The position numbers were made by a program, and so were the translations under genes. Below are positions 1 to 64,000 of a DNA stretch of 64,000 nucleotides, one piece after another. Under the pieces are notes generated by a model. The model did no database searches and had not been told where the DNA came from. It was given only the letters and a program-made list of their open reading frames with translations. Location of the stretch: the NCBI RefSeq assembly GCF_963506605.1, contig NC_083288.1, positions 29,884,001 to 29,948,000 on the forward strand. Reading direction: 5' to 3'. Source of the DNA: Zootoca vivipara (taxonomy: Eukaryota). Position 1 is the first letter of the stretch. The number at the start of each line of letters is the position of its first letter.

Positions 1-73
1 AATAATAATATCTCAAAGATTTTAAGAAGTGTAAGACAGATCCATATTGTTGCATACCACTCCAATCACCAAG

Positions 74-219
74 TGTTGTGAGATTCCAGGGGTCCCAGGT
101 GCTTACCCAGGGTCTCTGTTTCCTTTGGAATGAGGCACAGTGGAGGCTGTGGTGTCTTTAGGCCAAGGGCTTTATTTGCACATATATAGAACCTTAGCCT
201 ACAAGGGAGGGGTTCACAG
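74..219 (-). mobile_element. Possible LTR 3' fragment truncating V2R exon 3
   Basis: Minus strand reads TGTGAACC...AATAAA...CTCACAACA followed by CTTGGTG (TGG, PBS-like). It begins where V2R similarity stops. Confidence 0.3.
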
Positions 220-634
220 CAGTTATAATCCACACTTTTGCAAAGTTGTCAGTCTTGAACAACTCAGCATGCTCTATTTTGGTTATTAAATTCCAAAGAG
301 AGCGGGAATTTCCACTGACAACAAGCACATTGACATCTCTTAAAAGTAGCAACCCTATTTTTGTCACGTCTTTTTCTGAATCACGTTTTAGGTTTTCTAC
401 CCTGTGTGAGAAGGCAACACAAATGCCATTGTGGGCAAGTAGAGGTGTTAAAATCTGCAAAAATGTTTCTCCATCGTCATCATCTGAAATGAAGAGGCCA
501 ACCCACGTCCATTTGAAATGTAGGAGCAGCTTGACAATTGCATTGGGCTGAATGGTTTCACTTGGAGTCATCCGGTAGAGGGAAGGGAAGTTAGTTTTAC
601 CTGTGAGTGCTGTGTCATACGCACCATAAGTGAG
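217..634 (-). pseudogene. Vomeronasal type-2 receptor (V2R, class C GPCR) exon 3, 3'-truncated
   Basis: The acceptor tcctcatcAG (635-636) is followed by LTYGAYDTALTGKTNFPSLYRMTPSE...LLLHFKWTWVGL...DDDDGETF...GICVAF...KVWIITA, typical of the V2R/CaSR-family extracellular domain. Similarity ends abruptly at about 217. Confidence 0.88.
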
Positions 635-992
635 CTGATGAGGAAAACATGGCTGCTTAGATCTCCGAAAAATAACAAAATGTAGCATTTCCCCAAAGTA
701 TATGATTTCCAACTAAACATTTTAGTCTGTAAACTTATGCACATGTCACTGAAGTCAGACTCATTGAACACAGAACTATTCCCACTGGTCATCTCTGCAC
801 CATCACACACCCATTGCTTACCATGATTCAGGGGTACCATCAGTAAAGTGAGACATGGTTTACACAGGAAGGATCTCCCAGGATTGGGAAACTTGAATGT
901 TCCAGTTGCTTCCATCCAGTACATAAATAGTAGCAGTTGGGCCAAACAGCATGACCCTATTCTTCCCTTCAACATGATTAAAATAATTCATC

Positions 993-2700
993 TTGTGGTT
1001 TTGTCTTTTGGGGCTGTGTGAGAGTAAGTTTGTGTGCTTATTTGTTTTCTTACTTGTTTGTGTGCTTGTGCTGGTTTTCTAGGGCTGCTGCCTCTTGGAT
1101 TTGGGTGACTGTCCAGGCTTGTGTGGGTGTTTGTTTCTGGCTGTGACCTTGTTTGTTTCTGGCTGTGACCTTTCACCTAGAAGTGTGAGTCAGGAAGTTC
1201 AGGTGATTAGCTGTGGGCGGAGCTAGTCAGAGCTTGGAGTGCAGCGACTGAGGAAGGAGCAGAAGGTGAGCTGAGCTTGGGAGACACTCTGTAGGTTTTG
1301 TGGTTTTGTCTTTTGGGGCTGTGTGTGAGTAAGTTTGTGTGCTTATTTGTTTTCTTACTTGTTTGTGTGCTTGTGCTGGTTTTCTAGGGCTGCTGCCTCT
1401 TGGATTTGGGTGACTGTCCAGGCTTGTGTGGGTGTTTGTTTCTGGCTGTGACCTTGTTTGTTTCTGGCTGTGACCTTTCACCTAGAAGTGTGAGTCAGGA
1501 AGTTCAGGTGATTAGCTGTGGGCGGAGCTAGTCAGAGCTTGGAGTGCAGCGACTTAGGAAGGAGCAGAAGGTGAGCTGAGCTTGGGAGACACTCTGTAGG
1601 TTTTGTGGTTTTGTCTTTTGGGGCTGTGTGTGAGTAAGTTTGTGTGCTTATTTGTTTTCTTACTTGTTTGTGTGCTTGTGCTGGTTTTCTAGGGCTGCTG
1701 CCTCTTGGATTTGGGTGACTGTCCAGGCTTGTGTGGGTGTTTGTTTCTGGCTGTGACCTTGTTTGTTTCTGGCTGTGACCTTTCACCTAGAAGTGTGAGT
1801 CAGGAAGTTCAGGTGATTAGCTGTGGGCGGAGCTAGTCAGAGCTTGGAGTGCAGCGACTGAGGAAGGAGCAGAAGGTGAGCTGAGCTTGGGAGACACTCT
1901 GTAGGTTTTGTGGTTTTGTCTTTTGGGGCTGTGTGTGAGTAAGTTTGTGTGCTTATTTGTTTTCTTACTTGTTTGTGTGCTTGTGCTGGTTTTCTAGGGC
2001 TGCTGCCTCTTGGATTTGGGTGACTGTCCAGGCTTGTGTGGGTGTTTGTTTCTGGCTGTGACCTTGTTTGTTTCTGGCTGTGACCTTTCACCTAGAAGTG
2101 TGAGTCAGGAAGTTCAGGTGATTAGCTGTGGGCAGAGCTAGTCAGAGCTTGGAGTGCAGCGACTGAGGAAGGAGCAGAAGGTGAGCTGAGCTTGGGAGAC
2201 ACTCTGTAGGTTTTGTGGCTTTGTCTTTTGGGGCTGTGTGTGAGTAAGTTTGTGTGCTTATCTGTTTTCTTACTTGTTTGTGTGCTTGTGCTGGTTTTCT
2301 AGGGCTGCTGCCTCTTGGATTTGGGTGACTGTTCAGGCTTGTGTGGGTGTTTGTTTCTGGCTGTGACCTTGTTTGTTTCTGGCTGTGACCTTTCACCTAG
2401 AAGTGTGAGTCAGGAAGTTCTTGTGATTAGCTGTGGGCGGAGCTAGTCAGAGCTTGGAGTGCAGCGACTGAGGAAGGAGCAGAAGGTGAGCTGAGCTTGG
2501 GAGACACTCTGTAGGTTTTGTGGCTTTGTCTTTTGGGGCTGTGTGTGAGTAAGTTTGTGTGCTTATCTGTTTTCTTACTTGTTTGTGTGCTTGTGCTGGT
2601 TTTCTAGGGCTGCTGCCTCTTGGATTTGGGTGACTGTTCAGGCTTGTGTGGGTGTTTGTTTCTGGCTGTGACCTTGTTTGTTTCTGGCTGTGACCTTTCA
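993..2700 (+). repeat. Tandem array of 305-bp monomers (5 full copies 1176-2700 plus partial 993-1175) forming the CR1 5' end
   Basis: Near-identical units start at 1176, 1481, 1786, 2091 and 2396. The array ends 100 bp before the ORF1 ATG at 2801. Confidence 0.97.
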
Positions 2701-2800
2701 GTTTGAACCATCTTTTTGATCTAGGGCAGCAAGTCTCACACGTTTGTTAGGGGGGACCTAGGCCTCTTCCTCTTTCCCCCTTGACCTCAAGGTTTTCAAG

Positions 2801-3839
2801 ATGGAGGTGGAGGGAACAACCATTGTCACCTGCAATTCCTGTGCAATGTTTGTTTTCTTGCCAAAGGATGTGGGTAGCTACACCTGCAACAATTGCAAGT
2901 TGGTTGCCCTACTAGAAAACAAGGTTGCCCTTCTGGAAGAGAAGGTGCAGCAGCTTCAGGGGCGTGTATCTATGCTCCAGAGAATTAAAGAGCTGGAGCT
3001 TTTCTTGGATGCAGCAGAGCACACTGTCTGCACCAAGGAGGAGACAGGGGATCTCCCTGAGGAGGAGGTCAGTTCCCCAACACAGCAGCCAGATGTATGG
3101 AGGAACGTGACTCATAGAAGTAGAAGGCCCAGGGATCGCTCTGAGTGCTTAGAATTACACAACCGTTTTGAAGTGCTCATGGAAGACGAGGAACAGACTC
3201 CCCCTGAGGATCTCTCCCTCATCACAGTTGATGAGGAATATGAAGACGAGCAACCAAGTCAGTCCTCTGGATATATGCAGGTAACCTTGGAAGGGACAGC
3301 ACATAGAAGAATCCCAACCAAGCCTATGAAGAGGCGTGTAGTGGTGATTGGGGATTCCCTACTGAGGGGTACAGAAGCAGTGATCTGTGGGCCTGACAAG
3401 ATGTCTCGAGAGGTGTGCTGTCTACCTGGGGCCAAGATCAAAGATGTAACAGAACGTCTGCAAGGAATCATAAAACCCACCGACAAATACCCCTTCCTTT
3501 TGGTGCATGTGGGAACCAATGACACTGCAAGCCATAGCTTACAGAAGATCAAAAATGATTGAGGCTCTGGGCAGGAAGTTGAAGCAATTAGATGCACAAA
3601 TTGTCGTCTCTTCTGTCCTCCCAGTTGAACGACATGGCCCAGGGAGAGAGGGAAAAATAGGGGAAGTGAACAACTGGCTTCGCAAATGGTGCAAACAGGA
3701 ACGGTTTGGATTCCTAGATCACGGTCTGCAGTTTCTTGATGATGGACTTCTGGCAAGTGATGGACTGCACCTCACAAAAGTTGGGAGGAATGTTTTTGCC
3801 ACAAAACTCAAAAACCTCATCAGGAGGGCTTTAAACTGA
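2801..3839 (+). pseudogene. CR1 ORF1 (zinc finger, coiled coil, SGNH/GDSL esterase), frameshifted near 3560
   Basis: CNSC...CNNC, heptad repeat, VVIGDSLLRG and VHVGTND lie in ORF 2801-3562. The protein continues in another frame (EALGRKLK...DGLHL...IRRALN*) to 3839. Confidence 0.92.
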
Positions 3840-3988
3840 CTTATGTGGGGGAGGGAGACAGTGGTCCTGAAGGTAGGAGTCTATCAAATGCTGAAGATGA
3901 TCATCCAAATGTCAAGGACCAAATGGAGCAAGCAGCATGCAGACCTAGTGGTGGGACGAAAATATCCTTAAATAAGAGACATGGGGGA

Positions 3989-6716
3989 ATGATCAACGGT
4001 CTTCAATGTCTGTATACAGCAAACTAAATATGACATAATAGGCATCACTGAAACCTGGTGGGATGAGTCTCATGACTGGAATGTAGTAATAGAGGGATAC
4101 AATCTATTTAAGAGAAATAGACCAAACAGGAAAGGAGGAGGAGTAGCTTTATATGTTAGGGATATGTATACCTGTGAAGAGATCCAGGATTTAAAACTTC
4201 AAAGCCAAATTGAGAGTATCTGGGTCAAAATTAAGGGAGAGAAAAACAACAGTGATCTCATTGTGGGAGTTTACTATAGATCCCCAAGCCAAACTGAGGA
4301 CACAGATGATGCCTTCCTGGAACAGATGGCCAAGCATTCCAAAGGAAGTGAGATAGTAGTAATGGGGGATTTCAACTATCCTGATATTTGTTGGATGTCA
4401 AACTCAGCCAAGAGCATAAGGTCGAACAGATTCCTCACTGGCCTTGCAGACAACTTCATTGTCCAGAAAGTGGGAGAAGCAACAAGAGGATCAGCCATTT
4501 TAGATCTGGTCCTAACCAATAGTGATGACTTGGTTAGTGGGGTAGAAGTGGCAGGATCATTAGGTGGGAGTGACCATGCTCTTCTGGAGTTTATTATCCA
4601 GCGGAAAGGAGCAACCAAGCATACTAAGGTCCAAATTCTAGACTTTAAGAAAGCCGACTTCAGAAAACTTAGGGAAACGCTGGGTGAAATCCCATGGACA
4701 GTAATACTAAAAGGGAAGGGAGTTCATGATGGTTGGGAGTTTGTTAAAAGGGAGATATTAAAAGCACAACTTCAGGCAATACCAATGAGACGGAAACATG
4801 GAAGGTGCCTAAAGAAGCCAGGCTGGCTATCTAAAGAACTTTTGACTGAGTTAAGATTTAAAAGGGATATGTACAAAAAATGGAAAAGGGGGGAAATCTC
4901 CAGAGAGGAATTCAAACATATAGCCAGCACGTGTAGAGACAAAGTCAGAAAAGCTAAAGCACAGAATGAACTCAGGCTCGCCAGAGAGGTTAAAAGCAAC
5001 AAAAAGGGCTTTTATGGGTATGTCCGTAGCAAAAGGAAAAACAAGGAAACAGTGGGGTCACTCAGAGGAGAAGATGGTGAAATGCAAACAGGGGACAGAG
5101 AAAGGGCAGAACTCCTCAATGCCTTCTTTGCCTCAGTCTTCTCCAAGAAAGAAAAAAACGCCCGACCTGAAGAATATGGAGCAGATGATTCAGCAGGGGA
5201 AACACAGCCCAGAATAAGTAAGGAGGTAGTACAAGAATACTTGGCTAGTTTAGATGTATTCAAGTCTCCAGGGCCAGATGAACTACATCCAAGAGTATTA
5301 AAAGAACTGGCAGAGGTGATTTCAGAACCACTGGCAATAATCTTTGAAAATTCCTGGAGAACAGGCGAAGTTCCAGCAGACTGGAGGAGGGCAAATGTTG
5401 TCCCTATTTTCAAAAAGGGGAAAAGAGAGGACCCAAACAATTACCGCCCAGTCAGCCTGACATCAATACCAGGAAAGATTCTAGAGCAGATCATTAAGCA
5501 AACAGTCTGTGAGCACCTAGAAAGAAACTCTGTGATCACTAAAAGTCAGCATGGGTTCCTGAAAAATAAGTCATGTCAGACTAATCTGATCTCATTTTTT
5601 GACAGAATTACAAGCCTGGTAGATGAAGGGAACGCTGTGGATGTAGCCTATCTTGATTTCAGCAAGGCCTTTGACAAGGTGCCCCATGATATTCTTGTAA
5701 AGAAGCTGGTAAAATGTGGGCTAGACAATGCTACCATTCAGTGGATTTGTAGCTGGATTACTGACCGAACCCAAAGGGTGCTCATCAATGGCTCCTCCTC
5801 ATCTTGGAGAGTAGTGACTAGTGGGGTGCCACAGGGTTCTGTCTTGGGCCCAGTCTTGTTCAACATCTTTATCAATGACTTGGATGATGGGCTTGAGGGA
5901 ATCCTGAGCAAGTTTGCAGATGACACCAAGTTGGGAGGGGTGGCTAACACCCCAGAGGACAGGATCACACTTCAGAATGACCTTAACAGATTAGACAACT
6001 GGGCCAAAGCAAACAAGATGAATTTTAACAAGGAGAAATGTAAAGTACTACACTTGGGCAAAAAAAATGAAAGGCACAAATACAGGACGGGAGACACCTG
6101 GCTTGAGAGCAGTACATGTGAAAAGGATCTAGGAGTTTTGGTTGACCACAAACTTGACATGAGTCAGCAGTGTGATGCAGCAGCTAAAAAAGCCAATGCA
6201 ATTCTGGGCTGCATCAATAGGAGTATAGCATCTAGATCAAGGGAAGTAATAGTACCACTGTATTCTGCTCTGGTCAGACCTCACCTGGAGTATTGTGTCC
6301 AGTTCTGGGCACCACAGTTCAAGAAGGATACTGATGAGCTGGAACGTGTCCAGAAGAGGGCAACCAAAATGGTCAAAGGCCTGGAAACGATGCCTTATGA
6401 GGAACGGCTTAGGGAGCTGGGTATGTTTAGCCTGGAGAAGAGAAGGTTAAGGGGTGATATGATAACCATGTTCAAATATATAAAAGGATGTCATATAAAG
6501 GAGGGAGAAAGGTTGTTTTCTGCTGCTCCAGAGAAGCGGACACGGAGCAACGGATTCAAACTACAAGAAAGAAAATTCCACCTAAACATTAGGAAGAACT
6601 TCCTGACAGTAAGAGCTGTTCGGCAGTGGAATTTGCTGCCAAGGAGTGTGGTGGAGTCTCCTTCTTTGGAGGTCTTTAAGCAGAGGCTTGACAGCCATCT
6701 GTCAGGAATGCTTTGA
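3989..6716 (+). pseudogene. CR1 ORF2 (AP endonuclease plus reverse transcriptase) with an out-of-frame deletion at the N-terminus
   Basis: LQCLYT joins out of frame to [15 protein letters not shown] at about 4017. It is then open to 6716 with [28 protein letters not shown] and KFADD. Confidence 0.93.
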
Positions 6717-7114
6717 TGGTGTTTCCTGCTTGGCAGGGGGTTGGACTGGATGGCCCTTGTGGTCTCTTCCAACTCTGATTCTATGATTCTATGATTCTAT
6801 GATTCTATGATCTAATAGTACAACTTTTACAATACATATTGTTGAAATGAGAGTGTGGCAGATTAGCTGTACTGTTCATAACCAAACCTGAATGATTCAG
6901 TAAAACAAAATAAATTCAGAACCTCCATGGTGTGTGTATGGGGTGGGGGGTTAATTACAAATCACCAAATATATATGCTTACAAATACATGTGGGATCTT
7001 GTACAGATTCAAGATGGTGAAATCTGGTTTACATCTTGTACAGTGAGAGTGCTAAGTGACAGATAAGAGATCTATTGATCCCTGCCTCCAGTTTGTATAT
7101 GATCACATACATAC

Positions 7115-7156
7115 CTGAGGAATCTTCCACATCTTAAATGTGGAAAATGTGAAATG
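7115..7156 (-). pseudogene. V2R exon 2 3' remnant (...WKIPQ plus splice donor)
   Basis: Minus strand TGG AAG ATT CCT CAG|GTATGT. KIPQ followed by a phase-0 intron is the usual V2R exon-2 end and matches the phase-0 start LTYG at 634. Confidence 0.7.
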
Positions 7157-7681
7157 AAGGTGAATCGGAAACTACAATTAATCCAGAATGTGGCAGCTAG
7201 ACTGCTGACTGCGAGTGGCTGCCGAGACCACATAACACTGGTCCTGAAACACCTACATTGGCACAGAGTACGTTTTCGAGCACAGTTCAAAGTGTTGGTG
7301 TTGACCTTTAAAGCCCTAAATGGCTTCGGTCCTGTATACCTGAAGGAGAGTCTCCACCTCCATTGTTCAGCCTGGACATTGAGGTCCAGTGCCAAGGGCC
7401 TTCTGGCAGTTCCCTCACTGCGAGAAGTGAGGTTACAAGAAACCAGACAGAGGGCCTTCTCAGTAGCGGCGCCTGCCCTGTGAAATGCCCTCCCATCAGA
7501 TGTCAAGGAAACTATCTGACTTTTAGAAGACATCTGAAGGCAGCCCTGTTTAGGGAAGTTTTTAATGTTTAATGCTGTATTGTGTTTTTAATATTCGGTT
7601 GGGAGCCGCAAAGAGAGGCTGGGGAAACCCAGCCAGATAGGTGGGTATAAATAATAAGTTGTTGTTGTTGTTGTTGTTGTT
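7157..7681 (+). mobile_element. L2 LINE 3' fragment
   Basis: KLQLIQNVAARLLT...HITLVLKHLHW...QRAFS aligns with the 3' end of the L2 at 11935-16014. It ends in a (GTT)n tail. Confidence 0.93.
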
Positions 7682-7945
7682 AAATACACTTTTTCACAAG
7701 TTTGTGAGGGGTTTAGAGGGTATGAAGGTGGTTCTGGTTCTGCTGTCTTAAACAAACAGATTTTCTGCCAAGAATGAGGGAAGCTTCCACGCAGATAAGA
7801 ATCCTGTCCTGTACCCAGTGTACGGTAGCTGCAAATTTTCTAATTTGTCTATTGCAACTTATATAATCAATATTGGAGTTCCCTGTGATGAGGGATCAAT
7901 GTTAAACCACTCTGGGAATGGTAGCTCCGGAAAGGGAACCCACAC

Positions 7946-8899
7946 CTACTGAAGAAAATGGAAGATTTCGTTCTTAGAAGATTTGATCGATGCAAATAAT
8001 TTTGACAGGGCAATTTTCATATCCTTGTTTCGCATGCTGTAGATCACAGGGTTCAGCAGTGGTGGAACCACAGAATATATCACAGCAAAAAACAAATCTT
8101 GCTGTGATGTGGTACTATACATAGGACTTAGGTAAGCAAACCACCCAGTTAATAACAACATGGAGATAACAATGAGGTGAGGAAGACAAGTTGAGAAGGC
8201 TTTTTGCCTTCCCTGAATAGAAGGCATTTTTAACACAGCACTGAAAATATGGGCATAAGTTACTACAATGAAGAAGAGGCAACCTGATTCAATGAAAATA
8301 CTCAGCACGATAGCTCCAATTTCTGTTAGGTTCAAACCAGAGCAGGAGAGCTTGAGCAACTGTGGGATTTCACAGAAAAACTGATTGACAACATTGGAGC
8401 AGAAGGGGGTTGCAAAGGTGCCTCCAGTGTGTAGCACAGCACAGAGAAGACCAGTGATCCATACACAGGCAATCATGTGGACACAGGCTTGCTTGTTCAT
8501 CAGCTTCTCATAATGTAATGGGTTGCAAATGGCAACATACCGATCATATGCCCTGACAGTCAGGAGAGAGACATCAGATACTAAAAAGAAGACAAATAAG
8601 AGAACTTGAGCAACACACCCAGAGTAGGAAATTTCTCTGGTATTCATGAGGGAATTAGCCATGGAATTGGGAACAATGACTGAAACAGATCCAAGGTCCT
8701 GTATGGCCAAGTTCATCAGAAAGAAATACATGGGGGTGTGCAGTCGGTGGTCAAAAGCTACTGCAGAGATGATGAGAAGGTTGGCTGTTACTGTTGCCAA
8801 GTACAACACCAGGAATAGAAGGAAGTGAAAAATCTGCATTTCCCGAACCTCTGAAAACTCTTTGAGCAGGAACTCTGATACAAAGGATTGGTTCGCCAT
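7946..8899 (-). CDS. Olfactory receptor, OR14-like, 317 aa
   Basis: Has an NQS sequon, LHTPMYFFL, RAYDRYVAIC, QFFCEIPQLLKLSC, KAFSTCLPHL and PPLLNPVIYSMRN. An upstream acceptor (ctttcttcgacag) is at about 8930. Confidence 0.93.
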   Translation of the reverse strand: MANQSFVSEFLLKEFSEVREMQIFHFLLFLVLYLATVTANLLIISAVAFDHRLHTPMYFFLMNLAIQDLGSVSVIVPNSMANSLMNTREISYSGCVAQVLLFVFFLVSDVSLLTVRAYDRYVAICNPLHYEKLMNKQACVHMIACVWITGLLCAVLHTGGTFATPFCSNVVNQFFCEIPQLLKLSCSGLNLTEIGAIVLSIFIESGCLFFIVVTYAHIFSAVLKMPSIQGRQKAFSTCLPHLIVISMLLLTGWFAYLSPMYSTTSQQDLFFAVIYSVVPPLLNPVIYSMRNKDMKIALSKLFASIKSSKNEIFHFLQ

Positions 8900-9116
8900 G
8901 GTTTTCGCCTTATGAAAGTGTGGGCTGCCTGTCGAAGAAAGCAGTCAACTGTTAAAATAATAGCACAGTGCTGTAAGAAGACAGGCTTCAATTGGGAAAT
9001 TTCAATTTGTTCTTACTGTGATTGTTTTTATGTCTGCAGAATTCATTCTAGTTTATGGCTGTTATTTTGAGACATTTCTCATGCTCTGAATCTGACAGCC
9101 AGGCATTGGCAAGGAG

Positions 9117-9245
9117 NNNNNNNNNNNNNNNNNNNNNNNNNNNNNNNNNNNNNNNNNNNNNNNNNNNNNNNNNNNNNNNNNNNNNNNNNNNNNNNNNNNN
9201 NNNNNNNNNNNNNNNNNNNNNNNNNNNNNNNNNNNNNNNNNNNNN
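9117..9245. other. Assembly gap (N run)
   Basis: Run of N characters. Confidence 0.99.
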
Positions 9246-11935
9246 TAGAATAGGAGATAGCAGGGTTTACTCTGGGTTTGCTCTGAATAGGGATACCCAT
9301 TAGTTCAACTACTACCTTATACAAAATTGCTTACATCTTTAGCAGGAGTATATTTTTTGCATGAAACAAGGAGGCTGTAATAGCAATAGGTGTGTGGACC
9401 ATGCCAAGAAATTGAGACCCTGACAGGGAAGCAGCTCTTCCTATCCTTATCAGAGTGGTGACACAGTAACACCATATTCCAGGTGTTAAGGGTTTTATCA
9501 GGTCTGTTTTTCCATGGCTTTTTTATTCCCGCAAATACCATGATGGGGGAGGCATAAGTCCAGGTGTAGATCTACTATGAAACTCATGGATCGTCGAGAA
9601 CAGGAGCCGGGTGTCCGACCATTGACACCCGGCGGGAACTGCTGCCACCCGCGCACGGGTGCCGGGGGAGCCCGGCGGATTGATCGGGGAGCCGTCAGGG
9701 CTCCCTGTCCCTGCTCCCCCACCCGCAGATCGTGGCGAACCATGGCCGGGAGCGCCTGGCCTCCGGGACTTGTGGTCCTGGGGAGGTGAGCCCAGACCTC
9801 GTGGCCGCCGCCGCCATTGCCACCGCTGACGGCAAAGAAGTGTGGAGAAGGGGCCTGATCCGAGCCCTTGCCACCTCTGCCGCTGCAACGTTGCGCCGGG
9901 ATTGTACGGCCGTCCAGGGCACCAGGGCCAGTAGAGCCCACGAACCTGCCCCCTCCATCCGTTGGTGAGACGGAGGCAGATCAACATCTAGAGGAGGGCC
10001 TTGATTGCAGAAAAGGCCTTGATTGCAGACTGAGGCCGTGAGGAAACACACACACGGCCAAGCCTAGGCCCGGCCTGAACCTACTTCACCGTTGACAGGT
10101 GAGCCGAAGGTAGCCCAGAGGGAGGCCTATTGAGGAGGATCTCAAAAAAATTATTTTTTCTATTTTTTGAATATTTTCAGCGGATTTTTTTTAACAAAAA
10201 TATTTTTCTTTTCTTTCTCTTTTTCCCCTCTCCCCCCCATTTTTTTTTTAGTGGAAACTAGGATAAATAGAAATCCCCCTTTTTATTTATTTAACAAAGA
10301 AAAAAAAGCCAAAAGACTTTACCCAATATTTTTTAGTGTTCTTGCCATTTATCACCTCCATCTCCCATCTTTTGACATACGACCCCCCTTTCTTTTTGTA
10401 CATTTTGGACTTTTGAGGGGACGCAGCATAAAGCAAAGATGGGGGGGGCAAGCTCCCGGCCCTTTTGCTTAATTTCTTTCATTTTCAAGCTATTGTCCTC
10501 TTCCTCCAACCTCTTATGCCTTGGTTTGGCTCTGTTTTTTTCCCCTCCTTGATGCATAGAGGTGCCCTTTGGAACCCCTCATAGACTTTTGCAGCCCCCC
10601 ATATCCTCTCATTATTTTTGATCTCCATCTCACTGGTTGCTTCCCACCCTCACCTTTGTCTTCTATCCCCTTTCTCTTTTTCTCTCTTTCCTTTTCAGTT
10701 ACTTCTTTCCCCCTTCTGGATCAAACCTCCTCCTAACCTAATCTGTCTATTGACCTCTCTCCAAGGAGGAAGCCTTTCCTCCCACCTGTCACCCCCCCCC
10801 CCCTTGAAGACAGTTGTCTTTGTCTTGCCTTTGTCTTGCATCCTTCATTCCAATACATAATCCTTCTCTTTAAACCCCTTCCAAAGTACTCAATTCCCCT
10901 TTATTCATTTTTCCTTATCTTCCCCTCCTACCCCACTTCTCATTCCCCCATCTCTTCTTTTGTTTTACACCCTCTTTGTTCGCTGGAGTGCTTGTTTGTC
11001 TGTCTCTAAATCGAACCTCCCCTCTTTCGCTTGTTTGTTTGTCTACTTTCGCCTGTTTGGCTGTCTGTCCATTGGTTTATCCGCCTCTCTGAGTACCTGA
11101 CCACCAGAGAAGTTCTTACAACATTACCAAGGGATGACACAAATGATTGCCTAAACCGAACGCTCTGCAGAAGCCACCAGTCAACAACGCCTGACTAGTC
11201 CAATAACCCAACACCCAGAAATCATCACCGCCATAACCCCTAACCGCAACACGTCCCACTCCAAGAGAATGCCAAACAAACCCCAAACCAAAAACGCCAA
11301 GGAGATGAAGGTGTCACCAACTAAAAAGATGGTAAATAACATTGAGACTGCAACACCTCCTCAAAATGATGAAATATTACAACACCTACCGGTAAGAGTA
11401 ATGGAAGAGAGGATGACAAGTAAACTGGAAGCTTCAGTGGAAAACGCAACGACCCCCATACAGCTACTAATCAGCAATCTTACCTCCAGAGTGGAAGCTC
11501 TAGAAAAGAAGAATCAACTGCAAGAAAGAACAATAGAGCAATACCGGGATGAAACCACACGTATGAATAAGAAATTGTATGAACTGGAAAGAGAAAATGA
11601 AGAACTGAGAATTAAACAAGCAGACATCGAAGACCAAAACAGACGCTGCAACATCTGCTTCCGCAACTTTCCAGAAAAAGCAGAGGAGAAAAGCCTAGCA
11701 GACCTAATAGTAAGCTGGTTGAAATATACAATCCCAAATCTGACACTCGAGGTATCCAATCTGGAGAGGGCACACAGAGCTCTAAAAGTTATGCCAAAAC
11801 CTGATGCCCACCCAAGAGACATCATAGTGTGCTTTTCATGCTACAGAAAAAAGGAGGAGATATGGAACAGCCTCAGAAACTCAACCAACCTCCAATACAA
11901 AGACAATTCCATATTGGTCCTACAAGATTTATCCA

Positions 11936-12348
11936 GGGAGGCCTGGAACATTGCTGCTGCTACTGCTCTGCCAGGGAGTGTTTGGGAGGACTGCTCCCCC
12001 TGAAGCCCACTTCCACCTGGGGCTTGGGGCGGGTCCCCCACTCCACCACAGCTTTTGAGGCTCCTGGGAGGCCTGGAACATCACTGCTGCTGTGAGTACT
12101 GAAAGGACTGCTCCCCCTGAAGCCCACTTCCACCTTGGGCTTGGGGCGGGTCCCCCACTCCACCACAGCTTTTAAGGCTCCTGGGAGGCCTGGAACACTG
12201 CTGCTGCTGCTGCTCTGCCAGGGAGTGTTTGGGAGGACTGCTCCCCCTGAAGCCCACTTCCACCTTGGGCTCGGGGGCGGGACCCATACTCTACCACAGC
12301 TTTAAGGCTCCTAGGAGGCCTGAAACTGCTGCTGCTGCTGCTGCTCTT
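11936..12348 (+). repeat. L2 5' tandem monomers (about 117-130 bp, 3 copies plus a partial)
   Basis: GGAGGCCTG units start at 11936, 12066, 12183 and 12313. Each full unit has (CTG)n, CACTTCC and GGGGCGGG. Confidence 0.9.
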
Positions 12349-12822
12349 CTTGTAATTCTGATGTGTTTGTAACTTTTATTGTTTTTGGTTTTTGTTGTTT
12401 ATCGTTTAGTTTGTTAGTTTGTTTTCTGTATTGGTTTTAAATTCGATTTTAAGGGGAGGGGTTAATCTTAGTTTGTAATTTTCTGTCTTTGTTTGTATTG
12501 TTTTATTGTATTAGTTTGTTTTCTGTATTGGTTTTAAATTTGATTTTAAGGGGAGGGGTCAATTTTAGTTTGTAATTTTCTGTCTTTGTATTGTTTTATT
12601 GTATTTTTTTATTTACATAGGTTTTAGGGGGGATTTTTAGTTGGGTGTGGGAATCTGTTAAATTTTAGTGTATTTGTAATTTTTATTGTTTTTGGTTGTA
12701 TTGCGTTATTGTGTTTTTTGTGTTTTTCTTTTGTTCTGTTCTTTGCTGTTTTTTACAGAGGTTTTATTTTGTTTTTAAGGGGAGGGGTCAGGGCTGCCCG
12801 GGAGGGGGTCCCAGCAAGCAAA

Positions 12823-15800
12823 ATGGCTGGGGCAGATTCCACAGGGGGGGATGCACTGGAACAACCGATCTCAGTGGTCACGGGTAGGAGGAGGAGTTAC
12901 GCTAAGACCAGACCATGTCATTACCGAGGAGGCAGACTTAGTCGTTGTCTGAAGACTATCCCTGCCTCTGGGTCTGGTCCTGACCGGACGGATATTGGAA
13001 TCAGCAAGGGATACCCACATGACCTGAAGGTGCTGCTGTGCAATGCCAGGTCGATGATGAATAAGACCACTGCCATTCACGGCCTGATTGTGGATGGAGG
13101 ATTTGACCTGGCATGTGTGACAGAGACCTGGTTAGATGAAGCCGATGGGCCCGTTCTTGGCGCTGCTTGCCCACCAGGCTTCTCTTATGCACAGCAACCC
13201 AGGCCATCTGGGCGGGGAGGGGGGGTTGCAGTGATTTTTAGGAAGTCATTAGTTTGCACCAGGCGCCCTATTGGTAAGACTGAGTTTTCTGAGTGCATGT
13301 TCTGGAAGTTGGGCAATAGGGGCAGTACAGGATTCCTTTTGGTGTACCGACCTCCCCTCTGCACCAAGGATTCCCTGCCCGAGCTGCTTCAGGTCGTGTT
13401 GGATGTGCTCCTGGAGACACCTAGCTTGGTTGTCTTAGGGGATTTTAACATCCATGCCGACACGACCTTACAAGGAGCCGCTCGGGACTTCGTGGAAAGC
13501 ATGGCCACCATGGGGCTGTCCCTGAATAAGTCTGGCCCAACTCATAGCCGCGGACATGCCTTGGACTTGGTGTTTACCTCTATGGATGTTGGTGATCTGA
13601 CATTAAGTAAAAGTGAAACAAAAGAAGTGCCATGGTCAGATCACTTTCTGGTGCAACTGGACTTCTCCGCAACCCTTCCCCTCTGCAGGGAGGTGGGACT
13701 GATTCGGATGGTCCGCCCCCGCTACTTAATGGATCCAATTGGCTTCCAGAGAGTGGTAGGGGATGTTTTATCCCATGTCGATGGCCTTTCAGCTGATTCC
13801 CTGGTGGCCCGCTGGAATGCGGAGTTAACCAGCGCTATTGACTGTCTGGCTCCGAAGCGCCCTCTCAGATTGCATGGAGCCCGGACAGCCCCGTGGTTTT
13901 CCCCGGCGCTGAGGGCGATGAAACAGTCGTTGAGACGGCTAGAGCGCCGGTGGCGGAAAACTCATTTTGAATCAGACCGGACACGGGCTAGAGCTCAACT
14001 TCGAGCCTACCAAGTGGCAATGGCGACGGCGAAGAGGACCTTCTTCACCTTCTCCATCGCATCTGCAGAAAACAGCAGCAGGAGACTCTTCCAGGTGGTT
14101 CGCAATTTAGCGGAACCACCTGCTCCATCGGGGCCCAGTACGGGCCACATGATCTCCTGCAATGATTTTGCAAAGTTTTTTGCAGATAAAGTCGCTCAGA
14201 TTCGGGAAGAGGTAGACTCCACCGTGGGAGCAGGGCCGGGGCGGGGGAGTGCTAGAGTCCTGTCTAGTCAAGTTTTGTGGGATCAATTTCAATCTGTTAC
14301 CTCCGAGGATGTGGACAGGCTGCTTGGACGAGTGAAACCAACCACCTGTCTCCTTGATCCTTGCCCATCCTGGCTTATAAAAGCTAGCCGGGAAGGGCTG
14401 GGCGATGGGCTTCGCGGGTTGGTAAATGCTTCTCTCCATGAGGGAGCCTTCCCAGACCCGCTGAAAGAGGCGGTTATTAAACCGCTTCTTAAAAAACCAT
14501 CTTTAGATCCGGCCAATATGGCCAACTATCGCCCAGTCTCAAATCTTCCATTCTTGGGCAAGGTGATTGAGCGAGTGGTTGCTGAACAACTTCAGGCATG
14601 CCTGGAAGAAGCGGACCATTTGGATCCCTTCCAGTCAGGATTCAGGCCTCATCATGGGACTGAAACTGCCTTGGTCGCACTGGTCGATGATCTCCGGCGG
14701 GCTAGGGACAAAGGTAAGAGCTGTTTCCTTGTTCTGCTGGATCTCTCAGCGGCTTTTGACACCATCAACCATAACATCCTTCTGGACCGTCTAGAGGGCT
14801 TGGGAGCTGGGGGCACTGTCATGCAGTGGTTCCGCTCCTTCCTCCTGGGCCGTGTTCAGAAAGTGGTGGTGGGGGATGAGTGTTCAGACCCCTGGGCTCT
14901 CACTTGTGGGGTGCCTCAGGGTTCTGTCCTCTCCCCCATGCTTTTTAACATCTATATGCAGCCGCTGGGAGAGATCATCAGGGGGTTTGGGCTAGGTGTC
15001 CATCAGTATGCTGATGATACCCAGCTCTACCTCTCTTTTAAATCAGAGCCAGTGAAGGCGGTGAAGGTCTTGTGTGAGTGCCTGGAGGCGGTTGGAGGAT
15101 GGATGGCGGCTAACAGATTGAGATTGAATCCTGACAAGACAGAAGTACTGTTTGTGGGGGACAGGAGGCGGGCGGGTGTGGAGGACTCGCTCGTCCTGAA
15201 TGGGGTAACTGTGCCCCTGAAAGACCAGGTGCGCAGCCTGGGAGTCATTTTAGACTCACAGCTGTCCATGGAGGCACAGGTCAACTCTGTGTCCAAGGCA
15301 GCTGTTTATCAGCTCCATCTGGTACGCAGGCTGAGTCCCTACCTGCCCACTGACTGTCTCTCCAGAGTGGTGCATGCTCTAGTTATCTCCCGCTTGGACT
15401 ACTGCAATGCGCTCTACGTGGGGCTACCTTTGAAGGGGACCCGGAAGCTACAACTAATCCAGAATGCGGCAGCTAGACTGGTGACGGGGAGCGGCTGCCG
15501 AGACCACATAACACCGGTCCTGAAAGACCTACATTGGCTCCCAGTACGTTTCCGAGCACAATTCAAAGTGTTGGTGTTGACCTTTAAAGCCCTAAATGGC
15601 CTCGGTCCGGTATACCTGAAGGAGCGTCTCCACCCCCATCGTTCTGCCCGGACACTGAGGTCCAGCGCCGAGGGCCTTCTGGCGGTTCCCTCACTACGAG
15701 AAGCCAAGTTACAGGGAACCAGGCAGAGGGCCTTCTCGTTAGTGGCACCCACCCTGTGGAATGCCCTTCCACTAGAGGTCAAAGAGAACAACAACTACCA

Positions 15801-15855
15801 GACCTTTAGAAGGCATCTCAAGGCAGCCCTGTTTAGGGAAGCTTTTAATGTTTGA
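12823..15855 (+). CDS. L2 endonuclease-reverse transcriptase, uninterrupted, about 1010 aa from the first ATG
   Basis: [45 protein letters not shown] and SRLDYCN with no stops. Confidence 0.93.
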   Translation: MAGADSTGGDALEQPISVVTGRRRSYAKTRPCHYRGGRLSRCLKTIPASGSGPDRTDIGISKGYPHDLKVLLCNARSMMNKTTAIHGLIVDGGFDLACVTETWLDEADGPVLGAACPPGFSYAQQPRPSGRGGGVAVIFRKSLVCTRRPIGKTEFSECMFWKLGNRGSTGFLLVYRPPLCTKDSLPELLQVVLDVLLETPSLVVLGDFNIHADTTLQGAARDFVESMATMGLSLNKSGPTHSRGHALDLVFTSMDVGDLTLSKSETKEVPWSDHFLVQLDFSATLPLCREVGLIRMVRPRYLMDPIGFQRVVGDVLSHVDGLSADSLVARWNAELTSAIDCLAPKRPLRLHGARTAPWFSPALRAMKQSLRRLERRWRKTHFESDRTRARAQLRAYQVAMATAKRTFFTFSIASAENSSRRLFQVVRNLAEPPAPSGPSTGHMISCNDFAKFFADKVAQIREEVDSTVGAGPGRGSARVLSSQVLWDQFQSVTSEDVDRLLGRVKPTTCLLDPCPSWLIKASREGLGDGLRGLVNASLHEGAFPDPLKEAVIKPLLKKPSLDPANMANYRPVSNLPFLGKVIERVVAEQLQACLEEADHLDPFQSGFRPHHGTETALVALVDDLRRARDKGKSCFLVLLDLSAAFDTINHNILLDRLEGLGAGGTVMQWFRSFLLGRVQKVVVGDECSDPWALTCGVPQGSVLSPMLFNIYMQPLGEIIRGFGLGVHQYADDTQLYLSFKSEPVKAVKVLCECLEAVGGWMAANRLRLNPDKTEVLFVGDRRRAGVEDSLVLNGVTVPLKDQVRSLGVILDSQLSMEAQVNSVSKAAVYQLHLVRRLSPYLPTDCLSRVVHALVISRLDYCNALYVGLPLKGTRKLQLIQNAAARLVTGSGCRDHITPVLKDLHWLPVRFRAQFKVLVLTFKALNGLGPVYLKERLHPHRSARTLRSSAEGLLAVPSLREAKLQGTRQRAFSLVAPTLWNALPLEVKENNNYQTFRRHLKAALFREAFNV

Positions 15856-15971
15856 TGGATTTCTGTATTTTAATGTTTGATGGATTTCTGTATTTTAGAA
15901 TTTCTGTTTTGTTGAAAGCCGCCCAGAGTGGCTGGGGGAACCCGGCCAGATGGGCGGGGTATAAATAATAA

Positions 15972-16015
<44 letters not shown>

Positions 16016-19000
16016 CCCAGGACACCCTAAATCGGAGAAAAAACCTACGCCCATACACTCAGCTTCTTCAGCAAAAAGGGATTCGGTACTGCTGGGGCTT
16101 TCCCTTCCGTCTCATTGTGGCAACCGATACAACACAGTACATGGCTACCAACGAAACGGAAGCCCAACAACTATTGAGGATCCTTGGGTTGGATCGGCAA
16201 CAGAAAGACCTACCAAGTGACAGCTGAGATCAAGAAAATGGAATAACAGTAAATGAATGGATGGAAGTAAAGAGGGGAAAGAGACAACAGAAACAACACA
16301 TCAAGACTCGCCGGTACAACCATCTACCATCGCGCACAAAGTCATTCTACCGAACATTCTCCACAGGATGTCAGACCATGATCAACCGAACCAAAACATC
16401 ACTGAGGAACAGCCCAACAACAACAACAACAATCACAGCTGAATGAAGCAACCGGAAAACATCTTGAACAGCAGGACTGGTGATTCCCCTCCCCTCCCTC
16501 CCCCCTCCCCATAGGCCTTAAACATAGCTAACATCATCAATATTTCCCCCCCCAACACCATACCTCCATAGAACCTACCCCCATCCCAACCCCACCCCGA
16601 CACCAGTCCAGACAACCTCAATCATATTCCCCATCAACCACAACCCATATCTCCAGTATCCCTTCCATACCAAACAAGAGAAAAACAACTCCCCCAACAT
16701 CCATAGCACAACTCACTATCAGGCTAAAACATGATACCTATTCAACAACATGGTGACACCAGAGCGCGCCAACACATACACACACTCTAACACATCAGTG
16801 ATGTTGCTATTAACATTGGCAACATTGCTCACAAACCTTATACCTGACACTAACATTACAAAACTACTCTACACCGTCTCACTGATCACCCCCTGTTGCA
16901 AACGACGAAGGGGAAGGCCTGTCCCTGAGTACAGCCCTTCACATCAGCCGAGACCCAGGACCAACTGGCTAATCGCCAAAAGGTCCAAAATACCCCAAAC
17001 GAACACCTATATAACTATATATAGGAAACCCTCTATAACTTACCCCCTTCTCTTTAACCCGATTCTAATTTTAATCCCATTGGACCCCCACCCACCACAC
17101 AATAAGTCAGCGCAACCCCAATGGTTCAGTACACAACATGAAGTGAGGGACATAGGACAACCCAGACGGGTTGGCAAGGAACCTTCCTACAGAATAAATA
17201 AACAAGATGGCTAGCTTAAAAGCAATCACATTACATGTGAGGGGACTGGGAAACCCCATCAAGAAAAAATGTATCACCTCATACATAAATACCATGAAAC
17301 CACACATCACCTTCCTACAAGAAATACACAACCCACCCAAAGGGAACAAACTCCTGAATGACCCTCACTTTAGTCAACAATGGGTGGCACAAGGCTCAGG
17401 AAAGGCCCGCGGAGTAGCTGTAATACTTAGTAGGGACCTAAATTTCAATGCCACAACAATCCTAAAGGACAAAAAAGGCAGATTCATTTTCATTAAAGGA
17501 ATACTAGATGGCAAAATTAAACTGACAATTGGCTCACTATATGGCCCTAACTCGAGACAACTCGAATTCTTTCAAAAGACACTAAACAAGTTCCTTTCTT
17601 TCTCTGAGGGGGAAGCAATCCTGGGTGGTGACCTTAACTTAAATATGAAAGGCGTAACTCTAAAAAAACACCCATCCTACAAAACCACAGGCAACCCTCC
17701 TCAAAAAATACACCCCCCAACAAATAGGGGCTCTTACAAGTTGCTAAAATTGTTGAAAAACAGGGGTCTTTACGACATTTGGGGCAAACACAACCCGGGA
17801 GACACCACCCACACATTCCAGTCCAGACACCATGGTACAACGTCCAGACTGGACAGCATCCTGCTCAGGCAGGGTCTGATCCCTTTAGTAGAATCAACAA
17901 ACAAAGGTAGTATCAAAATCACAGATCACGCCCCAGTAGAAGTCACTGTTAAAATAAGAGAGGGAACACAAACTACCCCATCATGGTCTTTCAGTCCCAT
18001 CCTAACCACAAACAACCAAATTAAAGCAAATCTCATAAAAACTCTCCTTAAAACTATTTTAAGGAGAACGATAGAGACAATATAAATACCCCCCTCTTAT
18101 GGGACGCAATGAAAGCGGTGACCAGAGGAGCTTGCATAAAAGAGAAAGCACTTCTTAAAAAACAAACCTCTTCAATAATTAACAAGATAGAACAAGACAT
18201 CATTGCCCTCTCATCACGTTACAAACAAACAGGATCCAAAAAATCTACTTAAACTTCCAGAACAAAAGAGAAGAGAATTAGACTCCTTAGAAATCAATAA
18301 AACAATGATCAATATTTTATATTCTAAACAGCGCTTCTATGAGTACGGAGGGAAAAGCTCCAGACTGTTAGCAAATAGATGCAGGAAAAAAACACTTAAG
18401 ACAAGAATACACTGCATCACCAAAAAAGACGGCAACATAACATTTTCCCCGAAAGAAATGACCTCTGAATTTGCAGAATTCTACTCCAATCTGTACACCT
18501 CCCACAACCCAACTGAGGAGGGAATTAGAAAATTCCTAACAGGACTGACCATGCCCACCTTAACCGATGAGGAACAAGAATTCATGGACAGCCCTATCAC
18601 CCCTGAGGAAATAGATACAGTCCTTAAAAACTTGAAACCACACAAAGCCCCGGGCCCAGACGGCTTCACAGCAGAATTCTATAAAAAATTCAAAGAACCC
18701 CTGATGCCCTACATGATACGCCTATTTAATGATATCATGCAAGGGGGGCTCATTCCCAAAACATGGAATCACTCCAAAATAGTCTCCATCCCAAAACCAT
18801 TGAAGGACAACCTCAAAGCAGAATCTTACCACCCAATCTCATTAATAAATCAGGATTACAAGATATTCACATCAATCTTGGCCAATCACTTAAAAATCTT
18901 CCTAGGCAATTTAATAGTCCCAGACCAGACCGGCTTCGTCCCTGGTTGCAATATTACAGACCCCATCAGAAAACTACTAAACTTAATCGAACACAGCAAG

Positions 19001-21799
19001 ACAATTAAACTTCCACTGACAATTATGTCCCTATGTATCCTCAAAGCTTTTGATTGCTTAGAGTGGAAATACTTATTAGCAGTACTAACTAACATGAAAT
19101 TTGGCCCCAACTTCCTACAAATCCTCAAACAAATATATTCTCAAGCCTCAGCAAACTGCAGAATTAATAATATGGACTCAAACACCATAGTAATCCAAAG
19201 AGGCACAAAACAAGGATGTCCGCTGTCTCCATTCTTATTTATCCTGGCTTTGGATCCCCTAGCAATCCGAATCCGAGCAGCCACAGACATCAAGGGAGTG
19301 GAAATAAAAGGCAGAAATTATAAATTAGGGCTCTTTGTAGATAACCTAATGGTCACAACATCAGACCCCTTACATACAGCAACCTCCCTAATCAGAGAAC
19401 TCAACACATTTGCAATGGTGTTGGGCCTACAAGTAAACTTTGGAAAATCAGAAGCCATGTGCTTCAATACCCCTCCCCATATCCAAAAAGAACTTACTAA
19501 TATCACCAAAATAAAACTTTGTCACACCAAATTCAGATACCTAGGGGTACAAATAACAAAGAACCTCAATAAATTATACCTCCATAATTACAAGCCCCTG
19601 TGGCGGCAAATAAACAAAAACCTAAAGAGATGGGACAGTATGAGTTTCACTCTTTCAGACAAGATAGCCATGGTCAAAATGGTCACCCTCCCAAAACTAA
19701 CCTACCTATTCCAAACCCTCCCAATCTGGATCCCCCCAACCCAACTTCGCAAATGGCAGGGAAAATTACTCTCTTTTATTTTCTCACATAAAAAACCAAG
19801 GATTAGCACCAAATACCTTTACCTCCCCACTTCAGCAGGAGGATGGGGAATCCCCAACATAGAAACATACTACAACGCCAACCAAATACGCCATATAATC
19901 CCATATATACTAGAATACAAGACAAAACAATGGATACACCTGGAGAGGGACTCAATTTAAAATATCTGCACCACAGCATACCCGTTCCTCCCAAACAAAC
20001 TAAGGAAGATTCCCACAACGCTCAACAGATACACACAAGCCATGTTAAAAGCATGGAAAGCAGAAACTAGTAAACTATCTCCAACCCCATCCCCATTTAT
20101 TCCCCTAGTTTACCATCCATTGTTCCATCATGCAGTACAAAACCTCCAGATGAATACCTGGCAAACCAAAGGTTTACATCGCTTAATAGACTTCTATAAA
20201 GACAACAAACCTTTGTCAACACAAGAAATACAGAACAAACTAGAAGACATCCCAATGCCCTGGTTAGCACAACATCAATTACATGCCTTTCTAAATAACC
20301 CAACTGTAAAATCAGCAGCAACTAGACCCCTGACAACTTTCAAAAACCTCCTCCAAATGTCAAAAGGGCACGGAAAAGGGATGGTATCTGCAATATACAA
20401 AATACTACTTCAAAATCCCACAGATCCCCTGGACAAGACAAAACGACAATGGGGGGATGACATAGGATATGAAATCGACTTCCGGTTTCCCGCGGATCAG
20501 CTTCGGACGCGCCGGCGGGTCGCTCTTCGCTAGCGCACTCGAAAAGGGCGGATAGGGGGGGCATTGGGCTTCAAAGCCCCCCTCCAAAAAGGTCGTGGAG
20601 GGTTTCCAGACCTAACTGATCGGCAGCAGCGTCGGGGAAGCTCCGGCACCAAGCGGACAAGCGCGGTGGAGAGGAACCTCCCCGGGACGCCTACCTTAAG
20701 ATCCCGCCCCAGCCGAGAAAGCCAGAAAAACCCGAAGCAAGCAAGCGGTGAAACCTCCAAGGGAATTACCCGACCTAAGGTAATACGCAGCTCTCCCAAG
20801 CCCGGAGGTCTTTTGAAAGACCGAGGGAAGCGGTGAATTATAGGGAGAAAGAGAAGGTCGGCAAGCTAATTTAATGGCGGTGCAGGAAATCACCTCTGCA
20901 GCGTTCCGCTTTGCTTAAAAACCAACTCAACAACATCAAAGATTGCAAGAAAATAGTTACTCTTTTCGCTCTTTGGGCTGCCTGAAGAACGGTAGACACA
21001 TTTGTAGCAGTAATCCCTGAGAATTTGTAGCAGTCAACGGAGGGTAAGGACAAAGCGGGATAACAACATTGTAGCAGTAATTCCTGAGAAAGGTATTATC
21101 TTTCTTTTCTTTTCACTGGAGTTCTGTCGGATGGGATGGACTTAAAATGACTGAACTGTAAAAGATACTACTCCCCTCCAAAGCTTACCATGATTGAAAC
21201 ATATGAGATTGAATCGTATCGGAAATAACTTTGGGGAGGAATTTCTGGCACTTAAGAAGGAATTTGGAGGAACAGTTATGAGAAGAGCTTAAAAGATTTT
21301 TGAACCTTTTCCTTTTCTTGAATCCTTCCTTGTTATTGGCTAAATAGGATATCATATTGGCAAGTGACTTTATCTGAACTGCTGAGTCACAGCGGGAACA
21401 AGAAAAAAATCTTTGCTCAGGACAACGCTATTTAGAAAGAGCGCCACCTCTAGGAAGATGGTAATAAGGCATCCAATAACCTAAAATTTATATAACTCAC
21501 AGCCATAGCCTCCACCCAGAGAATAAACAAAAACTTTTTTTGGAGCAGCTTGCTGGGTGAGCAAGAGGACAAGAGGAGCAGCCAACAGTCAAGGAAGTTA
21601 AAGACTTCTGTTAACAGCAGATATATTGTGACTAATTATTTTTTGGTTAGCTCTTTGTTTTAGCATTGCCAAACCAAAAAGACTGCATTGTGAACACCCC
21701 ACCCCCCCTGATTTTGACTTCACATTCCTCTTTCTTCTCTTTTTTTTTTTGTTGTTGTTGCCGGTTTATATATATATACACAAGGAGTGTTGGGGAGAT

Positions 21800-22801
21800 A
21801 TGGGATCCCAAAGAGAGGGGGTCAACAAAAAATTGGCAACTTCTGCATTAACAGGGAACGTTGGCAACCAAGCTAGAAGAGGGTCAGGAGCAGATATGGA
21901 TGCAAATTTGGACGTGAAAGAATTAATTTTAAGTTTAAAAAGGGACATTGTCGATATGAAAAAAGATGTAAATGAAAAATTGGATAGTTTTGGGGAAAAG
22001 ATAGACGGGAATGCTAAGATTGTAACAGAATTAAGTGAGAAGATGAATGAACTGGGAAGAAAAAATGCAGAGCTTACGACAATAGTGCAAGATCTAAAAG
22101 GCAAGACTATAAGCCTAGAAGAGTCAGTGAGGAAATTACAGAATGAAAACAGGGAATTGAAGAGGGAGGGGGAACGGGTAAGGAAGGAGATGGCTGAAAT
22201 GAAACAAACACATGAGGCTGTGATGGATGCAGTCTCTATGATTGAGATGCATAGAAGAGAGAACACCTTGAGACTAAGAGCTATACCAGAGAAACCGGAT
22301 GAGCAAATTGGAAAGAAAGTGACTTTAGAGCTTGCCAAATGGTTAGAAATTAGCGAACATGAAATGGAACAGCATATAGACAGGACTTTTAGAATAAGAT
22401 CAAAGGTTGCAAAGGAAAATAATTGGCCGGGGGATTGTTTGGTAACCTTCAAAACGTTAGATATTAGAGATAAAGTCCTGCAAATGAGTAACAAAAAAAG
22501 ATTACAAATTGATGAGAGCGATGTAATTATTCATAAATATATACCTTCCAGATTCTTGAAAAAACGGGAAAAATTCAAGCCATACGTAGAAGCACTGAGA
22601 GGGAAAACGATAACCCATCGATGGGAATATCCAGAGGGGTTTTCGTTTTTCTTTAAAGGTAAAAGACGAAAGTTTATGGTGCCAGAAGACGCAGCGAAAT
22701 ATTGGAGAAAATATTCGAAACAATTAGGAAAAGTGAGAAGGGCAAGTGGAGGAGGGGAAGATTCGAATTCTGATAACCCAGTAGAAGTGGAAGAGAGCTA
22801 G
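21800..22801 (+). CDS. L1-B ORF1p, 333 aa from the first ATG
   Basis: Long coiled coil followed by RRENTLRLRAIPE, IDRTFRI, PGDCLVTF and HRWEYPEG, typical of L1 ORF1p. Confidence 0.88.
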   Translation: MGSQREGVNKKLATSALTGNVGNQARRGSGADMDANLDVKELILSLKRDIVDMKKDVNEKLDSFGEKIDGNAKIVTELSEKMNELGRKNAELTTIVQDLKGKTISLEESVRKLQNENRELKREGERVRKEMAEMKQTHEAVMDAVSMIEMHRRENTLRLRAIPEKPDEQIGKKVTLELAKWLEISEHEMEQHIDRTFRIRSKVAKENNWPGDCLVTFKTLDIRDKVLQMSNKKRLQIDESDVIIHKYIPSRFLKKREKFKPYVEALRGKTITHRWEYPEGFSFFFKGKRRKFMVPEDAAKYWRKYSKQLGKVRRASGGGEDSNSDNPVEVEES

Positions 22802-23025
22802 AGAGGTGGATTTTTGTGTGTTAAGTCTTTATTATTGTAATTATTCAACCAGGAGTTGAAACTGGTATATTTTCATTTGGTTCTGATTTGTAGTTTGGTG
22901 AATCGTTCTTCTTTATTTTAAACTATTATCTTTCTTCATAATAAAGTGAATAAAAGCAATCGGGGGAAAAAAAGGGGGGGGAAATAATATTAAAAATAAA
23001 ATAAAATAATAATAATAATAGAGGA

Positions 23026-26000
23026 ATGAACCTTAAATTTTTGACTTGGAATGTGAATGGACTGAATGAAAAGACAAAAAGAAATAAGGTAGAACATGAA
23101 CTAATTAGGCAAAAAATCGATGTCATCTGTCTTCAGGAAACCCACGTAATGCAGAAACATATAAGAGTGCTCTCCAACAAAAAATTAGGGCAGGAATTTA
23201 TTTCTGCTCATAATACTAAGAAAAAAGGGGGTGTGGTGATCTATGCCAAAAATTATTTGGAACCCAAATTGTTATTTAAAGATTCGGAAGGGAGGATAGT
23301 AATTATTGAAATCACATCACAAGGAGAAAAGATCGTAATAATTGGAATATACGCACCAAACAAGAGACAAAAGAAATTTTACCAAAAATTGGAGAAAAAA
23401 CTAATAGAATACGTGGCAGAGAAGACAATCTTGTTGGGAGATTTAAATGGGGTTATCGCACCTGATATAGACAGATCACATAAAAAGAATGGCAAGAGCT
23501 CTAAGCAAAGTAAATTACCGGTTATATTTTCCCAAGCGATGGAAACATTACATATGAAGGACGCATGGAGAACAAAACATCCAATGAAAAGAGAGTACAC
23601 ACACTTTTCCGAGCCGAATAAGACCTCAGGCAGGATTGATGCCATTTGGATTCCTAATGAACTGACAGTAAGTATCGCTAAAGCCGAAATTCAGCCCAGA
23701 ACCTTATCGGATCATAACCCTGTACTTGTTTGGATAAATAAAGGAATGTCTGGATTTAAAAGATGGAAAGTAAATGAATCCCTAATGTATGATGAGGTAA
23801 TAATTGAGAAAGCTAAAGAGACTCTTCAAGAATTTTTTAAATTTAATTTGCATAAAGAAACCCCTATCACGACAGTATGGGATGCCGGAAAGGCAGTGAT
23901 AAGAGGATTCTTTATCAATCAGAGCGCAATTCAAAAGAAAGAAAAGGAAAAGAAGATACAAAAACTCAGGGATGAAATAAGGAAATATGAAGTGGACCTC
24001 GATAAAGACCCAAAGAATGAAAAAATTAAACAGAATGTAAAAATACTACAGACACAGTACTCAATGATTTTAGAAGAAGACATCCAGAGGAAAATAAAAA
24101 TGTTGAGGCAAAAGAATTTCGAACAAGCCAATAAGCCAGGCAAGTTACTTGCCTGGCAATTAAAAAACAGACAAAATGAGAGAGTTATAAATAAAATGAA
24201 ACAGGGAGAAAATTACACTTCTAACCCAAAAGAGATTGAAAAGATTTTCTTGGATTTCTATCGGGAATTATATAGTGAAGGTAAAGAAACTGATGAAGAA
24301 GTAAAAGGATATCTGGAAAAAAATAATTTGGGGAAAATTCCCAAGGAGTATATTAAAGATCTTAACGCACGGATCACTACATTTGAAATTAGCCAAGCTA
24401 TAAAAAAAGCTAAATTAGGGAAAAGTCCAGGTCCTGACGGGCTATCGGCAATATATTATAAAAGGCTTGAGGAAACCGTTACAGATCCATTAAAGGAGAT
24501 AATGAATAATGTATTAGAAAATGGTGAAATGCCCCTAACATGGGGAGAAAGTTATTTAACTCTAATTCCCAAACAGGGAACAGACTTATCTCTACCATCA
24601 AACTTCAGACCAATTTCGTTACTTAATAACGATTACAAGTTGTTTGCTTCCATTTTAGCTGACCGTTTAAAGAATGTACTAACAACAATAATTCATGAGG
24701 ACCAGGCGGGCTTTCTCCCTAAACGATTAATGCAACATAACATCAGAAATATTATTAATATTATCGAATATTTAGATATGAAAATTGATAAGCCAGGAGT
24801 CCTAATAGCGGTCGACGCCGAAAAGGCGTTCGACCAAATCTCTTGGAAATTTATGAGGGCCACTATGGAGCAAATGGAGTTTGGGAAGCTCTTTTGTAAC
24901 GGAATTAGAGCAATATACACCAGACAAAGGACAAGATTATTGGTAAACAATAATATCTCTAACGAGTGTGATATACATAAAGGGACCAGACAGGGTTGCC
25001 CCCTGTCCCCTCTAATTTTTATTCTAGTGATGGAAATACTAAATAACAAAATTAGAGAAGAAAAGGAAATAACAGGAGTAACACTCGGTAGGAGGACGTA
25101 CAAACTACGCGCCTATGCGGACGATCTGATAGTCACGACGGAGAACCCAAAGGAAAGCATAAGGAAAATGTTAGAAATAATAGAGGAATTCGGCAAGGTG
25201 GCGGGGTACAAATTAAATAACACCAAAACTAAAATGCTGGCTAAAAACTTATCAATGGATGAGAAAATTGAAATTGAACGGTTAACTCAATTAAAGTTTT
25301 GTGGCAAAATCAAATACTTAGGAATCTGGATATCTCCAAAAAATATTAATTTATATCAAGACAACTATACCAAAGTATGGGAAGAAATTAAAAGAAATTT
25401 GATAAATTGGAACAAACTGAGATTATCATTTCTGGGACGGATTTCGGTAATAAAAATGAGCATATTACCAAAACTGATTTTTCTGTTTCAAAACATCCCA
25501 ATAATACGCAATACAGGATGTATAAAAGAATGGCAGAAGGAAATTTCCAGATTCATTTGGCACGGAGCAAGGCCGAGAATAAAGCACAAGTTGCTTATAG
25601 ACAGAAAAGAGAGGGGAGGATTCGGTCTCCCCGATCTGAATTTATATTATGAAGCGGCCTGCTTCACGTGGTTAAAAGACTGGTTTTTGCTCCAGAGAAC
25701 CAGTCAGCTGGATTTAGAAGGATTTGATTTAAGGTTCGGCTGGCACGCATATGTACATTATGACAAGACCAAGGTACACAAAGGGTTTAGTAACCACATA
25801 ATAAGAGGTTCCCTTTACAAAGTGTGGGCGAAATATAAAAATCTCTTGGAGCCAAAAACTCCTTTATGGATTTCGCCGGTGGAAGCCAAGGCGGTAAGGA
25901 AAAAAACTAATAAGGACAAATGGGCTACATATAGATCACTGCTGATAAAGGAGGACGAACAATTTAAATTAAAAGGATATGATGAAGTTAAAAATGAATT

Positions 26001-26790
26001 AGTAAGTTGGTTAGATTACCATCAATTAAATGAAGCTTTTAAGGAGGACAAAAAAATAGGATTCAATTCAGAAATGTCCAGATTAGAAAAAGATCTGATG
26101 AATAGTAATAATAAGACAATATCTAAAATGTATCACCTCCTGCTTGAGCTGGAAGTAATGGACGAAGCAGTGAAAGAAGTCATGATAAAATGGGCCCAGG
26201 ACTTTGGCTATGCAATTATGATGGAGGAATGGGAAAAGCTGTGGGAACACAATATGAAATTCACGGTATCATATACGATTAAAGAAAATATGTATAAAAT
26301 GTTATACCGGTGGTATCTTACGCCCTCCAGGCTGTCTAGAATGTATAAAAGCATTGCAAATGTATGTTGGAGATGTGGAGAGGCAAAAGGAGATATGATA
26401 CATATGTGGTGGACCTGCCGCAAAATTAAAGTGTTTTGGAATCAGATACATGAGGAGCTGAAAAAAATGCTTAAGATCAACTTCACAAAAAAGCCAGAGG
26501 CTTTTCTCCTCGGAATCCTGAACACAGATCTGCCAGTAAAATACAGAGAGCATTTCCTGTACGCGACGGCGGCAGCCCGCCTGCTGATAGCTGCCAACTG
26601 GAAAGGAGATAAAATCCCCACAGTTGGCGAGTGGCAAGTTAAGCTATTGGGTTTTATGGAAATGGCTCAGCTAACTGATAGTTTAAAGGGAAAATCCAAA
26701 CAGGCATTTATGGAAAAGTGGGAAAAATTTAGGAATTATATGCAAGAAATTGATAATAGGAAAGGAATCTTCATGGCAGTTTTGAATTGA
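23026..26790 (+). CDS. L1-B ORF2p, 1254 aa
   Basis: TWNVNGL, CLQETH, GDLN, SDH, DAEKAFD, GTRQGCPLSP, YADD and CWRC...HMWWTC with no interruptions. Confidence 0.97.
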   Translation: MNLKFLTWNVNGLNEKTKRNKVEHELIRQKIDVICLQETHVMQKHIRVLSNKKLGQEFISAHNTKKKGGVVIYAKNYLEPKLLFKDSEGRIVIIEITSQGEKIVIIGIYAPNKRQKKFYQKLEKKLIEYVAEKTILLGDLNGVIAPDIDRSHKKNGKSSKQSKLPVIFSQAMETLHMKDAWRTKHPMKREYTHFSEPNKTSGRIDAIWIPNELTVSIAKAEIQPRTLSDHNPVLVWINKGMSGFKRWKVNESLMYDEVIIEKAKETLQEFFKFNLHKETPITTVWDAGKAVIRGFFINQSAIQKKEKEKKIQKLRDEIRKYEVDLDKDPKNEKIKQNVKILQTQYSMILEEDIQRKIKMLRQKNFEQANKPGKLLAWQLKNRQNERVINKMKQGENYTSNPKEIEKIFLDFYRELYSEGKETDEEVKGYLEKNNLGKIPKEYIKDLNARITTFEISQAIKKAKLGKSPGPDGLSAIYYKRLEETVTDPLKEIMNNVLENGEMPLTWGESYLTLIPKQGTDLSLPSNFRPISLLNNDYKLFASILADRLKNVLTTIIHEDQAGFLPKRLMQHNIRNIINIIEYLDMKIDKPGVLIAVDAEKAFDQISWKFMRATMEQMEFGKLFCNGIRAIYTRQRTRLLVNNNISNECDIHKGTRQGCPLSPLIFILVMEILNNKIREEKEITGVTLGRRTYKLRAYADDLIVTTENPKESIRKMLEIIEEFGKVAGYKLNNTKTKMLAKNLSMDEKIEIERLTQLKFCGKIKYLGIWISPKNINLYQDNYTKVWEEIKRNLINWNKLRLSFLGRISVIKMSILPKLIFLFQNIPIIRNTGCIKEWQKEISRFIWHGARPRIKHKLLIDRKERGGFGLPDLNLYYEAACFTWLKDWFLLQRTSQLDLEGFDLRFGWHAYVHYDKTKVHKGFSNHIIRGSLYKVWAKYKNLLEPKTPLWISPVEAKAVRKKTNKDKWATYRSLLIKEDEQFKLKGYDEVKNELVSWLDYHQLNEAFKEDKKIGFNSEMSRLEKDLMNSNNKTISKMYHLLLELEVMDEAVKEVMIKWAQDFGYAIMMEEWEKLWEHNMKFTVSYTIKENMYKMLYRWYLTPSRLSRMYKSIANVCWRCGEAKGDMIHMWWTCRKIKVFWNQIHEELKKMLKINFTKKPEAFLLGILNTDLPVKYREHFLYATAAARLLIAANWKGDKIPTVGEWQVKLLGFMEMAQLTDSLKGKSKQAFMEKWEKFRNYMQEIDNRKGIFMAVLN

Positions 26791-29409
26791 TGGGCATATA
26801 ACAAACACTCAGACAAATTGGTAGAATAAGCTTTATTATGTACAAAAAAATAACAAGATTATGATGAGGAATGTCAGTACATAAAGAATATAAAGGAGAC
26901 AAGTTGCAGATGGTGATGGGAAGTCAATGGCAGAATTTTGATGTATTAGATACTTAGATGATGAAATGATAATGTTTTTTATTTTATTTCATTTTTTCTT
27001 TTCTTTTTTCCTCTCTTCTTTTTTCTTCTGTAAATTTTCTGTAAGACATTATTTTTCAATAAAGTTTGATTATGCAAAAAAAAAAAAAAAAAGACATAGG
27101 ATATGAAATCAACCCTACCCAATGGACTAGAATGTGGTCGAAACCCCCCTTCAAATCTATATCAATGAAAAGAAAAGAACTCTCATTGAAACTAACCTAC
27201 AGATGGTACCTGACTCCACGAAAATTAGCACTAATACGTTCAGGAACCCCATCAAAATGTTGGAGAGGATGCACCTCCACAGGCACATATCTCCACATGT
27301 GGTGGGAGTGCCCTAAAATCCAATCATTCTGGAAGACATCCATGCAAGAAATTTGTAAGATGACTAAGCAAGTGCTAGAAATTACCCCAGAATTGGTTTT
27401 ACTAAATATCTTTCAAGATAACAGCACTCACTTAGATCACAAAGAATTTATAATCCACCTATTGTCAGCAACCAGAAACATCATAACCAGGCACAGGAGA
27501 GACCTGTCAGGAGTAAGCATGGACCAATGGTACCAAGTTGTATGGGAAACAGCCCTACTAGAAAAACTAACCAGTAAACTGAAACTGACATGGGGACAAA
27601 CAGAAGAAGACACCTTCACCCCAGTATGGTTCCCCTTCATCACTTATACAGCCCAACAAGACAACGGCAAAAACTTACCGTCAGCATACAAATCAATATG
27701 GCTAACCTAATCAAAACACCCTCCCTCCCCACTCACACAAGAAACTAAGGATCACCACAGCCAACCACAAATGAACAATCACATCCTAAGACAAATCCTG
27801 ACCTCTCTCACCAACAAAGAAGCATGAACAAACAACAGAGAACCAGCACAATCGACGCTGACGCCGAACCCCTACACATATCAAGAAAAACAGAAACATC
27901 GGCAATCCACCACACCCAACTCCCCATCCCACCCACCTCTTTCCCCCCTTCCTCATAATGTCTCAACAAGTAAAATTGATGTGTAAAAATGATACATGGG
28001 AGGGGGGGGGGAATGAGACATTGCACTACCTTTGTAACCCAAGAAAATCCTTAATAAAAAATAATTACTATGAAACTCATGAAGCTTCAGCTTCAGAGCC
28101 CCTAATCGCAGAGAGGCTCCAGAAGAGACTTTATTCACACATGTATATAACAGTTCTCTAATTTTCACCCCCCCCCAATAACTTTGTAAACTATAAGGCA
28201 TAGAAAATATTTACCCACACCAGTGACTTTGACACATGAGATAATCCAGTAGAGCAGATTTAATCAAAATATGAGATGTAGTAGCAGGACCCCAAAAATA
28301 TACAGCAGGTCTGCCACTGCATAGGTCCTTAATAAAGCTTTTTGAAGGCTCCAACTTTAGTTGTGTTTGAAAGACATGGTCCCTAAAGAGAGAGAGAGAA
28401 TCTGTGTTCTCTATTATATTAGCCGCTTTGCTACTCATTGCAAAACATTGGCAGTGGAGGGGGAGAATTGTTTCACTTAAGAGGATGGTACATCAAATTA
28501 TAGGAATTTGCAACTTCAAGGAAACAGACCTGAATCTTATGGGTAAGAAAGGGGAGAGAGAAAACGAATATGCATTGTTCAAGAAATTTTAGAATAGTAA
28601 GTGAAGGATGATAGGTTACAATACTTCTCCCCACCAACTTCTGCCTTTTATGAGAAAAAGAGAAAGTCAGGTTCTCCTCTAGATGTTGCTGGACAACAAC
28701 TCCCTCCATCCCTGACATAAGGAATGGAGCTGACCAAAGTTGGAGTCCAGCAACAGCTGCAGGGTTCCTCACCACCAGTTTAATGTATGTAATGCAAGGT
28801 ATGGTTATGGTCTTCCTCAGTTAAGGTGGATTTGAATTCTGCATGATTTAAAGAAACCCCTGTGTCTTTCTTTTTTTTTAACATTTGTTAAATTTGTAAG
28901 GATATGTCTTCTCACTTGGTTATTTATCTATGAATAGTTTTAAACAATTCATTATTTACTCATTTACTTAACTTTTCATTTTCCAGACCTGCATATGCTT
29001 CCTTCCTTCTCTTTGCTTGTCTTCTTTTAAGTGTTGAAATATTAATTGGTATTTTGTAATCTTTTTATATTTAAGAAAATGAAATTTAACAAAAAGAAAG
29101 GAAAGTAAATTTAAAAACAGCTTATTCCAAATTCCTATGGTTACATTACAGATCACAATGAATGTATGTCAAGATTCACATGTTGGTATAAGAATATCCC
29201 CATGTTCAGGCAGACAATTCATATAAGTACTCTGATATATGCCTGTATGCCACGGACATACAGAGTGATGAGGGGGAGATATATTGTATTAAGTGGGGGG
29301 GGGGGGAGACAAGGTGTTTCTTTCTGGAGGGGAGGAGTATATACCTTATTTTTATTAGGTGAGCAATTCAGAAACTATTAATGGAATATATTCCTACCTT
29401 TTTAAAAAG

Positions 29410-29596
29410 AAGCCTGCCTTATAAAGAGTCAGACCACAAATACATCCACCCGAGTATTGTCTGTACTGGTTGGCATCTGCTCTCTGGAGTTTCACAGAAG
29501 TTTCTTCCCCAGCATTACCAGGAGGTTGCCAGGGTCTGAGTTTGGGGCTCTTTGCCCGCAAAGCATGTCTTCTGTCAATGAGTCACAGTCCCTCCT
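29410..29596 (-). mobile_element. Old tRNA-derived SINE (Squam3-like)
   Basis: The reverse complement resembles ...GAGAGCAGATGCCAACCAGTACAGACAATACT...TGGTCTGACTCT..TATAAGGCAG. Confidence 0.55.
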
Positions 29597-30056
29597 CTTC
29601 CTTCTTCAGATATTTATTTCAACTTTAGGTGCACTTCTCCTTCAGCACTGTTAGAGCTATCTAGTCACCAATGAAACTATACAAATGTTCACCATCACTT
29701 TGGCATATGAAGGCAATATGAAATTGACAACATGCTAAGGAGGTTTATTAATATCTATCTTGTGTTCCTAGAGATTTACTCTCAGGAGTCCAACATAGCT
29801 CAGTAGCAGCCACATTAAGCAACTCTCTGGTCTGTATTTTTTTTACTAATGTAATTAGGAAAAACTGACTCTGTTTGTTTATCTTAGAATGTCAGGATAC
29901 TGAAAGGAACGAAATCTATCCTTGCATGCATTTGGTCCAATTTATTTGCTAAGAACCATTGGTTATCACAAAAATATAGAACTACAAATAGTATTTTAGC
30001 ATTTCTGGTCCACAGGACATGGGAACTTTTATATAATGCATTGAGCTTTATATGTA

Positions 30057-30292
30057 CAGTCGTACCTCGGAAGTTGAACAGAATCCATTCCGGAAGTTTG
30101 TTCGACTTCTGAAATGTTCAGAAACCAAGGTGTAACTTCCGAATGGTTTCCGATTGCACAGGTGCACCGGAAACAATAGTGGAAGCTGCACCAGACGTTC
30201 AGCTTCCAAAAAAAGTTCAAAAATCTGGTTTTTTATTGTTTGGGAGATGGAATGTTTGGCTTCCAAGACATTTGGGATCCAAGATATGACTG
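30057..30292. mobile_element. Tc1/pogo (Tigger-like) MITE
   Basis: Imperfect TIRs TA|CAGTCGTACCTCGG ... CCAAGATATGACTG|TA with a TA duplication. Confidence 0.75.
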
Positions 30293-30729
30293 TAGTGTGT
30301 TTCTCTACATCAAGAGTTTGGAACCTCTCTATTCAGCCCTCAGGAGTCTTCTTAGGCTATGTCTAATTATAAAGACACACACTCAATAGCCTTGCTCCAT
30401 ACAATGGCCCCACTCCTGGACACATTCTTCACTCACTTTGTTCTGAGCCCTCCTTCAGTATTTTTGCCAAGCTGGAAATGTGCCACTGATCTGTGATAAT
30501 GACTTTTGCCTGTCTGTATGACAAGGGTGTGTGAAGAAGCTATGGCTTCTGTGTAACTGGAGTGCAGCCATTAAAACGTCTACATGGGGAAAGTTCTAAA
30601 GTTCTGGCATTGGCTGGTTATGTTACAAAGATAACATCAAAGTTCAAATCATTTACACTTAATGCAAATCAAGAAGGTTATATGAGGGACCAAGAATGGG
30701 GGCTACTGGTGGAAGGTCAGAAATGTAAA

Positions 30730-30882
30730 GGTCCATAGTTCAATGGCAGGGCATCTACTTTGCAAGTCAGGGTTCAATCCAGATCCCCAGGTATGGCTGG
30801 GAAAGACCCCTGCCTGAAATCCTGGATAGCTGTTGCCAACAAGAATATTGTGCTAGTTTGGTTTGAGTCAGTATAAGGCAGG
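30730..30882 (+). mobile_element. Old tRNA-derived SINE (Squam3-like)
   Basis: A/B-box-like ATAGTTCAATGGCAG and GGTTCAATCC, then GGCTGGGAAAGACCCCTGCCTGAAA...CAGTATAAGGCAG. Confidence 0.6.
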
Positions 30883-31052
30883 TCTACCCATGTCCACAAA
30901 TTTATCTTTGTTATCACCTGAATCCTGAACCATATTCTTGTTGTTGTTTAAAGTCTAAATGTTTGACCTTTGTGGCCAAATTCAGATATTTACTCAGAGT
31001 GAAAATCCCATTATGACAGTAGAAGCATTGCCCACTGCATCACAATTGTAAC

Positions 31053-31772
31053 GTAATCTGTAATGAAGATGCAGAATATAAATTTCCATACATATGAAAT
31101 TCCTATTCACATGCTTTCTCATTATTTCAAGGGGGAAGCATGACAGTACCACTGCACATCAAGTCATAGAACATCTCATACTAAAAATTGGAAAATGTGT
31201 GTATATGCATGCCAAGAAGAATTTAAGTCTCATGAGTTCTCTGTTATTTTAATACACCTACATGGCAACAACCTGTGTTAATTATATCAGCAGAACTACA
31301 GACCACAAAGTTATTTTTCTCCTAGTGTATGCCTCAGTGTGTTTCCACTGCTGCAATGAACTCTTGAGAATAAGTCTCTGGGAAGACAAACCATGTATAT
31401 AAATGAGCCACTGTCTTATGGTGACATCTACTGTCGCCATACAAAGAATTGTTCATTGCCATGAACGGTAAGGGACACAGTACTCTAAAATGGTAGAGAC
31501 GATACTGCTTCTGGAGCTGAAAGAAATCAATGAAGAAGGAAACTTGTAAGTTATTTATAGATATAACTTTAGAGAGAGTGGTTTCCTTGTGGCAGGGACA
31601 CTTTGGGCAGTTAGAGTAATGCATGCAAGCAAGTAACACAGATCAAGTCTACTGTGCAAGTAATCTCAAAAGTCAGCACCATGATGAGAAAGCATGTGAA
31701 TAATGAGAAAGCATGTGAATGGGAATTTCATATGTATGGAAATTCATATTCTGCACCTTCATTACAGATTAC
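31053..31772. repeat. 74-bp inverted repeat pair (31053-31126 and 31699-31772, 3 mismatches)
   Basis: GTAATCTGTAATGAAG...CTCATTATT and its reverse complement. An extra tandem copy of ATGAGAAAGCATGTGAAT is at 31684. Confidence 0.92.
31279..31551 (+). promoter_or_regulatory. Putative promoter and non-coding first exon of the OR at 32606
   Basis: TAATTA (31279), O/E-like TCTCTGGGAA (31375), TATATAAA (31396) and donor GTAAGT (31546). The acceptor ttccttttacag ends at 32583. Confidence 0.45.
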
Positions 31773-32605
31773 CCCTAACATAGAGACTTTCCCTGAATTG
31801 ATAACGATGTAGTATTCCCATATGTCCAGAATAATCCCCCCTCTTTTGGGGGGGGAGGGGCAACATGCCATCCAGGTGGATTTTTACATTTTAATGGAAA
31901 TGTCTGGGGTTTTTTGCTGGGATTGGGATTGGGCCTGTCCTCGGGCCTGGGAAGCTTGGGCCTGGGTGGTTTCTGCTCCTCAATTGCTCACAGGTTTAGG
32001 AGCCGCAGATTCTACCATTTATTGTTGCCAATTTTGTACATAGCAATTCTATCAAGCATTTTTCTCTTTTTTGTGGAAACCCTGTCATGTCAGCTGCACA
32101 TTGCTTTTGGCCAGCTGAGGTGAGCAGGACTTTCTGTTGTGTGTACACATACATGTCAGTTCCCATGTCATGGCCTTGGCCATGCCTCTATGTGGCCTTT
32201 TTTATTTATTTTTATTAAACACACTCATGAGTGAAACATGCTCATCAGAGTGGAGGATTTCTTGTGGAGAACAGGCTAACAAAGCAGCACCCTGCAATCA
32301 GCAGAATTGCACCCTCCATCACTAATCCAGTAGCCACTGTTCAATCTGTAAACCCAACGAATCCGCCTAACTGGACCAAAGTCTAAATTTCTTGATTTGG
32401 GTCAGGATTCAGCCAAATCTAATGTATTAGTCTTCTAGAGTGACAATTATTGCTTTACTGTTTCCACGTGTGTAAAATTCTGTGAACAATGAGATTTTAG
32501 TGAATACAAGGATATGTTTTTGGTTTTTTTAAAGGACCTTGGCCATAATTATTTAGTTTTAATTTTCCTCCTTCCTTTTACAGGCCTTCTAAAAAGTGAA
32601 AAAAA

Positions 32606-33535
32606 ATGTTCAATACCACCACAGTGACTGACTTTGTGCTCCTTGAATTTTCAGCGGCTTGGGAACTGCAGCTTCTGCATTTCATTATATTTCTAGTATT
32701 GTACTTGGCAAGCTTAATGGGGAACCTTCTCATAATTTCTGCAGTAGCTTCTGATCACCACTTGCACAGACCAATGTATTTCTTTATGATGAACTTGGCT
32801 ATTCAGGACCTTGGACAAGTTTCAGTTATTGTTCCCAAATCCATGGCCAATTCCCTCTTAAATACTAGGCAAATTTCTTATTCTGGATGTGTAGCTCAGA
32901 TCCTTTTGTTCAACTTCTTTATATCATCCAACTTCTTCCTTCTCACACTCATGGCTTATGATCGGTATGTTGCCATCTGCAATCCATTGTACTATGAGAT
33001 GGTGATGAATAAGCAAGCCTACATACAAGCGGTGGCTTGTGTGTGGATCAGTGGTTTTCTCCATGCAGTGCTACACACCAGCTGCACCTTTGCAACCCCA
33101 TTTTGCTCCAATGTTGTCAATCAGTTCTTCTGTGAAATTCCACAGTTACTGAAGCTTGCATGTTCAGATTTATACCTAATTGAAATTGGAGCTGTTATGC
33201 TGAGCTTTATCATTGGGCTAGGCTGTTTTACCTTCATCATTGTAACTTATGTGCAGATTTTCTATGCAGTGTTGAGAATTCCCTCTGTGCAGGGAAGGCA
33301 AAAGGCTTACTCAACTTGCATCCCCCACCTCACTGTCATCTTCACGTTATTCTTTACCGGATTCTTTGCCTACCTGCAGTCTACCTCTGTTCTAAATTTG
33401 GTATTTACTGTGGTATATTCAATGGTTCCACCCATGCTGAATCCAGTGATTTATAGTATGAGAAACAAAGAGATCAAGGCTGCCATGTCAAAGTTATTAG
33501 GTTTTAGTCAAGGTACATCATCAAGTCTTTTTTAA
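32606..33535 (+). CDS. Olfactory receptor, OR14-like, 309 aa
   Basis: Has an NTT sequon, LHRPMYFF, MAYDRYVAIC, FFCEIPQLLKLAC, KAYSTCIPHL and PPMLNPVIYSMRN. Confidence 0.93.
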   Translation: MFNTTTVTDFVLLEFSAAWELQLLHFIIFLVLYLASLMGNLLIISAVASDHHLHRPMYFFMMNLAIQDLGQVSVIVPKSMANSLLNTRQISYSGCVAQILLFNFFISSNFFLLTLMAYDRYVAICNPLYYEMVMNKQAYIQAVACVWISGFLHAVLHTSCTFATPFCSNVVNQFFCEIPQLLKLACSDLYLIEIGAVMLSFIIGLGCFTFIIVTYVQIFYAVLRIPSVQGRQKAYSTCIPHLTVIFTLFFTGFFAYLQSTSVLNLVFTVVYSMVPPMLNPVIYSMRNKEIKAAMSKLLGFSQGTSSSLF

Positions 33536-34022
33536 TTGTAGGTGTTTAAGTCTTCATCTCAACAGTGATGCACAATGATTTCTAATAAATTTATTACATT
33601 TTTATCCTTCCCCCTTTTTTACTTTATTCAAAATGGACTTCAGGACAATATTCCAAGTAATGGAAAATGTCTAATTCATTATGAAACAACAAACCAACAA
33701 TACAATCAAATTAAGAGGAACAAAACCATTCAACCTGTTTAAAAATACCCCAATCTAAAAATGGGTTAACCTTCCTCCCAAAAAGATACAGTATTGGTGC
33801 TTAGTTGGTGTTCCCCATCTTGGAGGGGAGGAATTCCATATGTGGGGCACCACCCCAGACAATACCCTATCTTTTGTATGCTCATGACGTTCTTTTCCTA
33901 ATGATGGAACACAAAGGCAGGCTTCCTTTTGACAGTCTTAATACATGAACAGGAGGAAACCAAAGTCTTACATTTTTAAAAGTGCTTTCTCTGAAGGGTG
34001 ACTAAGCCATTTTATATTACTA

Positions 34023-34438
34023 CAGTGGAACCTCGGTTTATGAACACCTCGGTTTATGAATTTTCGGTTTATGAACACCGTGGACCCATCTGGAACGGAT
34101 TAATTCATTTTCCTTTACTTTCAATGGGAAAGTTCGCTTCGGTTTATGAACGCTTCAGTTTATGAACAGACTTCCGGAACCAATTACACCCATGCTTCAG
34201 TTTATGAACGCTTCAGTTTAAGTACTCCGCGGACCCGTCTGGAACGGATTAATCCACTTTCCATTACTTTCAATGGGAAAGTTCGCTTCAGTTTATGAAC
34301 GCTTCAGTTTAAGTACTCTGGAACGGATTAATCCACTTTCCATTACTTTCAATGGAAAAGTTCGCTTCAGTTTATGAACGCTTCAGTTTATGAACAGACT
34401 TCCGGAACCAATTGTGTTCATAAACCGAGGTACCACTG
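34023..34438. mobile_element. Tc1/pogo (Tigger-like) MITE with internal tandem repeats
   Basis: TA|CAGTGGAACCTCGGTTTATGAAC ... GTTCATAAACCGAGGTACCACTG|TA. Three internal copies of GGAACGGATTAAT...TTCAATGG.AAAGTTCGCTTC. Confidence 0.88.
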
Positions 34439-36135
34439 TATACAGAATGTATGTGATTTGATGCTTTTATGACTTTTTATATAAAAATTATAATGGTTAT
34501 GTACATACATTTTTTATAACCTATGATTTTAAAATATATGGTTTTTTGGGTACACCACCTTGATCGCAAGTGATTTACAATGCCCCACATTTGCTAGCTC
34601 AGTATCTGTCAGGGACTGGACAGAGAAGGAATGGTGGAGACTGCCTCCTCAGCCTGACCCTTCCAGAGAATAAGAAGACAGTTCTGAATTACAAAAGGAG
34701 TTTGAGGAATGTTCCTTCCCCTCAAAGGAAGATGAGGGGAAATAATGGGAGAGGAGGAGGAAGAGCCAGAGCAGCTGGCTGACACATTATCATTAGAATG
34801 CATTCCAGACCCACCATCTCACAGAACCCGGAGAGCGTTAAAAGTAGGAGAGCAAAGGGCTTGAAGACAGATGGCCTTAAGCAGCAACCATAAGGGTGGT
34901 GCTGCTGTTGAGAATGAATAAGCAAGAGAGAAGGGGGTGGAGATTTACTCGGAGCAACACCATTATTCCAAGAGGCTTCATTTCTAAGCCTCTCTCTGTG
35001 AATATTGAATAGAAAGCAAATGGTAAGAAATTCATTGTCTTAACCGTTCTAGGCAAACTACCGTGGGAGTTGGATCCTCTGATGCCTGACAGTATCATAT
35101 CTTTGCACATTACACTGAATGACAATGCATAGTATACTATCCCCTAATGCATTTCTAATGCAACAGCTTCACATACACCCACAGTGTATGTATTTGGGGG
35201 CAAGGGGAGGCTGGGGGGGATTTGAACTCAGTTCTTCATTCTGATACTCTACCTACTGCATTTCCAATCCAACTTTGGAAGAACTTCAAATCTGCACACT
35301 GTGAACTTCCCTCTAGTAAACATTTCTAGTAAGGCAAGCATGTTTGCATGCACACACACACACACACACACACACACAAGCTAATCTGAGAAGAAATTCA
35401 TGTGGATTACTACTGTTGATAACCAACCTACAGCTTAAAAGATAAATTACATTACAGGCATGGAACTTCTTGATGGTGATGAAGATGGGACAGATTGGAC
35501 CGGGTTGCAGCACTTTCTTACTGCACCATTTTCTCAATCTAATTCACTCTCTTGGAAGTGGCATTTAAGTCACCACTGAAAATATATGGATTACTGAATA
35601 TCCCCCCATATTGCTAATATAGTTAGAGCTTGATATTCTGTTTTGGAATAGTCCGTCACCAAATGGGAATAAAAATAGCTCCTTCTGTCCTCTCCCAAGC
35701 AAAATATATCATGCAACTTTCTCATTCTTTTCTAATCACTGAAAACACAAAGAGATGCCGACTTTGTTTTATTGCCCCTTCTCTGCTGGAAAAATCATGG
35801 GTCATAGGGAAGGGTAGTTGGGTTCAGAAGTACCCACTTTAAGGTTTCACATGTCCTGCCTTCTGCTACTATTTATGGTCATATTCATAGCACCTCCTAA
35901 GATTTAAAACTGTTCAGTTTATGCTTTCCTGCTCTGAGGAACAGGGTAGCTGGATAGAAAAGAGAGGTGTTTGATCAAATATGAGATCTCAATATCACAA
36001 ACCAGGGAGGGAAATGGGAGGAGATATTGGCTTCCCCCAAATTATCCATTTATTCCTCATAATCCTTTCTTTTTTTTTAACTTAACTACATCACTGGTAG
36101 GTTGTGGGAAGCAGCAGTGGCAAGAAGAGGTGGTG

Positions 36136-36421
36136 TGCTGTGTTGAGAATTCCCTCTGTGCAGGGAAGGCAAAAGGCTTACTCAACTTGCATTCCTCACC
36201 TCACTGTCATCTCCACATTATTATTTTGTGGATTCTTTGCCTACCTGAGGCCTACATCTAACACCCCTTCTGATCAGGATGTGGTATTTACTGTGGTATA
36301 TTCTATGGTTCCACCCATGCTGAATCCAGTGATTTATAGTTTAAGAAACAAGGAGATCAAGGCTGCCGTATCAAAGCTATTAGGTTTTAGCCAAAACACA
36401 TCTTCCAGTTTTCTTCTTTAA
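36136..36421 (+). pseudogene. Truncated OR paralogue (TM6-TM7 only), close to the OR at 32606
   Basis: AVLRIPSVQGRQKAYSTCIPHL...PPMLNPVIYSLRN. The downstream flank also aligns with 33536-33950, but no TM1-5 sequence lies upstream. Confidence 0.9.
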
Positions 36422-36835
36422 TTGTGTTTGTACCCTCAGGTCTTTGCCGTTATCTAAGCAATGATGCACCATGATTATTACTTTTTTAATTAAAAAAAAT
36501 GCATTTATTATATTTTATCCATCCCTTCCTTTTTTAAAAAAAAACAACCCCAGTAATTTAGGAGGGTATTGAGATGAATGTAAAATGACAAATACATTAT
36601 GAAATAACAGATCAACCATACAATGAAATTAAGAGGAATAAAGACATTCAACCTGCTTAGAAATACCATAATCAAAAATGCCTGGGAAAATAAATAAGTT
36701 TTAACCTTGTGCTAAATAAATAAATAAATTGTATGTTGGTGCTAAGAGTACCCATTTTCAGAAGTGATTTTGTACTTCAGTCACCATCACAGATATCATA
36801 CATGAATTGGAATAATAAATATATGTCAATCCATT

Positions 36836-38252
36836 GATTAATATGGCCAACTACTGCCCACTCTCAAATCTACCATTCTTGGGCAAGGTGATTGAGCGGG
36901 TGGTTGCGGAACAACTCCAGGCACGCCTGGAAGAAGCGGACCATTTGGATCCCTTCCAGTCGGGATTTAGGCCTCATCATGGGACTGAAACTGCCTTGGT
37001 CGCACTGGTCGATGATCTCCGGCGGGCTAGGGACAAAGGTGAGAACTGCTTCCTAGTTCTGCTGGATCTCTCAGCGGCTTTTGACACCATCGACCATAAC
37101 ATCCTTCTGGACCGTCTAGAGGGGTTGGGAGCTGGGGGCACTGTCATACAGTGGTTCCACTCCTTCCTCCTGGGCCGTGTTCAGAAAGTGGTGGGGTGGG
37201 ATGAGTGTTCGGACCCCTGGGCTCTCACTTGTGGGGTGCCTCAGGGTTCTGTCCTCTCCCCCATGCTTTTAAACATCTACATGCAGCTGCTGGGAGAGAT
37301 CATCAGGGCGTTTGGGCTGGGTGTTCATCAGTATGCAGATGATACCCAGCTCTACCTCTCTTTCAAATCAGAACCAGTGAAGGTGGTGAAGGTCCTGTGT
37401 GAGTGTCTGGAGGTGGTTGGAGGATGGATGGCGGCTAATGGATTGAGATTGAATCCTGACAAGACAGAAGTACTTTTTGTGGGGGACAGGAGGCGGGCAG
37501 GTGTGGATGACTCCCTTGTCCTGAATGGGGTAACTGTGCCCCTGAAGGACCAGGTGCGCAGCCTGGGAGTCATTTTGGACTCACAGCTGTCCGTGGAGGC
37601 ACAGGTCAATTCTGTGTCCAGGTCAGCAGTTTATCAGCTCCATCTGGTACGCAGGCTGATACCCTAACTGCCTGCAGACTGTCTTGCCAGAGTGGTGCAT
37701 GCTCGAGTTATCTCTTGCTTGGACTACTGTAATGCGCTCTATGTGGGGCTACCTTTGAAGGTGACCCAGAAACTACAATTAATCCAGAATGCGGCAGCTA
37801 GACTGGTGACTGGGAGCAGCCGCCGAGACCACATAACACCGGTCCTGAAAGACCTTCATTGGCTCCCAGTACGTTTCCGAGCACAATTCAAAGTGTTGGT
37901 GCTGACCTTTAAAGCCCTAAATGGCCTCGGTCCAGTATACCTGAAGGAGCGTCTACACCCCCACCGTTCTGCCCGGACACTGAGGTCCAGCGCTGAGGGC
38001 CTTCTGGCGGTTCCCTTGTTATGAGAAGCCAAGTTACAGGGAACCAGGAAGAGGGCCTTCTCGGTAGTGGCACCCTCCCACCAGAGGTCAAAGAGAACAA
38101 CGATTACTAGATCTTTAGAAGACATCTTAAGGCAGCCCTGTTTAGGGAAGCTTTTAATGTCTGTATTTTCTGTATTTTAATGTTTTGTTGGAAGCCGCCC
38201 AGAGTGGCTGGGGGAAGCCAGCCAAATGGGTGGGGTATAAATAATAATAATA

Positions 38253-38296
<44 letters not shown>
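36836..38296 (+). mobile_element. 5'-truncated L2, same family as 11935-16014
   Basis: The RT region is nearly identical to the intact copy. It has a nonsense codon at 37665-37667 and a (TTA)n tail. Confidence 0.95.
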
Positions 38297-38297
<1 letters not shown>

Positions 38298-38543
38298 ATG
38301 ACAACATTCACAACTTTTGAATGGACTATTTACAGACATAGACTTTGTTTGAATAAAAATGTCAATATTTGGAATGAGTTTATTCAGAATGTAAGAGGTT
38401 ATTTATATAAGAATGTATGGGAGTAAATTACATTGCATTTTTGTATATATATTTTTCTTATACACATCTTTGTTCTTTACCTGTCATTTCCCCCTTTCCC
38501 CCCTCTGTATTGCATTATTTCTTGATAATTGAAATTCTTTCAA

Positions 38544-38578
<35 letters not shown>

Positions 38579-39086
38579 TGATGCATGGTGTTTTCCCTCT
38601 AAAGATGGAGCATGAAGAACAGCTTCCTCTGACATTCTTAGTACATAGGCAAGTCCAAGCCCAAGTAACTCCTAATAGTTCTCACAGCCCCATTGATCAT
38701 CAAAACAATAGTGTGAAGTAGCTGTATTGGAAAATGTGCAAGGCATGTTGTGGAAAAAGTGATTTGAACATGTTACATCTCTGAGGTCTTATGTTGGACA
38801 TGTATGAAAGCTTGAACCTGCCTAGTTCATGGACAGCCACTGCAATATTTTGACATTTTAGGCTGCATGTTTTGAGGAATTAACTTTATGTGGGAGATGT
38901 CATATACTGTAATGGAATGTGAGCTTATTTGTAGACTATAGAGATAACTAGTATGATTGTGGTGGTGTACCCTTATGTAATCAGTCGATCTGAGCTGATT
39001 GCCAAGATCTGTGATTGATTTATGGGTTAGCAAGATCATGGACATGATAGGGACATGTGCCTACTACACTGATAGTGGGGGTGGCA

Positions 39087-39389
39087 ACTTTATATTATAT
39101 TTGAAAGACAACTGTAAGCAATTAACATCACTACCAGGATTATGTGAAGAATTGTAAGGGGAAATTGTTACTTATTCAGGTGGAATAATTTAATACTTTA
39201 GGTAATTATATAACAAGAATAGGAGAAGAAGTGAAATGCAAGGATGTGAAATTTAATTTTGTAAACCGCTAGGCGGGAGAGAGAGAAGTTGGCAGGCTCA
39301 GTTGAGCCAAAGAGTTATACTACGGTATGAGGGTACAATATTATGTATTGTGATTATATGTAAAACTAATAAAAATTATGGGGGGGGGA
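39087..39389 (+). mobile_element. Short L1 3'-end fragment
   Basis: Flanked by GATAGTGGGG(G)TGGCA (39071-39086 and 39390-39404), with AATAAA near the end. Resembles the 3' part of 47274-47943. Confidence 0.6.
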
Positions 39390-41744
39390 GATAGTGGGGT
39401 GGCAGTTTGTCAACCTTTTGATATAGGTCATTGGTCCTTCCCTTGGTTCAAGAATGTGGCTGTCTGCCACATTCACAAACTCAGTGTATATTAGGAACAG
39501 TAGTGCCCCTGCTTAAAGAGATATCAATGCCAGCCTTTGACTGAAGGAATAAGATGATGTACTGCTGCTTTGGAGGAAATTTCCCAGCAACTCTATCTGA
39601 ATTTATATACTTTGCTTTGCTTTGCTGTTGTTTAGCAAATAAAGGCCTTTAAATATCACACTGGTGTTTCATTTATCGCCTACCTAAGTATTTCAAGTAA
39701 TACCCCCCCCCAAAAAAAAGAAACAATCTGGGGGGGAAATTCATTTGGATTTCTACCATTCTATCATTGACAACCTATCCTCTAAATGGGTTTAATAACA
39801 TTTTATATTTATCTACAACTGAAACTATACATTACATTATGGGCATGGAACTTTCCCTCAGTGTAGGACGGGAGGCAAATAGGGTCATGGGTGCATCACA
39901 TGGCTTAATCACATGGCTCTAACAAGCCTCTATTGAGTTCCTATACCTATAACTATTGAGTTTCTGTGCCAATAACTTTCACCACTTTGCTACTAAGCCT
40001 GATTTTACTGCACTGTGCAACTTTTTTGACTGATGTTTGGAAAAGCACGTGAACCTGACCTTTGAAGAGTTTATATGGAAACCAATTTTTAGCTTACCAA
40101 AAATGTGGTTTTTCCCTAAGCTGAGAGAAAATGAAACTTTGGAACTCACTTTGAAGGGCATACTTTAAAGGTTGAGCAGCCTGTATTTCTATACTTTACT
40201 TTCCTGCTTATTTTGTGACTTTAAATCTCTGCTGGGGTTCTTTAACCGAAGTATACTTGCCACAAACCAGGCTCTTGGCACCCAGTACTGGTAATTATAT
40301 GTATCAAATAGAGAACATCAAAGCACTGCCCTCTGACAACCTTCAAATAGAGGGCTATCCTTACACTAGTTACCAACGAGCCTTTACATCTTTATTAAAC
40401 CTTGTAATACAGAAAGAGACATTGTGAGGAGTAGATAACTTTGAAAGAGTGCACAGTGCAGGTAAGTTAACTTTTACTTGTGTGCTTATATGGGGAAATT
40501 ATTTGGGGCTCTTGGGACCAAGGCTCAAGGTACACATAAACTGATTAACAAAACTCTGCCTCAGGGTGACAAATTTGAATCATCCATTTAAAAAGAGCTT
40601 CATGAGTCTCAAAACAAAGAAGAGCTGAAGAACTTCAAAACATCCCGGATAGCTAGACAGATACACATCACTTGGAAGTAGCAAATGAATAAACTGCATC
40701 TGGTGATTGCATTGTCTGGAAAGAAAATGGTGAGTTATTTATATAATGAAAGTTTAGGAATTGCTAGTGTAGTTTTCTGCAGGCAGCTTCATGGTTCACA
40801 GAAACCTGCCTTTTGGAGCTGAGGTTGAGGGACTTATGCCAGTATACTTCTAGCTGAGATGGGATAAGGAACATACTGTATGCTAGCATAGCCCCAGCTC
40901 AGATGGGAATGCTGGAAATCTACCAAATCCAAATTCCATCATTTTGGTAAAGCCTGGGTTTGGATTGCACTGTATAATGAAATGAAATTGAAACATTCAG
41001 ATATCTTGGGAAAGCAGTAAGGAAACTCTTATAATGATTATAATCTATTGGAGCTTAATTATGGTATGCCTTTGTGGTTCTGACTTGGTGAGTTTGTAGC
41101 CACTAAAAAATCTTGTTTGAATATTAACACATTTTACCTTAAGGATGTTTGGGCAGCAGTTTGTAACCCATGGAAAGCCTCTTTGCAGAATAAGGGGTGT
41201 GAACCCATGTGAAATTGGTGGGGCTGGGGCTGTAGTGCCTTCGAAATTCTGCGCAACTTTCAGTACACTTCGAGTTTAACTATTAGGGCAAGATCCATTC
41301 AGTTAGGAACTACTATAGTCAGAAAAAACCTGTTTTGGAAAGATATTTATGTTAGCGCTGAACTTACTGAAATTAGAAAATGTAAAAAGGTTATCCTGGG
41401 CTCAAGTGAAGCATTGTACTGCTAGTTTAATTAGAGCATTCTGTTTATGGAAATGGAGTGGTATTTTACAGAGCATAAGCAGAGCAATCCTAATAGGAAG
41501 CATTGTAACTTATGCCAGAGGAGCTATTGGGGAAAACTAGGCTTGATATTGTGTGTATTTGGGCTCACACATGCTGCTGCAGACTTGGAAATATATAATC
41601 AAATTGTAATAAGAATGGCTGTTGAAACACATATTGAAACGGGTAAAAGCACTGCTTTTACAATATACATACCCCAGTGCAGAAGATTGTTAAAGCCAAA
41701 ACATATTTGGAATACAAATAAATTGGAGTCCTTGGAGAGTTGAG

Positions 41745-42131
41745 AAAATCAAATGAAAAGATTCCAAGAGCTCTGGCCAGCTAAAGGCATAATTTTTAGA
41801 AAGTTTTAAGTTGAGAATAATAAGACAAATTCCAGTAGCAATCCAGTTTTTAGAAATCCAGGACAAGGTCCTGTTTCGGTTTATTCTTCATCAGCTCTGG
41901 TTTCATAGTTTCAAGGTCAAAGCGTACCACTCATGAAAAACATTATTTTTCTAAAAAATATTCCTTTACCTGCCCAGAGCTCTTGGAATCTTTTCATTTG
42001 GTTTTAAAACACAGCTCTGGTTTCATAGTTTCAAGGTCAAAGCGTACCACTCATGAGAAACATTATTTTCCTAAAAATTATTCCTTTACCTGCCCAGAGC
42101 TCTTGGAATCTCTTCATTTGGTTTTAAAACA
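41745..42131. repeat. 120-bp tandem duplication (41892-42131) plus an inverted 58-bp partial copy (41745-41802)
   Basis: Units start CAGCTCTGGTTTCATAG at 41892 and 42012. CAAATGAAAAGATTCCAAGAGCTCTGG is the reverse complement of part of the unit. Confidence 0.88.
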
Positions 42132-42460
42132 CATTTGGACACATGGTCCAATCAGACTGCTGCACTTACCAACTTAGCAGCTACTTTCTGCACTAACTGT
42201 AGCCCCTGGACCATCTTCAAGAGCAGTCCCATGCAGAGTACATTTTAAATAACTTACATAGGAGGTCATTAGAGCATGGACAAATAAGAATTATATGTCA
42301 TGGGGGGGGGGGCACCAGGAATTTAGAGCTGCTTAGGTGGAGCATGGCCAAAAAAAGGTTGGGAACCACTGCTAGTGATAAATTGGAATGTAGGAGTATT
42401 CCGAAACTATGACCTGAATTCCAACTCACATTTTAATATAAAGTATTTTAATATAACATA

Positions 42461-42682
42461 TAAAGGTAAAGGTAAAGGGACCCCTGACCGTTTGGTCCAG
42501 TTGCGGATGACTCTGGGGTTGCAGTGCTCATCTCGCTTTACTAGCCGAGGGAGCCGGCATACAGCTTCCAGGTCATGTGACCGAGCAATGGGAGCTCACC
42601 ACATCGCGGGGATTTGAACCGCCGACTTTCTGACCGGCAAACCCTAGGCTCTGTGTTTTAGACCACAGTGCCACCCGAGTCC
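42461..42682 (-). mobile_element. Sauria SINE, internally deleted
   Basis: The (AAAGGT)n tail and GGGACCCCTGACC...ACCACAGTGCCACCCG are the reverse complement of the SINE at 51751. Confidence 0.88.
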
Positions 42683-43145
42683 TAGGTAATATAATGTATA
42701 TATTTACTTAAATCCAAATATGGTATGTATTTGGATACAATATATTTAGAAATGCGTACACGGATATAAAATGTATACTTATACATCTTATATCAGTATA
42801 TGCATTTCAAAATATATTGTATCCAAATTCACATCCCAGTAGGTTGTTTTTTGGGGTGGGAGTGGGGTTTGATTTGGAACTGTATCGCAAAATTCAAAGG
42901 AATGCAGATTGTAAAGGTTAATCTTGGCATGATCTGCACAAGAGTATAGCAGAGGTAGATCAACCGAGTCCACCTCAGAATTCACAGAAATTGAATTCCT
43001 CAAGTATCTCAGGTAAGACCCATGCTATTCAGCACCTTGACAACAAATGCTGACATGAATGCAAATCAAGAACCATTGCTTAACTTCTGTACTTGGCAGA
43101 TTTTAGTGAAGTGTATCTATCCCCCCCCCTTTTCTTTCACATAGC

Positions 43146-44123
43146 ATGCAATTTGTAATGATGGAAACTACAGCCAACATGAGTTCCATGTCCCATTTTC
43201 TACTGCTGGAGTTCTCTGAGATTCGAGAGCTGCAGCTCTTGCACTTCTTTGTATTCCTGGCATTGTACTTGGCAACTGTGACTGGAAATCTTCTCATCAT
43301 ATCTGCAATAGTCTCTGATAACCACCTGCACACTCCCATGTACTTCTTCCTGGTGAACCTAGCCATGCTGGACCTTGGTTCAATTTCTGTAGCTATACCT
43401 AAATCCACAGTCAATTCCTTCTTTAATACCAGATTGATTTCTCATTCTGGATGTGTTGCCCAGGTTTTCTTCCTACTCTTTTTTGTAGCATCAGATTTTG
43501 CCCTCCTCACAGTGATGGCACATGATCGCCATGTTGCCATTTGCAACCCTCTGCGGTATGAGACAATAATGAACAAAGTAGCCTGTACGCAAATGGTTGC
43601 AAGTGCATGGATAAGTGGCCTTGTCTATGCAATAGTACACACAAGTAGCACTTTTGCAATCTCCTTCTGCTCTAATGTGGTTCATCAGTTCTTCTGTGAA
43701 ATCCCACAGTTGCTCAAGCTCTCCTGCACTGATTTATACCTAGTTGAAGTTGGTGTTCTTGTGCTGAGTGCTAGCATAGTGCTCAGTTGCTTCATTTTCA
43801 TCATTGTAACATATGTACAAATCTTCACTACAGTGCTGAGAATTCCCTCGGTGAAGGGAAGGCAAAAGGCCTTCTCCACGTGTCTTCCCCACCTTATTGT
43901 GGTCTCCATGTTTGTATTCACTGGAATTTTTGCCTATCTCAGGCTTCCCTCTAATTCACAATCTAATCTGGATTTGGTGTTTGCAGTTATATATTCTGTG
44001 GTCCCACCCCTGATGAATCCACTGGTCTACAGCATGAGGAACAAAGATATCAAGGTTGCCATGTGGAAAATGCTGAATCTGAAGGGCTCCTCTAGGAATC
44101 CCTTCTCAGAATTTCATTCCTAA
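43146..44123 (+). CDS. Olfactory receptor, OR14-like, up to 325 aa (the true start may be a downstream Met)
   Basis: Acceptor ctttcacatag sits just upstream. Has NMS, LHTPMYFFL, MAHDRHVAIC, KAFSTCLPHL and PPLMNPLVYSMRN. Confidence 0.93.
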   Translation: MQFVMMETTANMSSMSHFLLLEFSEIRELQLLHFFVFLALYLATVTGNLLIISAIVSDNHLHTPMYFFLVNLAMLDLGSISVAIPKSTVNSFFNTRLISHSGCVAQVFFLLFFVASDFALLTVMAHDRHVAICNPLRYETIMNKVACTQMVASAWISGLVYAIVHTSSTFAISFCSNVVHQFFCEIPQLLKLSCTDLYLVEVGVLVLSASIVLSCFIFIIVTYVQIFTTVLRIPSVKGRQKAFSTCLPHLIVVSMFVFTGIFAYLRLPSNSQSNLDLVFAVIYSVVPPLMNPLVYSMRNKDIKVAMWKMLNLKGSSRNPFSEFHS

Positions 44124-44937
44124 GCTCAAACTTCTTGGTGATACATACATATACATACATATACATACATATACTTTAGCCAACCTGATGCCTTCCATCT
44201 GTTTTAGACTTCAACTCTCATCAGTTTCACTCTGTATGCACAATGGTAAAGGATGATGGGAGTTTAGGCTATAGAATTGGCAGCCCCTAAATTAAATGCA
44301 TATAAACATTTTGGGGTGTGTGTGTATCAATTCTATTCAATTTGATTCGATTGCCCTAAGATTCCTCCATAAAAGGTCAGAGACATTATGAAAAATGTAA
44401 ACACTTCCGAGTAAGACAAGTCTACCAAGAGACTATTTGCCAGTGGACAGGTAAACATTTTTTCATGAGAGGTTGGCATCTTTTTGAAGCCTCTGGGATA
44501 CAGGCCTGGGATCTACTTCACTCATTTTACTACATGTTGGGACTTCAGTAGTTACGAGGGCAGAATGTAACCTATAGCAAGGTTGCACAAGCTCAGTGGG
44601 AGATTTGAGGCAAGAGGAAGCCACTCTTATGGGCAGCAAATTCATTACCTCAGAGTAATTTGAGTTATGCCTGTTGTCTCCTTTCTCTAAAGGGGTTTTG
44701 TGATGACACAACCTGAAACAAAGAAGTTCAGTATGACAGTGCTCTGTTTTATTTATTTTATGACACTTGTTTAAATTATATTTTGCATGTAAGAACCATA
44801 TTTATGTACTGCTGTTTGATGCTTGTTTTATGCCATTTACACCTGTATAAGTTCTTTGCTGAGAATCCCTTATTAAAATACATTAAGAATTTCCGGGTGG
44901 AAATACTTAATATTGTAGAAAGAAGTACAGGCTATGA

Positions 44938-45064
44938 CAGGCATAGACCCTCCAGATGTTTTGGGACTACAACTCCCATCATCCCTGACCACAGGTCGAG
45001 TTAGCTAGGGATGATGGGAATTGTAGTCCCAAAACATCTGGCGGGCCAAGTTTGCCTATGCCTG
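44938..45064. mobile_element. hAT-type hairpin MITE (127 bp)
   Basis: 8-bp TSD GGCTATGA, termini CAGGCATAG...CTATGCCTG and a long internal palindrome. Confidence 0.9.
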
Positions 45065-45553
45065 GGCTATGATCTTCCCAGAAACCTGAAAATAACACTT
45101 CTTTTTGAAATTTAATTCTGAAGTCAGTAATACTGATTTACAGCAGAATGCTACACCGCTAACAGGAAAATGGTATAGTGCACAAAAATTGGAAAAATAC
45201 CCACCCACACATATTTATTTGTTTAAAAAAACAAGACTCAAAGCAGTTAACAAAAAAACAAACAAACGTACAACAGAAACACAATACATAATTATCAAGA
45301 AAACAAATTTATTGAGTGATGGGTTTTATTTGTACATTTCTAGAATGATAATGTAAATGATGATATTTTCCTTTGTATCTATAAGAAAGGGGTTTGGTTT
45401 TTTGTTATGTTGCCCCTTCCACATTCACGTGTCATTTTTCCTTACCCTTTTTCCTCCCTTTTTCCTTCATTTATTTTCTTTTTTTCCTGACAAGAAAGGT
45501 TGTTTGATGTACAAGGTCTTGGCCAAAAAGTGCAATATTATAAGATCAATAAC

Positions 45554-45590
<37 letters not shown>

Positions 45591-45713
45591 GAATTATACA
45601 AAATGGTTTTTTTTTAAAAAAAAATAAGTTACCCAAGCACTTAACTTCAGATTTGGTGTCCTTGGAATGAAAATCACTAAGTCACTGAAGTCTGGTCTTT
45701 TTGTTATATTTGG

Positions 45714-45748
<35 letters not shown>

Positions 45749-45942
45749 CTGACAAAGGATGGAAGGGCCCATAGCATTAATTGCCCAACACATCCTTCTC
45801 CTCCTTCAGGGTTCTAAGCAGTCTCTCTCTACCCAAGCCATGATTTAGGTTTCAGTAAATCATGTGTTTGTGTGTTCCCAGCTCCACATAAGTCTGCACA
45901 ATGACAAATTCCTGGCCTATTCTTTCCCTACACCTAGGATGA

Positions 45943-46271
45943 TGTGGTATCAAGCTGCAGGGGATGAGGAGCAAACTCTTGAGTAAAAAGGGTGCTTTAA
46001 AAAGAGACTGCAGTTCCTTCTCCTACAGGAGGGGTGACTCTGTCCAGGAGTCCACTGGGGGACCAATGGGCCCATACACCTCTCAATGGTGGCCTGTGTG
46101 GGGTCGTGCCATGTTGGGGGCGACTCTCCTACACAAGTTCAACCACACCACATTCCTATCAGGTGGAAGGCAGTCCTGTAATCAATAAAGTTGTGGCCTA
46201 ATTCAACCCAATACTGTGTTCATTCTTGTGGCCCTACCTTCACCCGCTACGGCCATTATGCGACTGTGACA
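45943..46271 (+). mobile_element. Probable solo LTR
   Basis: TG...CA ends, and CTGTAATCAATAAAGTTGTGG is shared with the LTR-like sequence at about 60935. No TSD identified. Confidence 0.45.
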
Positions 46272-46472
46272 GCAAATCTTTCTCCTCTATTGGGTTCCCA
46301 CGTAGCAAAAACACAAAAAAGTGGGGAGGGGAGTTGAAAATTGGAAAAATACCCACCCACACAATTCACAGTGAGGAAGTCAAATCTCTTTGTCTTCCAA
46401 GCTCCATTGGGGACTAGACAAACTTGACCAGGTCAAAAGACATGTAAAAAGGATACTTAGCAGGCTAGCTAG

Positions 46473-47014
46473 CATGGGCGTAGGCAGGGGGGCAGGAGGG
46501 GGCAATTGCACCCCCTAGAAGCAATGGCTGAGGGGCGCAGCAGTGTGGCAGCCCCAGGCTCCCGCTCCCGGCGCGAAGCTCCAGAGTCGCGCAGGGAACA
46601 CGAGCCTGTGGCTGCGTCCTCCGCGCCTCCCAGGTCTTCGGAGGAGGCGGCCCCAGGCTCCCGCTCCCAACGCGAGCCTGGGGCCGCCTCCTCCGAAGAC
46701 CTGGGAGGCGCGGAGGAGGCAGCCACAGGCTCGCGTTCCTGGCATGACTCTGGAGCTTCGTGCCGGGAGCGGGAGCCTGGTCTGGGGCCGCCTCCTCCGA
46801 AGACCTGGGAGGCGCGGAGGACACAGCCACAGGCCCGCGTTCCCTGCGCGACTCTGGAGCTTCGCGCCGGGAGCGGGAGCCTGGGGCCGCCTCCTCCGAA
46901 GACCTGGGAGGCGCAGGCCACGTGGCCCCGCCCACATTTCCGCTGTGGCCCCTCCCCTCCCGCCCCTTGCCCCCGCCCCTTCCCCCCCTAATTTTTATCC
47001 TGGCTACGCCCCTG
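46473..47014. mobile_element. Non-autonomous hAT element with GC-rich internal inverted/tandem repeats
   Basis: 8-bp TSD CTAGCTAG and TIRs CATGGGCGTAGGCAGG / CCTGGCTACGCCCCTG. It is absent from the paralogous site at about 59690. Confidence 0.88.
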
Positions 47015-47273
47015 CTAGCTAGGGTCATTACATTAACAAAGAGATTGGTTTTACCACTTCAGCATTTCCTTCTCCTACAGTCTCCATTATTAGAGATACA
47101 AAATCAAATGAGTTTGATTGTAGCTGTAATCAAGAATCTGAAGCCATTCCCATCTATCATATATATGAAGAAGAAAGTTATGGCATTGAACTTTTTACAT
47201 TGCTTTGTGGGAGAACAACATGAATCTCCAGTTTCAGTCTAATCTTCTGATTCAAAATGAAGCACAAAATGGA

Positions 47274-47943
47274 TGAACAAGTGAAATCCTCAATGATACA
47301 TTGGGCAATGAATATTGGTCATAATATTGAGATGTTGGCATGGGAGTGGTTGTGGAATATAGATCTAAGGTTTATAGCAAGTTATGGTTTGAGGAAGAAC
47401 TATATGAAAATGAAGTATAGATGGTATTTGACACCCAACTGAGCAGCAAAAATGTGTGACTCTGAATCAAATACCTGTAGGAAATGTAAAGATAAAGAAG
47501 TTCTCTTTCTCCATATGTGGTGGACTTGTAATAAGGTAAAAGCATACTGGGAAATGATATATGATGAATTGAAAAAAATGTTTAAAATAACTTTTATTAA
47601 CAAATTAGAGACTTTTCTTTAAGGAATTATAGGAATTTTAGAATAAGAAATCAAGATAATATTTTTTTAATGTAGAATGGAAACCATTTATTGAATATTT
47701 ACAAAATTATTGTAAACAAATTAAGACATTAGCAGGACTAAAGTACAAATGTGCAGTGACAGAAAACATATATTGACTATCTGGGATAAACAATAAATAA
47801 GGTTAACTTGGAACTGCAGTAAAAACAGTATAAATGTAAGAAACTGCAAAAAGGGGGAGGGGAGTCAAAATATGATGTGGAATAATTCAAATTCTTGTTT
47901 TGTGTTTGTCGTAAAATGAAAAGTATAAATAAAATTTTAAAAA
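47274..47943 (+). mobile_element. 5'-truncated L1 (L1-B-like lineage)
   Basis: 15-bp TSD GAAGCACAAAATGGA. Encodes MIHWAMNIGH...YRWYLTP and HMWWTC remnants. Confidence 0.9.
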
Positions 47944-48698
47944 GAAGCACAAAATGGAAAGGGTGAATAATAATATTATTTTTTATTCAAGCTCTTGAAA
48001 GACTGTGTAATTTTTATTGTGTTTTTTATATATGTTGGAAGCTGCCCAGAGTGGCTGAGGCAACCCAGTCAGACGGGCAGCATACAAATAATAAAATTAT
48101 TGTCATTGTCCATGGTATACATTTAAAAATAATAATGGCATGCATCATAATGATATGGACCGTGATGAGATGCCTATTGTGTGACTGCTGTATCAAGTTT
48201 ATTAAAACAAGCAAGGTTAACAGTGAACTGGGGGGTGTATCCTGATAAAGAAAAGGCATTACTATTTATTTAAAATACTGATATCCTGTTATCCAATCAA
48301 CCTACAATAAAATTTAATCAACAGCAGTGAAAACATGAATACATTAACAATAATGAAACAAGGAGTTCAGTGTGAAATGAATCACAGGTGGGACTCGGGG
48401 GGGGGGGCTAGCATGGATGCCTGTTGAATCTCAAAGGAAATGAAATTCCAAAGCTGCGGAGCCACATGGAGTACGCCAATGGCATGCAGTCATTGGACTA
48501 AGGGGACTAGGGTGGAACCCACACACATATAAAAACCATTCTGAAAATGCTTTTTTTTAAAGCGATTTTAAAAATACACTGAATTTTCCATGAGGCTCAC
48601 CATCACCATCTAGTCTCACATTGTGTATTGCACTTAGAACACACTTAAAACATTTTATTTGCAGCTGTATAGCTGAGTTGCAGCTGTATAGCTGAGTT

Positions 48699-49530
48699 GA
48701 ATCCCAAGCCGGAATTAAGATTGCCGAAAGAAATATCAACAACCTCAGATATGCAGATGACACAACCTTGATGGCAGAAAGCGAGGAGGAATTAAAGAAC
48801 CTTTTAATGAGGGTGAAAGAGGAGAGCGCAAAATATGGTCTGAAGCTCAACATCAAAAAAACCAAGATCATGGCCACTGGTCCCATCACCTCCTGGCAAA
48901 TGGAAGGGGAAGAAATGGAGGCAGTGAGAGATTTTACTTTCTTGGGCTCCTTGATCACTGCAGATGGTGACAGCACTCACGAAATTAAAAGACGCCTGCT
49001 TCTTGGGAGAAAAGCAATGACAAACCTAGACAGCATCTTAAAAAGCAGAGACATCACCTTGCCGACAAAGGTCCGTATAGTTAAAGCTATGGTTTTCCCA
49101 GTAGTGGGTATGGAAGTGAGAGCTGGACCATAAAGAAGGCTGATCGCCGAAGAATTGATGCTTTTGAATTATGGTGCTGGAGGAGACTCTTGAGAGTCCC
49201 ATGGACTGCAAGAAGATCAAACCTATCCATTCTTAAGGAAATCAGCCCTGAGTGCTCCCTGGAAGAACAGATCGTGAAGCTGAGGCTCCAATACTTTGGC
49301 CACCTCATGAGAAGAGAAGAATCCCTGGAAAAGACCCTGATGTTGGGAAAGATTGAGGGCACTAGGAGAAGGGGACGACAGAGGACGAGATGGTTGGACA
49401 GTGTTCTCGAAGCTACGAACATGAGTTTGACCAAACTGCGGGAGGCAGTGCAAGACAGGAGTGCCTGGCGTGCTATGGTTCATGGGGTCACGAAGAGTCG
49501 GACACGACTAAACAACTAAACAACAACAAA
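48699..49530 (+). mobile_element. RTE-BovB LINE, 5'-truncated
   Basis: NINNLRYADDTTL, EIKRRLLLGRKAM, LEKTLMLGKIEG and HGVTKSRTRL. Has a (CAA)-type tail and 9-bp TSD AGCTGAGTT. Confidence 0.95.
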
Positions 49531-50755
49531 AGCTGAGTTCTAAGCTAGTCCCCCAGATGTTCCCCTGGTGCCTCCTGTAATAGATTCACCCAAGTATGGA
49601 AGATTTATTACACCCTGGATTAAAAAGAGTTAATCCATCTCCAATTTCAAAAGAGGAGGGGACAGCCGTTTGGAGAGGGTGAGGGGTGTGTGGGGACAAA
49701 GGAGGGAAGGAGAAGGGTGTGAAGTGAGGTTAGTGGTGGTTTAGGTTAGGCTTAGGTTAACTTGGAGTTAAAGTTTGACAGAGTTAGTGTACAACTGTAA
49801 CTAAGTTTGCAACCTTATGAATCGTTAAGAAAAAAAGCACTATGTTCTCAAGAAAATAAAATTCATATTTGTTGTGCCAGGGAGAATTGTCTCAGTTGTT
49901 CCAGCAGCGTATCAAAACTCACAGAGGTGGAGACTCAGAAGAGGGCAAAACTTACCTCAGGGAAAAGGGGGATAGTATGTGTCCTAGAGTCACACAAAAG
50001 GGGCAATAGGGTGAAAACCTAGAGTGCCATAAATTTCCGAAGGTGAAAAGGCAAACTGATACAGTGGGGATCCTAGCTGAGTGGGGGGACCCTTTACTGT
50101 AAGTAAGAGGTTGGTCATTTAAGTAGCCCTGAGTTTTTATGAGATCAGGCCACGAAAGCTGGAATTAGACTCTCATTACTAAGAAGCCCAGAAGTAGTGA
50201 GGGGTTTATTTTAAGGCGAAAGGAGTTGAGTGGGGGATTGCTCCACCCCCTGAACCCCTTCGCCTCATAATTTATTGACAGCATCGGAGTTTCGTCGCAC
50301 CTCCTTCCTGAAGCCCAGGAAGCTTCTGCCCCGATTTGGGAGTTAGGCGTGAGGCTCCGATGGGTCCAAGATCCATCCTCCTGTCTTCGCAAAGCTTATC
50401 TGGCTTTTGGAAGGAGGTGGGAGGGTTCCAGCATCCTGTCAGACCCCTGGCCCCTCCTTCGCAAAGCCCGGGAAACTTATGCCCAGCTTAGGGAAGGAGG
50501 TGCAAAACTCACGTGTGCAACGTCAGGAGATCACAATGTCACATTCATGACATTATCCCCTCACAAGCTAGCGCTTCTGGTCCTAACTGTTCCCCTATGA
50601 AAAATTTAACAGCATGCCACTGGAGCAGGCCCACCCACATGTCACCCAGTGATGGGACACTAATAAACCTATCCATGTAATATATCACCTCCCAGGCAAG
50701 GCTCTACAATATTTCAGCTTTTCAGAACAAATCTGGAAACAGTGCCATACAAATG

Positions 50756-51670
50756 TTAAAGATTCAATAGCTTCTGCAATGCAGTCTGGATCTCTTTGTT
50801 TCTGAAGCTATAGATGAAAGGATTTAATAAAGAAGGAAGTATAGCATATATCACAGCAAGGACTAGATCCAGGTCAGGTGAGATATTACTGTGTGGTGTT
50901 GCATAAATAAAGATTGCAGAAAACATGTACAGAGAGAAAACAAGGAGGTGGGGCAAGCAAGTGGAGAGAGCCTTATGCTGTCCCTGTTTGGAAGGGATTT
51001 TGAGGACTGTAGTGAAGATCCACACGTAAGTTTTAATAATGAAAATGAAGCATCCCAATCCTGTGATATAACTACATACAAGAAATCCAACTTCAACGAG
51101 GTATAAGTCAGAGCAAGACAATTTCATTAATTTGGGGATTTCACAGAAGAATTGATCAACAATATTGGAACAGAAGTTCATTGAAAATGTGCCAGTAGTG
51201 TGTAGCACAGCATAGAGAATACTGGTGATCCATCCAATGGTTATTATCTGAATGCAGGCCCCTTTGTTCATGATTAGTTCGTATTGCAGTGGATTGCAAA
51301 TGGCAACATATCGGTCATGTGCCATTATTGTTAAGATAGCAAAATCAAAGCATTCAAAGACTAAAAAGAAGAAAATTTGAGAGACACATTCAAAATAGGA
51401 AATGTGGTTGCTGTTCATGAGTAAGTTAAACATTGATTTGGGTAGAGTGACAGAAACTGAGCCAATATCAGAAATGGCCAAGTTCATTAGGAAGAAGTAC
51501 ATTGGTATATGCAGATGATGGTCAAGAGCTATCACAACAATGATCAAAAGATTCCCTGTTATGATTATTAAGTATAATGCTAGGAACAGAAAGGCGTGTA
51601 AGACCTGCAGCTCTCTGACCTGAGAAAATTCCAGAAGCAGGAATCCAGAAGTGGAGGTCAGATTAGACAT
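50756..51670 (-). CDS. Olfactory receptor, OR14-like, 304 aa
   Basis: Has NLT, LHIPMYFFL, MAHDRYVAIC, FFCEIPKLMKLSC, KALSTCLPHL and LNPFIYSFRN. Confidence 0.92.
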   Translation of the reverse strand: MSNLTSTSGFLLLEFSQVRELQVLHAFLFLALYLIIITGNLLIIVVIALDHHLHIPMYFFLMNLAISDIGSVSVTLPKSMFNLLMNSNHISYFECVSQIFFFLVFECFDFAILTIMAHDRYVAICNPLQYELIMNKGACIQIITIGWITSILYAVLHTTGTFSMNFCSNIVDQFFCEIPKLMKLSCSDLYLVEVGFLVCSYITGLGCFIFIIKTYVWIFTTVLKIPSKQGQHKALSTCLPHLLVFSLYMFSAIFIYATPHSNISPDLDLVLAVIYAILPSLLNPFIYSFRNKEIQTALQKLLNL

Positions 51671-51695
51671 TCTGTGTGTGAAAATAATTGTGTGT

Positions 51696-51747
<52 letters not shown>

Positions 51748-51750
51748 ACA

Positions 51751-52104
51751 GGGATGCGGGTGGCGCTGTGGGTTAAACCACAGAGCCTAGGGCTTGCTGA
51801 TCAGAAGGTCGGCAGTTCGAATCCCCGCGACGGAGTGAGCTCCCGTTGCTCGGTCCCAGCTCCTGCCAACCTAACAGTTCGAAAGCACGTCAAAGTGCAA
51901 GTAGATAAATAGGTAACGCTCTGACGGGAAGGTAAACGGCGTTTCCGTGTGCTGCTCTGGTTCGCCAGAAGCGGCTTTGTCATGCTGGCCACATGACCTG
52001 GAAGCTGTACACCGGCTCCCTCGGCCAATAACGCGAGATGAGCGCCGCAACCCCAGAGTCAATCACGACTGGACCTAATGGTCAGGGGTCCCTTTACCTT
52101 TACC

Positions 52105-52105
<1 letters not shown>
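51751..52105 (+). mobile_element. Sauria SINE, full length, between two (GA)n tracts
   Basis: GGGATGCGGGTGGCGCTGTGG, B box GTTCGAATCC, BovB-related 3' part and (ACCTTT)n tail. Confidence 0.93.
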
Positions 52106-52165
<60 letters not shown>

Positions 52166-52434
52166 CATAAGAATACTAGAAGTGATTCTCCATTCATTTA
52201 ATGATTGTAATGCAGAGCAATTAAAGTCATGCTGATTAATATAATGGAAAGTGCTACAATCCACTGGTAAGATACACATTCTATGAAGGGAGAAGAGTGT
52301 GATATCATTTGACCAGCATTACTATTTTTCCTTCATTAAGTGCTACTCCCTTACCTGCTCTTTGAAAGCATCATTTCTTCACACACAAACACCTTGGATG
52401 GTTGAGCTATATACATCATGGAAATGTTTGCCAT

Positions 52435-52855
52435 GTTATTATCCAGAATAGCAGTGCTTCATTCACCTGCCCTGCTTCCAATGTAATATATGTCATCAGG
52501 TGCCGGTCATACCCTTCTGAATTCTACATTGGACAAACAGCCCAGTCTCTGCACAGAATAATAAATGGGCTTCAAAGGCTGAATATAACATGAAAACTCT
52601 GTACTACATTCCAGCAGGAGTTTTGGTGACTGAATTGAAACAGTGGATTTTTAACATCCTGCATGTCTTAAACAGATTATCATTTCAGGAGGTTTGTTTA
52701 TTAGCAACTGTTCTGTGAATTGCCACCATTATAATATAAATTTCATTATCTGCACTTATTGCATTTCATATTCTATTAACCTCACTGTTTGCAATCCTTC
52801 CCCCCACAAAAAGATATGCCACAACAAATTTGTTAGTCTTTCAGGTGCCACAAGA
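52435..52855 (+). mobile_element. Penelope-like element remnant (GIY-YIG endonuclease fragment and terminus)
   Basis: SFTCPASNVIYVIRC...YIGQTAQSLHRIING, plus the terminal motif AAATTTGTTAGTCTTT.AGGTGCCACAAG. Confidence 0.75.
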
Positions 52856-53045
52856 ATGGTGATTTTGCTTGAAAATGTGAAGATAAAATGTGCCTATTGA
52901 GTCTCTTATATACTATATGTTTGATTGTGCACTAACCACAAATATAAGCCACTACCATATTTAGATATGGCTATAAGCAAATGCTAGGAGGGGAAATAGG
53001 ATAATAGGAATAAGAATGAGAAGAAAGGGGGATGAGAAAACATTT

Positions 53046-53370
53046 ACTTACTCTTCCTCAAAAGTATCATCTACAGAAGATGCATTTTCTCTCCCAGCTG
53101 CTTTTTCATCAAAGAAATGTTTGCCTTTGTCTGCTCACTGTTCATTGTTTATTTGAAATGGCGTCTTATGTGTGTCTGTCAATGTGTCTCTAATGGGGTC
53201 TTCATTTTGGTTGTGGGATGGGATTTATGTTTTTGTTTGCGTTGCTTTCTTGGAGACATGTTCCCAGGAGTCTTGTACAGCTGATCTGAAAAGTATGCTG
53301 AGACTTTTTTCTTGACCTGATTTTGTTATTTGTTTCCCTAACAGATTTAGATAGATAATTAGCAGGAGTA
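53046..53370 (-). promoter_or_regulatory. Putative promoter and non-coding exon of the OR at 50756-51670
   Basis: Minus-strand donor GTAAGT (53046-53051), O/E-like TTCCCAGGAG (53261) and TAATTA (53356). The block is conserved with 59370-59500. Confidence 0.55.
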
Positions 53371-53774
53371 ACCTCATAAGACCACTCACTGGAGCAAGAT
53401 CAATGTCAATCATTATTTTTAATTTATTTATTGGTGTCCAGGTTTAGGCTTGGAGTTCTGGCATGTGAACAGCTGCTATATCAGCTTGGAACTTTTCTGT
53501 ATTAAGGAGGACATATTAAAGTTAAGTTATCCCAACAAAAAGAGGGATTTCTCAGAGGCCCATTGTGTGGAGAACCAAAGGGTGCAAATGTCCTGGAAGG
53601 CCTCTAAACACCATATTAGGAGTAAAGATAACCATAGGACTAACTAATTGAAGTTGTAAATTAGATCATATATGCTTATCTGGTTGCTTTGAATTCTTAG
53701 TTTTGGATGAGTTGGTTGGGAGAGTTTAGACTTTTCATGCTGGTTGCCTGGCAGTGACACCCTTATATAAGAGA

Positions 53775-55796
53775 CTAGCTGACCCGGCCACGTGTTGCTG
53801 TGGTTCTTTCCTGTGATCCCCCCCCCTGTCCCGATCCATGACGTATCCTGCCCCTCCTCCCTCCACCCCGGCTCATCCCTGTGTTTCGGTAGGATACCCT
53901 TCCCTCTGTTGTCCCTGGGGAGTGTTGGCCCCTACCCCCGGTATCTTCCTACATTGGCCCCCAGCCTTGGAGAAGGAGCTGTCAGTTTCTGGGTTCCATT
54001 TCCCAGTATTTACTTTTGTCTGAGCCCTCTGTTGTCCCCTCCCCCCTGTATCTCCATACATTGGCCCCTGCGCATGCATCATGAACATTCCTATATATTT
54101 AGATTAAGGATCGGGGGGTGATGATGTGCCCTGGGACCCAGAGAACTACTTAAAGAATCCCAACCTGGGGGGGGGTCAAATAGTGAAGCCCCATAGCCCC
54201 GTAGCAACAGACAGGCCTAGACAGAAGGAGGGGGGTCATATGGGCCACTTGGGGGCCTCTGAATCTAAAGGGGGCCTCGGTCAGCATATTCACAATCATT
54301 AAAATGAAAAAAGTAACAAAAGGGTTAAAAACAGGGCCACATTATCTACCTGGCCCGGGCCCTGTAACGGGCCCTGTAACAGAAGGCGCGTTCTGAAGCA
54401 CCCGAGTTGTTCAGTTCCATAAAAAACCCAGGAAGTGGCAAGGGGAAGGTAGGGAATTGTAAATGGGGTAGGGGGTGGCCACTGCAAATATCTGGGGAGA
54501 GAAAGTGCATGGTTTTTGTTTTGCTTTTTAAAGACACAGAGGCTTACAATCAGTTGTTTCTCCTAAAATAAGACATACCCATAAAATAAGCCATAGCAGG
54601 ATTTCTAAGCATTTGCGCAACATAAGCCATACCCCGAAAACAAGACATAGTGATAGGCGCAGTTCTGGAGGGTCCCAAGGAAGAGGCAAGGCTGGACACG
54701 TAATAAAAAAATAAGACATCCTTTGAAAATAAGCCAATGTGGGGTTATTTTAGGACTAATAAATATAAGACGGTGTCTTATTTTTGGAGAAGCACGGTAA
54801 AGCCTAGGTTAAAAGGGGCACGACTGCCCTTACTTAAAATGGCCGCCGCAGCCTCGCATGTGACACAATGCCCACTAAATTATAAAGCGAAAACCCCTCA
54901 CTGTACCCCCAAGTGCGTGTTAGGAGAAATGATGAATGACTGCCTAATGCTGCCAGGCGTTTATTAATGCAGCCGCCGGGAGAGGCTTTGGGCTTGGGGT
55001 GGAATAGCTGTTTTGGTGGTTGCAAGGCCTCCCGTTTTACAGGATCTCGTGGCGGAAGCGGGGTTTGTGGGTGTGGTGCGTTGTTGTGGCTAATCCCTGT
55101 GTCTGCCCCCACGTGTCCCGGTCCATGATCTATTCAGTTTGTGTGCCCCCCCCTCCATGACCAGCATATCTCATGAGGTTTTGAAGGATGGTATTTATTT
55201 TTGTCTTGTGGATTTTTTTTGGGGGGGGGGAGTGGTGCTAAATTGTAAAGTAAAAACCCCTTGCCGTGCAGGGGCCTACATAAATCAAAGGCCGTGCTGC
55301 GCACTGTGCCACCCCCACCCCCCAGGCAGGCCCCAACCTCCACTTGGCAATGTTGGTTTTTTGGTGGGGTTTTTTGGGGGGGTAGTGGTGCTAAATGGTA
55401 AAGTAAAAACCCCTTGCCATGCCCCCAAGTGCGTTGCTGTTGGTTATCCCCCCCCCCGGGGGGCTGTCAGGGGCCTACATAAAACAGAGGCCATGCTGGG
55501 GCCTGTGATAATGGCCGACTTGGTGGTTTCTGTTGCTTGGTTGATGATGTCATTTGTTTTGTGGGTGTGGCTTAGATTTCACAGGAATGGAGGGGGTGGA
55601 GGAGGGTATAATGCCACTTGAGGGCGCTGTTTAACTTGGTGGAAATCCAGGTCTGTACCTGCCCAGGTGTGTGATTTGAGGGATTTTTGCCCCCAACAAC
55701 GCTCGGGGAGTGGCCTGGATCATTGTGTCAAAATTTCAGGACGATCGGTCAAGCGGTTACAGAGAAAAGTGTAGAATGCAGTTTCACGATTTTTAC

Positions 55797-55846
<50 letters not shown>
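53775..55846 (-). mobile_element. Non-autonomous Helitron-like element (about 2.1 kb)
   Basis: Minus strand begins TC(AT)n AAATGTAAAAATCG and ends in a CCAC...GTGG hairpin, then GGGTCAGCTAG|T. No TSD or TIR. Confidence 0.72.
54551..54797. mobile_element. Tc1/pogo-type MITE nested in the Helitron
   Basis: Inverted termini TGTTTCTCCTAAAATAAGACA ... TGTCTTATTTTTGGAGAAGCACGG, with internal AAAATAAG(A/C)CAT repeats. Confidence 0.65.
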
Positions 55847-55847
<1 letters not shown>

Positions 55848-56142
55848 TGGGAATGTGGAACAGTCCTTTAAGTGAAGGGTGGTTGATTGGACTCTTGTCG
55901 CCAGCTTCCATTGCTGTCTTTTCGTATACACTAGTGGCCAAAATTTTGACCACTAGTGTAAGTAGTTGTAGAGGAAATGTGGAAGAATCACAATTGAAGA
56001 GGCATAGGTGGCCTTGTGCTTTCCGGTTTTGACACAACAACATTTATTTTATAAAGTAAAGAAACAACAATTGATTGAAAATAAATAAAAATGTAAAAGG
56101 ATTTGAGCCCAGTTTTGACGGGAGGGTGGGGTATAAATAAAA

Positions 56143-56193
<51 letters not shown>

Positions 56194-56855
56194 ACCAAAG
56201 TTTGCTTATGTGATTGCTTCTCAGCAGAAGGCCAAAAATGTCCTGGGCTGTTTTTGCATCAGAGCATTGGTTTGATGTTGCAGGTATGAAAATGTTATTG
56301 CCCCAGCTCTGCCATCACCAACCTGGTATCTTCCAGATGTTTTGAGCTATAACTCCTCTACATACGGAAAAACATATGATACAGTACCTTTCCATTTGGT
56401 TTACCCAATAACAACAAAGGGGGGAAATAAATGCTGTTCCTTTAATGCCATGCATTGCTTTTAGATGACAACAGAAAACCAAGCAATTTAAGTAGCGATC
56501 CAGTACTCTTGTGAGTGGGGAACCAATGCCATTTGCTATTTTGTTGGACTCCATCTCCCTTCAACCCAAAACAGGATGATGAGTGGTCCTAGCTGATAGT
56601 AGTTGGATGCCAACAAGATATGAAAATGTCCAGGGTAGGGTTTGCTGCAATAGCAAAATTACCATGTCCACAGTGTATCTGGGTGACATAATTATGAACT
56701 GTAATAATGGTTTAATTTTTCAAAACTCAACAAAATAATATCTATGGGGTACAGAGCAACAACACATGTGTCTACCAAATGATTCTGCTGCATACTTTTC
56801 ATGCCTGTTTCTTGAATATTGGATTGCCCCCTAAGAAGGGCAACCTCAGCAGATC

Positions 56856-57845
56856 TCAGCTCCTAGGAAGGGCTATAAAAGGAAATCCCAAACATTTCAG
56901 AATAAATCTGGGAATAGTGTCAGGAAACTGCTTAAGATTCAATTGTTTCCTCAATGCAGTCTGGATCTCTTTGTTTCTCATGCTATAGATGAATGGGTTC
57001 AGCATAGGTGGAAGAATAATATACATCACAGCAAAGACAAGATCAAGGCCAGATGAGCTGTTACTAGGTGGTCTGATGTGGGCAAAGAGTCCAGTGGACA
57101 CAAGTACAGAGACAACCAGGAGGTGGGGAAGGCAAGTGGAAAGGGCCTTATTCCGTCCCTGTTCAGAAGGCATTTTGAGGACTGTTCTCAAGATCCATGC
57201 ATAAGTTACAATGATGAAGACAAAGCATCCAAAAACAGAAATACAGCTAAATACAAGAAGTCCAACTTCAACTAGGTATAAGTCAGAGCAAGACAATTTT
57301 AGTAGTTTTGGGATTTCACAGAAGAATTGATCGACATGATTGGAGCAGAAGGTAATTGAAAATGTGCCTGCAGTGTGTAGCACACCATAGAGAATGCTGG
57401 TGATCCATCCAATGGTTATTATCTGAATGCAGGCCCCTTTGTTCATAATTACTTCATATTGCAGTGGATTACAGATGGCCACATACCTGTCATGTGCCAT
57501 TATTGTTAACAGAGTAATATCAGAGCATCCAAAAAGGGAATAGAAGAAAACCTGAGTGACACATGTAGCATAAGAAATATGGCTGTTGTTCATGATTGAA
57601 TTAACCATGGATGTGGGTTGAATGATAGAAATTGAGCCAATATCAGAAACGGCCAAGTTCATGAGGAAGAAGTACATTGGTGTATGCAGGTGATGGCCAA
57701 GGGCTATTACAAAGATGATCAAAAGATTCCCGATTACCGTTATCAAGTATAGTCCTAGGAACACAAAGAAGTGTAGTATCTGTAGTTCTCGGATCTGAGA
57801 AAATTCTAGAAGTAGAAATCCAGATGTGAGAGTCAGATTATGCAT
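56856..57845 (-). CDS. Olfactory receptor, OR14-like, 329 aa (start MHNLT)
   Basis: The acceptor ctctctcgcAG (57875-57876) places the ORF-track start at 57926 in the intron. Has LHTPMYFFL, MAHDRYVAIC, KALSTCLPHL and PPMLNPFIYSMRN. Confidence 0.93.
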   Translation of the reverse strand: MHNLTLTSGFLLLEFSQIRELQILHFFVFLGLYLITVIGNLLIIFVIALGHHLHTPMYFFLMNLAVSDIGSISIIQPTSMVNSIMNNSHISYATCVTQVFFYSLFGCSDITLLTIMAHDRYVAICNPLQYEVIMNKGACIQIITIGWITSILYGVLHTAGTFSITFCSNHVDQFFCEIPKLLKLSCSDLYLVEVGLLVFSCISVFGCFVFIIVTYAWILRTVLKMPSEQGRNKALSTCLPHLLVVSVLVSTGLFAHIRPPSNSSSGLDLVFAVMYIILPPMLNPFIYSMRNKEIQTALRKQLNLKQFPDTIPRFILKCLGFPFIALPRS

Positions 57846-57943
57846 TTTGTATGTCACATAAGATTGTGTGCTACCTGCGAGAGAGAGAAAATCCCAGCAA
57901 ATATCAGAACTGATTCCCCATTTCATTCAATGCTTGTATAGTG

Positions 57944-58141
57944 CAGTGTTTCTCAACCTTTTTTGGGCAAAGGCACACTTGTTTCATGAAAAAAAATCAC
58001 GAGGCACACCACCATTAGAAAATGTTAAAAAAATTAACTCTGTTCCTATATTGACTATATATAAAGTAATTCTCCCATGGCACACCAGGCAACATCTCGC
58101 GGCACACTAGTGTGCCACGGAACAGTGGTTGAGAAACACTG
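57944..58141. mobile_element. hAT (Charlie-like) MITE
   Basis: Perfect 15-bp TIR CAGTGTTTCTCAACC and 8-bp TSD GTATAGTG. Confidence 0.92.
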
Positions 58142-58144
58142 GTA

Positions 58145-58354
58145 TAGTGGTACCTCTGGTTACAGATGCTTCAGGTTACAGACTCCACTAACCTGGAGGT
58201 AAGAACTTTGCTTCAGCATGAGAACAGAAATCATGCAGTGGTGCAGCGGTAGCGGGAGGCCCCATTAACTAAAGTGGTACCTCAGGTTAAGAACAGTTTC
58301 AGGTTAAGAACGGACCTCCACAACGAATTAAGTTTTTAACCTGAGGTACCACTG
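58145..58354. mobile_element. Tc1/pogo (Tigger-like) MITE
   Basis: TA|TAGTGGTACCTC ... GAGGTACCACTG|TA. Confidence 0.8.
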
Positions 58355-59077
58355 TAGGCAGATAATTAAAATTCATATTTATTAATGTTATGGGCAGTGC
58401 TGCAATCCACCATGAAATGTGTGCTTCGTGTAGGAAGAACTGTGATAACCCTGTTGCCCCTTCAATATTTTCCTCATAGTACAACAAAGTGGATTTTATA
58501 AATACATCTTGAATGGATGGGAAGCTTTGGGGTACAGGAAGAAATTTGCACAATTACTTTTAGAAATTCCAGCTGCTTCAAAATGCAAGAGTCTTCTTAA
58601 TGACCTGGGTTCAATTTTGAACTCACAAAACACCTGCAATGGTTTACAAATTAGTTTCCATTCACAATTAAACTACTCATATTACTATTTAGAATGCTAA
58701 GTGAATTGCTCTCCTAATATCTGAGATTGCCTACTTCCCTACAGATTGGCAAAGGTCATTACAGCATGCTCAACAAAGTTCAAGGACCGGACTCAGAGAG
58801 AGTATTTTTGGTCCTTAATATGGTTGCACTTGAAAATAGAAACTGCAAAAGGTGATTGCACCATGAAACTTCTAAAGTGCAATTTATCAAGAGGTATATT
58901 GTTATCACTCCTGGATTGAATTGTTACAATTGATTGTTTAAGAACAAAAGATGTTTATTTTAGTAATATATGTTGCAAAACTGTGAACACTTGGCTGGGA
59001 GTAAGTCCCACTAAATTTAATGAGACATACTCTGAGCATAGAATTTTACTATTAAATGGTTGAAAATGGATGTACTC

Positions 59078-59500
59078 ACTTACATTATTGAAATAACCAT
59101 CACTGCTTCCAGTCAGAAATATCCTATCAGCTCAAATGCAGTAGTTTTCATAGGAGAGACTCCAGTCGTTTAGAAAGAAGACTTTGAAGTATTATGTTGC
59201 ATGTCTGTGTAGACTGAACTTTATCTTGTCGGCTTCAATAGGCAGACAAAGGATGTAGTTCACCCAGTTCTTTGATTTTTCTTAATTCTTTCTTTGAAGC
59301 TTAGCACTCTGTATGTATCTACCAACACTGAGGTTTTTTCTGCTGTGGGAAGGAATTAGTAGTTCTGTTTTCCTTAGCTTCTTTGAGACATGCTCCCAGG
59401 ACCCCAGTGCACCTGATCAGAAAAGTGTGTTGCTTCCCGCCCCCCTCACCTTCTCTTTGTTTGTTTGTTTCCCAACTAACCTAAATAGATGATTACCACA
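59078..59500 (-). promoter_or_regulatory. Putative promoter and non-coding exon of the OR at 56856-57845
   Basis: Minus-strand donor GTAAGT (59078-59083), O/E-like CTCCCAGGA (59393) and TAATCA on the minus strand (59490). The block is conserved with 53240-53370. Confidence 0.5.
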
Positions 59501-60454
59501 AATAAGGCAATAGGAATGCTCATGTGTATAATTAATTCTATTTTTCCCCAGGTTAAATAATAAGAAGAATTTATGGACAGAAGTATTGAATATTGCACAA
59601 AAAGTATGGGCTATGATATTCCAAGAAACCCTAAAATAACTCTCCTTATTCGTACTTAAGACGTGTAAAAAGGATACTTAGCAAGCGGGCTAGGGCCATT
59701 ACCTTAACAAAGAGATTGGTCTGACCATTTCAGCAGTTCCATCTCCTACAAACTCCAATCTTAGAGATACAAAATCAGGTGTGTTATCACTGTGGTGGTA
59801 ATCATTAATCTGAAGCCATTCTTATACATGTTGCCTCTCAAAAAGGAAATTTGGCATTGTGTTTTCTAGTGCTTTGTGGGAGAACAGCATGAATCTTCAG
59901 CCTAACCTTCCAATTCAAAATTTTAAAGAAACACAAAATAGAAAAGGGTTGCTAATCCTCCTCTTCATCATCATCATCATCATCATTACGGTATTATTCA
60001 AGCACTTGAAAGACTTCACTAACACAAGGTGACACTTTTGATGGCAGTTCCTTGAGTGTTGACTGATGTTATTCCTTTTTTAGGAGCATAACAAAAATAT
60101 CTACAAGGTGGCTTCTGTGACAGAGCACTGGTTTTCTCTTGCAGAGAAAATCATTGTACCACCTTAGCCCTTTGCATTTGGTTTACTAATTAATATACTG
60201 CAACATAATATGAGAAAAACATATAGCATTGCTGTATTCAGGTTTGTTTGTTTGTTTTAAATAAAAATAGGAGCCGGTATGCTCTATGCTTCCACAACCC
60301 CTCCCCTCAACAGCTGCCGCTTGTCACCCTCCTGGTCCCTCCCTCTCCCCTTGTACCTTTGCAACTTCACCACTGCTTCCCATGGCTGCAGGCACAGCCA
60401 CCTGGAGGTGATTTAGCACAATCCTTATGATCGCCAAAGCACCTTTCAGGAACT

Positions 60455-60728
60455 GAAAGGACTGAAATAAATAAAAGAGGAGAGAGTGGAAACCCTTGCC
60501 TGGTTCCTTTTTCTATTCTTATTTCCTCTGATACCACGTTATTTACAATAAGCTTAGCTTTTTGTTCCAAATAAATTGCATTAATACCATTAAAATAATT
60601 CTGACCAACTTCAATATTTTGCAAATTCAACTTCATAAAACTCCAAGAAACATTATCGAAGGCTTTCTCTGCATCAGTAAACATCATAATAGCTTTGCTA
60701 GCCCTTTTTTATTCTACCAAGGGTATTC
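60455..60728 (-). mobile_element. L1 reverse transcriptase fragment
   Basis: DAEKAFDNVSW...GTRQGFPLSPLLF. Confidence 0.88.
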
Positions 60729-61057
60729 TGTTAAAGGAATCCAGGACCTGGATCCTGTCTGAAGTCCGCTTGTGGGGCTAGGGCCATGCCAGGCCTCTGG
60801 GAACACTGAGGAGAGCTACAGGCGGGTTCCCCCAATGTGGCTTCCTCTTTGGGTGGTTTACCCTTACTGACTTCCTGCAAAGGGGGCAGGAGTCCGGTAA
60901 AGTCCTTTGCCTAAGCCAATATTGCTCACATTTCTGTAATCAATAAAGTTGTGGACTAAAACTTTATTAGGGGGGGGGGGCGGAGGAGATGCTGCTGGTT
61001 GTTCCCCACTAACCCCGTGCATGAAAGCAGGCAGGTTTTTGCAAATGGGGTTGGCGG
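60729..61057 (+). mobile_element. LTR-like segment abutting the ERV
   Basis: Starts TGTTAA at the L1 break and contains CTGTAATCAATAAAGTTGTGG. Confidence 0.45.
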
Positions 61058-64000
61058 TGTTATAAGAATTTTGAGGTCATATCTATATATATATAATAAT
61101 GGTTCATAAAACATGTACATGAATGTACAGAAACATGTCTGAAGCAGCACAGGAAGACAGGCCTTTCTGACACCATTTTGACTCTCTCTGACCAGGTGTT
61201 CCTCTGCAAGGAAGAAGGGGGGTGGGGGGAACCTTCTCATTGTCTCAGGAATTAAAGTGATAATCCCTGGCATCCTGATACCTGACTGCCAGACAAAAGG
61301 GTGTGATTAACTTGGCTGGGAAACAGGGAAATGTAAATATCTCTCAATTTTGTTGATTAGGTTTTGGGGGCAGGGGGCAGGGTCCAGGATGCTCAGATTA
61401 CTGCCACCAGACCTCCCCTTTCATGATGTACCTATGATGAATCTAGGGAGAGGGGTCTTGGGCTACACCCCTTCTGTGACATATGGATGATGCTTCTGGG
61501 GGGTGGGCTGAAACGAATTTCAAATTTCTTTTTAAGGGCAAGACATCTTTGTTTGGGGTTCCTTCCTTGTTCTCCTGTGTGAGAGGAAGGACCCTGTTGC
61601 AACAGCAAAAATAAAAGTGCCTTGCTTCGTACGTCCTGGTTTGGTCTCTGTCATTTGGTGGGCAGGAGACGCTTAAATTCGTCTGCTTGCCTGGATCCTT
61701 GAGCTCTCCCTGGGTCAAGATCCATTTCTCTGGGTTCATAGGAACCAGCTTAAATTTTACAACAATTTGGCGACCACTTCGGGGACCCAGTTTTGCCTTG
61801 AGCTCCGGGTTCACTGAGGAAGGGGAGCCCAGCGCGCCCTTGCCTCTTTTGCAGGGGGGTAAACCAACCTCAGGACCCGAGGCACTTGGTAGTAATTGAG
61901 AGTCCAAGCGGGACCCCCAGGACGAAGCAACGTTTAAAGGGACAAGGCTGTTTTTCTTCAGGAACCAGTTGGAAGCTGGAGACAACGGGATTCGACTGAA
62001 AGGATCGGTCGTGAGTATTAAAAGGGGACACTTTGGGTGAGCTAAGAACCACAGCAACTAAAAATCTATTTCTCCGCTTGAACTATCCTTTTCTACTCTC
62101 CTCTTTGGACCTCAGTTGCAGCAAGGCTGCCAAGGCACGGGTATAAAGTAGAACTGAGGTGCAGGGCAACAGTCTTTACGTTAAACGCAGTGCTTAGAAA
62201 GACTGTCCCAGCTCCCTTCTGCCAAACTGAGCAGAAGTCTGAGCAAACTGTCGCCTTTTCTACCAATCTGGGAATCTGGCTATCCCAGCTCTGTTTCCTA
62301 TTCCTCTGCTCTTAATCTTCGGGTGAAGACGCCCCCCTGCCATGGCGACCCATTGTTGGGTATGACCCATGACCAGGGAACGCAAGTGCACCCGTTCTTT
62401 TCCAACCTTTTATTCCTCAGTTCCGACCTGGCATTGCATAGGCAAGCGTTCAGTAGGATCTGAGTTTAGTGTGTAAGAGGCAGGGAAGTTGCTGTGGAAC
62501 CCTCAGGCAATTGATGACCAGTGGGAGGGTTCCAATAGGGTTTTAGCTGCACCAGGCCGCCTAGTAGTTAGTGCACGCGAACGGCAGGCAGGAACACCAC
62601 TAGAACGTGGGGGTGAGTCATGGACTCGGGAAGTTAAGAGTGTCCAAGGAATAGGGTCGGGGACCCGAACTGCAGTATAAAAAGGCTTAAGTAAAATGGG
62701 TGCAACCCACTCTAAGGAATTCCTTTCCCAGACTCCCAACCGAGGCAAAGCACAGCTGAGGCTTGGCTCCGGTAAGGACTTTGAGGATGAAAGTCCACTC
62801 CAATTCGCTCTCTTAAATTGGCATAAAATCCCCGGGGCGGACAAGCTTGAAGGGAACCAATTGCAAAAACTTTGTAAGAAAAAAACATTGGGTCCGATTT
62901 ACTATGGACCACCCAGATGAGGGGAAATGGCTACCAGGAGGTTCCTTTAACATACAGTGAATCTCCGCTTTAAAATTAACCCTGGTGAACTCTGAATGAG
63001 AAAAGTTTTGTGAGGAATCCTACAAAGTATGTTATGGTATAAAATTATATATGTTTGCATGTTACATGTTTGTGTTGTCTGTTAAGTGTATGTGCGTCTG
63101 TTCCTTGTGTCTGCTATAGTTCATTGTTCCCCTTAAAGTAAATGAGAGATGTAATCCAGGTTTAGGAAATTAGGGGTTTGTGTTTAGAATTTGGCCATGA
63201 CACCCACAGACTGCCTTTTTTAAGCATGCATAGTTTAAAATAATATAATAATAATGCAAGCTTGCTTAAATAATCTTATGTAAGGGCTTGATCAACCCAA
63301 AACCATGGCAAATCTTTAAAAGAGTGGAGGTAGTGTGTAAAGGTTTGTTTTAAAGAGGCTGTAGAAGGCCATTTTTTCCTCTCCAAAAGTAAAAAAGAGG
63401 GAGCAGGATGAAGGAAAATAAAGAGTTGTAAGTTTGAAAATGCTTGCTCAATGCTTTGAAAATATTTTGAAACTTGAAAATGTTCACTTCATGAGGTGTG
63501 CAAATGTTTGTTATTGAGAGAGGCTCTAAAAGGGAGTCTTCCTCCAAGTGACTAGAGGAATATTGACTAAAGGAAAATTGAACAGCTATTCCTATAAAGG
63601 TGAATTGTTTGTCAAAAGTAGAGCTTCCATAGCCAGGAATTGTCTATCTGAGTCTAGTTTTAACTTCAATTGTGTTGGACAGAAGGGTTATTGTTGGGCT
63701 CCTAATATCAGTCTCTTAAGGAAAAAACTCATCTGCTAAAGGGTTCTGTATAAAGTTGGTATTTTCATTCAAATCTTGTGAATCCTGTATCTTAGAGGGT
63801 TAGACTAAATGACCTCAGGGTCCCTTCTAACCCCCATTTTAGAGCTATGTGAAAGGCAATGTGTCTGATGTGGTGATGGGTTGAAATTCAGCCCAGCTCT
63901 GCTTTCTGGCAAGGAAAGATTATTGGTTTTCAGAGTTGGAACAAGAGTGTAATTGTTGTTTTTATGGAGTGATTATATAAGTTTTTATCACTTTCTCTAT
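61058..64000 (+). mobile_element. Endogenous retrovirus (class I-like) 5' part: LTR 61058-61764, PBS, leader and gag remnant; right boundary not seen
   Basis: TGTTATAA...TTACAACA termini, AATAAA at about 61610 and PBS TGGCGACCAC... at 61768. Confidence 0.8.
62696..62955 (+). pseudogene. gag: Retroviral Gag matrix N-terminus, frameshifted
   Basis: Myristoylation-type start MGATHSK, then SPLQFALLNW...LQKLC. After a frameshift in the A run at about 62880 it reads HWVRF...KWLPGGSFN. Confidence 0.7.

Follow-up and report, generated by a model that had tools for sequence, protein, structure and literature searches.

The DNA considered in the current analysis, referred to here as the window, is a stretch of 64,000 nucleotides of Zootoca vivipara (contig NC_083288.1, positions 29,884,001 to 29,948,000 of the forward strand). 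A full-length LINE of the CR1 type has been identified on the plus strand at 993-6811, and its 5' portion is made up of tandem units of 305 bp (Table 1). A vomeronasal-type-2-receptor-like exon (ANF_receptor, E-value 1e-19) lies at 194-712 of the minus strand, and the oppositely oriented CR1 element follows shortly after it. Five ORFs that resemble olfactory receptors by eye are also encoded in the window, at 7946-8944, 50756-51694 and 56856-57926 on the minus strand and at 32600-33535 and 43110-44123 on the plus strand. An element assigned by eye to an L1-like family occupies 21632-26790 of the plus strand, with an open ORF1 of 389 aa and an ORF2 of 1261 aa, and a GC-rich tandem unit of 104 bp is repeated 2.4 times at 46674-46914 within a local GC peak.

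A second LINE with a 5' array has been found in the window. About three units of 117-130 bp with a GC box, together with T-rich repeats of 97 bp, span 11930-12605 and lie directly 5' of a LINE ORF2 of 1075 aa (12628-15855, ATT tail at 15972) which we take, by eye, to be of L2 type. This LINE is flanked by pieces of an L1-like element (11155-12003 and 17198-19960), and a motif of its unit is present twice, 117 bp apart, at G000:C16:11770174.

Table 1. Features of the CR1 element and of its 5' array, in positions of the window
Feature	Position	Strand	Remarks
305-bp monomer array, CR1 5' leader	993..2700	+	unit position 1 (mid-intron) to 183
Internal 22-bp duplication of each unit	1128..1172	+	only one copy left in 14 loci
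Motif cluster (AP-1-, ETS-, E-box- and GC-box-like)	1186..1220	+	unit 194-228; TGAGTCA starts at 1186 and again at 1491, 1796, 2101 and 2406
9-bp inverted repeat around the GC box	1204..1229	+	predicted RNA hairpin, -10.9 kcal/mol; every 305 bp
Initiator-like GTCAGA	1226..1231	+	A at 1229 = unit 237; also A at 1534, 1839, 2144 and 2449
Putative first exon, 37 nt	1229..1265	+	unit positions 237-273
122-nt GT-AG intron	1266..1387	+	AAG/GTGAGC ... pyrimidine tract CTAG/GGC; kept in the window copy
Further intron repeats	1571-1692, 1876-1997, 2181-2302, 2486-2607	+	all retained
Patch: units 5-6 and start of the unique UTR	2219..2745	+	L057/L060-lineage alleles; ends approximate
Deletion junction, window copy only	2700..2701	+	last motif cluster, last putative start site and GC-rich hairpin linker are all missing
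Unique 5'UTR (tether)	2701..2800	+	100 bp between array and ORF1
ORF1: CxxC pairs, SGNH/GDSL esterase-like part	2801..3839	+	frameshift near 3560
ORF2: AP endonuclease and reverse transcriptase	3993..6716	+	907-aa open frame; ~50-nt deletion near 4017
8-bp tandem 3' tail, CR1-type end	6776..6811	+	TGATTCTA x4.5

The ORF2 comprises the Pfam domains PF03372, PF14529 and PF00078. The C-terminal piece of ORF1 matches PF13472 with an E-value of 8e-6, which is under the Pfam cut-off because the frame of ORF1 is broken in this copy. Members of the family are without poly(A), and in 87 of 95 copies the 5' and 3' flanks have no overlap longer than 6 bp. These ORF2 domains, the esterase-type ORF1 (a CR1 trait according to PMC13343379), the 8-bp tail and the short or absent target-site duplication agree with a placement of the element in CR1.

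An earlier sequence-only reading of the window had described 5.6 units of 305 bp right ahead of ORF1, and TRF agrees, giving a period of 305, 5.6 copies and a match of 99% for an array that ends ahead of the ORF1 ATG at 2801; the units differ from one another at 0-6 bases. The 5'-most unit is partial, as was stated there, in the phase used by that reading or in the phase of the start site, and in the TRF phase it is the 3' unit that is partial. Unit positions are numbered here with position 1 at window 1603. Within the motif cluster the ETS-like CAGGAAGT lies at 1191 and then every 305 bp, CAGGTG lies at 1200, 1505, 1810 and 2115 and is missing from unit 5, and GGGCGG lies at 1215, 1520, 1825 and 2435 with GGGCAG instead at 2130. 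All the motif positions of the earlier reading, with the loss of the E-box in unit 5 and of the GC box in unit 4, are therefore correct. AP-1, ETS, E-box and GC box are used as labels for matches to common consensus sequences. All four motif types fall within 45 bp in 1 of 5000 dinucleotide shuffles, a figure that refers to motifs picked after inspection of the sequence. The ETS site is not constant across the family, since 22 of 100 loci have another allele only, and a comparison of motif constraint by within-family variation had no power because all regions vary little. Neither TATA nor CCAAT boxes are present in the 305-bp unit, which is CpG-poor (2 CpG per unit, o/e 0.13). No sense ATG occurs in the unit, nor in the unique 5'UTR upstream of ORF1; its absence from the unit is not significant as a sign of selection, 353 of 2000 dinucleotide shuffles being equally free of ATG.

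The copy in the window is not a typical member of its family. Its units 1-4 and its ORFs carry alleles of a lineage other than L057/L060, and the patch listed in Table 1 is, judging from its alleles, a recombined or converted segment that makes the copy a mosaic. The GC-rich hairpin linker lost at its deletion junction is present in typical copies, and the element starts in the middle of an intron. With a frameshifted ORF1, a deletion in ORF2, a junction found in no other fetched copy and a mid-intron start, it is therefore a dead, chimeric and atypical member.

The family as a whole has been followed through the genome in several searches, one of them directed at an older subfamily that is described below. 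A search with the monomer gave 228 candidate places, 39 of which were scored, and in all the 38 other scored loci a CR1 body ~97-98% identical to that of the window directly follows the array. A 24-mer taken from the motif cluster has 412 exact matches, and the 100 that were listed represent 31 loci. In every one of these loci (31/31) the array is joined to the CR1 UTR, as an exact anchor shows for 28 and fetching for 3. No free monomer array is found among these 38 scored and 31 listed young loci, which are distributed over many chromosomes. A set unbiased with respect to the array was drawn with a 27-mer of the unique UTR (133 matches, 100 listed, all 100 fetched). Removal of L083, L084 and L090 as segmental duplicates leaves 97 independent copies; L082-L084 and L089-L090 (G000:C2) represent segmental duplications of the same insertion with common flanks. 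The monomer is present in 90 of the 97, and the other 7 are truncated within the UTR. The number of clusters is 0 in 7 copies, 1 in 32, 2 in 21, 3 in 10, 4 in 7, 5 in 5 and 6 to ~51 in 8, the two longest arrays having been counted across overlapping stretches. Thus the monomer, which had been expected to lie always 5' of CR1 in varying number, does so; nor are the other copies all single-unit, as two or more clusters are carried by 51/97, one cluster only being the commonest class (32/97). The family is young: mean body divergence is 0.65% (102 copies), and both ORFs are open in 75 of 102 full-length copies. Except for the duplicates, no 5' flanks are shared among the 108 flanks compared.

The 5' ends of the copies are phased with respect to the unit. 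They fall at unit positions 228-248 in 51 of 90 copies, where 6.2 would be expected if uniform (p 2e-35), and 26 of the 90 end at 235-238, with modes at 237 and 238; ends are scattered over 228-258. A second cluster of ends is found at 270-275 (9/90, plus 4 equivalent ends in spliced units). Sibling copies begin at many different units. The modal position coincides with the A of the initiator-like GTCAGA, a sequence in agreement with the human initiator consensus BBCA+1BW (PMC5287114), and in mouse L1 a phased truncation of this kind has been read as a start-site signature that matched CAGE (PMC6454616). RNA polymerase II therefore likely starts near unit position 237, and the named motifs would likely sit 9-43 bases upstream of the start. 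The earlier description of the promoter as internal does not hold well with this arrangement, in which a daughter copy would lose the preceding cluster.

Not all clusters appear equally able to direct a start. Where the GC-rich linker comes after the last cluster, with no exon 1 or donor, 1 of 39 phased copies starts there, and where exon 1 and donor come next 4 of 21 do so, a small and post hoc contrast (p 0.046). This suggests that a start needs sequence from about +19 onward. The four starters had no cluster downstream, and a downstream cluster is therefore not required. That a working start needs an upstream cluster together with a downstream exon 1 and donor, and hence at least one intact unit junction, is a proposition for which we would give even chances. 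In two raw RNA runs few monomer reads are found, mostly in one direction and with no pile-ups at a start, at a low depth (64 and 22 reads from ~6% of each run of standard RNA-seq).

Duplications of 14-20 bp of the first bases of the element have been observed at the 5' junctions of L047, L073, L086, L100, L121 and L141. They suggest re-priming at the 5' end of the RNA and are a possible seed of stepwise array growth.

Each unit also contains an intron, a feature that the sequence-only reading missed. The commonest internal junction in the arrays is an exact loss of the 122 nt between donor and acceptor, seen in 46 loci and 100 junctions, and one or more spliced units are carried by 46 of the 90 copies of the unbiased set. 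In L046 and L109 another GT serves as donor for this acceptor, and in L117 the donor is connected with an AG of the linker. The spliced joint, GT..AG, occurs in 1 and 4 RNA reads and is also found in a DNA run; in the run X23 another allele is present in 13/13 reads at one diagnostic site. With the low depth, the allele in X23 and the joint in DNA, these reads are not a proof of ongoing splicing. Folds of the exon and intron stretches were no better than those of shuffles.

Of the mixed arrays, 27 begin at the phase. In 13 of these only the first intron has been removed, in 3 several leading introns, and 11 show other patterns, most of them having a spliced unit close to the 3' end in common with siblings. 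The '108' clade, whose members have near-identical bodies, includes the patterns s, sI, sII, sII, sIIII, ss and ssssssII, plus fully unspliced siblings. In s, sI, sII and sIIII the 5'-most intron is spliced at any array length; splicing therefore seems to be decided per transcript, with the 5'-most intron favoured. When all arrays are pooled, including the duplicate L090, the difference between first and later introns (22/47 and 39/109, p 0.21) is not significant. Preferential splicing of the 5'-most intron fits with a cap just upstream, as in cap-proximal splicing. Siblings of the 'IsI' clade, whose bodies are again almost identical, begin at different units and carry a spliced unit that they have inherited, and in one clade a spliced unit second from the 3' end is common to many siblings. 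A source with a spliced unit must therefore have kept jumping.

The arrays also carry the marks of growth. Higher-order repeats composed of spliced and unspliced units have been identified in L074, L079 and L108. An array of ~19 units on C3 has a private variant in 14 inner units that is not found in the sibling L036. The longest array, of ~51 units (15.5 kb) with one CR1 (G000:C2:60206654-60222158; L149, L150, L095), shows no differences in the stretches walked and may represent a satellite-like expansion or partly an effect of assembly. These repeat patterns show that the arrays expand at the level of DNA, and the description of the promoter as renewable is supported by the expansions and the higher-order repeats. 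In many lineages a deletion stops at the 3' foot of the hairpin in the linker, probably as the result of a template jump. In L049 (G000:C6:2806098-2809146) the array is present twice, with ~490 bp of other sequence between.

Loose read ends furnished an exon-1 motif with which an older subfamily has been searched; 27 places were obtained and 20 were fetched, a sample biased to copies reaching exon 1 because the search motif sits in it. UTR and ORF1 stretches of these 20 are ~77-87% identical to those of the window. The older copies have the same donor, acceptor and approximate 5' phase as the young family; 9 of the 20 are spliced, 9 unspliced and 2 neither, and in the three copies with two exon-1 units the first is spliced and the second is not (3/3). 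The young and older units are mostly ~80-100% conserved except for positions 151-206, where the aligned older copies have no ETS site and another GC box and E-box. The motif cluster is therefore not specially conserved. No CR1 body match is found behind the unit in 6 of the 20 loci. The claim that this CR1 family independently evolved its array is not supported, since the unit predates the subfamily and 5' subunit arrays of CR1-group elements have already been noted (PMC13343379).

With fair confidence, the array can be regarded as the 5' leader of a young CR1 family in which each intron-bearing unit likely serves as a start module, and RNA likely arises from any unit that keeps exon and donor. 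The start module of a unit would comprise the motif cluster, the initiator and the 37-nt exon. With Pol II starting near position 237, a daughter copy would keep only the units downstream of its start, and the cluster preceding it would be lost. The cap-proximal intron would be spliced most often; splicing would spare the cluster and exon 1, so that spliced units of 183 bp could stay usable, and unequal exchange, slippage and recombination between copies would rebuild the array. Points against this reading are the scatter of the 5' ends with their second cluster at 270-275, the hairpin arm that coincides with the main cluster of ends, the 32 of 97 copies with a single cluster and the pooled intron test that was not significant. 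We propose more tentatively, and at somewhat less than even chances, that the monomer is a complete miniature transcription unit of upstream cluster and downstream exon with 5' splice site, that one promoter is lost per jump and regrown in DNA, and that the genomic copies form a fossil record of the process.

A different possibility is a self-renewing internal promoter, in which the start is set by sequence downstream of +1, the cluster acts as a position-free enhancer and a copy with one unit is self-sufficient. Extra units would then only raise the dose, which is near the view of the sequence-only reading. The apparent need of starts for downstream sequence (1/39 against 4/21) would suit it, as would the prevalence of one-cluster copies and the single unit of most older copies, and promoters of initiator plus downstream elements occur in Drosophila LINEs. 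Such a promoter would nevertheless have to work in a daughter whose first unit lacks bases -3 to -1 of the initiator and the whole cluster, and bases +28 to +32 fit the DPE consensus in only 4 of 5 letters. The larger sibling clades of the tree ('108', 'IsI', '162' and 22-bp-deletion) moreover include multi-unit members and hence had multi-unit sources. We consider a promoter of this kind unlikely.

The phase could also be produced during reverse transcription, if the enzyme halts, or the ends are trimmed by fold-back, at the GC-box hairpin of longer read-through RNAs, the array being a transcribed and spliced leader repeat and not a stack of promoters. With its outer stem to 1238 the hairpin is predicted at -15.2 kcal/mol and spans unit 206-246; its 3' arm (229-246) coincides with the span of 5' ends, and the 70-nt stretch gives a better fold than 99% of its base shuffles. 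The older subfamily has this stem too, with perfectly complementary arms, and RNA reads include joins to host flank. The enzyme, however, would meet the last hairpin first, yet only 1/39 phased ends are there, although the last hairpin is predicted to be at least as strong as the internal ones in 3 of 4 paired folds (about equal in the fourth, both weak). The stronger linker hairpin (-22.6) has only ~2/97 ends beside it (L126, L127), the removal of the first intron alone points to a cap, and no 5' transductions are seen among the 108 flanks. Rfam gave 0 matches to a ribozyme or other RNA family in window 1500-2200. Stops at the hairpin are thus quite improbable as the source of the phase. That the array is an independent minisatellite, a local amplification or an assembly artefact, as the two very long arrays (~19 and ~51 units) and the six older loci without a CR1 body match might suggest, is very improbable indeed, being largely refuted by the attachment of all the scored and listed young arrays to the CR1 5'UTR on many chromosomes, and array structure tracks element lineage in the within-family tree.

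If the array is indeed a series of start modules that are lost and regrown, genomic copies would record the choice of start site and cap-proximal splicing in the germline, and the LINE would lose one working promoter per jump and survive only through regrowth of its array in DNA. The family offers a start prediction at a single base, a natural deletion series and natural pairs of spliced and unspliced units. It bears on how LINEs with upstream promoter parts avoid erosion and on whether a 5' splice site aids LINE transcription. To our knowledge CR1 promoters have barely been described, and stacks of intron-bearing promoters may be a general and overlooked design of vertebrate CR1. Most vertebrates have CR1 as their dominant retrotransposon (PMC13343379).

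By analogy, the array likely works like the monomer promoter of mouse L1Md and keeps spare promoters. The A, Tf and Gf subfamilies of L1Md also have a variable number of tandem units before a tether and ORF1, with phased 5' truncation (PMC6454616, PMC9022269, PMC10620060, PMC5381506), and share rare arrays of ~50 units, recombination between copies and fewer units in older subfamilies. In mouse Tf a short ORF1-proximal unit next to the tether is likewise without a start peak (PMC10620060). Additivity of the mouse monomers has been stated (PMC10620060, PMC6454616), and in reporters the effect of unit number is non-linear (PMC9022269). The mouse monomers differ in being CpG-island-like, in contrast to the CpG-poor lizard unit, and in having a YY1 site; the mouse YY1 cores quoted contain ATG or CAT-CTT, and the CR1 unit, having no sense ATG, therefore has no CAAGATGGC core; nor is any YY1 core evident when the unit is read through. 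The CR1 unit further differs in its spliceosomal-type intron; in the available portions of the mouse studies splicing is unmentioned (PMC6454616) and no monomer intron appears (PMC10620060). Anolis L1 5'UTRs are described as being without tandem duplications (PMC5381506).

Vertebrate CR1-group elements with 1-5 subunits of 100-500 bp near the 5'UTR have been reported (PMC13343379, legend of Fig. 4). Those subunits belong to ORF1-less elements only, and the main text, as far as available, assigns them no function, start phase or intron; the present family, unlike them, has an esterase ORF1 and up to ~51 units. The squamate CR1 paper PMC11303007 makes no mention of tandem, monomer, promoter or splicing. 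Intron-bearing CR1 monomer promoters were not found in the literature, and supplements, subscription papers, Repbase or Dfam may describe them. CR1 and L1 are separate clades. The CR1 arrangement may be likened to that of Drosophila HeT-A and to the redundancy of LTRs, where a redundant neighbouring copy furnishes a promoter situated ahead of the start, whereas in CR1 the redundancy is a variable array inside one element, apparently rebuilt in DNA.

The SpIREs of human L1 are retrotransposed RNAs spliced within the 5'UTR (PMC5860796), and the exact loss of a GT-AG intron from the 5'UTR of retrotransposed copies is common to both. Human SpIREs have lost factor-binding sites and, as a rule, are dead ends (PMC5860796). 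In the present CR1 family, by contrast, neither the cluster nor exon 1 is removed by splicing, about half of the copies carry a spliced unit, and the spliced units are passed to siblings and duplicated again, which is not the behaviour of a dead end. Such inherited spliced units contradict the rule, derived from human L1, under which 5'UTR splicing leads to a dead end.
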